Assembly (NCBI GenBank): GCA_965645245.1
Contig: OZ287068.1
Location: 3,162,001-3,226,000, forward strand
Length of the DNA stretch: 64,000 bases
Source of the DNA: Massalongia carnosa
Lineage: Eukaryota
Direction: 5' to 3'
Shown here: one piece after another, positions 1-64,000 of the stretch
How the letters are laid out: each line of letters begins with the position of its first letter
How positions within the stretch are numbered: the stretch's first letter is position 1
Notes under the pieces: generated by a model
The model's database searches: none
What the model saw: only the letters and a program-made list of their open reading frames with translations
What the model was told of the DNA's origin: nothing
Made by a program: the position numbers and the translations under genes

Positions 1-32
1 TGGAAACAAACAGCTTGCTAACAAAGGTTCAG

Positions 33-2254
33 ATATTGCTATCATGAGTGAGTGATCATAACAATACATAACGGACAATGACCGCTAAAGGATTCTATAT
101 AGAAAGCTCATGATAGCTGGAAACTGTATGGCAAGCAACTATACGTGCAGAGGAAGCACATGTGCTGATTGAGTAACACCAGGCCGAATGTGTTTAGTCG
201 AAGTTGAGAGATCACCCAAACCAGTAGCGTCATGCGCTTGGCCTGTGCAACCAGGAATGGTTGTCAAAACAGATTCGCCACTTGCTCACAAAGCTCGAGA
301 AGGAGTTATGGAGTTCTTACTGGCAAATCACCCACTAGATTGCCCAATATGTGATCAAGGAGGGGAATGCGATTTACAGGATCAGTCAATGCGATATGGC
401 GCAGATCGAGGTCGATTTCATGAACTAAGCGGCAAGCGGGCAGTAGAAGATAAGAATATGGGCCCTTTAATCAAAACTTCCATGAACAGGTGTATACATT
501 GTACAAGATGTATACGGTTCGCAAATGATGTGGCTGGCGCACCGGAACTTGGATCAACGGGACGAGGCAATGATATGCAAATTGGAACGTATCTAGAAAA
601 GAGTTTAGACTCGGAGATGTCAGGGAATGTGATTGATCTTTGCCCTGTCGGAGCTCTTACATCAAAACCATACGCATTTCGAGCTCGGCCATGGGAACTT
701 ACCCATTATGAATCCGTGGATGTACTGGATGGCTTAGGCTCGAACATCAGGATCGACGCAAGAGGTCTAGAAGTCATGAGGATTTTACCCAGACTAAATG
801 ATGACGTTAACGAAGAATGGATTAACGATAAAACTAGATTCGCTTGCGATGGGCTCAAAACTCAAAGACTGACAACACCTCTTATCCGACGCGACGAGAA
901 ATTTCTTCCAGCAACCTGGGAACAAGCGCTGACGGAAATTGGGAATGCATTTCAAAGGATTGCACCGAAAGAAAACGAATTCAAAGCAGTTGCGGGCCAT
1001 ATGGTTGAGACTGAATCGTTGGTTGCTATGAAAGATCTAGCCAATAAATTAGGATCCGACAACCTTGCTTTAGATCAGCCACAGGGTAGTCAGCCAGTTG
1101 CGCACGGTATTGACATCCGCTCAAACTATCTCTTTAACTCCAAGATCTATGGTGTTGAGGAGGCGGATGTCATACTCCTTGTATGCACAAATCCTCGACA
1201 CGAAGCGGCCGGCCTTAACGCAAGAATCCGAAAGCAATGGATTCGCTCGGATCTCGAAGTTGGCCTGATCGGCGAACCCTTCGAAAGCACTTTCGAATTT
1301 GAACATCTTGGTGATGACGTAGCTGCGCTGAAGAAACTCCTTACCGGTCCTTGGGGCAAAAAACTCCAGTCCGCTAAGCGCCCGATAATCATTGTAGGTA
1401 GCGCCGCTGTCGAGCACCCTGACGCTAAAGCCATCTTCGAAAGCGTTGGCTCCTTTGTCGACAAGAATGCCGCCAACTTTATCACTCCTACGTGGCAAGG
1501 CTACAATGTTCTTCAACGAGCCGCCTCTCGGGCCGGCGCCTACGAAGTCGGCTTCATCACCCCATCCCCGGCTGTCGCCCGGACCGTCCCCAAAATCATC
1601 TGGCTTCTCGGGGCCGATGAAATCTCGGCCACCGACATCCCCCAAGGCGCGTACGTCATCTATCAAGGCCACCATGGCGACCGCGGTGCACAGATTGCAG
1701 ACGTCATCCTCCCAGGAGCCGCGTACACGGAAAAACATGGCACCTACGTCAACACCGAGGGTCGTGTGCAACTGACACGCGCCGCGACATCCCTTGTTGG
1801 TGCCGCGCGCGACGACTGGAAGATTCTGCGTGCCGTCAGCGAGTACGTTGGCGCCCCCTTGCCGTATGACGATATTGAATCGCTGCGCGATCGCATGGAG
1901 GAGATCAGCCCTGCGCTGAGGCGGTATGATATCGTAGAGGGAACATCGTTGGCCGCCCTTGGGAAGGTGCAACTGGTGGATCAGAATCGGGGTAGCAAGA
2001 GCAGCGGGGAGCCCTTCAGGAAGGTTATTGAGGATTTTTATTTTACGGATGCCATTTCCAGAAGGTATGTTGTCATTTTCCTTGTGTTTCCCTTTTTGGA
2101 AGGAAATCGCTCAGCTAACCGTCTCATCTCCACGCTTCGCAAATGAAATAGTTCCCCCACTATGGCCCGCTGCTCAGCCGCCAAAGCGACCGGCAACCCC
2201 CAGACGAATTTCATGGCGCCTGGGGAACCCGCCCCTCAGGTCGCTTACGGGTGA
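33..2254 (+). CDS. nuo78: NADH:ubiquinone oxidoreductase 75/78-kDa Fe-S subunit (NDUFS1/NuoG orthologue), 5' end outside window
   Basis: Motifs HPLDCPICDQGGECDLQDQ, RCIHCTRC, DLCPVGAL; small exons near 33-47 and 103-125, main exon 183-2064, last exon ~2152-2254 (SPTMARCSAAK...QVAYG*). Confidence 0.97.
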
Positions 2255-3460
2255 ATTGGCGAAACTTGTGTGAGTTTACAAAAAGCATTACAGAACTTTT
2301 GTTCATTTGCGAGGAGCGGACAGACCATATATGGGTTTCTTTTTTAGAGAGATTGAGAGTTTGTTAAAGGAGGGTATAGGTAGCGTTTTTCTTGCCCAGC
2401 CTTTCAATATTCTTCTTTTTCTTTCTTCTTTTGCCAGACTAAAAGCTTGGCTGGGGCCGTCAAAGAGTTGTATATAGGAACGCACCGAAGAGAGTAAGTC
2501 GACAAACGCAGCTTCAAGCTTCTTCTCCATTTTCCTGCTTAGCGCATGGGAGGTTCTCTTTATCGGCATCAAGAAACTCAAGAAGCATAGGGGGAGAGCA
2601 GTTATCAACGCTAACAGGAATCTTCCGAGAACCCTTACGTGCAGGAATAAAGAAGCAGCTAGCTGAGGCAACTATGTGTCTCGTCTGGCTACCAATGAAT
2701 GCGAAGGTATCCTCCCGCCTCCGGTGATCGATACAACTCGATCCACTTATAACATGATCTTTCAAACTGCCACCTTTTCGAACTTGAGGAGTGAACGTCC
2801 GTCTTGGTTCTTTAACTCTCCATTTCTTGTGGTGCTTGCGCAGCTAGGAACAATGGCGCTACGTGCGCAATTACTTGGGTTCCTTTTCCTTTTTTCTTCT
2901 TTTTTCTGCAAATGGAAACGTGGGTTAGTAACGTTATCGGGCTCTCGATTGGGTGTTCCACCCATTTCGAGGAATACACTTTGCCATCGTTGGTCCAAAA
3001 TTGAGCTCAATGGCTAATGGAAAAAATTTAAAGAACAGGCTTGGGGTTTGATCTTTCATTCATTCAAATCTTTGATTTCATTTTTGTCAACTGTAGTGCA
3101 GATCTGTGCATTTATTCTAAACTACCGAGTCCAGACCTTCTCGTCGGGCAAAAGCAGGTCGCAATGCAGTTGCAAGCTCGGATTTCTTTTAACTAGCTTC
3201 CGTGGAGTAAGGAAGAGACGCGAACGGTCAGGGAGAGCTGCAATCATGCTTCAAGTTTCAGAAGCCATCGATGACGTTGTTTGTCGCAGGTCTATGTTTT
3301 GAACCTTGCAGTCGCTAGATGCCGTGAGTCTGTCGCAGGATAAGACCCGCTCATACAAAACGTCGTACTATCACTCCTCTTGGATGTCTAAAAATTCTCT
3401 GACCTTCTCATCCATCGACATGTTTCGATAATTTCCCTTGCCTCCAGGAACTTTCTTGCA

Positions 3461-4294
3461 ATGCATTTTTCGTTGCCTACCTACTGCATTGCAACCTTTT
3501 TCGCAACTAGGCTCCATGCATTGCCCTATGATACTGTGGACCCGGCTGCATATTCACTGAATGAGTTTGCTGACCCGAGAGCCTCAACCTTAGAAGAGAC
3601 AACCTTGGATTCATCCACCGAGCAAACGAGTTATAATCCTGTCCCGATAGCCTCGAACTTAGACGTCCACATGAGCCCAGCCCAAGGTGCCTCGGAAGGA
3701 TCCATATCGACCCCAAACCAGCCGGTCAACCAGGCAGATCCGAACAAGATAAATTGCAAGAACAAACAGAAAACGCCCGGGGTTTGCCCGGCGCCAAATG
3801 CGGGCACAGACCAAGTTGAAGGAGGAAAAGATGGCGAACCGACGACGCCTGCTCCATCCGTGGCTCCATCGCATCTCGAAATCCCCGATTCGTTTCGATT
3901 TCCCTTTCCGCAAAGAGACTGCATCAACGACGATTTCCCAGTGCATCTCTGCTGCAGAGGGCCTCGTGGCAGAATTCTCACGCTACCAATAGGATCCTAT
4001 TTTACCTTCGTCCACTTTTGCGAGCCTTGTACGTTGTGTTGTGTCCATGCATCCTCCTCCTCCTTCATACCCCTGCGCTAATGCTAAGCATGTCGCCGCG
4101 CAGCAAAAGGTTACTGTCACTATGCCTACGATGTTTGTTGCGGGTGGTATAACGGGGTAGGTGGACACATACCCAGGGGCAACGCTGCCGGTTAGGAAAC
4201 CTACCTATCTACCTATTTACTAATCACGTCATGATAGGACTTGGATCCCGTGAAGTCGGGATTTGTATGCGTGTTCGCGCTTACCGCCAGTTGA
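3461..4294 (+). CDS. Small secreted cysteine-rich (effector-like) protein, 3 exons
   Basis: Signal-peptide-like N-terminus MHFSLPTYCIATFFATRLHALP; introns ~4029-4103 and ~4157-4237 keep the frame: ...HLCCRG...FVHFCEP|SKGYCHYAYDVCCGWYNG|DLDPVKSGFVCVFALTAS*. Confidence 0.75.
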
Positions 4295-5301
4295 CACGAA
4301 GCCGTCCCAAAACACTTCCTTTCCCGTCCGTGAATTCACCACGGTAAATTAGCTTAATTCTCGTCCTGCTTCTTCTTGTACTCCTTCCCTCTAGCTCAAG
4401 TTTGCCGGGTCAAAAATCTTCCAGGAAAGGCCCCCTCCTAAAATAAAAAGTCTTGCTTTCAGCCCACAAACATGTCGGTAGGCGTGAACAATATTGATCT
4501 CTACCTCCCTTCCTTCCTCTCTCTCTCTCTCCCCATACTTACGCGTCCCTTAACTTCTACCTACCTGCCTATATGCCTCTCTTTCTTTCTTCCTTGGGTA
4601 CAGTTCGGCGTGAAGAGCGGGGGTTGGGAGATGGAGCCCCATTTTTGCCAACGGGAGGGATGAAGGGGAAGGAAATCTAGGTATGTTGGAGTGAGGGAAA
4701 AAAAAGGAAAGGAAAAAGAGGAACGGAAATGGGTGGAGGAAGGTGGGATAACAAGAAAAGGCGGGGGAGGGGGGGCGGAGATAGAGACGAAAGCGATAGA
4801 ACGAGGTAAATCGAGGGAAAGGAGGACGGGATACGAAGATATCGAAAACACGCTCTCTTTAAAGGAAGGGATTGTATACTTATCCCTTCCTCCTCGCTCT
4901 CTCTTATTCTAAATATATTATTGGGTTTCTGTCCGATGCATAAACTCTTTCCACAACAAAAAGCTAGCTAGATCTTCCCTCCCTCCCTTCCCCAAGTAAA
5001 AAACTAGGTAATCACATTCCAGCCTCTGTTCTATCTAGGCTTTGCCTGCCCTGCCTACCTACCTAACCCCAGTACTCCGTAATCTAGCTAGCCAGTTAGC
5101 CAGCTATTTAATTTCCCTGGCCCCAACCCAAAGATATAGACAGACAGATAGAATAGAATAGAATAGACACCAGCGCCTAAGTTTGAGGAACACGTATACC
5201 GAATCAAACGACAAGAATAAAATTTGGCCCGAGGGCCGGGTATTGCTAAGATGTCACCGGTTTAGTACGTAAATTCCACCATGGGTATAAATGATCCTTT
5301 C

Positions 5302-7035
5302 CTATATACCCACTCCCCCAATCTCTTTCAGCCTCCACGTTTCCTCCTGCCGCGTGCCTGGCGGGAGCCACGGATGTGTATTCTCCCGAGGGCCCGAGTT
5401 GGTCCTCCCTGCGATCAACCCATCGTTACGTTTGTCCTCGCCGCTCACAAAGTCTTTCCCAGCGCCAAATATATACCCCGACGATCCGCTGGCTGGTGTT
5501 TCCATCATTGTATTGCCACCCAATATAGCGGGTGTATGGTTCGACAGTGGGAGTAGCGGGGTATCGATGCGAAGTCCATCAAGCTTGGCTCGCCGATCTG
5601 CTTTGTTGTCGCTTGTGCGGTCGTAGAGGTAGAGACCTAGGAATGTGAGGGCAATGCCAAAAGCCTGGAGCGGTGTCGTATGGCTTCCGAACCAGATGAT
5701 AGCAACGACGATGACAAAGACGCGTTTGATGAGAGAGGCAACGGAGTAGCTAACGGGGGAGACGAGCGAGAGGAGAATGAAGGCGAGGATATTTTGGGCA
5801 AAATGGAAAATGCCATTGAAAAGAAACTCGAGGGGGAGGTAGATGGAATTTTGTTTTGTCGGGGTTCTAGAAAGCAGATTATTATTGGGTTGGAGAAACG
5901 AAGAGAATAGAGGAAGCCCATCGGTCCAGAGCCAGATCGGAGCCGTAAGGAGGAAGGCCAAACCCGAGCAATAGCAAAGGAGGTTAAGTTTGTCAAGTTT
6001 GCGGGATTGGGCAGAAGCAGCGGGACCGTCGGCCTCGACACGAGCGGCTTCATTAAAGAGCTTTTTGGAGAACATGTTTTGTGTGACGAATATAATGGCG
6101 CCCCCAAAAGCGCAAAGAATCCCTAAGAGATTGCCGGAAAACTCAACGCTACAGGCAAGGACGACGCCCAGGGTGAGTGGGATCAGGGAAAGATAGGTCG
6201 CTTTGGCGTAATGGATATGAAAAATAAAGCGATAGGCAAGAACGGTAAAAAGGGGTGAGAGGCCTTTGATAGTGTGGACGAGTGAAACGGGAATCTTCTG
6301 TATAGCTATTGAGGAGAGAATGTGACCGCCGATCTGGAAGAATGCAAGAGGAAGGGTCGTGGATATCACGTCACGACTTGGATATCGGATGCCATGTTTC
6401 AGCGCGGGTATCGTCGTTCGTAGGGATGGGAAGAGATAGGCCAAATATGCGAAGAAGACGCACCAGATAGAGACAAAGGCGAATTGTATTAGAGTTAACG
6501 TGATTGGGTTTGGGAGGGCGGTGAGGATGGATTTGGAGGAGGTATTAGTTAGGGCGGAGCTCATGTACCAGATGATACATAAAATCTGCAGGAAATATAA
6601 GCAAGGGCATGTATAGCCAGAGTATACACAACATACAACAAGTTTGACAGAAACAGGAGCTTTTAATGCTTCGGCCAGTTCCTGCGCATTAGCACTAACA
6701 CTGCCTTTTCTTGTCCGGATGTTTCTGATCGCATCGCTAAGGCTCTTCTGCCGATTATGCCTCGCCCCTGATCCTACTGCATGGCCATTGGTATTTCCCC
6801 AGGCCAAATGGCTTCCCCGTCTTTGCTGCCATCTCCCATTTTGTAATATCCCATTTGATTTGAATAGCGGGTTTGGGCTGGGTGTCCTGGCGGAGGTTTT
6901 GGCGGAACCAGCCTCCTCCTTATGTAATAGGATAGAGTCTCGCGAATGCACAGATGGCTCAAAATCAGGAAATTTGAATGTTTCTGTGTGGCTAGACGAG
7001 GTAGACCATCGGCGCTCAGAGCTTGTCGGGGTCAT
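5302..7035 (-). CDS. SLY41: Triose-phosphate/nucleotide-sugar transporter family protein (Sly41/SLC35E1-like)
   Basis: Multi-TM protein with IPVSLVHTIKGLSPLFTV, KLDKLNLLCYCS, SPVSYSVASLIKRVFVI; in-frame 51-nt intron 6586-6636 is read through by the ORF track. Confidence 0.88.
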   Translation of the reverse strand: MTPTSSERRWSTSSSHTETFKFPDFEPSVHSRDSILLHKEEAGSAKTSARTPSPNPLFKSNGILQNGRWQQRRGSHLAWGNTNGHAVGSGARHNRQKSLSDAIRNIRTRKGSVSANAQELAEALKAPVSVKLVVCCVYSGYTCPCLYFLQILCIIWYMSSALTNTSSKSILTALPNPITLTLIQFAFVSIWCVFFAYLAYLFPSLRTTIPALKHGIRYPSRDVISTTLPLAFFQIGGHILSSIAIQKIPVSLVHTIKGLSPLFTVLAYRFIFHIHYAKATYLSLIPLTLGVVLACSVEFSGNLLGILCAFGGAIIFVTQNMFSKKLFNEAARVEADGPAASAQSRKLDKLNLLCYCSGLAFLLTAPIWLWTDGLPLFSSFLQPNNNLLSRTPTKQNSIYLPLEFLFNGIFHFAQNILAFILLSLVSPVSYSVASLIKRVFVIVVAIIWFGSHTTPLQAFGIALTFLGLYLYDRTSDNKADRRAKLDGLRIDTPLLPLSNHTPAILGGNTMMETPASGSSGYIFGAGKDFVSGEDKRNDGLIAGRTNSGPRENTHPWLPPGTRQEETWRLKEIGGVGI

Positions 7036-7632
7036 GGTAGCCGTGGAACAGGTAGGTTCAAGAGAAAGATTGGGCTGGTATGGACCCCGTAAACTAAACC
7101 TGGCTTTCTCTGGTCGCTATGTATGAGGCTGACAGAATCGGCAAACGTGGAGCCTGCGAGGGCATTTTGAAGGGTGCACAAAGCTCTTACTAGATATCTA
7201 AGTTGTAAAACGAAACAACAAAATGCATGCTCGGTTCCAACAGTAGGAGGATGAATGCTGATGTTCAAGAGAGCGTAAGAGTCAATTGGCTTGTGTAAGT
7301 CCAATCAAAAAGGCACAGTGTCGATCACTATCCCATATATAAGGCCATTATGGTAGGTCTCAATGACATGAGGAAGCATCTGCCGAAGGATTAAAGGTTA
7401 GGTCTTATTGCTTCCTGATTCGGTGATAGTTGATACATGGTGGATGGCTTCATTCCTGTAAGCTTACGTAACTAACCTTGGCTGCATAAAATTGTGTAGT
7501 AATGCCTGTAATCCTCTTTAATAGCAGCGACTTGATTACATACCGACTCGGACCTCTCTTTACAAACCTCTTACCCACAGAGTGATGCTAACCATCTCAA
7601 ATCTTCGGATTCGAACTGAATATAGACTCCAG

Positions 7633-10600
7633 ATGCTTCCCGAATTCACGTACTCATCCGTCATGATTTCTGCGAATGCTATCACGAGATTTCTCTGGTT
7701 AATTTGTGTCATCCAAGCACAGTGTATGGGGACGATGACTCCACTTCAAGAACATAGTGACAAGCTATTCTTCTCGAAGTCTTGGCACGTTTTAGGGCCA
7801 TTTCAGATTGGCACACGGGGTGAGGGGGATCTAGGCCTCTCCAGGAAAAACTAAGGCTACATAAAACTGACCCGTCTGCATGCAGAGGCTACATGGGGAG
7901 CGGATCCTCTAGAATACTTAGGGGGTTTCCATTCTTTTTCCTATGATCCTACAAAAAGGTATCATAGCTCTCTTGCTGCTGATGGTTTAGTTTCCTGGTC
8001 GTCCCAGCACGCCAACCTTTCAACAAGCAGCCCAAACTCGGCGGTCGCAGAATTGACAGTTGGCTTTCCTGCGATTGATTGGGCATTTCTACAATCAGTC
8101 TATGGCTGGGCTGCCATACAGTATCAAGCATGGTGTCGGGGAAGTCTGATGATTGAAGCAGACTCGCTGCAATCGATTGTGCTTTATACAGACAGCCTCC
8201 TAGAGTTATGGATTGATGACCAGCACTATTTTGGTGGTGATATTTATGCTTACCGCAAGGCACCATTGGTTATTCGCCTGGATCCTGGTTCGCATAGAGT
8301 GGATGCTCGATTGATCCGTGATGTCCGTATCATGGGTGGCCTGGGGAACCCAACTATTAGAATCAAGCTCGAGGCTCGGAAATCCCTAGGTGGTTTAGTA
8401 GTTCCTGGATCGCTTTTATTACCCGATGTCGTTGATGGAAAGCTTGCAAGCAATCTAGCATCTGTTCCCGTACGTAATGAAGAACAGCAATGGATCGACA
8501 TATGGGATCTCAAGCCTCTAACGGTAGGTACTCCAAACAAACCAAATATTGGCTTTCGCTAATTTATCTTGGAGGAAGCTTTCATCCTTAGCATGGTTGA
8601 GAAGCCTCCATTCCGGTTGGCCCCCGGCCAGTCAAGGTCGTTAGCGTTCAATCTCTTCATGTCCAGTTCCGCGATACATAACTTGTCGATGAATATCTCA
8701 TTCACGGTGGAAGGGTCCTCCTCACTGCTTTCTCTTACCGTAGTATCGCCATCCTCCCCCCCCCGAACTATTGAGGAGCCGCACAAAATCACATTCTTTC
8801 TTCCTAGCAGCACTGTCTCATATGCTATTCTCCGAGCTCCTTCGAGAAAAGTATGCAATGAATTATCTTTCACTCAATCATTACCCGTGCTTCTTAATTT
8901 TCATGGGGCAGGACTTGAAGCAGATAGCGATCAAGTACGTCATATGCTTGATTCAGTGCCTGATCTTCGCGCATGGGTGCTGTTTCCGACTGGAGTTACT
9001 CCTTGGAGTGGTGACGATTGGCGTATGCTTCCGAGGGTATATACTACTGCTGATATGCTAAGCTTTAATTAGATACCTGGGGATTCAGTGATGTTGAGAA
9101 AGGAATGTTGAGCATTGTTAGTTGGATCAAGAGGGTTGGATGGAGAGGACCGTCTGTTGATATATCTAAGTGGCTAGTAAGCGGACATTCAAATGGAGGT
9201 AAGTATATAACATACCCCTTTTAATGAATATATTCAACCATCGCAGGGCAGGGAACATGGTACGCTCTCACTCACTACCCAGACAGTATCATTGGAGGTG
9301 CACCGGTATCAGGCTATTTATCTATACAACGTCAGCATGCTCCTTAATCCTTATGATTTGTATGGGCCTTAATTAGATTTATTCTCAAGTATACGTTCCA
9401 TACTTATTCTGGCGGGCATTGGATCCAAGGATCTCTGCTATCTTTCAAAGCTCCATGGTAGACTATCGCCATGAGCTTTTGGGCGAGAATTTTGTTGGTG
9501 TTCCAGTGTTGCAACAGCATGGCAGTGCGGATGATAATGTCCCTGCATACCACTCTCGGAGGATGTATCAGCTCATCTCGGAGACTCGCTCGTCCTCCAA
9601 TTTTACAGAACTACAAGGTAGGGGCCATTGGTTCGAAGACGTTATGAGCACAGAACCACTTCGGGAATTCTATGAACAAACACTCCGTGATGGCAAAATG
9701 AATAATAGCGTGCCACACAACTTCAGTATTGTAGTGGCAAACCCAGCGAGCATGGGTTCTCGAGGCGGCATAGTCATAGATCAGTTGATCTCTCCAAATC
9801 AACTCGGAAAGATGCGGATAGTACGAGACCATGCCAAGACGGCTTGGACCATAAAGACTTCCAACGTTCTACGTTTCCGCTTCTCGTCTCGCAAGTTCAA
9901 GGGCATAGCACCTCATTTGGTAATCATTGACGGCTATTCCCTTAGTTTACCCCCAGATTCTCAAGCTTTCCAGTGGTGGTTCCTTCGGTCTACCAATAAC
10001 TCCTGGCATGTATGAAAACCCCCCTAACTCATTATTTTCACCTGACGCAGTTAGATATCCCAAGATACTTACTGGCAGTCTCTTGAGCAGCGGTTTGGGC
10101 GCCAGCTTGGACCTTTGGACTCAATACTTCGTACCCATGGCAAATTTTTGGTACATTTAACGCACGGGGAAAGCCTAACTTTGGGTATGCAGGTCGCACG
10201 AAACCTATATCAGTACTTCGGGGCTGATGCAGAAATCATTGAATCAAAGGATTCAATTGAAACCCAAGCCGGAAACATTATCAGCTTGGAAATAGGCCCC
10301 ATAATCTCCTCTTCACTTCTCCCTTCATATCCAATCAGCTTTGAACATGGTAAAGGGATATATGTCCACATTGCTGATGGTGATGGAAAACTATATGAGT
10401 TCGAAGCCGGTCTAGGAGCCATTTTTCTTAGACCGCTGCCTGATGAAAGACTGGAGTTGAAAGTTTGGGGATTTGATGTGGAGGGGCTTCGCCAGGCAGC
10501 ACGCCTCGTGCCAATGTTGACAGGTGTGGGCCAGCCAGAGTTTGTTGTGGTTGGTAGGAGATGTGGATGGGAAGGAGCAGCAGGTGTTGTGGCCATGGGG

Positions 10601-10648
10601 TCGTTTGATAGCTTCTGGAAAATTTCAGAAGCCTCCTTTGCCTTATAA
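7633..10648 (+). CDS. Conserved fungal alpha/beta-hydrolase (peptidase S9-like domain), multi-exon
   Basis: Consecutive same-strand exons joined by GT-AG introns; LNFHGAG, nucleophile elbow G-H-S-N-G-G (~9183-9200), QHGSADDNVP and GRGHWF (putative Asp/His). Confidence 0.8.
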
Positions 10649-11347
10649 GTTGGATGAAGAGATTGGAAATCCTGGAGGAAAAGATTGCCAGCTTGCCAGG
10701 GCCACCTCAGTCTTATCTAATTTTCAATTGCGTTCGTTTGTATGATGGCCGCTATCATTAGCCCTGGATGTTACACGATTAGGGCTTTCGTTAGGGTATT
10801 GTTGTTGTTGTTGTTGATTGCATATTAAATATCACCGCCAAACATTAGCACCCGTCAACAAACACCTGCTCTACCTAGGTGTTCAGCTTTCCTACCTTCT
10901 TGCAATAACCATTCATCTTCAGAAGTTTACTATTTAAGACTTGGAGCTGCTGAAGCATGATCAACCAGGGGTTTTCTTTTCCTTGAATGCCATTTACTTG
11001 GAAAGCTCCTTCTCCACATTGGCCCAGATAATCTTCAATACGTTCTTTCCAAAAGCATTGCAACCTCGCTATCTAGTTGCTTTCTCAGCCATTTACCACT
11101 TGCCCTCCTTGTCCGGTCACTTCCACTGCTTCATCTCTTCACCATCACAACCATCTAATCCACGACAAATCCTTTGCTCTGGATTTTTGGAGATCAACTG
11201 ACCCTCGCGTCTTTCAGGGTGTTATCCGTCACATACTTGAGGCGTGAACAACACTGACAATACCGCGTACAACTCTAACATACAATTAAAGATAACAGAA
11301 TCATATCAATCACAATTGATAAAGCAAAGGATCCTTGCAACAACACC

Positions 11348-14145
11348 ATGTCAGTACTCTCTAACACCGGCTCTTCCGCTACACATGGACGATCATCCAG
11401 TCAATTTCAAATTCATGACGACGGAGACGTAAAGCTGGATATTTCACCTTCCACACGCGAACTAACATCTGTAGGTCTTTCATTTTAGCAATCCAAAGCC
11501 CGACTAATTGTGCTCATCAGAGCGCTAAGCATAATATCAACACAAGTGACGATCCAATGCCGCTGACCAGCTCTAAACTTGGAAATCTGCAGGCTCGGAC
11601 TGGTGAGCGTCCTGTCTCCGGCTACAAGGTCTGTCATGCCACAAGATGTATAAAGACATGAACTCTACTCACAATCATAGAAGATAAAGCTCGATTACTC
11701 TACTCCTGCCACACAAAACGACTTGGCTCCTGCATCAATGGACACCCTGCTTGCTAAGCTGTCTGAGCAGCAAGCTTTGCTAGAGAAGCAAAAGAATGCT
11801 CTGACACCTACGACCGACGAAGAAGGTCAACAGCAAACCGGCGATTCGTCCTCAAGTTCGGTTCTTCTCACTCCAGCAACCGATAGCTTCAGTGTTACCG
11901 GGAGCGGCGAAGGAAAGGGTGATGATGATACAATCCAGCTAGATGTGACAGAGATGAGTCGTCTCAAAAAGGAGCTTGATGCTGCCAAGAATCAAATTGC
12001 TCGTCAAAAGCAGGAGCTCGACCAGACTCGTGGGAACATCCAGACTCATGATCCACCTGTAGGATTTTCAGCTCAGCGTAATCTTGATATCAAGATTGAG
12101 GGTGGTAATCGAACATCCGCTATTGGACTAGGTAGCTTTAACCCTGTGCGTTCTATTGGAACTCGCCACAATCACTGGCCCCTCAATGAAGACGCTCGTT
12201 CTGATAGCTCCGATGCAATATCTGCAGGAGTGTTCAATACACCGCAGACCATTTGGTCCGCTCCCACAAGACCAGCCTTTGGTGCCACCGCAACTGTTCC
12301 TAATAACCAACACTTCCAGCAGCCAATGTCAACTTGGGGCCAGCCAGGTGCACGTCCATGGGCTCATAGAGCAGCTGGCGCAGCACTGCCATCGCTGATA
12401 GTTCCTCCACAACAGCATTTGCAGCAGCGTATCTATTCGGGACCAGCGTCACCAATTTCAAGCACTGATGGTCGTCTAGCTAACGACTATAACCAGTTTC
12501 CCAGCGGAGGAGGTCTCCGTCGTTCAAGCACCCAGAGTGGTCGTAGCAACTCAGTCTACCCACATCAACGAAATAGCGGTTGGGACATGTTTCCAGGTGG
12601 GGTCTCACCTATGGAGGGGGTAAACCTCGGCATAAATACCACCTCTGCATTTCAGTCCATGGGTTTTTACCCTGCAGCGGCACAGTATCAACCACGACCT
12701 ATCGGAACACCTCTTTCTCCTACTGCTGAAGAGTTCCGCACCGCTCAGGCATCAGGAACGCCGTGGAACGCAGCTGTAAGTAGTCTATGTTTATTATTGA
12801 AATGAAGCTGACAGATTTTGAGCCTCCAACCTCCCCGGGACAGACTTATGTTTCACCAATGGAGCCTTTGAATTATCGACGTTTACTGGACCGAAGTGTA
12901 ACTTGTAACTGGAAGTACATCGTTGATAAAATCGTGTGCAATAATGACCAGCAAGCTTCAATTTTCCTGCAACAAAAGCTCAAGGTGGGTACAGTGGAGC
13001 AGAAGTATGAGATAATCGAGGCCATTGTAGCTCAAGCTTATCCGCTCATGGTGAATCGCTTCGGAAACTTCCTCGTGCAGCGGTGTTTCGAGCATGGAAC
13101 ACCCGAGCAGGTAATTGCTATAGCAAACGCCATTCGAGGAAATACTTTGAGCCTTAGTATGGATGCTTTTGGCTGCCATGTTGTTCAGAAGGCTTTTGAT
13201 GCCGTTCCGGAAGATTACAAGGCAATCATGGTCCACGAACTTCTCCGTCGAATCCCTGAGACGGTCATCCACCGTTATGCCTGTCATGTATGGCAGAAGC
13301 TGTTTGAACTACGTTGGAGCGACTCTCCGCCTCAGATTATGAAGTATGTTAACGAGGCTCTATCTGGTATGTGGCATGATGTCGCGTTGGGGGAGACTGG
13401 GAGTCTGGTCGTCCAAAATATTTTTGAGAACTGTCTCGAGGAAGACAAGGTAAAGTTTTGCTTGCCCGAAACTGCTGTCTTATCGCTGATCTAAACATCT
13501 TCGGTAGCGCCCTTGCATCAATGAAGTCCTTGCAAGCATCGACATCGTTGCCCATGGTCAGTTTGGAAACTGGTGTATTCAGCACATCTGCGAGCATGGC
13601 CTGCCTTCCGATCGAAGCCGTGCGATTGACCACGTTCTCCGATATGCTACAGAGTATAGTATGGATCAATTTGCGTCCAAGGTTGTTGAGAAGTGCCTTA
13701 AGATTGGAGGTGCCGACTTTCTGGAGCGATATCTCGAGCGTGTGTGCGAAGGACGCGCAGACCGCCCCCGTATACCTTTAATCGATAGTAGGTTACTCTT
13801 GTTAGCGCACTTTTTGGGATGCTTACTTTCATCCCAGTTGCAAGCGACCAATATGGGAACTATTTGATTCAATACATCCTCACACATGCAAACCCAACTC
13901 ATCGAGATGTCGTTGCCTCGCATATTCGGTAAGCAAACTTGTCTTTCAAGCACTTGGACACCTAATTAACGGTCTACAGCAAACATATGGTCTCTCTTCG
14001 TGGCTCCAAATTTGGATCTCGCGTCGGTATGCTGTGCTGTAACCCAGCATATGCAACCCATCCTGGCCCTGGCGTTGGTCTCCCGAACAATCGTTTCTCA
14101 AGCGCTCATAGTACCACCTCCCGTTTTGGTGGCGCTTATCGCTAG
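11348..14145 (+). CDS. Pumilio/PUF-family RNA-binding protein (Mpf1-like)
   Basis: PUF repeats NRFGNFLVQRCFE, DAFGCHVVQKAFD, HRYACHVWQKLFE, GQFGNWCIQHICE, DQFASKVVEKCL, DQYGNYLIQY after a low-complexity N-terminus; stop TAG 14143-14145. Confidence 0.92.
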
Positions 14146-15054
14146 GCATGACCTTGGCTATCAATGATTCTGCCTCTCTGATGGACTTATTTAAGCATAT
14201 TACGATAACATTCGCACTCGCCAATCGCTTATGGCTTCCCGATGCTTCTATCCTTTGGACGTCGCAGAACTTTACGATGGCCCCGGCTCTTTGCTCCTGG
14301 GTGGAGGCATTCGTTTTTCAGCATACACATTCTTTCAATTTATCACATTCTAGATCACCATATTTCATTCTAGAAAGGCTCTATGACTCGACTCTTCGTG
14401 GGTAAGAGGATCTCATATCCTGAGGTCTTGGAAAAGGTCAAGGTGGAATTCGGGTACAAAGTGATAAGTCAGGATCGTCTCGAAGGCTGCCGGGTTTGGT
14501 ACGCTCCAGCGTAAAAACCGTGTGGCCTCTCATTTCATATTTTCGGTTCAGTTTTTGTAACAGTTCTGTTAAGTTGGCAATGCTGCAGTGGACAGCTACT
14601 ATCGAATGTCGATGGATGAGCTGTAAGGTAGTAGTGATTCTGTATCCTTCTACATGTTGTACCTTACCTTGGCTCTACACCCTAGTTTAGACTGGGATCC
14701 ATAGTGAGCATAGTGGCAAACATTCGGCTGATTGTCTTGAACTGATCCATTCATTTCTGCTGTGAAGCAGAATAGATCCTTCGCCACACGACAAGGGGAA
14801 GGCTTTGACATGCTCAGCGCTCGCCTTTAAACAACGTTTCTCCTTGAGGTGATATGACCCCGCCACTTCTACGGTACCTTTCGCATTCGAACTCTAGCCC
14901 TATTATGTACTTTACATCGTCCTCAAAATCCACACCTAGCAACCTAACCCCACGCTAGACGAATCCCAGACCCCCTTCCCCCCAACTGACCCGACCCGGC
15001 CCAAGACATAACTGTTCTTTCACAGCGCTCCCATATACCCCTCTCGTTCTCCCA

Positions 15055-16133
15055 TCACGCCACCCTGATCTCATTCCCAACAGAACCTACTTCCCCTGTA
15101 AATTCTCCCACCACTTGCCTATCCCCCCCATCTCCACCTTTCTTATCCCTAACCCCACCTCCGACCCCACCACCATCTCCCTCTACCCCTCTCTTCCCAA
15201 CCTTCTCCTCCCACGGCTTCCTCCTCGCCGCCCGCACAGCGGGGGACTCTAGCCCGGAGAGCAGGGTGTCTGGCACGTGCCTGATACCCGGTATGGTTTG
15301 GCCCGTTGTGATTAGCTCGACGATTTGGCTGAATGTGGGGGGGTAGGGGGCTGGTTCTTGAGGGGGTTGGGAGGGTTGTTGAGATTCTTGGGGTTGGGGT
15401 TCGGGTAGGGTTTCCGGAAAGGGTGCTGCTGGGAAGGAAACGGTTGAGAAAGTGAGTGGATGTTGGATGGAAGAGGAGGCTGCAGATGAGGGGGCACTAG
15501 GGATGGGGTTTGTGTGAGGATGGGTAGCGGGAGCGTTGCTGATTGGAGCTATGGTTGTGGCTGTGCCTATGGCTGCCATTGGGCGCAGCTTCGTATCAAA
15601 CGTATCAGAGAATGTGGAAGTTTGAGAATGAGGATCCCCGCTGGGTGCAGCGGGGTGGGAATGGGCTGGCTGGGAGAGGAGCCATTGTGCGTAGGCGGCG
15701 GGATCGATGGGGATATGGAATTTCCTGGTGTTTGGCGTGAGCTTTTCATTGGTGCTTTGTTTCCTATTTTGTAGGGAAGAGGGATTTGCTCTTGCTCTTG
15801 CTCTTGCTCTTGCTCTTGCTCTTGCTATTGCTATTGCTCCTTTCGAGTGTGAAAGAGAAATGGGGAAAGTGGGGAGCGGGGAGAAGTAAGGAAAAGAAAA
15901 GCGTAAGGGGAAGAGGTCAAACAAGTCAAGGAAAGACGAATAAAAATGAAACCCTACCTCGAGAAATAAAAACATTGCGCGCGCAGCGTGATTCGCCCTT
16001 TCTCCTCCTCCGAAGTGCCGGGGGGAAGAATGGCACTGAGGCCTGATTGGAAGGAAGCGTCGCTGGCGAAGGGGTAGGTGCAGATATGGGGGTAGATTGC
16101 GGCTTGTGGGGGTGGGAGTGTTACTTGGGCCAT
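15055..16133 (-). CDS. PEX39-like (DUF5572/KPWE-motif) peroxisomal protein
   Basis: Exon 1 MAQVTLPP...YPFASDASFQSGLSAIL...LRAQCFYFSR, intron ~15957-15725, exon 2 with PAPYPPTFSQIVELITTGQTIPGIRHVPD...RRKPWE. Confidence 0.75.
15786..15838. repeat. (TTGCTC)n/(TTGCTA)n hexamer microsatellite in the PEX39-like intron
   Basis: Read directly; source of the spurious ARARAR and poly-L ORFs. Confidence 0.9.
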
Positions 16134-17864
16134 TATGGGGAGGTTCGTCGGGGGAGGAGGATTAGGGTTAGAGAGGGGATCTGTAGATCTTGAGATGGAG
16201 ATCAGATAAGATAATAATTCTACCCAAAATCCAGCCGAGAAAGCCGTTTGACTGGTTTGAACCTAAAGAGTCTGTTAACTACGTGTTAGCGAGGTGGCAG
16301 TGGTTCAGACGATCATTTATGCTTGAAAACGACGAACAGACAGTTATGAAGACGAGAAAGTCTCGAGCAATACACTTCTCATTACCTTTCAAACTTATCG
16401 AGTTGGTTCCTTCTGCACGTAAGGTGATCAGAATGCTGGTGGGCTTGCGCCGGAAACATCTTCCTATACAGAAAACCACATTATCTCCACATCCTAATTC
16501 CCTCCATTTCAAGTGTGATGTTCATGATCCACCGTTCTTTTGATTCATATCCTTCATGCTTGGGAGCTACTTTTCTAACCTCTTTCATATGGAAAAGAAA
16601 AAACTTTTTTTCCAAAGAGAGTTCTGCATTGCATACTCTCTTCTCCATCATAACATAGCAGAAATTTGAAAAAAGTTTGAATCACTGAATCTTTGTGTCA
16701 AGGGAAATGAACTCGCAAGGTAGTGTGCGAGTGGAAAACGCCAGTCTAAGACATCAGAGATAGGTCTTCATCTTAACGAGGCAACGAGTACTGGACCGCA
16801 CAGACCCTAAGATCCACGAGACACACGTCAGTGTTCAATGTAAGTGTTGACAAATCCAGGATTTATGCAAACACTACCATATGACTTTAGTATACATTCT
16901 CATTAGGATCTTTATATGATTTATCATTCATTAATATGAGAAGATGATATAATTTACAGCTTCGATGAGATAGCAGACGATAAACGGTTGAACAACTTTT
17001 CTGATGTGTCCTCTGTTCCCCAGCCTAACTTTTTGCAAGCGAGGCGGATATTACAGTTTCTTGAAGCTTTCTAAAAAATTAATTTAAGCTCCACAGCCTA
17101 CATAACGGGATGTTTCAATTCCTGAAGAACGGGTCATTGGGGAGAAGGGTTCACCTGCGAGATAAAGTCTAATCGATCTGCTGCATGGCCGATGCCGATC
17201 ATTACAATCAGATTGTTGACCGAGCTCCTCCATCAGATTTCATCCTGTTTTGCTAGGGTCGCCCGATCAGTTTGCTGGCTTCTTGTGCCCTTCATCTCTC
17301 ATTTGACTCTCGAGTCAGACAGAGTCATTGCATCATACTCATGTCTCCCCCGCTGTTGCATTTCAATCACGATGGTTTGGTCTGGATATGACTTTCCTCA
17401 ACCATTGTGGTTTGTTGTTGTCAGTCCCTTCATTGCTGTTGCTCCTTCGTCACACTGATGTTGCTGTTTTAGCGATTGTATCTTAACTTGGATCCATTTA
17501 CACAGGAGTTTTAAAGCTTGCAAGCGCTACCTTATTCTTTGGAAAGGTTTCCGCATGAGTCTAGCACATGTACATGTTTGTGTATATGGCTGCACTGTGT
17601 TGTTCTACTAATCCTGTTTAAACAGAGTGATGACAAGACGTTTCACCCATGTATGTTAACTTATCCACTTTTTTGTATCCGTTTGTAATTGAAACGACAT
17701 GAGACGTGTTCGGCGGGCGAGCTCATACCATAAGAAGCCGCCAAGTATACGGCTTGGGGTTACATATTAGGCCGAGATAGATTTAAGTAAAGAATCCTAA
17801 GAAGATTTTTCAGGTGACACTTTATTTTCAGCACCTGTACTGGTTATATTGCAATATCCATATC

Positions 17865-18510
17865 ATGCGATCTCTTGTGTTTAGCCTCACCACAATGGTC
17901 TCTTTGGTGAATATTCTCCCTCAAGACTTGTTCCCATCAGACGAGATTGGGAATTCGAACATCATTCCTCAGGCCTCAGATAAACTTTCCAGGTTCAACC
18001 AACTCAGAACTTGTTAGCTACGTATCTCAGAATCCATCTGACCCAGCTGGCTCCTCTAAGCCGAAATCCACCGGTCCGTCCACACAAGATTCTTCCAACC
18101 CAGTTAAGGCCGCAGATCAAACCGTCAGTTTTAGCCCTCCAAGTCTGGTTGATCTAGCTTGGACGTTCCCATGGCCTCCCAGTCCTAGTCGTCGTGAAAG
18201 TGATTGCTTACAAATTTTACTGTAAAGCTTTGTTGCATTGGGGAATTCAAGAACGGTATCATACATGATTGTGATGAGCGTGAGTTTTGAGCATCGTATT
18301 ATCACTATCCATCCTACGTATACCCTGATGATAGAAGTCCCCTTACTTGCATACTTGCAGATGATTATTGGCTGCTGCCCAGATGTTATATTCCGCAGTG
18401 GTACGGGTGTTGCAAAGAATGAGATGTGAGATTCCCTCAATCCCCAATTCATTTCTGGTAGATCATGCTCATATGGACACAATATGGCAAAGACGGGAAA
18501 CTCTGCATAA
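17865..18510 (+). pseudogene. Frameshifted paralogue of the secreted Cys-rich protein at 3461-4294
   Basis: Signal-like MRSLVFSLTTMVSLVNILP, then FPWP...ESDC, KLCCIG...HDCDE|intron 18280-18334|...GCCPD; pieces lie in different frames. Confidence 0.55.
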
Positions 18511-19267
18511 TGGGTTGACAGCGAGAAACAACTCGATCTTGATACAAAGCAAATGTTGAAGGGAAAGCCTCGTGAATACACCATGGTATCTATTTGGCCT
18601 ACGTTGATATACAAAGGAAATACCTAGATAGTTCCAGTCGTCAGTCCCCTAGGCCATCTGCATAAGTACGTACTCCGTACATTAATTATCCAAACAAGCG
18701 AAGGTAGGAGTACGTGCTTGTCTCGCTTCCCTTCATGCTCTTGGGATGAAAGTTCAGTCTGAAGACGTCTTGAGCCTTTCACAGTGAGAAACGCATCGAT
18801 TGAGATGGAAGTAGAAGCTTTGACAATCGTAGCTTGGCGTATGGTAATTTGTAGCGCAGAGACGGAGGATTCGTTTTTTGGGTTTGATATGATAACAAGT
18901 TACCTGACACCGACAGGTGCTGTTTTAAATGATAAAACATTAGGTACAGAGTATTCTCCTGCGGAGGTAAGTAAACGTTTGGCAAGACCACTTGATAGCA
19001 CAGCCACACAATACCAATTCGGTACGGAGCACTCGATATAGAGTACAGGACAAAGCACACAAATGCTAACGTTACCAGTTTAGCTCACCCTGCACTTTAA
19101 ACCGCCATTTCGCTTCGCCCGTGCATCTTTACCCTCTCTTCGCTACTTCAACCTACCTCACCTCACCTTCTTCATATTCCTATCTTTCCATCTCTCACAG
19201 ACTGACACTTATACTCTGTGTCTAGCTCTTTCGTGTTGGTGCCTTGCTCCAGGCAGCTTCTACGAGG

Positions 19268-21537
19268 ATGGCCGAGTTCATTGGGTCCGCCGTTCTACCT
19301 TGATTGGCTGTCGTCGAGCTGACCGCAAACGTAGCTCGCGCATCTCTTTGATATCAAAACGAGACATTCGGTATGAATACACCTTGTGTCCTAAGTTAAG
19401 CATGATTAGGCTACTAAAACATCAATAGCTATGTCGGTACTCTACACGAGATTAGTTCCGAAAACTCAACGGTTGCGCTTGAACAAGTTATCTCCTTTGG
19501 TACCGAAGGACGCCGACCAGACGATGAAGTTGCGCCTTCAGACAACATTTACGAATACATCGTGTTTCGAGGGAGCGATGTCAAGGATTTAAGGATCGAG
19601 GATACTCCTAAAGAAAACAAACCGCCCCCGCCACAGGTGCCTGATGATCCTGCTATACTTGGGGTAAGTTGGGCCAATCTATTCCGTTATGCGAAAGCGT
19701 AGACCCACATTTTATATGATGAAGTATATCGGATGTAAATCACATTTAGTAATCACCGAGAGCGCAAAACTGTGTGGAAATTTCCGTTGCCTTCCTTCTG
19801 ATATTTTAGATACCATCCTAGAAAATAAATCCATTCGACTTACCCATCTTTGGCTAATAAAAATTCATTCAACAGAGTGCTCGAGCTTCTACCGCATTAT
19901 CAGCACCACAGCCTATAGGGTCCCAACAGCGACAGCCTCACGAGACGCTGTCCAAGCCAGCTCAGCAAGCTCAGCAGCCTTCGCAGTCTCAGCAACCTCT
20001 GCAATCTCAGCCAATTCAGCAGTCCCGGCAACCCCTACAGAATCAACAGACCCAGACTATAAGTCAAAACCATCAACCTCCTAGGTTTCAGCAGCATCCG
20101 TACCCATATTATTTCCCGCCTCCGCCAAATGCGCGCTTTGGTCCTCAGGGCTTTCCACCCCCGCCTGGTCCTGCTTTTCCAGGTATGCCATATGGTGCCC
20201 CTCCAGGTTGGTATCCTCCTCCAGGCCAGGGTTTTCATCATCCTCCACCCAGCCAATATTACGCTCCGCAGCCCCCAATAGGCTCGGTCCCTCAACAACA
20301 TGTTCAGGGTCCACCAGGCCCACCAGGCCCTGCACCGCAGCCATCTACATCTACTACGAATGTGGCTAACAAGGAAGAGGATATTGACAAGGAAGAGAGT
20401 GTCAAAACTCGTCAAGATACGCCTGAGAAGCCAGTTGCGACTGTAAAGCTACCAAGCGCATCCACCACGCCTGCACCCCTTACTGTCGCTGAGAGCGGTC
20501 CATCACCGCCGATGGAGTCAAAACCAAATATAGTGGCAGCGCTTGCTCCACCAGTTGCTTCAGCGAACAAAGAAACCCCTACGGTGGCTAAGGCTGTGCC
20601 TGCTGCACCAAAGAATGGACGTATTATGCCTGCTATTCCTCGTCTTAGTCCCGCCATCCAGCCGCACCTGCCTATCAATGGTGCTCCAAAGCCAACCCCA
20701 GGACCTGGTGCTTCTGAACAAGCCAAGCTACCCGCAAAGTCCGAATCTACTCACTCTTCTCCAGCCGCAACGACCAAAACGATTGACGACGCAACCCGAG
20801 ACGCTAGAGCTGCAGTTGCGGCTGCAATGGCCAAATTACCTCCTGCGCCTGAATCAAAGGAGGCTAATGGCGCGAGCGCGGTGGACAATCTGGCCACCAA
20901 GGTCAACGAGATGGACACTAACGACAATATTCGAACGTTAAGACACCCAGGCACGGGCGGTTATTCTGCAGGCCATCGAGGCGGAAGGGGCAGTTATCGC
21001 GGCGGTAGGTCTCAGGCGGAGCAACAGGTTAAAAAGGTTGAAGTCCCAGAGACAGACTACGACTTTGCTTCAGCAAACGCCAAGTTCAACAAGCAGGATC
21101 TTGTCAAGGAAGCCATCGCTACTGGCTCCCCATTCGGAAGCTTTGTGGACGCAAACAACCCTTCCCCCGAAAATCCCGTGAACGGAGCAGATCGCCCAGG
21201 TAGTGAATCATCAAGCGTCGTAGTCCCCCCTGCGGTGGCTAGCTACAACAAAACCTCTTCCTTCTTCGACAACATCTCTAGCGAGAGTAAGGATCGAGAC
21301 GATGCGGGCGGTAAGAAGCTTGGGGGCCGCGAGTTCCGTACTGAGGAGCAGAAGAAGAATCTCGAGACTTTTGGCCAAGGAAGCGTTGACAATGGATATC
21401 GCGGTGGCTATCGGGGGCGTGGTGGTCGCGCGCGAGGTTACGGCAGGGCGCGAGGCGGTGGCTTTGGTGGTAGAGGCGGTAGGGGAGTGACGAGAGGTGG
21501 TGCATCGGTAGCCGGAGCTGTGGGGACAAACACCTAG
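19268..21537 (+). CDS. SCD6: Scd6/Lsm14/Sum2 decapping activator and P-body protein
   Basis: MAEFIG|SRISLISKRDIR|YVGTLHEI...FGTEGR...YEYIVFRGSDVKDL (Lsm domain), DYDFASANAKF (FDF), SSFFDNIS (FFD), NLETFGQ (TFG), C-terminal RGG. Confidence 0.95.
19712..19805 (+). ncRNA. Intronic box C/D snoRNA, snR52/SNORD83-like (guide for 18S Am420)
   Basis: Box C ATGATGA 19716-19722, box D CTGA 19798-19801, short ATA/TAT terminal stem; antisense TTGCCTTCCTT directly upstream of box D pairs with conserved 18S AAGGAAGGCAG; lies in the long SCD6 intron ~19664-19874. Confidence 0.85.
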
Positions 21538-22073
21538 GGAGGACTGATATTCAGCAGCACGATCAAGATGTGAATAGTTACCTGCAGCGGGAGAAAAGCT
21601 GCAAATGGCGGGGGCGTCTATTAACGGCACAGGATTTGCGTTGCAGCGAAATCGGGATCTGATAGGACGTGTGGAAATCTGCGCCTTTGTGTGTATTACT
21701 ACTGAACAGAGGGGAGAGCGCATGGCGGGTTGTTCTCTTTTCACGAAGGCAGGCCCTTTTTCCATCAATGCCCTCTTTCTAGCTCGTTGACCCGATGATG
21801 TCAGGGGTCTTCCAAAGCAAGGCCGCTTCCTTTTGCCTGGGGAGGTGGATTAGGAAGGGAGAAACCCATCTCCAAAACTTGGCTTTTCCTTTCATCCCTT
21901 GCTGCTTACATGATATGAATGCCTGTCCCCCGGGCCCCCTGAAACGAGCGCACATATAGCATCTACCTACATAAAACACTTGATAAGACCACCAACCAGT
22001 CAGTTACGGACGCACGTCGGGTCCTGCGCACCTAGGTAGTTACATAGTCAGTTTAGTATAGTCTAACAGATAG

Positions 22074-22100
22074 GTATGTATGTATGTATGTATGTATGTA
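22074..22100. repeat. (TATG)n microsatellite
   Basis: gtatgtatgtatgtatgtatgtatgta read directly. Confidence 0.9.
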
Positions 22101-22824
22101 ACCTACACAGGTGAGTTCATCCCCCCCCCCCCGGGGGTCTCTCTATGCATAACTAGTGTACCTTGTACCTAGAGATAGTTACTGACTTTGCTTTGCTTCT
22201 GGGTATGTATATATGTATCTATCTATCGATGATATATCATCATCATAACAACATCAATAACATCAAAAGCGAAAAGAATGGGGGTTTCTTGGCCAGTTAG
22301 CTATATAGGATTAAGGATCTAGCCCCGGGGGAGGGGTCATAGGTAGATTATTTTTCTGGGGAGTTTCCGTTACGCTTTGGGCGCAGGGGGGGAGGAACGA
22401 AGAAAAGAACGAGGAATAGGGGGTTAGTATATGGGGTATATGGGTAGGTATTTATCAGTCATCGCCCTGCCTCCCACCCCCCAAAACGCGTGCATGCTTG
22501 GTTATCCGTCTATATATCCCGTCCTTTCCCGACCGACCTAGGAACGCCGGATGAAGGTCCTAAACCCCGCTCTTCCGCCTTTCTGGTCTGGGTATTCCGG
22601 TTCATGGACTCCGTTTGGGGGGGTTCTTTGGGGATGGTGTAGATGAAAAGCATGCTGATGCTGATGCTCTGCTTCGGGACTTGCTTTCGACGACCGAGCA
22701 CATGTTGCGAAAACACCCTTCCATCACTCCCCGAGAAGAACCAGTTTCCGTATTGCCCCCCCCTCCCCCTTTTTTTTGGCGTCACCCACTCCCCCCCTTC
22801 TACCAGCACAGCCTAGTTAAGTCC

Positions 22825-23388
22825 CTAACACTTGAACCGATCAAGAGACATCTAACTCCTCGCACCCAACGCACGCACGCGCGCGTTGATACAGTATTTA
22901 GCCACCATCTCTCTATCTAGCCCTGCTCCGGGCGAACGGAAAGAGAGGAAAGAGGTATGTTAATTTACCTCAGTGACGGCCCGGACAGCGCGCGGCGTGA
23001 GGGTTTTTTCTTGATGAGCGGTTGCGTTTTCGGAGGCGGAATGGAGGAGGCTTTGGGTTTTGAAAGGAGGGGGAGGGGGGAGGTTAGGGGTGATCGGTGG
23101 TTTCGAGGGGTATGGGGGGGGAGGGCACCTACTCTTCGATGAAGAGCATGTAATCTAAGAATATCTGAAGGTACAGTCAGTAAGGCGGACTTTTCCGGGG
23201 GTTTTCGTACGAGTAGCACTGATGATGGAATTGCTGAGAAGTGGGTGTAGGCAAGTTATGCGAAAGGGAGAAGGAAGGGGAAAGGGAAGACAGACGAGGA
23301 TATCGGCGTTCTTGCTTAGAGGGCGGTTGGTGTGCGCCTTGATGAGCTTGCGGATTGCGGGGCGGGAGTAGAGTTTTTTGGGAGCCAT
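22825..23388 (-). CDS. CENP-W/Wip1-like histone-fold kinetochore protein, 4 short exons
   Basis: MAPKKLYSRPAIRKLIKAHTNRPLSKNADIL|IFLDYMLFIE..|LLHSASENATAHQEKTLTPRAVRAVTE|MSLDRFKC*. Confidence 0.75.
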
Positions 23389-23579
23389 TGGGGAAGGAGA
23401 AGGGAGAAGAGCTGCTGGCGCGAAAGTTTGGTGAAAGGGAGGGGAAGATTGACGGAAGATATTGGGAGTGTGGTGGGGGGGAGTTTGTTGACATTTGGGA
23501 AGGATGCATAGGGCTGAGTCAGATGACGAGTCGCGAGACCTGGACAAGCGAAAACGAACGCCCACGAACTAAAGCTTCC

Positions 23580-24989
23580 ATGACAGACCTCCTACACATC
23601 ATCCCTTCCTTCCCCCTCCAATCCTACACCCATCTCCTCCCTTCCCTCGAGAAGCATCTCATCACCACCACCGACCTCCTCACGCTCGATGCGCTCGAGA
23701 TTGCGAAGCGCGCACACCTACCTCTGCTTGACGTAAGGCGGCTCGCCGCCCATGTCTTCCGCATTCTTCAGGGCCAATTGGGTCTTGTAGCCCAGGATGA
23801 TGAGGGGAGATGGAGTGATGTAGATGTGGGGAAGGGGGATGTGGAAGGAATGGGGGGGTTGAGGAAGTCGGGGAAAGAAGTGGTGGCGACGTGGAACGTG
23901 ATCAGCACGCTGGATGACGAGCTGGACGAGGCATTGGGCGGAGGCATCCCCACCGGATATATCACCGAGATCACTGGAGAAAGGTAGATTTCCCTCCCCA
24001 TCCCCCTTCAACCCCATATCTAAGTCATTATCTCCCCTAGCGGCGTGGGCAAAACTCAATTCCTCCTCACGCTCCTCCTCTCCGCTCAGCTCCCTCCTCC
24101 CCAAGGCCTCTCCTGCCCAACTCTTTACATCTCTACTGAAGCACCCCTGCACACGCAGCGCCTCACCCAACTCCTCAAAACCCATCCCCGCCTCGTCTCC
24201 TCCCCCGCCTCCCTATCCCGAATCATCACCATCCAAACCCAAGATCTCGAGTCCCAGGACCACATCATCACCTACCAACTCCCCATCGCCCTGAGCCGGC
24301 ACAACATCGCCCTCTGCATCATCGACTCCGTCGCCGCCAATTTTCGTGCCGAGCACCTGGAATCCACCCAATCCAACTCTCCCTCCGCGCTCGCGCATCG
24401 TTCCGCACAACTCGTGCGTCTGGGCGCGCATTTGCGCTCGTTGGCCCGCGTTTATAACTGCGCTATCGTGGTTGCCAATCAGGTCGGCGATCGCTTCGTT
24501 CCGATTCAGCTCACCCCGCCAAACCCGCTCTCCCTCGACCACCAACAACGCTTCTTCACAGGCTGGGGCGCGCACCCCTCAGCTCCGGTCTCGAATCTTA
24601 AAACCCCGTCCCTAGGGCTCGCATGGACGAACCAAATCGCCTGCCGTATCGCGTTAATCAAGGAGTCCCGAGTCGAGACATATGACGTGCCTCGTCTCCA
24701 GGCGGGTGCGGTTCAGGGGAAGGAAGAGGATGAAGGGATAGGCCGGGGGGGCGAGGAATGGAGTCCCAAGCGCTGGCGAAGGTGGATGAGAGTGGTGTTT
24801 GCGCCATGGGTTAAGGGTACGGGAGATGCGGAGCCGGGGGTGGAGTTTGAGGTTTGGGCTGGGGGGGTGAGGGCCGTGAGGAGGGGAGGGGAAGGGATAG
24901 GTGGTGATGGTACTGGCGCTGGCGCTGCTGTCACTGCTGGAACCAATCCATCTGCCCCCACTATCTCCAACTCTCCCACGAAGAAGTAA
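23580..24989 (+). CDS. RAD57: Rad51 paralogue Rad57/XRCC3
   Basis: ISTLDDELDEALGGGIPTGYITEITGE|SGVGKTQ (Walker A, intron ~23984-24040), YISTE, IIDSVAANFRAE, VVANQV, PSLGLAW. Confidence 0.93.
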
Positions 24990-26150
24990 AGGCCCGCACG
25001 AAGCATTCCTTCCACCACTCATCCACAGGCTCAGTCAACACCTCTCTCATCATCTCATTTTCTCCCCAAAGGACTTTCCCTTTCTCTCTCTCGTATTTCC
25101 CCCCTGGCTCTTCTCCCCCGTCCCCCGATCAGGCAGACTCTCCAGCCAAGCAAACAAAACCCCGTCAATTCGTTATGGTGGCGATTGGCTGATTGCATGA
25201 ATTGGATAATTAGAAAAACTGAATGAATGTATGAAACAAACCAACAAAATAAAAAAAAACAAGATCCCTTCCTCCCCTCCCGCTCACCCACCTACAAATC
25301 CCCTTCCCCTTTCTCTCCCCTCTTTTCCAGGACTAGAAGAGCTCCAAAAGAGGACCCAAAAAGGATCAAAAAATGGGGAGAGAGAGAGAAACCGACTGAC
25401 TAACTGACGCAACCACTCACCAAGGGGGGGTTTCTGAATTTTCGGCGTTTAGCCAAGGGTTGGGGGATGGTGGGGATGAACGAGTGAACGCATGAACTTG
25501 CACAACATGGACAGCCTCCCTTCGCCCTTTCTCTCACATCCAAAGGAATGAATATCTCCCCATAGGTGTTTTTAATTTCCTATAGTTCTGTAGCCGGAAC
25601 CCCCGGATTTGGGTTTGGATGACTAAACCCCACCTCCTTCTCATCCACATTATAGGACTCCCCTATCCCACCCCCCTCCCTTCCTTCACCCGCCTGAGCG
25701 GAACCCTCCTCCTACCAGCATCACCTGCAGCATGTGGGGTAAAAAAGAAAAGGAAAGAAATACAAAGAAAAAAAAGGTTAGGGAGAAAACAACACTCAGC
25801 GAAAACCTGTTCACAAATCCATTGATCCATCCATACCTAGACCCTTCCCTCAAAAAAAGAGGAGGGAAGGGGAGAGCAAGAGCTAATAGGAAAACCCCCA
25901 ACCAAGCCCGGTTGGTCACCAAGTCGACCAAGACTTAACTACAACATGAACAAAAGAAGTGGCGTGTAGCCCTCAGGGTTCCCACCCCTCCTCCCAACCG
26001 CAAAAGCTCCTGCCATGCACATTGCTTCCTTCCCGGTTGGGTACAGCTAGTCATAACACACCATCGCGCTTACGACTATCGCTGTACGAGGAAATACGCG
26101 AAATCTAAGCCCTTCCAGCCAACGCCAACCCCTGATTATTCCCTTTCCCC

Positions 26151-29100
26151 TCATCCACCTCCTAAAGTAGAAAACCCATCCTTCATCATTGGCAGCATCT
26201 CCCCTCCACCTCCCATCTCATACTTCAAGGGACTGCCCTGCGTTCCACCCGCGGCCCCGCCCGCAGCAAGTCCAACCCTGCTAGCGTCGCCACCGGAAAC
26301 TCCATCCTCATGACCAGCTCCACCCGCACTCTGCAGCCCGCGGAAGAAACTATCGAAGCCTCCTTGTTGGGCCCGGGTCCACTCGTGCTGCTGCGCCTCG
26401 CGCTGCATCTGCATTTGAAAATCATGCGGGGATTGGAATTGAAGGCCTGCATCCTGCTGCTGCTGGGAAATAGGGGGAGGAGGGTCGTATAGTGAATGCT
26501 GAGGATGTGGATGAGGATGGAGGGGGTTGTGGTAGGGGGGCGGGTACTCGTATTGGTAGTTCTGAGGTGGATAGAAGGAAGGTTGAGAGGATTGATAATG
26601 GGTATGAAGTGATGGATTAGGAGGGGAAGGCGGGAGTTTTATTTGGGGTTTCTGCTGAAGGGATTGCTGACGTAGTTGTGCTTGCTGGTGTCGGATCCTG
26701 TCTTCGCTGATTTTTCGCTTGTGGGTACGTAAGAGCTCCTGCTGGCTAAGGGTGCGCTTCAGGAGGAAGTCCTCGCTTAGGCTAAATGTTTTAGGGGGTG
26801 CTGGAGGGGGAACTGCCGCGTTGGGGAGGTATGCTGGTGTGAAACCACCTTCGGAGGCATAAGGTGACTGATAGACCTTCGGGCGCAGCTTGTGAGCGGC
26901 TTGAAGATAAGGGTATTTTGCGATGATTGGATCGCAAGCATCCTCACTTGTGTTCCGTAAGGGTGGAACGGATGGTGTGAAGGCACGTGGGGAGCTATGG
27001 GAAGATGGTGGTCTGCTGAACGGGTTGGTATGTGGTGTGGTGTTTCCACCCATCATGTTAGCCACAGGGGCCTGAGGTGGTCGTCGTGGCGGTTGCTTCG
27101 CCACCTGTTTCTGCTGGTGTGAATGGTGTTGGTATGGTTGCTGTTTCGCCTGTGGTGATTGTTGTTGTGGAGTTTCTTGAGGCTGTTGCTTTGAATGAGA
27201 ATAAGGGTGTGAAAGCGGTGTAGGAGGAGAAGGCTATAGCAGTTTCAGCATTGTATTCCGGCACCAAATAATGCAAGCTTACCAGTCTAAACTCAACAGA
27301 AGCGTTGTTTTCCTGCTTCAAGTCGGCTTGCGGCGCTCTAGCCATCATAGGTGCCATAGGCGCCATAGTGCTCATTGGAGCGGGCGGAGCACGGTAGGCC
27401 GAAGAACTTTTGATTTGCGGAAGAGAATGTACGGTAGATTGCTGGAAAGCTCGTTGATTGCGCAAGGCCTGAGGGTCAACATTGCAGCTTATCTTGGGCT
27501 TGTAGACATACGGCGTGGAATCTAAGATGGCATATTTGCCGTTGTAGGGTCTCTCCTTGGTCACCGGCGGCTTGACCTGTATCTTTGCAGCCTGTTGAAC
27601 ATGAGCCTTGGCACGAGCTGCGTTCACGGCATGGATGTTGACACCAGATGGATATGATGCCGGGAATGATCGGCGTTGGGCGGATACAGCGACTGCGGCG
27701 GAAGCAGCCCGAACGCTTTCCAAGAAGTTTGCTTCCAGATTATTATGCGACACGGCAGGGTCTCCGGTATATTGCGCCTTAGCTTCAGTCGACGTTCGTC
27801 CGAGGTAAAACCACAACTGCTTGGGTTTGGAAAGATCAATCTTTACTTGGTCCGAATTCTTGAAAGGCTTGCAAGTATTGAATTCGGACCAAATGAATTT
27901 GCTGTGCGGATCGCCAAACGGCTCATCTGCTTTTGGATCGTCGTTGGAAGGATCTTCGGCAGTAGTTCGAGATTTTTGAGCTAAATGCGCGGGTAGAGGC
28001 TTAGCGTTCTCGGAGGGCACGGGGAGCTGCGAATGGATAGTGTCGAAGACAAGCAGCCACTTGTATTCCACCTCGATTTTATCTCTGTCCAATGCCCGTC
28101 AGTGATTTTCTTAGCCTGCGACGTCCGCAGAGAGCTTACCCTTTCGGAAGTACTTCAATCAGCAGCGTCTGCTCGCTCTTTCGATTTTCTAACACAACAC
28201 CGGCGAATATATCACTTTGATAATACTGCATCTGGACCAGCTCTCCCACGACAAGCTTCAGCGCATGCTTCCGTATGAAAGCACTTTCCTCAAGCGCCAC
28301 ACCGTCCATATTCTTGCCTCGCTTGATGCGATGGAAGCGACATCTAAAGTCAATGCCCAGATCGGTGTACTCGGTTCCATCTTCCCCGTATACTGGAACT
28401 AGCCCAGTGTCAACTTGGACTCCAGCCTGAGCGGCACATGTGGCATGATACGCTCTGGTGCACTTCTTTTGCGAGCATTGGAATACAGCTCCCCGCTTAT
28501 TACGGCAGAAGTTGCACTTGAGTTCCAACCGAGCCTTGTCAATGCAATCCACATCGCACACCCGTTCCGACTCACCCTCACCAGCAATGGAGGTCTCTGG
28601 AGTATACAAAGCGCACCGGCGATGCGCCTTATGACCGTTATCGGTCGGGAGCAGCTCCTCGTAAGGATTATTATTTGGACATAGAATGCATGGTTCGTGT
28701 GTAGGTATTTTTAGACGGATTCGCAGCCTCTTGTTCTTTGGCTTCGCCTCTTTATCGCTGGTGTCTCTCTTTCTCTTTTGAACCCGAGCTTTTGGCTTTC
28801 CCTTGACACTTCCAGGAGGTGTTGGTAAATCTTTCGGTCCATCGCCGTCGTCTTCCTCATCCTCATCCTCTTCTTCTTCTGTTTCCTCGTAATATTCAGG
28901 AGTCTGTTCCCCACGGAGCTTCCGCTCGATATCTCCAACATCAACCCAAACGCTATCGGCCTCACAGTTACATTTCCTAGCAACCCGACCGTACTCAAGC
29001 CAAGACTCCGTGGCAAAGTTGACGGATTCTGCACAGTTATAGCCTAGATTATAGCCCGAGTGGTAGCCGTAAGGAAAGGTGATAACAAATTCCCCTTCGT

Positions 29101-30633
29101 GGTGGACTAGCCGATTGACGCGTATGTTGTATTGCGATTGAAGAAGTTGAGGTGAAATCAGGTAAGTCTTGTGTCGTAAGAACTGATCACAATTCTTCGC
29201 ATCATTAGGCCAGACATCTAAAACGATAGGTCAGTAGGATTTCTATGCGTCAGAATTGGTGTTCCCTACTCCGCATAGCCGCTTCAAACCTTCTCGCATC
29301 TTCTTGCGAGATACTATACCACTGTTTCGGAGCCCCAAAGTGAATATAATTTATGCTATAAAGATCCACATCTTCCAAATGCCAAGCAAAAGAAGCTTTC
29401 CACATTCCCAGATAGAGATACGCAGTGTTCACACCAGGAACTTTTTGACCCAGAACATCTAACAGGTTTTCAAGCTTTGCCACGTTCCAATTTTCGGTCG
29501 AGTCGTCAAACAATGACCCTGGCATATCAGCTCCGTACATAGGGTTGTTGAACGTCAAACTTTTCCAATAGGCCGTTTCCAGCTCCTGACAGCGTTCGGG
29601 GGTCCAATCAGATTGGTTATGGATACGATAATCGAAGTCCTTAAACGCCTCTTCATCAATAACATCGGCTTGATCCCGACGGTTGTGCTGCCGTCGTGAT
29701 GAAACCGATTTCGGCTGCCGTCCCTTTGGTTTGCCTAACAACGTCTCCTCGTCATCACTGATATGTTCCTTCTTCACTTTCGCGGGCTTTGAGGGCGGAG
29801 AAGTTGGTGTCGGGGGAACTTGTAATTTTGAATCGGTGCTTTCGGCTCCGGGCTCCTCGCTATGCTGGTGGACGGTGGTCGGCAAAGGGCGCACCCTAGG
29901 ACGACCAGGGCCCCGCTTCTTTCCCGGAGAAAGGGCTATCGGGGGGTTCCTAACACGGGTTGACGTCCCTCGGCTTGTTTTCTCTTGGTTTCTCCGACGC
30001 TCGCCTCGTTTTGCAGGAGGTTGATGGTTACTCTCCTCGCTTAAAGCTTTCCATTGCGGCAAATTGTATGATCGCTGCTTCTCAATGTTGGCCTGGGTAT
30101 AGGTGCCGTGTGTGCCATGAAACTCTTGGGTGATCGGGTTTTTGACTTTGACGGTTTTAACCTGCTCGTCAAGGGCTGGGAGGGAATCGCGCCTAAATTT
30201 TTGTCTTAATAATGATATCTCAGAGGCGAAACCAAGTACACACCATTCCTTAGGCGGTATGACCTTTACAATCCCTGACTTCATGCCGTATCTGTCGATT
30301 TTTTGCACAAATGACTTGAAGCTGCGAAATTGGTCCATTGTCTAGATGGGCAACAAAGTGTTAGTACAGATCGGATTAGATTTCAGGTGGTTAAGAGGTA
30401 GGCGGCCCGTCGCAAAAGGGCTTCATATAAATGGCACCCACCGGCTTAAACACAGGGATTCTTCCACCGTCATAGTAATGATCCGGTTCGATTTCCTCAT
30501 TGTTCTCTACTTCGACCTCCAAATCAGAGAGTTCAGACCCCGAATCGTCATGCTTGTCGGCTTCTTCGCTCGCTGGTGGGGTAAGTGTAGGCTTGGAGTC
30601 AGTCTTGAGGTCGATGTCACTTTCTCTCGACAT
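26151..30633 (-). CDS. RPH1: JmjN/JmjC histone demethylase with PHD fingers (KDM4/Rph1/KdmA)
   Basis: GRIPVFKP|TMDQFRSF (JmjN), GVNTAYLYLGMWKASFAWHLEDVDLYSINYIHFGAPKQWY (JmjC), ePHD CNFC...QC...CTRAYHATCA; multiple introns. Confidence 0.93.
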
Positions 30634-31896
30634 GGCGACGTTGGCAATCGTGGTCGATAGTAGGTATATCGCAAACCAAGGTACAATGAGTGTTTAAATC
30701 TACCAATGAAAATATACCACCGAAAAGATTGGTTTAGTTATTGAGCCGAGTCCGTCTTCAATCAAAGTGGATCGAGACGGGCAAGCAGTGAGAGTTAACC
30801 AGATACCAAACCCACGTTCCCATGCAGATCTAAGGATTTATGCAGATGGTGCGACTTATCCCACCAGCGTTAGACATATTTCCCACATATGACAAGATGG
30901 TGAGTGCCGTTTAGTATGGCTTGTTGGCGACGGTAGGAACAGGTTGAGATGTTGAGATAGGTACGGAGTACTTTGCGGTTCCGTGGTGGATTCACAGGTC
31001 GCTAAGCCTAGTTTGGAACACTAGCATAACCCTGACGCAGCGGAAGCTGCATGTCATCGTCAACTACGAAATCTTCTATGGAGTTGGAGTTTTATCAGAT
31101 CAGATAGAGAGTCAATCACCAGTATTCAAAACACCGTTTGGGATCGTATGTTTCTAGACATGCAGAAATCAACACTGCCTGTGGAATCTCACAAGTCTGC
31201 ATGAGCATGTACGGCAAAGACCGAACCGGTGTGTTCTGTAGAAATAAACAATATGCTAGCCAGTGAATAACACCCTTCACCAAAACCCTGCGAGACAATA
31301 GCTTTGTTGGATAATATTATATTGGCAATGCACGATTGGAATCTAGATTCGCGAGTAGAAGGAGAGGTATTCATCGCCATGCAAACGTGGCTTGGTCATG
31401 CAGGAACACGTTCTGGCTTCAGCCCTGTATTGCGTGTAAGCAAGATCCCACCGAGTGAAGGCAAGGAAGGTAAAATGTAAGAACGGGCGGTCACGGAAAT
31501 CGCCCCAACATTGCATCATGCAGGTGTTTAGGAGTGGCGAATGGAGCATGATTTGATGCGAGAGAATGCGACGGAGCTAGTATGCTGGTGATGCTGACAC
31601 CAAAAGCAATGCACTACACTACGTGGCTACCTACATAGTACAGAGGTATGCTCTCCAGCAACAGGTAGATGGGTATCCCATGGTCATCCGACAGCCTCTC
31701 CATTTCCAAGCTTCCCATGATAGCCACATGAAATGAAATCGCAATACTAGGCAACCCCATGATCTTTTCGCCTTCTTTTGATGTGTGCAGCTCGGCAAAC
31801 CCCACTGCAAGATCAGCCTAAATATACAAGTGGAGAAAAGGCTTGGGAGGAACGCAGGAGAGGTCAGTCGGCTTTGGTCCATGGCTCGCGCATCTA

Positions 31897-33553
31897 TCAC
31901 CCCTCACCACGTCCACGATTACCACGGAATCCGCCTCCTCCACGTCCACGATATCCCCCATCTCCTCCGCCCCTATCGCCCCTGTTACCTCCACGTCCGC
32001 GGTACCCTGCCTCACCACCGCGATCCACTCGGTAGCCACGACCGCCGCGACCGCCACCACGGTATTCACCTTGGGAGCCTGTGCGACCGCGACCGCGGTG
32101 GTGCACTTCATGGAATCCATCACCAGTGTTAGCCGGGGCTGGAGATGAGTCTGCGGCTGGAAGGGATGTTGGTTCGGCTGGAACATCCTCGGCCCAACTC
32201 TGAGTACCTGTCAATGCTGCAGGAGTTGCAGCAAGACCAGTTTCTGTCTCTGCCGGGTCACGGGCCACCTCGATCCAACTATCCTGACCAGATTCTCCGG
32301 ATGCCGATAATTTGGCCTGCCAGTTAGAGTCAGCTGCCGCATTCGCTGCTCCAGGGTCGATGTTAGAGGCCTCGGGGACGGTAATTGTATCCACGTGTTC
32401 AGAAAGACCATTCGACGTAGGTTCGGTTTCAACGTCGATTTGTGTCAGTCCAGCATGAGCGACAGTGGGGTCAATGCCGATAGGAGTCGACGGTTCCTCA
32501 GCAGATGGAGATGCAGGCTCAGCTTGCGCAACCTCTTCCGCCCAAGCTTCTTCTGCGGCGTATGGAGCGTATTCAAAAGACAGCTCCTTGACCTGTTTGT
32601 CTGGGGGAATAAGAATGTTAGAAAGAACAACAATATCCATCAACACGAGCAGGATTTTGACAGAGGTGATTCTGGCAGACTTACAGGTGACATCAGACAG
32701 GATTTGATCCACGGTGGGGACCTTTTCATCGCTCCCAGCTATCAATTTCTCCATCGCCTCGACCGCACTAGCCTCGCCTCCATAGATCAGTAGCAGAGCG
32801 CCTTCGAACGCACGATTTTCTGCAGATGTCTCATCGCCGCCCTGACGTCTTGCTGCAGCGGCCCTCAGGAACTTGCTTAGCACTAACAAGCTCTCCTTGA
32901 CCTCCTTCTTGCTCCCCACACTCGCCTCTGAGATTGCAGCCTCCTTTACCTTTTTCAATTCGTCTTTGTGCGAGCTTTCTAAGGCTGCTTTTTCCGTAGA
33001 GATAAGCTTCTGATAATCTTCATCGAACTGCTTGTACTGGGCAACTTGTTCCTCATGTTGTGCTAGTGACGCCTGAAGAGAGGGCTTCTTCTGAGCTTGC
33101 GCTTTTTGATCCGAGTTGATTTTACGGGAAGACAGAAGCTCATCCAGTGTTAAGCTTGGATTCTCAGCGATGATTAAATCAACCTTTTGCATTGCGTTCT
33201 AAAGTATGTACGTTAATGGAGGGTTTGACGACTGGGCGAGACCAATAATGCTTACCAACTTCTTCTTAATGTTACGAATGTTTCTTGTACAAAATGCAAA
33301 TCAGTTCCGTGGTTGGTTTTTTCCCATCGATATTAGCTAGCAGTATAACTTACTTGTTCAGCTCTTTGAGGTAGGGACTCTCGTAAGTACCGTCCGTCCC
33401 ATTGGGGGTGGTTTCAGCGGGTGCTTGGGCAGCTCCATCACCATCGGACAATGCGCTTGAGCCTTTGGCCGATGCTTCTATCTTCGCCTTCTTCTTCTTG
33501 GCACTCTTGGATTCGGATGGCCCTTGCGGGTTAGAACTCGAAGCAGCCGCCAT
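31897..33553 (-). CDS. Caprin-like (YAG7-like dimerisation domain) RGG protein
   Basis: ESKSAKKKKAK...SPYLKELNK|NIRNIKKKL|NAMQKVD...INSDQKAQAQKKPSLQA, LSKFLRAAAARRQ, C-terminal RGG tract. Confidence 0.75.
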
Positions 33554-35042
33554 GGCGTATGAGGGAAATGTGTTGATGTTATAAGGTAGATTTGCAAGCA
33601 ACGCTCATTCCAGCATTACCCAATAGGTGATACAGTAGATTCTGTCCGACAGATAGCAGTATGATAGGTCACAGGCCTTTGAATTATCTTTGTAAGTGTT
33701 GCACACTGAGGGGGCAATGGAGAGATTGAGGGAGATGGGGGGTCGCGAATAAATTTCCAGAACGAAATGGTCACTGTAGGGCTGATAATTAGCGCGATTG
33801 AAGGAGTTCCTCTTCAAATGTCGCGCTCGCGTGTCATGATATATGACTTCTGTCTTCAATATTTTACTCGGTACCTATCGATGCCATGGCTTTTGAGTTT
33901 CGTGCATTACATTTACTTGAGTCCCATCATTATACATTATACATCATTCATCTATTTGTTCTTCCAACGTAATTGCTCATTCAGCTACAGTGTAATCATC
34001 CAGCAATACCAACCAGACAGCTCAGCCAGCCAGTCAGTCATTGAGCCATCTAGTCCTTTAAACCATTTATTCATTCACCGGTCCAGCCTTGCAAAACTCG
34101 TGACATTTCCCAATCTAGCCGTTTCTTTGATGTTATTATTGTGGGTCTTCGTCATCTTTCTCTTTTCCTTACGTAGAACGTCAACGAGTACTCTGTATAT
34201 AAGTTAGAATGTGCAGAGTTAAAGTTAAGTGGTCACCAAAGCCTGTGACTAGCATTAACTTATCCGCTTCGCCTGGTCCACGAGCGGAGGTTTTAAACAG
34301 CTTGTTGAACGGAATAAATAACAAGATCAAACATTTGAATAAGCTGCTAGCCGGTGGAAGCATACGGAGTAAATACGGAGTAGAATCATCAGGTAATGAA
34401 CCGGCGGCTTCACCCAAGTGGGCTTTGACACAAGGTTTGTCCTTGCTCTTGCCTTTACGCAAGGCCTACCTCTGTACCACGAATTTGACCATAAGCTTCG
34501 AATATACTCATCATCTAAGCAGTCGTTCTGATACTAGAAAAATAAGACTCCATTCCAAAAGACAAAGTGAGCTTTGCTTACTATTTCCAACGAGTTAAAT
34601 TTTGTAAATGGCGTTCTAAGGCATTTGTCCTCCTATCCCGATAAGGATAGGATTAAATCATCGACAAATGCCTGTTTGCTGTGCATTACAGTATCTTGAA
34701 ATATCTTGTTACAAGCAAACAATCTATCGCTTGGCGATTCTGATCATGCTGAAAAAGAAAGAAAGATATGACTGCTAAACAAGGATGATGGCAGCCTCAG
34801 GGATTCAGCCTCATGAAACTTTTCCACGGCCGTTAGAATCAAACAGGTGCTTTGGCAGCCTTTTTATCATCTAGCACTTGCTGGAACCTCGAGTTTCTAT
34901 ACCTTAACTACCAACGTGTTTTTGGCCCTTTACTCCCTAATTTGCTTTAAGCCTCAGATCTCTGTACTTCAAAATAAACCTAACCGTATCATGAAACGGT
35001 ACACAGTTGGTTTTAGGCATCCAGAAACCAAAGCAGAAATAA

Positions 35043-37137
35043 TATCGCTACTTCGATTTATACCATAATAGGAAAGTCCTTGAATCTTCAACCGCAAGCA
35101 TCCAGTACCAAGGGTTAGGAAACAACCCAATCGTTCGTATAAATCTCCCCCAGAAAAATCAGACCATTCTTGAATCCAAAGACGACAAGATCCAGAAGAT
35201 TGAATTCGAAGAACTATCACTCATCAAAGTTTACATGGGAAACCAAAGCCCGCGATTATCATTCTGGGTCCCTCGGAACACCAAGCAAGCCTTAATATCG
35301 ATTATTTTTCGTCTTTGGAGATTTGTTGCAGAACGGTTTTGTACATGGGAAGATTATGATCTTGATATTTGGGGCAATCTGAAATACCAAGGTGATGGAA
35401 TCAGGAGTGGGCAGAAATTGGAGCACTGGAAACCGCTCAGTTCATTTTTGACGCCAAGGTTTGCCACAGGAACTATCGATAACGAGCCTTGCTGTAAGAC
35501 AGATGATGGGCCGTTAAACCATTTATCCAATGAGCAGAGATCTGAGCTGTTGCTTGAACAAGAACCCCAAGACAAGCCTCTAGTTCTTAAACTCTTGTTA
35601 GTTCCGCATAAAGCAGAGGCGAAATCTAAGCAGCAAAAGGCTGATTTATCAAGGATATTGTCAAGAGTATTGCCTTCTTTCAAGTGTCCTTTTCTTGACT
35701 TTGAGCTTACCACTTCTCAATAGTTAGATGCCTCCAAACAGATTTTTGACTCATTTGTCAACAGAACACTCGCATACGACCTTCCCGTCCATATAGGTAA
35801 ATCGTTTAGGACGCAACTTGACATGCCAACTAATCTTCCTTAACAGGTTTAATTCCTTTCAGTACTTCGGCGAATGTTCTACAAGAGATCACTCCAGCGA
35901 TTGAAGACTTTCGGAAGTCATTTGATGATATGCATGCAAAAGGCGATACCGCAATATGGGATGCAATTGCGCTTGCCGACGATCAGCTGTCGCGCTACGG
36001 CCAACGTTATCCAAACGCCAGGAAGCGAATTATCTGCTTGTCGGATGGCGAGGACACAAAATCTGTCAAACGCAGCCACGAAATCTGTTTGGGCCTTAAT
36101 CGACGGCATATTGTTGTAGATTCGTTCTGCATTGGGAAGGAGGATAACCAGGCGCTTCGAACGGTATCTTATCTCACGGGTGGTTACAAGTTCTACCCCA
36201 CATCACTTGAACAGGCCATGGCTATGTGCGAAATGGAGCCCATGCTTAGCCAACTCGAGAGACCACCGACCCAAAGGCCAGGTTTCTCCCCTTTTCATGC
36301 GCAAGCCAGATTCATGAATAGTGGTAGCAGAGCAACCCCAGACATCGTCACAAGAGATATCTACCCAAAGATAAAACAGCATCCCAACATCAAAGATTCC
36401 TTTGTCCAAGTATCAGTTGTAGCCCACGCCGAGCGACCATCGCGAGCAGCCGCTCCATCGACAACCTCCAACACACGCTCGGGACGTCTCTTGTCGGAGC
36501 TGAAGCACGTTAGCGCGAATCCACACGCATTCTATGAGGTCTTTGTGAGCGAGAGTAACATGGGCTTCTGGAAAGTGATCATGCAAGGGCCCCCGCAGAG
36601 CGCCTACTCCGACGGCGTCTTCCTCCTCTACCTTCACATAGAAGACAGCTACCCTACTTTTCCTCCCAAGGGACGCTTCTGCACCCCGATCTTTCATCCT
36701 AACATCAATCGCCACGGACGCATTTGTCATTCCATCTTTGATCGTAAGTCTTTAAGAGAGCCCCCCTGATCCCTGTTCTCCACTGTAGTTCCATAAGAAA
36801 CTTACAATTCCGCTTAATCCCAGGAAATTGGACCGCCGACACCTCCAACGTGCAGATTCTCAATACCATCTACTCCCTGCTCTTAGTGCCCGAATTCAGC
36901 GATCCCATGTACGTTCCTTCCCCTCGCCTCAAACAAGCCCCCTCCCCGCAATCCTGCTACGAGTTACTGGCGCCAAAGTAACCGCGAAGAAACGTTGTCG
37001 TCACGCTCAATTACCATTGGGACCAGGTTGCGTTTCAGGATGAGGTCAAAGCGCATATCAGGAAGCACGCTGCCAAGTCTCGCAACGCGTTGCGTAGGGA
37101 AGTGTTAGGTCCCTTGTCGTCCTCGGATTCTCTATGA
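35043..37137 (+). CDS. vWA-domain plus ubiquitin-conjugating (E2) fusion protein; 5' part (~34.2-35.0 kb) unresolved or disrupted
   Basis: vWA motifs GDTAIWDAI and RIICLSDGEDT; UBC core YPTFPPKGRFCTPIFHPNINRHGRICHSIFD|RNWT with active-site Cys; stop TGA 37135-37137. Confidence 0.8.
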
Positions 37138-37639
37138 GAATGCTCCCCGAGGTTGGTTTTCGCAGCGGAGTGCGAGAGAAAGGGTCTGCAGTTTCTTGTG
37201 GGAGGGGAAGGGTTTCCGATGATGATGGTGGTTGGGAGGCGCCGAAGGGCACGTGTTATTTACTTTCAATATTAGGATAACGAAATTGACCGATCTCCGA
37301 GTTTCCTTATGCCTCTCTCTTTTTTTCTGGATAATTACATAGACCTAGGTTTTACCACCACTACTACCACCACATACACGTCTTCAGGACTCCCTATTCT
37401 GGAAAGTTGCCATTCCCTAGGATTTAGCGCTGTCTTCGTCGTCGTCGTCGTCATCGTCGTCGGCCATCACGATCCGTTGTTTGATTTCCACTTTTCCGTC
37501 TCGATCGAGGCTCATCATCATGATCATCATGATCTAGCCCCTCGCACCCACCCCTCCCTCCCTCCTTATCATGAGTCCTACCGAACCTCTCAGCCCCCTT
37601 CCCCCCCGTTTGGAAATGCGAAACTCTCTCAGTCACTTT

Positions 37640-37670
37640 CTCCTCCTCCTCCTCCTCCTCCTCCTCCTCT
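37640..37670. repeat. (CCT)n microsatellite
   Basis: Read directly; source of the poly-E, poly-P and poly-L ORFs. Confidence 0.9.
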
Positions 37671-38424
37671 TCCAATTCCTCAATAGTTTTCCGTATGCCA
37701 GAAACCTCCCCCAAACGATCGAGAATTACCATGTACTTTTTTCGCGTCGTCGTCGTCGTCGTGGATGATCATATCCTACCCCATCCCATTCTATTTTCGT
37801 TTGCGCTCAAATTACCTCCTCTCCTGCAAATCTCTAATGGCTTATTACTAATTAGTCAGTTATTTAATTAAGTTGTATAAGTTGCCCGGTAGTTACCCAT
37901 GGACAGATAGATATAGGTAAAGACATATATGGAATTCTTTGAAGGAAAATATGCACGTGATATATTGCTCACCAAGGTGTCACCGCTTTGCTCGCGCGTT
38001 AAGGCCCGTTTCGTTCATCGGCTCCCTGGATGCTCCCTCATGCTTCCTCTGTGCTTCCTCACTGCTCCTCAATGCTCCCTCTCTGCTCTCTTATGCTCCC
38101 TTTCGATCAAGTAGCAGGGCCAGCTTTAATGGAAAACAAGGCAGTCAATTCAGTCTTCCCGTGTGCACTGCCTCATTTGGTATAGAAAGCCAGGGTCTAC
38201 CCTCTGCTTCTTTGAGGAATCACAGAAGCAACAGCTACGTCACTTATTATTTGCCTCGTGCTCTTGTTCGCCCGCTCTTAAGTCTGTTTCGGGCATTAAA
38301 AACCGCGTGTGACCCTTCGCGCTCTGTCATTCACTATATTCAGATCATAATAGCTCTTCAATCATTTCATCATCTTCCGAAAATTCTTTTTGTGTTTGAG
38401 ATAGCAACCCAAAAATCAATTTTA

Positions 38425-40250
38425 ATGAATCAAGATCACAATCAACATCTCTACGACATCTACAGAAAGATTGAATTCGAGCAGTATTTTCAACGCGAGT
38501 TGAATATCCACGTTTACGATTCCGATCTCGTAGAAGCAGACAAAGCAGCCTTGAGACTAGGCAGTTTCAAGGAAATACTCGAAAGAAGCTTCTTGTGCCC
38601 TTTCTGCCGTCTGATAGTGACCGCAATTTGTAGAAGGCGCACAACGTGGGTTTTCGGATTCGAAGATATTATCGCGAGAAATAATGGGAAAAGAACAGAA
38701 ATGAAATGCTGAATAAATATACAATTATTGCTATGCCACTCATAATTCGTTGAAAACCGGATCGAAAACGGCAAATTGCATAGATATCGCAACAAGGGGC
38801 GAGTGAGAGTTATTTCTCTACTACATTCAGCTGTTAGTCGAAGACGCGTCACAGATTGAAAGATCGAAGTTGTGTCATGACAGAATTGTTTATGCGGCAA
38901 AATTAGCATGAAATTAGCTTGAAGTTGATTACATTGCTATCAAAGCGATCATGAGAAGCGTTGTGAAAACCTCGAGTCTACGATGAATGACAATAGCAAG
39001 CAATCACATGACATCAGAGTGATCAATGTCAAGCGCTTATGTATTTGCGACTTGAATCCAGGATCACGATATGTCTGCCTCAGCTATTGTTGATCGACTG
39101 TGAAATCTTTTACGTTGATTAATGAACTCTCTAAGCGGACTGCTTTAAGCAAAATCCTCGAAACGCGGAATATCGGAGCTATCATGTACAATTTAAGACG
39201 CGATTCAATTTGTGTCCGATCTGAGAGCGATCTATCTTTGAATTGACTCTCTTTGCATTATTCAAGATAACAAGGAGAACAAGCACTATCAGATATCTCA
39301 AACGAATAGAATATGCATTTCCGCTTTCCTATCAATATCAGCCTGTTCGATTGGGGGGTATACTACTAATTCATACAGTGATCTTCCCCGCTAACGTGAG
39401 GATACTGAATGAGCACAACAAAATATCGAGAATGTTCGAAATCTTCGGCTTGCAGTTCCATTTGACTCCCTCATTTTCCCTCTTCAGTCACTCAAGTGAT
39501 CGACCCGCGTCTGAAAATATGAGAAGGATCTGTTATTCAGGCGACTCCTCTATTTTACAGAGATTCAACTCTATTTCCAATGTCCTTGCAGTGTCTTCTG
39601 CGAGAACGAGACTAACGAGAGCAATCCTTTCAACGCCCGATTTTATCCTGCAAGCAACCTATGAAATATGAGTGAACCCTACGCCATGGCGAATGGCAAT
39701 GGAAATTTTTATTCTTTTCATCTGAAACGAACGGAGTATCCAGAACTTGAAGAGGCAATTCAAGACTATTAAAATCGTCTATCAGATTATACGACTCGTA
39801 ATATAAGCGATGATTCCGATATTCTTAACGCTTTCAAAGGAATTGCGACTGTCATGAAGCGAAGTATGAAAACTGATTTTTGATATGGCTTGCCGGAATC
39901 TCATTTAGATTCGGCTTTGCTATGAACACTACTTGGCCCTCATAAGCGAAGAGATGTTTTGATTAAGGGGTATACGAAACCTTACTTACCAAGCTGGACA
40001 TGAGCTGAATGAGAAAGCCAAATAGAATTAGGCTCTTACTTCTGCATCATGAGGCTTTGTCATGAGATCGACTGATTCCTTATAAATTCAAAAGGTGCAG
40101 CAATTCTGATGACGGCGAAGAATATCTTTGCAGAACTTAAGTTCACCGAGTGCGATGAAAAAAGGGTTGACCCATCTGATCATCTCTTGGCGTCAAAACA
40201 GCACAGACTTGAGATTAGTGCGTTTTTCAGATGACTTAGCTTGCTGAACG
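38425..40250 (+). pseudogene. HET-domain (heterokaryon incompatibility) protein pseudogene
   Basis: CPFCRLI, IRVINVKRLCI...RYVCLSYC*, YL*IDSLCIIQD, DILNAFKGI, DSALL*, PSWT*AE*: HET motifs with Trp codons turned to TGA plus frameshifts. Confidence 0.88.
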
Positions 40251-40595
40251 ACCTTGACGTCCTTTTATCTATCAGGAGAGGCCGTATCTCAGGAACACTT
40301 GCAAAAGCTTTATTAGCAATGTGCGATGATAGCTCGTTGGGTTTTCAGCAGGAAGAAATTATGTTAACGTAAGCGAAAGCCCTTTTCTTTGGCAAGGGCT
40401 CGTGCATATTTCTCAATCGACAGCTAAGTGGAAAAGACACACGGGCTGGCCTCTTTCGGACGGCACATCAGAACGTCATGTATACGCTCTGAGGCTCTGG
40501 CCTGACGTCCTCGAATGGATCTGATGAATCTTACTTCGACGCATGATAAACGCCGCTCACTGTTGTGGCGCCAATCTTTGCAGCAATCTGAAAAA

Positions 40596-42305
40596 TCACT
40601 TAATTCGAAATCTGACACCATTGGCATACCTCTTCGGCTCAGCAATCAGCATATCGCTATAGATGTCCACATCCTCCCTAGTCGTCTCATACACTTCCAG
40701 AGTGACTCTTGTGCAGATCGAAGCCATCATAATATACAACTCTGCCCAAGCGAGACTGTAGCACCGTTGGTATGAGATCTCCAGGAGCAAGATATGGGGG
40801 GGGGGGGGGGGGAAGGCTGTCCGGCCTTGAACCAGAGTACCTCAAGATCGGAATTCAGGATGAACTTACTTGATGCCAGCACATTGTCTCGAGCCTCTTG
40901 AGAATGGCACCAGATACTTTTCCATGCGCTGCCCCTTGATCGGATCGAGCCAACGCTCGGGAATGAACTCCAACGGCTGCGGGTAGATATCGGGGTTCTG
41001 GTGAATCAGTGTGGACGTCATGCCTACCGGCGTCCCCTTCGGAATCTCCCAGTCACGGAAATAGATACTACGGTCGGGCGCGACACGAGCAAGACGGGTA
41101 GATACGCCGTTACTAAGTCGCAGACTTTCCTTGATCACGGCCGTTAGATACGGGAGCTGTTCGAGCTGCTGTAGATTTGCGGGCTGGTGGGGATCCGACA
41201 TTATTGATCTGATCTCGGCTCGAAGCCTTTCCATTTTCTTCGGCTGCACTGCAAGGTGGTACATGGCCACGGTGAGCGTCCACGCTGTGGTAACTGCTCC
41301 AGCGCCAAGGATGGCCGCTGCCTCTCCTTGTAAACGTTTCGGCGTTTTTTCCGGCGGCGGCAAATCGGAGTGAATTATCTCATAGAAGATGGTCGGGTGC
41401 ATCTTTACCTCGTACTTCTTACCATCGGTCTCGCTCAACATTCTTTCGGCAATCGCGTAGCAGTTTTTGAAGAAATCCAGTAACAACTTCGACCTTGGGT
41501 TCATCCAAAGAACCAACCTGTCAGGCAAGCTGTTCATGATATCAATCAAAGGTGGGAACATCTTCTGCATGTAGCCTAGCTCTCCGAACGCTCGCTCCAA
41601 CTCGCGGAAGTCGCTACTCCACCCGGGATTATTAAGATAGCCGAAGCTCGTGTCAAGAGAATACTCGGTGATGACATCCATGGTGAATGCATCAAAGGCG
41701 CACTCTAGCGGTACCACCTCGTCGGTGCCTCTGCAGTTTTCCAATTTGGTGCAAAGCTTGTCGGCCAACTGTTGTATGATGGGCTGTAGTGCGGCCACTT
41801 TCAGCTTGGAGAAGAAAGGGTTGATGGCCGCTCGCCGCATGCGGTGGAGATCGTGGTCAACGGTGCCGAACCCAGCGACGGTATTCCCGAATGAGTTCAC
41901 GTAGAAGGGGTTCTTCTCCCACTTGCCTTCCCGGTTATAGAGGCTGTCGTAATAGTCCGGATCGTTGATATGGAGCTCAGCAGGGCTGATTCGAATGATC
42001 GGTCCTGGAAAATTGGGGTAAAGCGACATGGCTTTAGCATATGCATTGAGGGGGAAACTTTGGTGGCACTGACCGTATTCAGCATGCAGGTCTCTGATCT
42101 TGAAGGTGTATTTGCCCCTTTTCACGACGTCGTAGTACCCTTCGAATAAGTACGTCGCCGCAGCCAGTTTTGGTCCTGGAAACTTCGCAATCGGGCTCAA
42201 GTATAGCCGGTAAACCACAAGACCGGCGAGGTAGAGGAGGGAGACAATGAGAAAAGCGGTTGCGAGTACGACGCTGCGCCCGCAAAGAGTAATAGTCTCA
42301 AACAT
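40596..42305 (-). CDS. Cytochrome P450 monooxygenase (secondary-metabolism type, TRI4/CYP58-like)
   Basis: PIAKFPGPKLAA, I-helix GAGAVTT, ESLR (ExxR), FIPERW, heme motif FSRGSRQCAG; last exon LAWAELY...RFRIK*. Confidence 0.93.
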
Positions 42306-42685
42306 CACGGCTTTACAGCTGTAGGTAATGCAAATACTTATCGCAAAAGAAGTGTCGATATCGTGCTGTTTAGTTAGAAGCATCAACTGGTTGAGACAAT
42401 GATGGATGGCATCTCGACCAGTTACCCCTCACTCGAGCAAGCACAGGTCTGATAAGAACGGCCGATACTGATGGCGCGATTTTAGGCTCTGTCATATTGC
42501 TCCCCCGTGCTCTCCCATGCCCTCGGTGCTCTTTCGCTGCTCCCTCTAAAGCGGCCCTACTCCCTTTCCCAAACGGAAACGGCAATCCCAAATCCTAAGT
42601 TCGGGATGTATATAATAAATACATATATCTACGAAGTACACAAACACCATTGTTTACGGATAGATTGTAAGTAGCTTAGATAACT

Positions 42686-43007
42686 TACCCAGTCATGTCC
42701 TGCGCGTTTTCGACCCATTTTTTAGACCCGCTGGCACGCGCACGACAGAAAAAGGCGGACACCAAAATAAGCGAATATCATCAAATTTGAAGCTGCTATC
42801 ATCTGCAAACCGATTGCCACTTAGTCATCTTATCATTCGTTTCGCCTTGGTAGGAGTCAGTATTTTTAGTGATTCGTGACTCTAAAACAGGCTTCATTGC
42901 TTATAAAGAATTGATAAATGTGTGCATGTACGATGAAAAATTAAGGTGTGAGTGTTGCGGGGGAATTTTGGTGTCCGCCTGTTTCTGTCACGCGCAGTGG
43001 CTGGGTA
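42686..43007. mobile_element. MITE-like non-coding relic with inverted repeats
   Basis: GACAGAAAAAGGCGGACACCAAAAT (42744-42768) is the reverse complement of 42965-42989 with one mismatch; outer ends TACCCAG / CTGGGTA. Confidence 0.6.
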
Positions 43008-43331
43008 CAAAGGCTAGTCCTAAAAACCGCTTAACGTTCGGCAGGAAGCCATTGTGGCTAATTAGCAATTTCCCAGCTTACGACCCCAAATAAGACAAGA
43101 GCCGCACACACCGCATGTCACGGTAGGAGTCCAATGATCCTATCCATGTGGTGGAACAGTGTTTTGCTATCGACTATACTACATGATAATCTGATGAAAC
43201 GAACACAAGGAGGAAAACAGTAACTGCTCGCAGCCTATAACTCCTGAAAAGGGACACTAAGCCCAACTCGGTAAGCTCGCAGTCTAACCACAACAATCAT
43301 CCGCCGGCACTAAACCTGTAGGGCTTCATGT

Positions 43332-43769
43332 TGTCAAGGACTGGGTTAGGGATTGAACTAATGTTCCTAAGACTGGGATTGGGTGATCAAGATGTCTTTA
43401 TTAATGAAGCTATAGCTAGGGGATGGTTTGCTATACAAGACGTCGGACGAGGAGTCAACTATCTACAGGATATGTCCTCTTTTTATACCTGAGCCAGCCC
43501 CTTCTTTCTCATGTTTTACCTTCACCCTAGATGAGAGATTTTGGTGATGGTGGCGGCGATAAGGTGGAGCAATAAGTGGGCCCGTGGATGTGATCGTTCT
43601 AGCGATAAGAGGGTATAGTGGAGTGAGGAGATTGGTGGAGTGGAGTAAGGGGTTTATTCAGACTCATACCGAGGATGAATCTGAATAGGCTTTCAGGTGG
43701 CTTTTACCTCGATCGCCGCTTGACGGTTCGGTAATCATTAGGTTTTAACTCAAACTTTATTTCATGACA
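43332..43769. mobile_element. Solo LTR, family A copy 1
   Basis: TGTCA...TGACA termini, 5-bp TSD CATGT (43327-43331 / 43770-43774); homologous to 57696-58143. Confidence 0.92.
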
Positions 43770-44964
43770 CATGTAATGTACGAAGGATGACGCTGAAAGT
43801 CCTTGCTAACGCTAAATATGCAGCTAAAAAAGCCACTTTACATGGGTATATTTGCATGGATAGATATTTATTACATATCAATCAATCGAATAATCGCATG
43901 AAACTATTTAGAGTTACCACCTCCATCATCTTTATCACTCACATTCATCGCTGTCAGTGCTTTTTCGTTTGAGATGAGCGCGATGATATCGAAAACGGCG
44001 ATCTTCTTTATTATACGGTCGTACGACTCCGATCTCTCTACCTTCTCTATACTCGTTACCTCCGTCCAACAATATCACCTCGTCAACATGTCGCTTTATA
44101 CGTTCAATCCAGGACTGAATTCTTTTCTGCCTCAACTCCTCCGTCCAGCACTTTGTCCAGGTCTTTTCAGCCTCAATACGAGTCCGCGGAGCACCTAATC
44201 GAGTGGTTCTTCGCTTCATCCAGAACCAACAAGGCTCGATCATGTTCAGATCAGGAGAATTTCCAGGCCATAACAGACGCATGACGTTGAAATCCATAAA
44301 GATCAGATTTTGATGTTTGGATGCGTGACTGGGGACCTTGTCTTCCTGTACGATAGTGTTTGGTCGATCTATCATACATTCTTTTGCAAACGGAAGAAGC
44401 TTAGGAATTAAGACGAGTTTTGATAACGATACCAGTCCACACCTCCCTTGCCATCTCGAACGACTTTACCGTGTGTTTTATCCCATTTCCAGATAGGTTT
44501 TCGACCTCCTGGATTACGTAGCTTCATTCGTCTCATGCTGGTTTCTAACTCCCAATTCTCTTTAGCTTCTGATTCTAAAGTCTCATTGAGTTTATCTAAC
44601 TCAATTTGAGCCTCTCTTTTCTCTTTTGCAGTCTCTGTTTTCCAGATATGAAAAGGGCCTTTCTTTTCGTACGAAAAACAGCCCCAAAACAAAAACTCGG
44701 AGCATCCTTTCCATCTACGTCGAATACACGTTTTAGCATACATTTCTTTCGAGGTACGCCACTAAGTCTTCTTCCACGTCTAGAACCCAATATAATGCTT
44801 GTTTCGTCAGTCCATATAACGTTCTTCCAATCATCAATAGTCCAGTGCTGATATCGCAAACAAAATTACAGACGAGCCTCTTTCATGATCGAATCTAGAC
44901 CTGGCTTTTTCGTGCTTTTACAGGGGCGAAACCCATTCTGTTTAAGCGTACGAAGTATAGTAGT

Positions 44965-45994
44965 TGTAATACGGATGGCGCTAGAGGGATACGTGATCGC
45001 CTATGGCGGTTGCGGATTAACTAGCGTGGACCATGCCGTAGTATGAAGTCGCATAAGCCGTCGAGGCTGACACACTGCCATCTTGCCCCGAAACTTCGGA
45101 GTTATTGTTATCACGTTCTTGACTACTTACAGATCAAACACCTGTCGAGGCCGTGGTGGTAGATTGCCATGGAGTGTAAGGCGGACTCCTGTGGAGACGC
45201 CGAGGAACTCTATATGGAATCTACTGGCCTACTCGGAGCTACTGGATCTCTTGATGGTTCAAGAGAGGTAGCAGGGGGCACGGCTCGCTGGACGCAGCTT
45301 GAGTATGGCCTCCCCGGTGTAAACTTCAGCTTCAACCTTTATTACTACGTTGGTAGTGATGTCGGCTGAATGAACCTACATGACCTCGTTGTCTAGACCT
45401 TGTGTCTAGAGGCAGGTCCGCAGTGTAGCGAGGTATTCAGTCGGAGGTAACCTTCCATCACTAGGTAGTGGTGACGGCGAAATGAAGCTACATAGCCTGA
45501 GGCATGTAGTGAGGGATCTAGCCGGGGGTAGAATTGTTCTACCTTGCAAGGGAAGATCTAGAAGGCTGCTCGAGGCTGACTAGATGATCCAGCGAACGCC
45601 GAGTTCGTGGATGGATCCTGAGGGATGGTTGGATGTAATGCGATAAAGTCGGATGTGGATTGCAAGGCTGTAAGGCTCGCAAGGCTCCCAAGGCTTGCAA
45701 GGCTCCTAAGGTTCCAAGGCTCCCAAGGCTATAGGCTTGGGGTGAGTAGGATAAATATCAGAACGAATCTTGTAGTATTCGTTAGCAATTAGTCTTTATT
45801 CTATGAACAACCTACGTTTGGGTCTCGGACGAGATCTCTTGGTCTGAGCACTTCCACATCCATTAGTTCTTTGGATCACATATACTCTCGGAGACCAGCA
45901 CGTAGTAGCTATCTTCCTCCTCTCACGCTGAGCATTTCCCCTTTCGAGATCAGTGTCGCTCGTGATAAGCTTACTGGTCTCGTAGCCCATTACA
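44965..45994. mobile_element. Solo LTR, family B (~1 kb), inserted in Tc1-A
   Basis: TGTAAT...ATTACA termini, TSD GTAGT (44960-44964 / 45995-45999); internal CAAGGCT-type tandem repeats ~45663-45735. Confidence 0.9.
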
Positions 45995-46080
45995 GTAGTG
46001 GAGGAGAGTTTATGATCAAAGCCAATCATAGCTGATGATTTTTCTCTGCTATTTCGATCTTGCACTACATTATCCAATAT

Positions 46081-48246
46081 CCCTCTCGCTGTCATTCTAG
46101 CACCCCCCCCCAAGCTAAACCATTGTTGGTTAGAAAGCGCTAAACCTTAAACTTTTGACCAATCAATGTTATTCCTATTCACAAGAAGTTGTACGGAGTA
46201 TCAGATACCTATTTACTCGTCCCCTATCATATGAATAGCTTCCCAACAGCTGGCTTTCTTACAGCAGGGCCTGATTGGATTACATCCTCCACAAGCCCAT
46301 ATAGTCTGAGCACCCCTTCGCCTTCTTTTACGCCCATCGACACTTATTTCAGCCAGTGGCTCTCCCTTCCGCTTTGAAGGTCGTTTTTTCTCGGCGTTAC
46401 ATTGCACACATCTTTTTCTGCCTTCAAGACGAACGTAATGATGAATGGGAGATGGTACTAAAGCATCAATCGTGGTATTGATGCTTATCTTTGATGAGCC
46501 GGGCCTGATGCCCGCTTGATTTGATATCAGTTCAAGAGCAATCCGACGAAGAAATTCAGAACGAGTAAATTTTATCTCCTCGGAATCGAAAGAGTTCAGC
46601 GAGTAAAGTTTATAGGCATTCAATCCGGCTGCATCTAAAATAAAAATGAACAAAGGCCACCAGTAACGATCCGTTCGACGATTGTATGAGTAAATCGCTC
46701 GTTGCTGAGCGTTTCCATCCGATCCCCGCATATGAAGATTATATTCTTTGATTGGGGCTGGTATCGGTAATCCTAAGGGCCGTTGAACCTCTTGATTGAG
46801 CAAGGGAATGGAGTGAGCCAGAGTTGATGGGAAATACGATACAATAGGTTGAAGAGAGGTCTCGGGAATTCCATATCTCTTGTGCGGATTTATATAGTGC
46901 ATTTCGTACAAGTCCTGAGGAGAATGACCGGTGGTCATGTACTGCACACCATTATTATCCACCCAGCCCATACAAAGCACCTTATCGTCGACCACCATAT
47001 GGGCCTGAAGACCCCAGTCTTTTCCTTTTGAAGTGACGTCCCGTATGGCCAACAATTCTTCTGGAAAGCCCGAGCCCTTTTTAGCAGTTCCACTGGCAGC
47101 TATTCCGATTGATCGAAGTGCCTTGAATAATTTCGTACTAGTAAAGAAATTATCACAGAAAAGATGATAATTCAGTGAGGATGGAAGTTCTTTACATAAC
47201 TGAATCACTAGCAAAGCACTAGGAGTTAGTTTATCTTTTGGCAAAAATCCCAATTGTCTGACTGTTTTCAATTCACTTATTCTGCTACTCTTCGAGGCAA
47301 ACATAAATGACAACAGATAATTATCCTGACAGAGACTGTAGATTTTAAATCCTTTATGGGCACTTTTTGTAGTAATCTGCAAGGTATGTCGAGAACGGCC
47401 CTTGAATAACACCAGCTGTTCATCTATAGATATCATACTTCCTGGTCTGCAATGTTTCAATGAAGTCTTTCGGAAATCAGTAGCCAACGGTTCCAGTTTC
47501 TTCCACCAATCAGGTCCTTGACCAAGTCCGATAGGCTCAGTCTGTCCATTATTGATTTTCAAAAATCGTTTGATTTGTTGAAATCGACCAAGCGACATCG
47601 CGGACAGAATAGGCATGATAACTGGTTTGTCAGGACGTTGATTCCAATAATCCTCTGTAGCAGGTAGATGATCGAGTCCCATAAGAATTAATATGCCCAA
47701 AAAAACCTCAATTTCCGAGTCAGTAGTGTCAGTCCAAACCCGATGATTGTTCTCCTTCTCCTTTTCCATGTAGTTATTTGCCTTGATATTGGTATGATTT
47801 GCGATGATACGACAATGCTGCCTTGTTATAAATAACCGAAATAATCCCAAAGGATTTCGAGAATCGTTTTCAACGAGCGGAACAAAAGGCCTGTTTTCAA
47901 CCCGAATGGGGGTATATTTTGAGGAAATAGGGGGAAGGTCGATTAAAATATCCCGAACACTTCTTTTGCGATTTATTTTATGTTGCTTCGCTGAAATGGG
48001 AGATTTGTCTGATACACTCGGGATTTCTTCTTCATTGAGCGTCATAATTATAATATCAATTCCGAAGCTAGAAGAATAGTAATTTATGTGATTTATTTTG
48101 ATTGAATGACCGAATAGTATTCTTTGAAAAGTAAACAAACGCGCAAACACTATAGAGAAAACTAATGTTCTGATGACTCATCGGTGCGGAAGCTAGTCCA
48201 ATATAGATTAGCTTGGGAGGGGGGTGCTAGAATGACAGCGAGAGGG
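46081..48246 (-). mobile_element. piggyBac-like DNA transposon inserted in Tc1-A
   Basis: Perfect TIR CCCTCTCGCTGTCATTCTAGCACCCCC at both ends; single long ORF. Confidence 0.93.
46213..48045 (-). CDS. piggyBac-like transposase (DDE_Tnp_1_7), uninterrupted
   Basis: SIDEQ, FCDNFFTS, YNLHMRGSD catalytic region; WWPLFIFILD; C-terminal Cys-rich domain CVQC...CGGC...CC...CWEAIH. Confidence 0.92.
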   Translation of the reverse strand: MTLNEEEIPSVSDKSPISAKQHKINRKRSVRDILIDLPPISSKYTPIRVENRPFVPLVENDSRNPLGLFRLFITRQHCRIIANHTNIKANNYMEKEKENNHRVWTDTTDSEIEVFLGILILMGLDHLPATEDYWNQRPDKPVIMPILSAMSLGRFQQIKRFLKINNGQTEPIGLGQGPDWWKKLEPLATDFRKTSLKHCRPGSMISIDEQLVLFKGRSRHTLQITTKSAHKGFKIYSLCQDNYLLSFMFASKSSRISELKTVRQLGFLPKDKLTPSALLVIQLCKELPSSLNYHLFCDNFFTSTKLFKALRSIGIAASGTAKKGSGFPEELLAIRDVTSKGKDWGLQAHMVVDDKVLCMGWVDNNGVQYMTTGHSPQDLYEMHYINPHKRYGIPETSLQPIVSYFPSTLAHSIPLLNQEVQRPLGLPIPAPIKEYNLHMRGSDGNAQQRAIYSYNRRTDRYWWPLFIFILDAAGLNAYKLYSLNSFDSEEIKFTRSEFLRRIALELISNQAGIRPGSSKISINTTIDALVPSPIHHYVRLEGRKRCVQCNAEKKRPSKRKGEPLAEISVDGRKRRRRGAQTIWACGGCNPIRPCCKKASCWEAIHMIGDE

Positions 48247-48298
48247 ATAGCTTGCTCTACCTCCGGTGTAACCTTTTTGGGTCGTCCTGAACGAGGTG

Positions 48299-49855
48299 TG
48301 TCACGGATTACACCGCTCTAACCTCAGGCAACACATGACGTAGTGCTATTCACCTTATCTAACCGAAAACGGATCTAGCACTGCCTGTAGTGACATTATC
48401 AATACACCTACGCCGGGGGGTTATTTGTTAGGGAGGTACAAAGCAGGGGGGGGGAGACAGGGGGGAAGACAGGGATTATTTTAGATCGGGCGCAATAAAG
48501 TTGACTAATCAAACTTCTTTAAAATTTGGTATGCTTTCCTTCGGCATCAATAACTGCCTGACATCGCTCCATTATGGACTCGATCAGCTCATTTAACTGA
48601 TCAGCACCGACCGCATCCCATGCCTCCCTCACTGCCTGACGTAGTTGATCGTAGGACAGTTTGTCTTCATTTCCATAGTGCATCTGAATCCAATTTTTCA
48701 TGATTTCCCATACAGTTTCTATAGGGTTCAAGTCAGGCGAGAATGGGGGCCATAGAATAGTCGAAATATCGCGTTCTTGAAGTTCCTGAATAGTAAAATT
48801 TGCTGCATGACCAGGCGCGTTGTCTTGCATGAATTGTAGCTCCGGATGCATACGTATCCAACCATGTACAAGAGGCACTATACGCTCGCAGTATGATTCC
48901 TTATTGATAGTCCCCCAAATCCTTCTCCCAAAAGAGACATGGCCCTTTTTGTATACCCGCAAAGCAGCCCCAAAACATCCATCCGCCTTGTCGTCTCAAA
49001 CGAGGAACAATACAGGTAGGGTCCAACTCTTCATGAGCTCGTCTGGTTACCCATACGCGTTGATGACGCGTGCCGTTGACCCAAGTCTCGTCGCTCCACA
49101 GTATAGAATTCCATTGCTCTTTCGTCCAGTTTAAATGCTCCAATGCCCATTCCAATCGTCGCAGGCGATTTACTTCGGAAATCGGAGGTTTGCTACGAGC
49201 AATGCGTCTCGAAAATCCTTCTTTTTTCAATGCTTTTCGTATAACATCTTCAGAGACATTCCAACCAAGCTTCCAAGCTAGTTGAGCGTAAGAAAGTCGC
49301 CTGTTTTCTGCAGAAGCGCATACGAAATTGATCAACATTTGACGAGCATCGTCACTAATAATGCTGCGTGGGCCGCAATTTTTTTTCTGCGGAGTAGGGC
49401 GACCGGCGGTGCAGGAGTATTGGACTTGACGAATGGTAATGCCCAAATGTTTAGCAATTTGCTCGTATGACCATCCAATTTCTCTTAATGTGGTGACCTG
49501 AATACGCTGGTCTCGCGTTAAATCAGACTGCTTTTTGGGCGTTGAGGGGGGGGGCACTGTTGCTTCCATTCTGAATGATCGAAATGAAATTTCTTTTTGG
49601 GATGAGATGCCTAAGAAGTAAACCTCAAAAGGTTAGCGGATTTTTACCCCTGCATGTACACCACTAACAAATAACCCCCCAGAAAAGGTGTACTCGTGGT
49701 ATAAGCAGTTCAACGACGGTAATGAAAACCTGCATTAGGCTTAGCATGGGTATGAGTGTTTATTAACCGGCGATCTGTACATAGCTTTCTTTCTTCATCT
49801 TACTAGTTTTCGTACATAGTCCCTATTAGATTTCTATCTAGGTCGACGTGCTACA
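48299..49855. mobile_element. Solo LTR, family C (~270 bp), inserted in Tc1-A and split by Tc1-B
   Basis: TG...CA termini, TSD AGGTG (48294-48298 / 49856-49860); removing it restores the Tc1-A peptide EDAP-RSGRPKKV. Confidence 0.85.
48405..49690 (-). mobile_element. Tc1/impala-like DD34E transposon (Tc1-B), one frameshift in the transposase
   Basis: ~45-bp TIRs CACCT....GGGGGGTTATTTGTTAG.G..GTACA..GCAGGGG, TA TSD; ORF 49569-48519 with WSDETW, QDNAPGH, SPDLNPIE; +1 shift near 48920. Confidence 0.93.
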
Positions 49856-50936
49856 AGGTGCATCTTCTATGTATTCTACTTTTAAAACACGAGATACAGT
49901 TGGATCATATCCACGCTGTCGTGCTTTGATTTTGAGAGCTGAAATCGATCTTGTGGAGACTCCAGTCACTTCTTGCACGATTTTCGCCGCAATTCCGTGT
50001 TCTACAAGCGCTAAAGCCTGTATTCTTTGTGCAATCGTGAGACTATTGCTCTGTGCATTGGGCATGATAATGATGATGAATAAAACCTTCTACTGAATAT
50101 CAGATGTAGTAAACAGAAGCAATTCGAGATTTTCTAGACTATTTTAGTACTGTATTCCCCTTGTAAGCTAATAAACACTAATGCACGTCTCAATGTACGC
50201 TAGCATGGACTTTCAGCGTCATCCTTCGTACTCACCGCCTGTTCACTCCACAGGCTGTGGTTAACTAGCGTGATTTTCGAAGCAAGCAGTTCTCACAACT
50301 ATTCTGCCAGAGCCAATGAGCATAAAGCTACTTAGTGGGAAGTCTGACAAACATATTATGTAACTCTTACTCGAGTAAAGGTGACGTCAACCGCAGGCCT
50401 TCTTGACTTTTTTGTTTCAAGTCAAATAAAGGATTTGAGAAATTATCGACCGCGTGTTGATGATATTCAGAACAATTGGATAAGTAGTTCACAGAATGGG
50501 GCCTGTGATGTATACTCTGCTACCAAAATACCCTATTTCTGCGCCCAATCACTAGTTGGCTACTCACCATCGCTTTAATACCAGCATCATATAGTAGAGA
50601 ATCCAACTAGATCACCGAGAGCAAGTTAGGACGCTGCGCATCGTTCTCGCGTGTAGTTTAGTGTTTTTTTACGCCCCTTAAACCAAAAACTCCTTGAAAT
50701 GAAAACTTCATCACGAGAGCGTTGGTGTACTAGTGTTAATTCCCATAGCGAGCAACGCATAAAAGATTAAAACTATGTTATAGCATTACATCCGTATACA
50801 AACAACTTTACTTGAAGAACCGTTGGCGCGGTAAATCGGTCGGATTAAGAGATACATACGAGTATATCACACATAGGTCTAGCCACACGAATTACTGGCG
50901 CGCTAGGGATTGAGAGGCAGAATGATTGAGGCTGAC

Positions 50937-53917
50937 ATGAGTAGTAGTTCTGCAGGGTATATGGACAATATCGCCCGTGACCAAGCTCCATACCACGATT
51001 TTCTCTCCTCGACCCATTCAGTCGACTGCAAAAAGCCTGCCTGTCCCCGTTTTGCGCCGCGAGCGACTTGCTGATCAACGAGCGTTCTACATACCACGGA
51101 TACCCTCTTTGGCGGCCGCACGATGGACCCGGGCCCCTCCGCTGCAGGCCCGCTGTCGCAGATCCGGAGACGGCGGCGCCTCTTTCTTGGCCTCCTCCTG
51201 AGGCTTACGTTGATGTCGACGCCGTCAAGCGTGAGTCTCAGGCCTATGCCACCCACGGCAACAACGAGGCCGCCATGGCCGCCACCATAAGGCGCGTCTG
51301 CGGGATGCGGGAGGAGGATCGGAGGGCCAACACCCTTAAGACGTACCGCAAGTGCTGGCATCTGTGGGAGGTGACTACGATAGGTATGCCCTGCAACTTT
51401 GGGCCTACGCTAACATCCTACAGAAGTGGTGCCGACGTCGCAATTTCCTTGACGGCGTCCTTGTGTGGGAGCGGAAGATGCTCCTCTTCCTCGAAGAGGT
51501 CGTCCTCCGCCTGCGCTTCGTCCCACGTCCCAAGCTCACAGGCGCAGCAGCGCAGGCCAGGCGGCGGGATCAGAATCGCCAACGGCAGGCTAAGCGCCGC
51601 GCGTTGAAGAGGGGGAAGGGGAAGGCGATGGAGGCGGTGGAAGCCTCGCCAGCGGTAGAGGGAGAGGAGGTGGAGGAGGTGGAAAAATTCGAGGAATTCT
51701 CCGACGGCGAGGAGCTCGTTGAGACGGTGAGTCGGCCCCTGAATTCGAATTCATGGATAGAATCATCTTTTTGTAGCTTACTGGCTCGTCTTGCAGCAAG
51801 CCGACGACCCTTTATCCCGGCCCCTGGCGCCCGATAGCGTGGAATCGAGCTACGTCTCTGCCCTCTGCGCCCTCTTCGATGACCAGCATCTCGAAGAGAG
51901 TTTGGTGGTGCCCCATCCCAGAGGGAAGGCCACCAATGCCCTGATGACGCGCTTACGCATCGATTGGAGCGCTTTCAAGCGGGCCTCGTTCGAGGATCGC
52001 GCGATCCACGGCCTCACCGACGGCTACACGACTGAGCAGGCCGCTCAATTGTCGGCAATGCTGCTCGCCGGGGGCAAGGTTTTGGGAGAGGAGGGCGTGG
52101 CGGGCGGCGAGTGGCACCTCCTGCGGACTCGCCTCGACTTCCTCCTAATGCATTCGATGATGCTGCGGGAGGGAGTCAACGCGGAAGGCTGAGCTACCTG
52201 ACCTCTGCGCCTACGACCTCCCTAACGAGGGGTCCGAATGCCTTGCGTTGATCCTTCGAATTGGCCAGGGCAAGAGCATTCCTCTGGCGGACGGGGGCAA
52301 CTCGCGCCGCCAGCATTACCATGGTGCTTTGCGGAGCAGAGATGTCGTCCTTTGTCCTCTCGGCGCCCTCGCCCACTGGCTCGTCTTGCGCTGGGACCTC
52401 CTCCTGGAGAAGCGGCCGGACTTCCGGGATCGATCTTCGTGGTATTTCACGAAGGTCATCTCCGGGAGCCTGGCGCGATCTAAGGAGGAGATCTCCGACA
52501 AAACACAGGCCCGATGGATCAAGCCGGCTTTGGATGCTGTCGGCGTCGACAGCTCCAAGACGGTCCACACCATGCGGCAGTCCTCGTCACGGCTGGCCGA
52601 CATGTGGGAGGTCCCCGCGGACCAAGTAAGTACTCTACGATTCATGGCCCCTTATACTTACTAGCATTACCCTTATATCAACTACTACAGATCATGAGAG
52701 CAGGCGGATGGGAACGTGGCGTCTGGGCCACTAACTACCTCACTCGCCTGCCGCGTGTCTACATGCGTCGCGCCGCCGGCTTTGGCAACTCCCCCGGGAG
52801 TTACTTTTTGAGAAGAGGAGGACACTCACCGGATCTAGCCCTGCAGCGGCAGGTGTGGCCTTGGGTGGATGACGCTCTGGCGGCGTACAAAGGCGGTCTT
52901 TTTCCTGATGCGGATAAGGCAGGGAAGAAGGTTCTGGAGATGTTGCTGCGGCTGCGTTGTGTCTTCCTGCAAGACACGGCGCTTCTACAGCCTCAGTTTC
53001 CTGAGCTTTCGCTCTGGAGACACCAAGTCTTCAGAGATCCCCTTTGGCCTGCGTTCGCGGCGAAGATACGGGAGTTGGAGGCTGTAGAAAAGGAACCTTT
53101 GCACGTGGCCATCCACGGCGTGCTGCCTCTTGTTGCTGACTCCGTTGATGGCGTCAGTAACAAGGTCAGCGGTGTTGCAATCAAGCAAGATCGCACGCTC
53201 AACGCTGTGGAGAGGTTGCTCTCCGGGCAGCGCCAGCTGACGACCATCTTGAGTGCGCTGCCGGCGGCAAATGCCCAGGAGATAGCTCGGGTCCTGGGTT
53301 CGCAGCTTTCACAATTGCAGGCCACGGTCTCGACGCTGCCTCGATCCTTTCTGACGGTTCCTGTGGAGGCTGTTCGGAGGGACTGGCTGCTGGACGAGGC
53401 TTCTTGGCGAGGGCAGGCGACTGCTCTTGCGACGGCGGCGCACTCCGTTGGTGAAGAGCCTGCTGCGTCGGCGTCCTCGTACGTCGACGCAGTCGCTTCT
53501 CTCCTTCCTACACCTTCTGTCGTCCTCACTTCCGTCCCCGGAGAGACGTCTACGGTCTCTGCGCCCTGTGGCTCCCTCCCCCAAGAGGGGCCGCCTCAAC
53601 GTCCTCCTGGCTGCCCGGCGGAGCCCATTCTCGGCGGCGTGACCTCGGCGGAGGCGGTGTTGGAGGAATTCGCGGTGGGGACGTTGGTGGAGGGGGTCCA
53701 GCGTGCATCTCTCGACGAGTTGGACCGCCTCTTTGGGGCTAAGTGGAGGTACACTCCTGCCCTGAGGCAGCGGTTCTACGTCAAGAGACGGATCTGTCAG
53801 TACCTTCAGGGGAAGGCGAATGAGCAAGGGAGGGATCCGTGGGATATTGTGCGGGAAGTTGACAGTTTGGGGCTCTCTGGACATCAGATCTCTAAGCGTA
53901 TTGACGAGAAAAGCTAA
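50937..53917 (+). mobile_element. CryptonF tyrosine-recombinase transposon gene (NDC10-II/YR plus GCR1_C-like domain), frameshifted
   Basis: Introns 51371-51423, 51727-51796, 52626-52690; LR(G)ESTR, HTMR, RAGGW, NYLTRLPR..MRRAAGF; C-terminal LDELDRLFGAKWR...KRRI; extra base near 52168. Confidence 0.88.
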
Positions 53918-56046
53918 AGCTCCGGCAATTGATCTCGATGCTGCATTGACCATTGCAAGAGAGGTCGCCGAAAATCTAAACCAATCAACGATGAAAGCGG
54001 GCGAGGAGAGATGCGTTTTGCAGCTGTGCACGTGGCATGCGGCCGAGGCAATAAAAAAACGACTGATCAAGGCAGGAAAATATCCCCAGGAAGTGCGCAA
54101 AATGCTGGAGACTCTGATTTGGGATTATATAAAATCCCTCACTATTGATGAGTTGGATGAGAGACGAAGAAAGTTGCTGAATGAACTTCATCCCGCAGAA
54201 AAGGTTAGTAGTGATATATCAAATTAAATTTCAAGCGAGTTAGGGCTACTGCTAACGCTACCTCTTTCGCAGGATTATCTCATGAATTTCTATCAACGTC
54301 AAGAAATTCAATTCGTGCATGCATATACTACTAAACTCCCTAATCTAGGCGCACACAGCACACAGCGTTCAGAAGGTCTACATTCATTGGTTAAAAATGT
54401 GACCAATAGAAATATTCCTATAAGACAATCGGTGCAGAAAATATGTGATGAGGTGTGGAAAAAAAAATAGATCAGGAGATTTTGTGCAATCAACAGCGAA
54501 TACGCAATCCTAGATTGATCGATAGAAATGCTTTTACTTTACTCATTGGGAAAGTTACGCATCATGCCATTGGCCTCGTTTCAAGAGAACTCGATGCCGC
54601 CAAATCATTAGCTGAACGAATCCTTTCTATTGTCCCTGATGGTGGAAGCTGTGTTTATGATTGTGAGTTGCCTTTAAGGTACGGTCTCCCATGCAAATGC
54701 TGGTTGTATAAATGCATCATCGACTCGGTCCCTATTCCCGTTTCCCTCATCCACCTCCGCTGGTTTTTTGATGGCCCACCTTATGCGGTCTCTTGGCAAA
54801 TGACCTTCGATTTCGCTCGCGGCTCGGAGCCCGAGATCGAAAAGATCGTCGATGAGGTCGAAGGGACGGGAGAGATTGAGGCGGATAAGGATGAGGTCGA
54901 GCTCGAAGAAGGCGTGTTGAGTAAGGATAGATTTCGCCGCGGGGGCCTTGATTTGCTACATTCTATGGCATATCAATCTATTGACCTGCATCAATCAATA
55001 GAAGATTCTCATCGAAGGGAGGAGTACGCTCGCGAGCATGCTCACATCGTTGAAAAGTTCAATAAGAAATGGCAAAAGAAGGAGCTGGTAAGACCTCTCA
55101 TCCCCACCACATTCCCCGACGAAATTCGGCCCAAAGAAAACCTCATGTATAAGAAAGGAGGGAGTCGTCGACGTGCCTACACTGGTCGCGAGGCAGCTGA
55201 GGCTAGAGAAACTGAACAGCAACGTACTAGGCGAAGGGACTCTATTGAACAAGGGAGGAGGCTTAGATATAATAGATTGCGTGCTGGGGGCGACGATGAG
55301 GTTGAAGGTGAAACAGAAGGTAAAATCACGATGTTGCAAAGTTATTGCGCTCGGGTCGGCTAATATTGGGTACAAGTACAATAGGTTTAGGAGAAAAATT
55401 AGTTATGGAGAGAATCGAAAACGCGTCTATCGTCTCCGACGACGATGACGAGGTGCAGTATATAAGCACTCAGCCCATTCTCGGTCGTTCTATGGATCCT
55501 ATGCTTCCTTCGGATGACGAAAATGATATTATTCTTACATCAGAAGCCTCGTCGGATTCGCTCGAAGATATTGATGATGTGCTTGCCAAGCATAGTCAAA
55601 AAGCCCTACCTCAGGCAGCGCCGGCTCCATCTCTTTATAGTCTTAGCCAAAACGTGCGCGCCAGTCAAATTCTCCCTACTTCCTCTGCAACAACGCGAAG
55701 GTCTCGGGGTGTGGCGAAGAAATCAAAGGCTCAGTTGGAGTTGGAATCTCAGCAAAGAGTCGAGAAATCAGTCAAACAGGCTAGGGCTCAAGCGAGAAAG
55801 GAAATGGCGATGAGAAAGGTGGCCAAAACCATGAAGCCTAGAAAAGATGATGTATCGCAACTGGCTGACGAGTTTTTGGAGTTGAAGTCATCGCAATAGG
55901 TAGATTTGTAGGTGTTGAGTCAGTAACAGCAACATTATTAATACGTAGTGTAACTTCTAGCTTGTACGCACCCTGGATGAGTAGTAAAATGGCTGTTTAC
56001 TAGTAAAGATTTACACAGGGGAGACGGTCGGGGGGGGGACTGTCCC
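53918..56046 (+). mobile_element. 5'-truncated Mutator-like (MULE) transposon
   Basis: LQLCTWHA (CxxH), NLGAHSTQRSEGLH (catalytic E), SWIM-like CVYDC...YGLPCKC; frameshift in poly-A at ~54460; candidate right TIR ending GGGGGACTGTCCC at 56046. Confidence 0.8.
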
Positions 56047-56311
56047 TAAGCATCTCGAACTTTGTAAAGTGGTACGAGGAATGCCAAATATGCGAGCACC
56101 GCATATCTTGCTTTCAAGTGGATTTTCTATTAGAAACTGCTTAGCATCATTCGCGTGACAGTATCATTACAATTCATGATTGTTAAATGAACAGTTGACG
56201 GCATAATGTTGAAATTACTACGGAGGTGACTGTTTATAGCAGTCATGGCAGTCTGCAGGGCTGAGCTAGAACTAATGGGGCTAAGCGAGTATTACAACAA
56301 TGATGTTAATA

Positions 56312-58447
56312 CGGAGGATGACACAAAAAGTCCTTGGATGCGCTAAGAATGGCACTAAGGATTTAGCGCTGCATCAATGCCCCTTTTCCATATTTGATTT
56401 ATCATCTTTATTTTTCACATCAACCTCATTTTCAAACGATATAATGCATTAAAAATCAGGTCTATATGCAGACTTATGACATGATCAGTCTACATCACTG
56501 CTATCAGATATAATGTCTTTGCGATAGCGAATGCGACGATCTTCGGAATTATATGGCCGAATCACACCATTGTCTCGACCTTCTCGATACTCGTTTCCTC
56601 CATTTAAAGCGATGACTTCTTCTATATGTCGTGGAATTCGTTCTATCCATTGCTGAATTTATTTTTGTTTCAGAGTTTTTGTCCAGCACCGAGTCCATGC
56701 TTTGATAGCCGTAATGCGATTTCGAGGTGCTCCTTTTCGTGTGGTTTGCCTTTTCATCCCAGGCCAACATTGCTCGATCATGTTCAAATCAGGAGAATTA
56801 CCCGGCCACAATAAACGCAAGACTTCTGCATCCATAAAGACGAGGTCTTGATGTTTGGAAGCATGACTAGAGGCCCTGTTCTCCTGCAAAACAGTATCGG
56901 GACGATCTTTTATACATTCTTTTGCAAACGGAAGAAGTTTAGGAAGAAGAATAGTTTTTTGATAACATACCAGTCGATGCCCCCTTTGCCTTTTCGAGCC
57001 ACTTTTCCATGCTTTTCATCCCATTTCCAGACCGGTTTTCGACCTCCTTTGGTACGCAGTCCCATTCGTTTCATGCCTATTTCCAATTCCCAATTTTCTT
57101 TCGCTAGCGGCTCCAATGCCTCATTGATTTTGTCGATTTCTCCTTGAGCGGCACGTTTTTCTGCCGCTGTCTCCGGCTTCCATATATGAAAAGGACCTTT
57201 CTTTTCATACGAAAAACAACCCCAAAACATGAATTCGGAACATCCTTTCCATCTACGTCGAATGCATGTTTGAGCATATTTTTCTTTTGGAGTTCGCCAC
57301 TGAAGTCTTCGTCCTCTTCGAGAGCCTAACACAACACTAGTTTCATCGCTCCATATGACATTCTTCCAGTCATCGAGAGTCCAATGACAATAACGCAAAC
57401 AGAATTGCAATCGAGCCTCTTTCATTGCTGAATCAAGGCCTGGTTTCATGGTAGATTTGCAGGGACGAAAGTTATTGCGTCGAAGAACATTGAGAATAAG
57501 TTGTAGATGAGACTTCGTGCTCATATCCCAAAACGGCTGAGGATTTTTCTCTACAATTTCGATCATGACGAACGTTGTCTAAAACGGCCTGTTCTACCTC
57601 AGACGTCACTTTAGGAGGACGTCCTGAACGACATGCATCTTCTACGTATTCTACCTTCAATATTAGCGAAACAGTGGGATCATATCCTCGATCTCTGTCA
57701 AGGACTGGGCAGGGGATTGAACTAATGTTCCTAGGAATTGGATTGGGTGATCAAGATGTCTTTATTAATAAGGCTATAGCTAGGTGATGGATTGCTATAC
57801 AAGACGTCGGACAAGGAGTCAACTATCTAATTAACTTGTCCTTCCTTTTATATTTGTCTCGAACCCCTTTGCATGAAGATTCGATCAGTGTTCATCTCCC
57901 CCTATTAGGAGACGTACGGCACGAAGGTTTGACGAGGTGTTTGACGATAAAAGGTGGAGATGAGGTTCTCCTGTCGTTGGTACGCTTTGATGGTGATGGT
58001 ACAGCTTTGACCTGAAGCCGTTGAGAGGGGTCTAAACTCGATTTAGTTAATGAGATTCTGACTAAGCTGAATAGAGGAACGGGAGCTTAGTCAGATTCAT
58101 CTGCGGGATTGATTCTGGATCGGGTTGGTTCGATTTCATGACAATCTCGTGCCTTGCGTTTGAGATAGCTGATAGACTGAGTAGAGACTCCGATGACTGC
58201 TTGAACGACTTTGGCTGTTATGCCGTGTTCAATCAAGGATAATGCTTGTAACTTTTGACCAATGGTCAGACTATTGTTCTGAGTTCGTGATGTCATGATA
58301 TGAAGCATATAAAATTTTACTTGATGATATTTGATAAATAACAGATGCTGCACAGGTTGAAATGTACAATATCTATAAAAACCCCTATTTAAATTTTAGC
58401 GTCTTTTCTGCACAACGCTAAAAATGCACTAATGCACGCTACCAAGG
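56312..58447 (-). mobile_element. Tc1-like transposon (Tc1-C), same family as Tc1-A; degenerate, one TIR truncated
   Basis: TA+CGGAGGATGACACAAAAAGTCCTTGG at 56310; transposase 58296 to ~56485 (WSDETS, QENRASSH with D>N, SPDLNMIE) with frameshifts; right end keeps only ...GCTACCAAGG. Confidence 0.9.
57696..58143. mobile_element. Solo LTR, family A copy 2, inserted in Tc1-C
   Basis: TGTCA...TGACA termini, TSD ATCTC (57691-57695 / 58144-58148); removal restores RKARD-RGYDPTVS. Confidence 0.93.
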
Positions 58448-59441
58448 TGTTCTCTCCGCCTGCTGGGTTAACTAGCATCATTTGTCCAACAAGCAGCTTT
58501 GAGAGCCATTTTAACAGAGCCAATGAGAGGGACTTTGCTTCCCTATCACGTGCCTTTCAGACAGGTACTTAACTACATGCATCCACACTCACGGAATAAA
58601 CAACATGCCTAGTAAGATAGATTTACTTAGATCACCGAAAACCAGCCATCTTTCATTATTACTAGGTTCCCACATTTGCAGGTGTACGGACTTACTTGCC
58701 TCCTCTATAACTCGATACCGGAATTTAGAGCTCCTTGCTCTCCAAAAGAGGAATACTTTTCGTTGCAAAGCTGTGGAACTGTCTGGCGACGATATGGATC
58801 GGAGAGAGAGAAACTCAGGTCTGCTAAGCATGGAGAATGTTCGAGGAGGCCGAGCGTCGGAGGCGACAACCTACAGTATGGGGCAGGAGTCTGATAGAAT
58901 TCTAGCTAGGGGCGAGGTAAGAGGTACGTACGTCCTCCCCACCGAGGCACCTCTTATTTCAGGAGCACTTCGAGTTCGTTGAGGATCTACAACCTATGTA
59001 CGAATAGCGATTCTGGGGCGAAGACTTGGAAATGAAGATACGTATGCTTTGGTAAGGAGTCACTGGGGTACAAAGCGAAAATAGCTATTCACGAAATGCT
59101 GGGTTATTATTACTCTCTATGCCGCCGGCCCGACGATCTTACAAACATCTTCTTTTCAAGCCGGCTGAACTGATTGATTGATTGATTGATTTTTCTTACG
59201 CCGATATGACACCAGCTGAAGCTGGCCCATGCGGGAGATACTACATAGGCTATATAAAGGCAGAAAACCCGAACGGGTAAAAAACTGCTCCTGCGTACCA
59301 GGTTTGTAGAGGACTCGCTCTTTCCCCGGGTTGATCTCTACGGTTTGGGAAACCCGCTATACCCGTTATGCGCCTGAGTAAGTGCAAGAATAAAAGAGAA
59401 GAAAAGAAAATAAGTAGAAGAAAAAACCAATTCTCCTCTCA

Positions 59442-62400
59442 TTATTGCTCCGTCATTTGCGCGGCAATGGTGTACTGTGTTAGTATGCCCGTACGCATAA
59501 GCCATGCAGTGATTATTTTGATCGCTTTGGGGTCTGTTATCAGTTTTTGATAATCCAGCGAGCCAGCTGCACGCAACATATCGATTCTATTATGCAATCC
59601 GCAGAACATTATCACATGTTTCGCCGTTTGAAAGCGGCTTCCGCACAGGCAGGCCGCGGACTCAATGTCTGGCACCTTGCGTTTGAATAGAAAACTCGCT
59701 AACCCGATTTTCTCTGTTCTAATTTGAATTGCGAGGGAGCTTTGCGCCTTATTCAGCAGCTTGTGCGTGTTCAACCTGTTTTTGTGCAATGGACCCGACT
59801 GTGCTATTGTTGGATCAAGCGTATGTATTGATTGATACGCTATCCATTTGTCCTTCCATTTTTCTTTAAATCGTTTCGCTATGATTCCGTCTCTTTCTCT
59901 TTGAAGTGCGGCATATTCTGCTCGTTTTTCCTCTTGTGCATTCTCCGCTTTTTCCCATGGTGGTGTGCGTTTGGGCTTTCTCTTTGTTGATACTTCAGCT
60001 GTCAGCTTGGCCACCCATCTCTGTCTACGAGCTCCCGGTGTTTCTCCAATAATCCGTTGTCGCCCTCTTTTCCCTTTCAATCTCGTTCTGATTTTCTCGC
60101 ATGCCTGTTCTATGACTTTTGCCTGACCGTTGTGTTGTAGCCTCGATCTACCTTTGGCCTGCAGATGATCCAAATGTTGCGTCAATGGACAGATGAATGT
60201 TTCCGCCTGTAACACCTCGATGGGTGTGGCCCTGTACGCTCCGGCTACTACTCGTAAACATTTGTTTTGTACGATCTCGAGTTTGCTTTTCCTCGTGACT
60301 TTGACGTGCTTTTGTGTTTCCTCCGGCGTGTGCCATACCAGAGAACCATGGGTCATTGCCGGGCGTACCACCGCCGTGTACACGTGACGGGCTTGTAGGA
60401 GGGTCGCACCCCAAGTGGCTGCGGCGATTCTAGTCAGCGCTCTCGTTTGTCTCGTCATTTTCTTCTGTATCTCTTTGTAGTGCGCCGACCAATTGAGCCT
60501 CGTGTCTATGTACACCCCCAGCACTCGTACAGATTTCGTGACGTTGAGTAGTTTGCCGTTTACTGTGAAGGAAGCTTCGAGATTGAATTTCTTGGGATTT
60601 TTTGCTAGATGTATGAGCTCGTATTTATGCGGCGCGAACACGGAGCCGTGGCGTTTCGCCCATCGTTCGCAATTCTCGTGTATTTCTTTCAATGTTTTGC
60701 AATTTTCTTCCGTGGATTTGCCATATGTCAGGATGTTCACGTCGTCTACGAATCCTATGCCTGCCGCGTTTGTGCTGGGTCTATTGCAAATGTCTAAGAG
60801 GTCCGCATTGTAAAAGAGATATAGAATGGGAGATAGAGGAGATCCCTGAGGGATTCCTATGCTCAGCGGAAATGCGTTAGTGGTGCGTTGATTAATCGTG
60901 AGCGTGGTTTCTCTTTCTTTCAAGAAACTATCCGTCCATTTGGCTATCCACTCTGGGATCTTTCGTTTTCTCATGTTGTGAATGAGCCTACGATGAGAGA
61001 CGGTGTCAAAGGCTCCCGATACGTCTATGCTCAATAGAGATGCCACTTTATCGTTACCCTGATTCCATACGGTGTGCACTTGTTCAGTGAGCAGCTCCAG
61101 TGCTGTTTCCGTTCCGCGGCCCGGCCTTGCACCCATTTGAGTATCCGGGATCAGTTTAAATTCTTCCGTCAGATGGCTAATTTTCCTTGCTATAATGGAT
61201 TCCAATGCTTTGCCCAACGTGTTCAACAACGCTATGGGTCTCCATGCCTTGGGATCCGTATAGTTTCCTTTTCCTGGCTTCTTTAGCGTGATAGTGTTGG
61301 CGATTTTAAAGACTTTCGGATGATATCCTTCATTCACACATGCTTGAAAAAGTGGTGTCAGCAATTTGATTAGGTTTTCTGAACAGGCTTTGAGAATTCT
61401 ATTTGTGATTCCATCCGGTCCTGGGGCTTTGTCTGGCTTTGGCTTTCGCAGCGCCGCCGCCACTTCTTCTTCCGTTATCAGTGCTGGACATTCTGGTGTT
61501 GGAGGGTACGAATATCCTACGAGATCCCCGAGATCCGCGTTAGGAGGAGGGGGAAAGAAGGACTTCTTCAGCATATTTACTCTCTTCTCGAACGTGTCTG
61601 CTATCGTATTGGGATTTTGTGCTGTTGCTAACGGGGGCATTTTTGGAATTTCTCTTGGTGCGTCGCTTCTGTCTTTGCCCCATTTTGCGAGTCGGAAGAG
61701 TCCTGTTCTTGATGCTGCAACTTCGGCCATTTGTTCTCTGAAATGAAGATTTCTTGCCTTACCGATGATTTTCTGTTTTTTGTCGTTCATTCTGATGTAG
61801 TTTTTCCAGTCTGACAGATTTCTTTCCGCCGTCCAGATCCTACGAAGCCTGCGGGTCTCCTTCGTTGCCTCCTCGCACTCTCTATTCCAGAAGGACTTCG
61901 CCTGGGGACTAGGTTTAGCCCATGGTACCGCCTCCTGAACGATTCTTTTGAGGTAGTCTTGAATATCTGCAGTGTATGCATCAATTTCGTTGGCGCCTCG
62001 TACGACGCGTGGTGTGGGGGCATTTCTCTCAACTTCTCTCAGTTTATTCATGTCCAGGAGTTTCCAGGCTCTTCGGCGGGGAGGCGTAAGGGGTTCACAG
62101 GTGAGGCGGAGCCTCGTCGATATTGGTACGTGATCTGAGTCTTGATTCAGCTCCGGGACTGTGATACAGTGTTCCAATCTTTCTACGAGATCTTCCGTCA
62201 TGAACACCAGATCGATGGTGCTGAATGAGTTTCTTGCCTCCCATGTCACTGTTCCTCTTGGCAGGGTGAGCGAAAGATTTTTACTTTCAATGATGTCTAG
62301 TAGCTGTTCGGACGCCTCGTGTTGACCTCGCACTCTCGCACCTCCCCAATGTGGATGATGAAGGTTGAAATCCCCTAGCAAGATGTGTTCTCCTGGCCCG

Positions 62401-62816
62401 TTCAGTTGACGCAGGGCGGCCGGTAGGGTAGACGGACTATCCGTCGCTGAGATAGATAACGGGGATGGATTGTAGATGTTGTGTATATGAATTTTTCTTA
62501 ACACGCTTCCTATTCTGATTTCTATATTCAATGTGCATAGATCTTCTGTTGGATATTCCACGTCCCAACTTTCTGGATCTATCTTCTCGTTGATATAGAA
62601 GCAGACGCGTGTGTCTCCTCCGGATTTGTAAAGTAAGTGAAACCCGCTCTGATAGGGGTTGAGTAGTAGGGCCGTTGTAGGGTTTTTCCATGGTTCTTGA
62701 ATAGCAATGATATCGAAATTCTTTGTTTTCTCGTCTGCAAGCAATGGTATCAGTGTGCCTTTCGCACTTTTCCTGACGTTGTACTGCAGAATTGTGAGAG
62801 TGTTCGTGTCTCTCAT
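59442..62816 (-). CDS. LINE ORF2: APE endonuclease, reverse transcriptase, C-terminal zinc knuckle (no evident RNase H)
   Basis: LQYNV, IQEPW, LLGDFNLHH, SDH (endonuclease); KAPGPDGI, RPIALL, IPQGSPLSPIL, FVDD (RT); CLCG...TAKHVIMFC. Confidence 0.96.
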   Translation of the reverse strand: MRDTNTLTILQYNVRKSAKGTLIPLLADEKTKNFDIIAIQEPWKNPTTALLLNPYQSGFHLLYKSGGDTRVCFYINEKIDPESWDVEYPTEDLCTLNIEIRIGSVLRKIHIHNIYNPSPLSISATDSPSTLPAALRQLNGPGEHILLGDFNLHHPHWGGARVRGQHEASEQLLDIIESKNLSLTLPRGTVTWEARNSFSTIDLVFMTEDLVERLEHCITVPELNQDSDHVPISTRLRLTCEPLTPPRRRAWKLLDMNKLREVERNAPTPRVVRGANEIDAYTADIQDYLKRIVQEAVPWAKPSPQAKSFWNRECEEATKETRRLRRIWTAERNLSDWKNYIRMNDKKQKIIGKARNLHFREQMAEVAASRTGLFRLAKWGKDRSDAPREIPKMPPLATAQNPNTIADTFEKRVNMLKKSFFPPPPNADLGDLVGYSYPPTPECPALITEEEVAAALRKPKPDKAPGPDGITNRILKACSENLIKLLTPLFQACVNEGYHPKVFKIANTITLKKPGKGNYTDPKAWRPIALLNTLGKALESIIARKISHLTEEFKLIPDTQMGARPGRGTETALELLTEQVHTVWNQGNDKVASLLSIDVSGAFDTVSHRRLIHNMRKRKIPEWIAKWTDSFLKERETTLTINQRTTNAFPLSIGIPQGSPLSPILYLFYNADLLDICNRPSTNAAGIGFVDDVNILTYGKSTEENCKTLKEIHENCERWAKRHGSVFAPHKYELIHLAKNPKKFNLEASFTVNGKLLNVTKSVRVLGVYIDTRLNWSAHYKEIQKKMTRQTRALTRIAAATWGATLLQARHVYTAVVRPAMTHGSLVWHTPEETQKHVKVTRKSKLEIVQNKCLRVVAGAYRATPIEVLQAETFICPLTQHLDHLQAKGRSRLQHNGQAKVIEQACEKIRTRLKGKRGRQRIIGETPGARRQRWVAKLTAEVSTKRKPKRTPPWEKAENAQEEKRAEYAALQRERDGIIAKRFKEKWKDKWIAYQSIHTLDPTIAQSGPLHKNRLNTHKLLNKAQSSLAIQIRTEKIGLASFLFKRKVPDIESAACLCGSRFQTAKHVIMFCGLHNRIDMLRAAGSLDYQKLITDPKAIKIITAWLMRTGILTQYTIAAQMTEQ

Positions 62817-64000
62817 AATTGATCGTCATTGTTGAGAAGTTCTTCGTTAGTGCTTGGCGTCCTGATGCGTGGACGACCTCTCACCGGCTTGGCGAAGGCC
62901 ATTTCTCGAATCTCCGGATTCATCATTCTTGTCGTTCTCCATTCTTCTCTTCCTCGTAGGGGCTTCTCTCTATCCTCTCTCCTGGGCGATAATGATCGCG
63001 ATCGTGCCACCAGCGGTCTTCCTGCGAGGTTCGTGCTTGGCTTTCTTTTTCTTATTGTTTCCATAGCCTCTGTCATTTCTTCATCGTTTGTCTCCTGTAC
63101 CTCTTCCTCCTCTACTATGGTGCTCCCTGTCCCGTCGGTCTGGCTTCGTTGGGTGTCTTTGTTGTTGTCGGTTGTGATGATCACTTCGACGTTCTGCAGC
63201 GGTGCGTTGGGAGATGGTGTGCTTTTCGATCCTAATCCTCTTTCCTTTCTCTTTTCCTCTTCTCTCCCGCTCGGAGGTGTTGCGTAAAGTCTTCTAGCGG
63301 AGTCCCTTGCGATTTCCGTTCGATGCTTTCTCTCCTTTCTTGTTCTGCATTCTGCCGCCCATGCTGGGTGGCCTTTTTCTCCACACGCTCCGCATCGTAG
63401 GAACCTCGGCGCCTTGTTGCCGGGGCACGATCGGCTTTCGTGTCTCCCCGCGCAGTATCCACATGTGGTGGGATTTCTGCAGAACTTTGCTATATGGCCG
63501 TATTGTTGACAATTGAAGCATTGTGTGAGCTTGCATCCGGCTTCGAATAGCTCGCACGTCTTGATTTCTCCTCTGTCTGCTAGACCTACGAGGATGAGCC
63601 GATTGGCCATCTCCGCAGTTTCTACCTCGATGTGCATAGACGCGTATCTCTTGTTCTGCTTAATGGCTCTAGTGCTCCATGCCACTCTATTAATTTTTAG
63701 GTCTTCGTGCAGATCCTTGTTTTCTCTTATCAGATATTCTATGGCCTTCATTTGTTTTGGTCCTCGTACATCGTTCATCCGCATGCCGTGTGCTATTACC
63801 GCGTATCCCTCTTTACGAATCGTCGCCGATGCCGCCACATTCTTTATCCATGCTGGTTGTGATTGGAGGCTCTGCTTAGCCTGCGCTGTTTTGGTGTGGA
63901 TTTTCAAATCCCCGCTGGGGAGCTTCCTGATACCCGCTATCTCGCTGTTGGGGATTTTTATAGCTTCTATGATTTCTTTTGTCGTCTTTCTTCCCAAGGC
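62813..64000 (-). CDS. LINE ORF1 gag-like protein (partial)
   Basis: Three zinc knuckles CFNCQQYGHIAKFC, CGYCAGRHESRSC, CGACGEKGHPAWAAEC. Confidence 0.93.
   Translation of the reverse strand, partial: ALGRKTTKEIIEAIKIPNSEIAGIRKLPSGDLKIHTKTAQAKQSLQSQPAWIKNVAASATIRKEGYAVIAHGMRMNDVRGPKQMKAIEYLIRENKDLHEDLKINRVAWSTRAIKQNKRYASMHIEVETAEMANRLILVGLADRGEIKTCELFEAGCKLTQCFNCQQYGHIAKFCRNPTTCGYCAGRHESRSCPGNKAPRFLRCGACGEKGHPAWAAECRTRKERKHRTEIARDSARRLYATPPSGREEEKRKERGLGSKSTPSPNAPLQNVEVIITTDNNKDTQRSQTDGTGSTIVEEEEVQETNDEEMTEAMETIRKRKPSTNLAGRPLVARSRSLSPRREDREKPLRGREEWRTTRMMNPEIREMAFAKPVRGRPRIRTPSTNEELLNNDDQL

Follow-up and report, generated by a model that had tools for sequence, protein, structure and literature searches.

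In the genome of Massalongia carnosa, C>T changes on both strands in the CpC context mark a decayed HET-domain gene as well as copies of several repeats, with sharp edges to the affected tracts and with sister copies left untouched. We consider it likely that a RIP variant that preferred CpC acted on duplicated DNA in the past, and the genome offers a candidate for the enzyme. The decayed gene lies in the window, by which we mean the whole stretch of 64,000 nucleotides that was analysed (C2:3162001-3226000 of a 52.16-Mb genome in 25 contigs). The following features are referred to below:

38425..40290, plus strand: HET-domain pseudogene from a family of HET proteins of about 760 aa, recognised by its PF06985 match, homologue identity and alignment.
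38926..40247, plus strand: twelve invariant Trp positions that read TGA (38926, 39091, 39239, 39497, 39512, 39662, 39881, 39923, 40001, 40010, 40073 and 40245), from the homologue alignment.
38200..40450, no strand: CpC/GpG-depleted tract, from a 200-nt map and a 1-kb scan, with edges approximate to about 200 nt.
37932..38100, plus strand: relic of the terminus of a dispersed mobile element, abutting TA runs and matched at five other places in the genome (70-77%).
40866..42428, minus strand: main exon of a cytochrome P450 gene, open over 520 codons without a stop and not CpC-depleted, which serves as the right-hand control.

The relic opens with an ATG at position 38425 and matches PF06985 with an E value of 1.6e-8 (35.5 bits, against a Pfam cut-off of 22.5). 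Six intact homologues (P0001-P0006), to which it is 39-58% identical, served to read it in an alignment that allows for frameshifts; identity to P0001-P0004 is 54-58%, the closest intact relatives are 756-795 aa long, and one of the protein clusters contains an Umbilicaria vellea record. In its domain match and in this identity to intact proteins it resembles fungal HET-domain proteins, but the locus is a non-functional relic, and the incompatibility role of the subfamily is putative. The aligned frame contains 20 stops, of which 15 are TGA, five TAA and none TAG. To these come lesions beyond the first reading of the gene, namely at least four frameshifts (near 38710, 38906, 39127 and 40223) and the loss of the last ~117 codons, the 3′ end lying at ~40290. 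The initial annotation had the gene killed by the mutation pattern; the stops are indeed present, but CpC mutation, frameshifts and 3′ truncation cannot be ordered relative to each other. Assembly errors do not explain the stops, because 0.99-1.00 of the words of the relic are present in three sequencing runs of the same organism (one of them perhaps the source sample) and a contig from an independent study (X4) spans 38615-40812 with one change at the HET stop codons among the 38 of its 47 changes that were listed.

Fourteen alignment columns have Trp in all six homologues. Twelve of them read TGA in the relic, a single TGG survives (39995), one column beside a frameshift is ambiguous (TGA at 38710 or TAA at 38714), and TAG does not occur (binomial P for TGA versus TAG of 2.4e-4 at 13:0 and 4.9e-4 at 12:0). 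The seven Trp codons that had first been picked out from the sequence (38710, 39091, 39239, 39881, 39923, 40001 and 40010) all read TGA, and the motif PSWxWAGW was correctly given as PSWT*AE*, the Glu at 40007 facing Gly in six of six homologues.

The context of the changes was counted in 280 codon columns in which at least five of the six homologues agree; 206 match the relic and 61 differ by a single unambiguous base change, with 13 ambiguous columns and the codons next to frameshifts left out. C>T or G>A accounts for 47 of the 61 changes, the C:G>T:A excess that is a feature of RIP. Taking retained non-synonymous C/G sites as opportunities, and with ancestral states drawn from proteins only 39-58% identical, C>T had occurred at 35 of 64 CpC sites versus 12 of 155 other CpN sites (CpA 4/61, CpG 3/41, CpT 5/53; Fisher P = 2e-13). 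CpC changes amount to 8/22 and 27/42 on the two strands, each significant by itself, CCA is changed at 23 of 30 sites, and the outcome is the same at homologue-agreement thresholds of 4/6 and 6/6. The changes are thus neither context-independent nor dominated by CpA, and TAG, far from being as frequent as TGA, is absent, all of which bears out the RIP-like process with a CpC>TpC preference that had been proposed.

The region had also been described as GG-poor, and over 38425-40290 observed/expected ratios are 0.65 for GG and 0.71 for CC, while the count of CCA+TGG (20) versus TCA+TGA (111) makes the HET region the lowest stretch of the window. Depletion extends ~225 nt upstream of the HET ATG and spares the P450 gene. 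A poly-G run in the last intron of the latter (40797-40812) varies in length among related contigs. To the right of the two genes lies a transposon nest (42400-64000) with Tc1/mariner relics, an intact piggyBac element (46078-48249, 34-nt TIRs, a 654-codon ORF), a LINE whose ORF2 runs over 1127 codons and a Crypton-like ORF (52484-53917, NDC10_II/GCR1_C). As had been claimed, the P450 main exon, the piggyBac ORF and the LINE ORF2 are free of stops. Leakage from the nest into the HET gene was rejected, since the intervening P450 has a normal CC/TC ratio and the elements of the nest are not CpC-biased. Nor are HET genes as such targeted, because the 29 other HET loci extracted from 37 matches are normal, with (CC+GG)/(TC+GA) at 0.58-0.93 compared to 0.33 in the relic. 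The view that the process acted on a non-self-recognition gene therefore holds in that this gene was hit, but not in the sense of an aim, retrotransposons making up most of the victims found.

The same preference can be read directly from repeat copies, for the low-CC flanks, followed outward, led to a LINE family of which 29 loci were compared with a GC-rich reference copy, L122. Four loci, which lie together on C21 (1.19-1.26 Mb), have lost 81-87% of CpC, 33-39% of CpT, 10-12% of CpA and 6-9% of CpG, while CpC loss in the other 25 is at most 2%. In one of the four, L120, changes relative to L122 affect 410/504 CpC, 162/493 CpT, 66/629 CpA and 34/495 CpG sites, with 672 C>T against 75 T>C and 131 transversions; its CpC changes number 176/222 and 235/284 by strand. 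Trinucleotide rates in the mutated copies are 0.95-0.96 for CCA, 0.94-0.98 for CCG, 0.78-0.80 for CCT, 0.48-0.63 for CCC and 0.61-0.66 for CTA, with every CAN and CGN at or below 0.15, and CpG is over-represented in CpC-mutated tracts. Out of 25 Trp codons of a mutated copy, 19 have become TGA, two TAA and none TAG. The four loci represent two largely independent events: L121, tried as a separate event, has its mutations in common with L120 (134 CpT changes in both, four and two private), is a later duplicate of it and is counted together with it as one, and L139 and L148 belong together as pieces of a single copy that is largely independent.

Further families show the signature as well, gypsy copies doing so on two contigs. 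A gypsy copy compared with L114 is changed at 202/243 CpC, 147/308 CpT, 65/355 CpA and 36/224 CpG sites, and a second gypsy family in the C21 nest (64% identity) has the same context order with CpC at 86/130. On C1, a gag relic of 888 nt retains one CC/GG where 49 are expected, and an element copy beside it is changed at 42/178 CpC sites in one direction and 10/148 in the other. Altogether, on two contigs besides the one with the HET relic, at least four repeat families have copies that bear the signature; among the best candidates, heavily mutated copies of three families occur only in a single C21 nest. CpC tracts stop abruptly where an element ends, and the nest contains insertions that are unmutated. 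This nest (C21:1150000-1295000, loci L100, L101 and L156-L167) covers ~145 kb, is possibly centromeric, and the long ORFs seen in it look transposon-derived; old, CpC-saturated layers are broken by unmutated insertions and a tandem repeat of 20% GC. On C1, two head-to-head element copies (L151/L152, C1:926776-930108) are 83% identical over 1.6 kb and have one TA run in common, and the right copy alone is CpC-mutated, increasingly so away from the terminus.

Most repeats are unaffected. The LINE in the window has 16 full-length copies at 100% identity, all unmutated, which points to a very recent burst. A Tc1 family of 29 copies was rejected as a RIP victim for its flat spectrum (CpA 0.24, CpG 0.20, CpC 0.14, CpT 0.11), and an old Tc1 pair within the window is likewise without CpC bias. 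An AT-rich, multicopy LINE family (L104, L109-L113; GC ~0.34, low CC and CT, high CG) was also discarded as a CpC victim, since its long frames are open and Trp is kept; its low CC/CT is intrinsic composition, is not counted as mutation, and would leave CpC/CpT mutation little to act on. As to the present day, the X4 contig differs from the window by 47 changes, of which 38 were listed. Thirty-three of the listed differences fall on CC (4), CT (7), CA (7), CG (4) and transversions (11), where the relic has 104 CC, 238 CT, 237 CA and 178 CG sites remaining. With so flat a context, the CpC process is read as not ongoing. It appears to be a past episode that is now over, since younger repeats are untouched, the differences to X4 are context-flat, and the mutated LINE copies, which bear more transversions (~3%) than the others, are the oldest.

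How does this compare to known RIP systems? In Neurospora the order of preference is CpA > CpT > CpG > CpC (PMC10170752). The process described here has in common with RID- and DIM-2-dependent RIP of N. crassa that it produces only C>T, on both strands, in repeats and with sharp borders, in a genome that also has RID and DIM-2 genes, but its order is CpC > CpT > CpA > CpG. CpC-mutated tracts have TpA/ApT of 0.52-0.59 and (CpA+TpG)/(ApC+GpT) of 1.33-1.47, with CpA changed at 7-12%, and so fail both of the usual cut-offs (≥0.89 and ≤1.03; PMC2621366, PMC3897900). Canonical RIP was not seen in any of 944 1-kb tiles under a strict filter, the tiles covering a non-random, partly overlapping 1 Mb. 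The CpT-type RIP of Magnaporthe, Botrytis and Sclerotinia likewise favours a pyrimidine neighbour, and CpT is the second target here, but there it accompanies CpA, which here is close to background, CpC being dominant. The CpG/TpCpG transitions of Pucciniomycotina and Tuber, which arise by methylation and then deamination, are also repeat-associated, non-CpA C>T changes, yet here no context is less affected than CpG. CpA, CpT and CpG signatures have been described in ten fungi, with a proposal of RID specialisation, and the text of that report contains no occurrence of CpC (PMC4352252). Elsewhere, Sclerotinia is given CpA together with CpT (PMC5381539), sooty-blotch fungi CpA (PMC5737583), and Monilinia CpA along with CpC double mutations (PMC8959702). 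For lichens, canonical indices were applied to Endocarpon (PMC3897900) and strong RIP is stated for Cladonia with no context in the part of the text available (PMC12542154); a survey of 1,239 genomes gives CpA preference as common to RIP-like defences and scores its three Lecanoromycetes as no_rip (PMC12543289). No CpC-dominant RIP was found in the portion of the literature searched, outside of which stand Clutterbuck 2011 (49 ascomycetes) and table S13 of PMC12543289. Within this scope, CpC is a target not reported as preferred by a known fungal anti-repeat mutation system. Judged by its traces in the sequence, the process would work like RIP without being canonical CpA-type RIP, and its rid-dependence is putative.

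The variant that we favour would have taken the 5′ cytosine of CpC as its preferred target (CCA and CCG at ~95%, CCT at ~80%), followed by CpT far above CpA and CpG. At that time the HET gene would have been present in duplicate, most probably travelling as cargo next to the end of a Starship-type element, and would have been recognised as a repeat before meiosis; its partner would since have been lost or segregated away. A second copy of the gene, which the initial annotation had proposed to look for, was not found in the genome either by DNA search or by protein search with intact P0001 (both lower bounds), and the nearest HET paralogue is 29-31% identical; we therefore infer that repetition triggered the mutation of this gene. 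The lack of a partner copy would also be explained if DIM-2 or another methyltransferase marked CpC in silenced domains independently of pairing, single-copy sequence included, and 5mC then deaminated. DIM-2 is present in the genome, the mutated tracts cluster in one transposon nest, and the C1 element is more mutated nearer the saturated gag relic. Nevertheless, a CpC loss of 81-87% in copies with only ~3% transversions speaks for a burst and not for slow decay, the tracts end at element borders with unmutated insertions in between, and changes in the HET relic after its split from the X4 allele are context-flat, so that we hold such heterochromatin-linked decay to be rather improbable.

The question of mobile cargo arises because an element terminus lies directly upstream of the HET gene. 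We infer that 37932-38100 is the end of an element that carried the gene, which suggests that the latter was mobile cargo. The copy of this terminus on C5 adjoins a broken DUF3435 gene (Starship captain-type), and a PF11917 search found ~20 DUF3435 loci on many contigs, several of them near-identical pairs or trios. HET domains are known as Starship cargo (10.1101/2021.12.13.472469) and Starships as RIP-sensitive (PMC11162782), in both of which respects the relic resembles RIP-derelict cargo; here, however, there is a single terminus relic, with no far end found near the window and none of 60 scored PF11917 candidates placing a captain near C2:3.2 Mb. A PIF/Harbinger TIR at 38003 and a right-hand element arm at 40440 were rejected as within chance, as is a 13-mer at 40440, the putative far boundary. 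A duplication of the HET gene as Starship cargo is plausible, its membership being unproven. Two further copies of the terminus stand beside an ankyrin-repeat gene (L155:1-1017) and beside an ORF (L153:3-581), hinting at immune-type cargo, and a gene inside the C1 termini has no Pfam match. It might also be thought that the tracts, the HET relic included, had been mutated in another fungus and came by introgression or Starship transfer into a lineage that never had CpC mutation. The terminus, the DUF3435 loci, the patchy distribution of mutated tracts and, weakly, a contig of organism C that departs from the window sequence at 40476 would fit. We regard this as very unlikely, since the families with mutated copies are resident and multicopy and those copies lie on three contigs, for which one import is insufficient, and since it would only shift the CpC process to another fungus.

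Still less probable is a cytidine deaminase (APOBEC-like) working on single-stranded DNA or retro-intermediates, despite the likeness of the CC motif and of the C>T-only bursts to deaminase hypermutation. APOBEC3G hits the 3′ C of CC on one strand, whereas here the 5′ C is mutated equally on both, and the victims include a non-retro gene with its upstream flank. Also already refuted are the readings that the gene decayed neutrally, that TGA codes for Trp, or that A-to-I editing restores TGG. Recoding would account for TGA in the Trp columns taken by themselves, but the same context marks the changes Gly>Glu/Asp/Arg and Pro>Ser/Leu, the relic has frameshifts, TAA stops and a truncation, neighbouring genes use TGG, and neutral decay predicts TAG as often as TGA.

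Returning to the CpC-preferring RIP variant, its enzyme would be a RID-family cytosine methyltransferase, acting via methylation or enzyme-catalysed deamination, as is assumed for canonical RIP. RID-family genes, which the initial annotation had advised looking for, are present: besides a DIM-2-like and a DNMT5-like gene, labels that rest on ORF size and motifs, the genome has two. The first is long (L096), with EQT in motif VI; the second is short:

C17:565027-568515: L095, a short gene of the RID family that falls in a separate clade, with EET in motif VI.

Both have the catalytic PPC, the motif VI criterion being that of PMC6709928, are 37% identical over the catalytic half and read CITTSGG (long) and LIATNGG (short) in the TRD. 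In a tree of 68 rows, including 66 of 120 listed hits (picked by name, by rank or as every third id), the long protein groups with Alectoria and Xylographa proteins (support 98/96) and the short one belongs to a clade of 22 rows, where it joins a Heterodermia protein (100/96). The presence of two genes is not new in itself, since genomes with one RID copy and with two had already been noted (PMC4352252). An N-terminal search with L095 gave no match, and a TGA upstream in L095 was dismissed as a lesion, the homologues starting downstream of it. In L095 alone the Asp of motif I is replaced by Val, while the other 62 of 63 rows covering the motif have Asp; the substitution presumably weakens SAM binding. 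We would put forward only tentatively, as an unlikely idea, that lichen fungi carry in the second, short clade a CpC-specific RIP enzyme, and that its decay in this lineage disabled the defence and allowed the recent transposon burst. Were this true, the two genes would be a natural RID paralogue pair for mapping the determinant of RIP dinucleotide specificity.

If the activity has stopped or become rare, younger transposons would accumulate unmutated, as may be the case here. RIP serves as evidence of sex and genome defence in lichens, and since the CpC form leaves TpA/ApT low, standard indices would score such genomes as RIP-free. Conversion of TGG to TGA is a simple diagnostic with which other genomes can be scanned, and with so extreme and clean an alternative context alongside two RID paralogues, the determinant of RIP target context becomes testable.

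Follow-up and report, generated by a model that had tools for sequence, protein, structure and literature searches.

Two young Tc1/mariner copies from anciently split subfamilies adjoin paralogous 82-nt blocks in Massalongia carnosa

The window analysed here is a stretch of 64,000 nt from the Massalongia carnosa contig OZ287068.1 (positions 3,162,001 to 3,226,000 of the forward strand), and all coordinates below refer to it. Tc1-A (43778..50231, minus strand) is an A-type Tc1/mariner copy recognised by its TIR pair, a DDE_3 match and frame analysis. Its left (3') TIR is found at 43778..43811 on the plus strand and its right (5') TIR at 50198..50231 on the minus strand; each is 34 nt long, the two are 94% complementary, and the TA is duplicated at both ends of the element (ATG-TA-CGAAGG ... 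CCTTCG-TA-CTC). The DDE_3 domain (PF13358) scores 36.9 bits against a cut-off of 28.6. A minus-strand GTGAGTA does run across the right TA, as the initial annotation pointed out, but this splice-donor-like motif is a bare 7-mer without gene evidence. Tc1-A is now dead: four insertions are nested in it, and its reading frame has private frameshifts and one in-frame stop. The nested sequences include a high-copy insert of about 1035 nt (44959..45993; highest depth bins; joint 44958>45994 in all four runs), a piggyBac-like element on the minus strand (46078..48249; DDE_Tnp_1_7, E 1.8e-52; 34-nt TIRs, 97% complementary; joint 46079>48249 in runs X4 and X6) and a further insert (48294..49855; joint 48293>49856 in X6 and X1). 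The latter contains Tc1-B (48403-49692), an unrelated Tc1 element with TIRs, DDE_3 and HTH_Tnp_Tc3_2, whose span is matched exactly by an X4 contig of another locus. A solo LTR-like element (43332..43769, TGTCA...TGACA, with the 5-nt duplication CATGT) lies 8 nt to the left of Tc1-A.

Tc1-C (56310..58447, minus strand) is a C-type copy. Its left TIR is intact (56310-56336, 85% identical to the Tc1-A TIR over 27 nt), while the right one is cut after the inner ~10 nt, so that about 31 nt are missing relative to Tc1-A, corresponding to the outer ~24 nt of the TIR and ~8 nt of flank. The TA can thus be read on the left side only, and the earlier claim that both elements occupy the same position is, as far as Tc1-C is concerned, inferred and not seen. 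The DDE_3 domain scores 29.7 bits (cut-off 28.6), and HTH_Tnp_Tc3_2 reaches 28.2 bits, which is below its cut-off of 31.5. The reading frame is damaged by a private frameshift, an additional frame change relative to Tc1-A and one stop. Nested in Tc1-C is another solo LTR-like element (57696..58143, duplication ATCTC, joint 57690>58144 in all four runs), 88% identical to the one beside Tc1-A. The DNA between the two loci (50957..56309, plus strand) is made up of repeated elements as judged from Pfam, depth bins and contig ends, and includes a GC-rich ORF with NDC10_II and GCR1_C domains (52484-53917, Pfam). Depth bins and contig ends further place a high-copy element directly at the left TA of Tc1-C.

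Tc1-A and Tc1-C are ordinary fungal Tc1/mariner (IS630-Tc1-mariner) copies of the DDE_3 type, and the A-type and the C-type are two co-resident, anciently split subfamilies of one family. A protein search found 247 relatives at E<=1e-10 among 546 candidates, many with PF01498 and PF13358, and PF01498 is also among the precomputed domains of the close protein relatives. The named database relatives are fungal Tc1-like transposons ('Tc1' of Pyrenophora tritici-repentis; 'Transposase Tc1-like' of Fusarium, Penicillium and Cladobotryum), which share with Tc1-A and Tc1-C the DDE_3 catalytic domain, TIRs of ~34 nt starting with TACG(G/A)AGG, the TA duplication and putatively an HTH_Tnp_Tc3_2-like region; the relatives are 1.4-2.3 kb in size. 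TIR pairs were found in 33 of 80 related metagenome loci, with the signature TACGGAGG-N7-CAAAAGT, lengths of 1436-2278 bp and a TA on either side; in the window the TIR pattern has three matches, all at known ends. The true ends of the family are the TIRs. The 33 distant relatives have unrelated flanks and sit at unrelated TA sites. The elements themselves do not differ from other fungal Tc1-like transposons; the sole oddity is a common 82-nt block outside one TIR.

This block, here called H, is present in two copies. H_A (50240..50320) lies outside the 5' TIR of Tc1-A, is single-copy and is continuous with the unique flank. Its paralogue H_C (58448..58527) follows the truncated right TIR of Tc1-C without a gap. 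The two are 76.8% identical over 82 nt (blastn E 1e-8 locally and 1e-6 when the whole window is compared with itself), and their Smith-Waterman score of 57 was reached by 0 of 300 shuffles (mean 18.9, maximum 28), so the right-flank similarity proposed in the initial annotation is real. Using nhmmer, exactly two H copies were detected in the window (E 2e-25 and 1e-24; next E 2.4) and none away from these Tc1 elements: both family copies adjoin H, and both H copies adjoin a family member, in each case at the 5' end. The 5' TIR faces H across a gap of ~9 nt in Tc1-A and without a gap in Tc1-C, where the TIR is cut. The sequences of the two copies display neither TIRs nor a consistent target duplication, their folding z-scores (-1.55 and 0.12) give no signal, and no Rfam model matches H even at E<=10. 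Two motifs are invariant, GGTTAACTAGC and CAGAGCCAATGAG, spaced 52 nt from start to start, the second being a consensus CCAAT box. No tRNAs were predicted, so H does not look like a known structured RNA gene serving as target; across the window, the one Rfam match at gathering level is to a snoRNA (19707-19806).

When it comes to the left flanks, the similarity that had been suggested is at chance level. After removal of the solo LTR 8 nt from Tc1-A the Smith-Waterman score was 18 against a null mean of 19.4, with 247 of 300 shuffles as good, and alignments anchored at the TA, using nine parameter sets, were equalled by 4 to 208 of 500 shuffles, a result that is at most marginal once multiple testing is allowed for. 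Neither the DNA between the loci nor that on the right of Tc1-C holds a counterpart of the Tc1-A left flank. Homology is thus found on the right side of the insertions only. Two further matches put forward earlier also fell away: TAGATCACCGA (~50608 and ~58628) gives the highest-scoring match outside the 82 nt, but 31 of 300 shuffles reach its score, and CCAAATA..GAGC..ACCGCAT (~43085 and ~56085) appears in no significant alignment. Four flank comparisons gave no outer inverted repeat (137-412 of 500 shuffles as good).

Both Tc1 copies are within ~1-2% of their own multi-copy subfamilies. An X1 contig of 543 nt matches Tc1-A at 44265-44805 with 3 letter differences and 2 gaps (~99% identity), and its depth of 919.7, compared with 21-46 for single-copy bins of the same run, identifies it as collapsed multi-copy. 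Other genomic copies have an extra T after 44417 (106 of 106 depth units in X3, 920 of 920 in X1, 10877 of 42400 in X4 and 53371 of 153071 in X6), which restores the frame at a private Tc1-A frameshift also found independently by frame analysis. Likewise, an extra G after 56966 (49 of 49 depth units in X3, 260 of 289 in X1, 7797 of 12182 in X4 and 27699 of 46772 in X6) restores the frame at the private frameshift of Tc1-C, again found independently by frame analysis, and Tc1-C shares 98% identity over 177 aa with a database protein. Tc1-A is a young insertion with near-identical copies elsewhere that lack its private frameshift, and Tc1-C is a young copy of which the same can be said.

The two subfamilies are nevertheless far apart. 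The interiors of Tc1-A and Tc1-C are 72-76% identical (74.1% over 950 nt for 43985-44931 against 56523-57470) and the coding regions 72%. Over 424 codons the transposases differ at 93, 57 and 202 first, second and third positions, with pS 0.70, dS ~2, dN 0.18 and dN/dS ~0.09; they have diverged under strong purifying selection, and synonymous sites are saturated. This agrees with the initial annotation, which had described transposases conserved at the protein level with many silent changes and elements that diverged while active; the private frameshifts at 44417 and 56966, which other copies lack, point the same way. The internal non-coding DNA is unalignable (5'UTR 47%, 3'UTR plus TIR 52% identity), compared with 75-77% for H, and by a Jukes-Cantor hand calculation neutral DNA at K~2 is expected to be ~30% identical. 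The A/C split is thus much older than the H split. Given the saturated A/C divergence and the young copies, the two H blocks resemble each other far more than a passive duplication as old as the A/C split would allow; at 76.8% identity they are also much too diverged to have arisen by copying during or after the insertions.

Assembled contigs show how H is joined to its surroundings. Contigs covering 50163-50592 (X3), 50163-50986 (X4) and 50164-50853 (X6) start inside the TIR and continue through H_A into unique sequence; all three have single-copy depth and 0 differences. As H_A has no near-identical copy elsewhere it was not recently copied, and its age equals or exceeds that of the adjacent, young Tc1-A. 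For other C-type copies, the contigs terminate at ~58448, the junction between Tc1-C and H (58393+55, 58404+44 and 58414+34 by arithmetic from the contig table; X3 and X1, the last two also X4), and these copies appear to leave the Tc1-C sequence exactly there. The unique contig to the right of Tc1-C starts at 58525 (X4) or 58517 (X3), and the behaviour of the 31-mer graph suggests that the terminal part of H_C and the next ~25 nt may recur elsewhere in the genome.

Neither co-transposition nor passive duplication explains the association with H. An old segmental duplication of element and flank followed by neutral decay would account for a flank identity (75-77%) close to that of the coding region (72%), but it is refuted by the dN/dS, the unequal codon positions and the more diverged internal non-coding DNA, and is also contradicted by the unrelated left flanks and by the closeness of each copy to its own subfamily; it is almost certainly wrong. 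That H belongs to a larger unit still moving with the Tc1 element, as the initial annotation had offered, fits the position of H at the same end of both copies and a possible common 30-mer at 58525-58554. It is, however, highly improbable, since the interior of Tc1-A is collapsed multi-copy but H_A single-copy, other C-type contigs stop at the junction, the 33 relatives end at their TIRs next to a TA, and an outer inverted repeat is lacking. A composite or transducing unit in particular is largely refuted, the flank not being repeated with the element (H_A single-copy, 0 differences in three runs). Alternatively, H could itself be a short repeat with defined limits, being either a very small non-autonomous element or a piece of templated filler DNA, that came to lie at or close to the 5' ends of Tc1 elements (9 nt beyond the TIR in Tc1-A, within the TIR in Tc1-C). 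The sharp boundaries of H on both sides in both copies would agree with this, as would GGACTTT after H_C, which would continue the interrupted TIR past CCAAGG (chance ~4e-4 at six possible offsets, a post hoc estimate), and the presumed repeat end at ~58554, where a full TIR would end. This explanation is nonetheless improbable: H_A has no near-identical genomic source (single-copy contigs), which excludes its recent insertion next to young Tc1-A, the remainder of the presumed outer TIR in Tc1-C is unmatched (Smith-Waterman not significant) even though this copy is young, and H has no TIRs, consistent target duplication, fold signal or third copy in the window.

Equally improbable is an old one-off duplication of a Tc1 element with ~90 nt of 5' flank, the occupants of the two sites later being replaced or converted by active A-type and C-type copies. 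Such a duplication could stem from aberrant transposition in which a pseudo-end outside the element was used, from alternative transposition involving neighbouring copies or from a local duplication. The loci are 6 kb apart in the same orientation, and homology stops exactly at the left TIR end and sharply 82-90 nt past the right TIR. As the A/C split predates the H split, however, one occupant would have had to change to a subfamily with no more than 72-76% identity, which is too diverged for ordinary gene conversion. Clean TA duplications and the 94% TIR pair in Tc1-A also speak against it, and no TIR-like pseudo-end follows H, where tests of the sequence were not significant (581/2000 and 137/2000). 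Two reports on maize Ac/Ds (PMC3744419, PMC4270019) document alternative (reversed-ends or sister-chromatid) transposition that duplicates the DNA adjoining element ends and, as here, leaves a duplicated flank with one boundary exactly at the transposon terminus. Ac/Ds belongs to the hAT superfamily, and this mechanism predicts that flank and elements are of the same age, which is contradicted by the divergence data.

The best available reading is that of two independent insertions beside old paralogous H blocks, reflecting a target preference or hot spot, although its probability is judged to be somewhat short of even. The A-type and C-type subfamilies would each recently have placed one copy by cut-and-paste into a TA beside one member of an old paralogous pair of short low-copy blocks (at least 82 nt); Tc1-C would later have lost the outer part of its TIR and the first few flank bases through a small deletion. 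The common flank would then be neither co-transposed DNA nor the result of passive duplication, but a sign that the family prefers DNA at the edge of H. In favor of this are the discreteness of H, with exactly two copies in the window at the 5' ends of the only two family members there, the A/C split that is older than the H split, the youth of both copies next to an H_A not recently copied, and the canonical TA duplications, TIR pair and family ends. The ~31 missing nt hide the original distance from Tc1-C to H, which on this reading would have been the same as for Tc1-A. On the other hand, insertion in the middle of a target predicts two-sided homology, and with unrelated left flanks the edge of the target would have to lie no more than ~10-20 nt from the TA, which leaves the target-preference reading unproven. 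The association also comprises two copies (n=2), no unoccupied copy of H was seen, and the end of H_C plus ~25 nt may recur elsewhere. The site-specific insertion into a repeated target proposed initially remains the leading candidate, with one homologous flank only, and the distant relatives display no such preference: the 33 TIR-paired flanks are unrelated, the best nhmmer E for H in the 80 loci is 2.7, and CCAAT is not enriched in 63 relative flanks (11 found, 10.2 expected; 3 in the 70-105 nt zone).

A more specific version, in which the eukaryotic Tc1/mariner transposases of both subfamilies would integrate, sequence-guided or factor-tethered, at a set short distance from a conserved host module of ~82 nt, with most genomic copies beside diverged H modules, is unlikely. 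A metagenome contig with a transposase 54% identical (L037) has GGTTAA at +33 and GAGCCAATGAGAG at ~+90 from the TIR end, compared with GGTTAA at +29 and CAGAGCCAATGAG starting at +78 in Tc1-A. This spacing weakly hints that an association with an H-like module could be old; nhmmer gives the match to H no support (E 59).

Tc1/mariner elements serve as the textbook example of integration at nearly random TA sites, and their retargeting by engineering is an active field. IS630, from the bacterial branch of IS630/Tc1/mariner, inserts at TA within CTAG and is thus a superfamily member with a target preference beyond TA. This is, however, a 4-nt preference and not a block tens of nt away, and the Tc1-A site is ATG-TA-CTC, not CTAG. 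Tc1/mariner copies have also been reported in a host satellite. The likeness is recurrence in a repeated host sequence, and both cases raise the question of whether the transposase targets it; the authors' in vitro results suggest no strong bias to satellite or MITE. That host repeat is a long tandem satellite, whereas here a low-copy block is found on one side of two diverged subfamilies.

The association with H is real, and what is established is narrower than a target preference, namely that two young copies of anciently separated subfamilies adjoin older paralogous 82-nt blocks. If no further cases exist genome-wide, this would be a local curiosity in a transposon-dense region. If the target preference is true, a lineage that reliably lands beside a defined module would represent a form of target choice new to the superfamily and a useful model for how a target is chosen.

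The stretch from 42.6 to 62.8 kb of the window is a dense transposon nest. The proteins closest to its transposases are fungal (Penicillium, Fusarium, Pyrenophora, and others), lichen metagenomes are among the public runs that contain this stretch, and the window is eukaryotic and fungal. Tc1-A (43778-50231) has its transposase on the minus strand; its two 34-nt TIRs are 94% complementary, and each adjoins a TA. It is interrupted by four insertions in total: a high-copy insert of ~1035 nt (44959-45993), a piggyBac-like element (46078-48249; DDE_Tnp_1_7, E 1.8e-52), and a further insert (48294-49855) containing the unrelated Tc1 element Tc1-B (48403-49692). Contigs join position 44958 to 45994 in all four public runs, 46079 to 48249 in two runs, and 48293 to 49856 in two, so other copies of the family exist without those three inserts. 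The piggyBac-like element has an almost intact 654-aa ORF and 34-nt TIRs, and is flanked by AATAT and ATAGC, not by a clean TTAA duplication. Tc1-C (56310-58447) has the same orientation as Tc1-A, and its left TIR is intact. The right one ends after the inner ~10 nt; compared with Tc1-A about 31 nt are absent, corresponding to the outer TIR and ~8 nt of flank, and a TIR pattern search found no further right TIR in the window. A gap of 8 nt separates the left end of Tc1-A from a solo LTR-like element (43332-43769, duplication CATGT), and a member of the same LTR family is inserted in Tc1-C (57696-58143, duplication ATCTC), where contigs of all four runs join across it.

Several other repeats are found in and around the nest. 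The left flank of Tc1-A holds 31-nt inverted repeats, 90% complementary and 196 nt apart (42738-42995), which are probably a MITE-like repeat; every compared contig differs from the window here. A GC-rich (~60%) element at 52484-53917, multi-copy in the runs, combines NDC10_II (E 1.9e-13) and GCR1_C (E 4.4e-6) domains in one ORF, a pairing typical of Crypton-like tyrosine-recombinase elements. The high-copy repeat at 54234-56309 directly abuts the left TA of Tc1-C and reaches a depth of 274,015 at 56233 (27 contigs, run X4; single-copy DNA ~430-500). Pfam gave no match in the two of its four ORFs scanned at 53766-55899. On the minus strand, 59442-62825 encodes a 1127-aa ORF resembling a LINE-type endonuclease and reverse transcriptase, its family judged by eye only, and a (TTGA)n microsatellite (59163-59200) adjoins it. 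Outside the nest, a C/D-box snoRNA (snoZ13_snr52, 85.7 bits, gathering score 47) is found at 19707-19806.

Outside the 5' (right) TIR the two copies share a block of 82 nt, here called H (H_A, 50240-50320; H_C, 58448-58527). The initial annotation had described this similarity, and it is real: 76.8% over 82 nt, with a Smith-Waterman (SW) score of 57 that none of 300 shuffles reached (maximum 28). Chance is excluded for the shared right flank. An nhmmer profile built from both copies has exactly these two matches in the window, with no H-like repeat elsewhere in it. The similarity also claimed for the left flanks is at chance level; with the solo LTR excised 247 of 300 shuffled controls scored as well as the real pair, and TA-anchored tests gave from 4/500 to 208/500. 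The 11-mer TAGATCACCGA, likewise listed as shared, is also at chance level (31/300). No outer inverted repeat joins left and right flanks (four comparisons, 137-412 of 500 shuffles as good), and a host element or long TIR around both flanks was rejected on these counts. No counterpart of the left flank of Tc1-A was found in 50321-50956 (154/200 shuffles as good), in 50957-56309 (89/200), or to the right of Tc1-C (37/200). The proposal that Tc1-A is nested in an older C-like element containing H was rejected, both on comparing the left flank of A with the 5' region of C (666/1000) and on extending alignments to the left with H as anchor (12 tests, none below 170/1000). An 18-nt match between this left flank (43181-43198) and the start-codon region of Tc1-A (50064-50081; SW 24, 23/1000 shuffles) could be what is left of an older copy, or a coincidence.

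It had further been suggested, as one of two options, that the flanks belong to a larger mobile unit. Contigs from three runs (50163-50592, 50163-50986, and 50164-50853) begin within the TIR, cross H, and continue into unique sequence, with the depth of single-copy DNA and no differences, unlike the interior of Tc1-A, which is represented by collapsed multi-copy contigs. At Tc1-C the contig-end distances recorded at 58393, 58404, and 58414 (runs X3 and X1, the last two also X4) all give ~58448, and by our arithmetic they point to contigs of other C-type copies stopping there, at the Tc1-C/H junction. When 177 aa of the Tc1-C transposase were used to search metagenome contigs, 80 loci of 48-62% identity were obtained, and TIR pairs with the signature TACGGAGG-N7-CAAAAGT delimit elements of 1436-2278 bp in 33 of them, TA-flanked and in unrelated DNA. 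H was not found beside any of the 80 (best nhmmer E 2.7, best blastn flank match E 0.06), and the H pattern had no match in the metagenome contigs. The single-copy H_A, the contig ends, and the 33 TIR-ended relatives thus argue that H is not part of the mobile unit; ongoing co-mobilization is very unlikely, and membership of H in some larger unit is given hardly any weight. On the right of Tc1-C, unique contig sequence starts only at 58525 (X4) or 58517 (X3), not inside the element as at Tc1-A. Since contigs overlap repeats by 30 nt, as illustrated by the boundary near 50957-50986, the end of H_C and ~25 nt beyond it (58525-58554, GGACTTTGC...CACGTGCC) could recur elsewhere in the genome, or there could equally be a polymorphism. 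In X1 the alignment of the contigs begins only at 50454 and at 58466, which leaves 174 and 68 letters unaligned, respectively. The depth bins over H are 554 nt long, take in LTR and Tc1 sequence as well, and are too coarse for H itself.

As to what H is, Rfam and a tRNA search gave no match to it. A structured RNA was rejected (consensus fold -7.95 kcal/mol, one compensatory pair in 17, z-scores -1.55 and 0.12), as was coding DNA, where a 19-codon minus-strand frame differs 4/6/6 by codon position without third-position excess. Six-frame blastp between the two right flanks gave matches only in the H region, and the coding test of H and flanks showed no gene-like ORF. An origin of H in the UTRs of the two elements or in Tc1-B was also rejected (20 tests, smallest 62/300). 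The invariant stretches of H are GGTTAACTAGC, CAAGCAG, and CAGAGCCAATGAG, the last presumably fitting the consensus CCAAT box; by a rough estimate, 13 consecutive matches are nothing unusual at 75% identity over 82 nt. CCAAT is not enriched beside the TIRs of the relatives. Counted from its 3' TIR end, a distant relative on a soil-type metagenome contig (L037:1513-1620, transposase 54% identical) carries GGTTAA at +33 and, at about +88, GAGAGCCAATGAGAG; the spacing is similar in H_A, with GGTTAA at +29 and CAGAGCCAATGAG from +78. This flank has 14 nt identical to H_C, but with an nhmmer E of 59 and no CCAAT enrichment in other flanks the coincidence is probably chance.

The ages of elements and H were compared after cutting out nested elements by coordinates, aligning the two Tc1s, and setting reading frames per block. 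The 424 codons differ 93/57/202 by codon position, with a saturated pS of 0.70, dN 0.18, and dN/dS ~0.09. In the first three blocks 60/84, 18/27, and 52/65 amino acids are identical. Internal non-coding DNA (5'UTR 47% identical, 3'UTR and TIR 52%) is essentially randomized. The subfamilies thus split long ago with both staying functional, in agreement with the initial annotation. Both present copies are young. A -1 frameshift is private to each, near 44417 (in a run of A) for Tc1-A and near 56966 for Tc1-C, ~10 nt apart in the alignment, and other copies in contigs of the public runs have the missing base at exactly both places. A 543-nt contig at depth 919.7 (single-copy depth in the same run ~21-46) differs from Tc1-A by three letters and two gaps, and 177 aa of Tc1-C are 98% identical to one database protein. 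H_A and H_C are ~25% different (K~0.30, hand calculation) and therefore cannot have arisen by copying during or after these insertions; the young Tc1-A is no older than the H_A that it adjoins. Transitions and transversions in H number 10:10, giving no RIP-like bias. At 75-77% identity H is far too similar to have evolved neutrally since the A/C split when compared with the internal non-coding DNA, and passive duplication, which has a negligible chance of being right, is excluded. The finding is real on one flank and not explicable as duplication.

An old one-off duplication of a Tc1 with its flank, whose occupants were replaced later, is considered unlikely. Equally doubtful is that H is a small discrete unit or filler attaching at Tc1 5' ends; its sharp boundaries and the GGACTTT directly after H in Tc1-C agree with this, but H_A is single-copy, and the TIR remainder after H in C is that 7-mer only (SW 581/2000 and 137/2000). 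The nearest published parallel encountered is Mboumar, a mariner from the satellite DNA of ants; the in vitro work on it suggested that it has no strong bias towards the satellite (PMC2581405). No account of a site-specific fungal Tc1/mariner was found in a search of open-access text, though one may still be in print. The case for site specificity consists of two copies and one flank; a shared target preference or hot spot is weakened by the unrelated left flanks, by distant relatives that show no such preference, and by n=2. Both elements belong to a widespread Tc1-like family of fungi and are ordinary examples of it. The simplest remaining account, held tentatively and at somewhat less than even chances, is that each subfamily would have made one canonical insertion, independently of the other, bordering one of two old paralogous copies of H, and that the Tc1-C junction would later have lost a few bases in a small deletion; a target preference or hot spot would then be common to both subfamilies.
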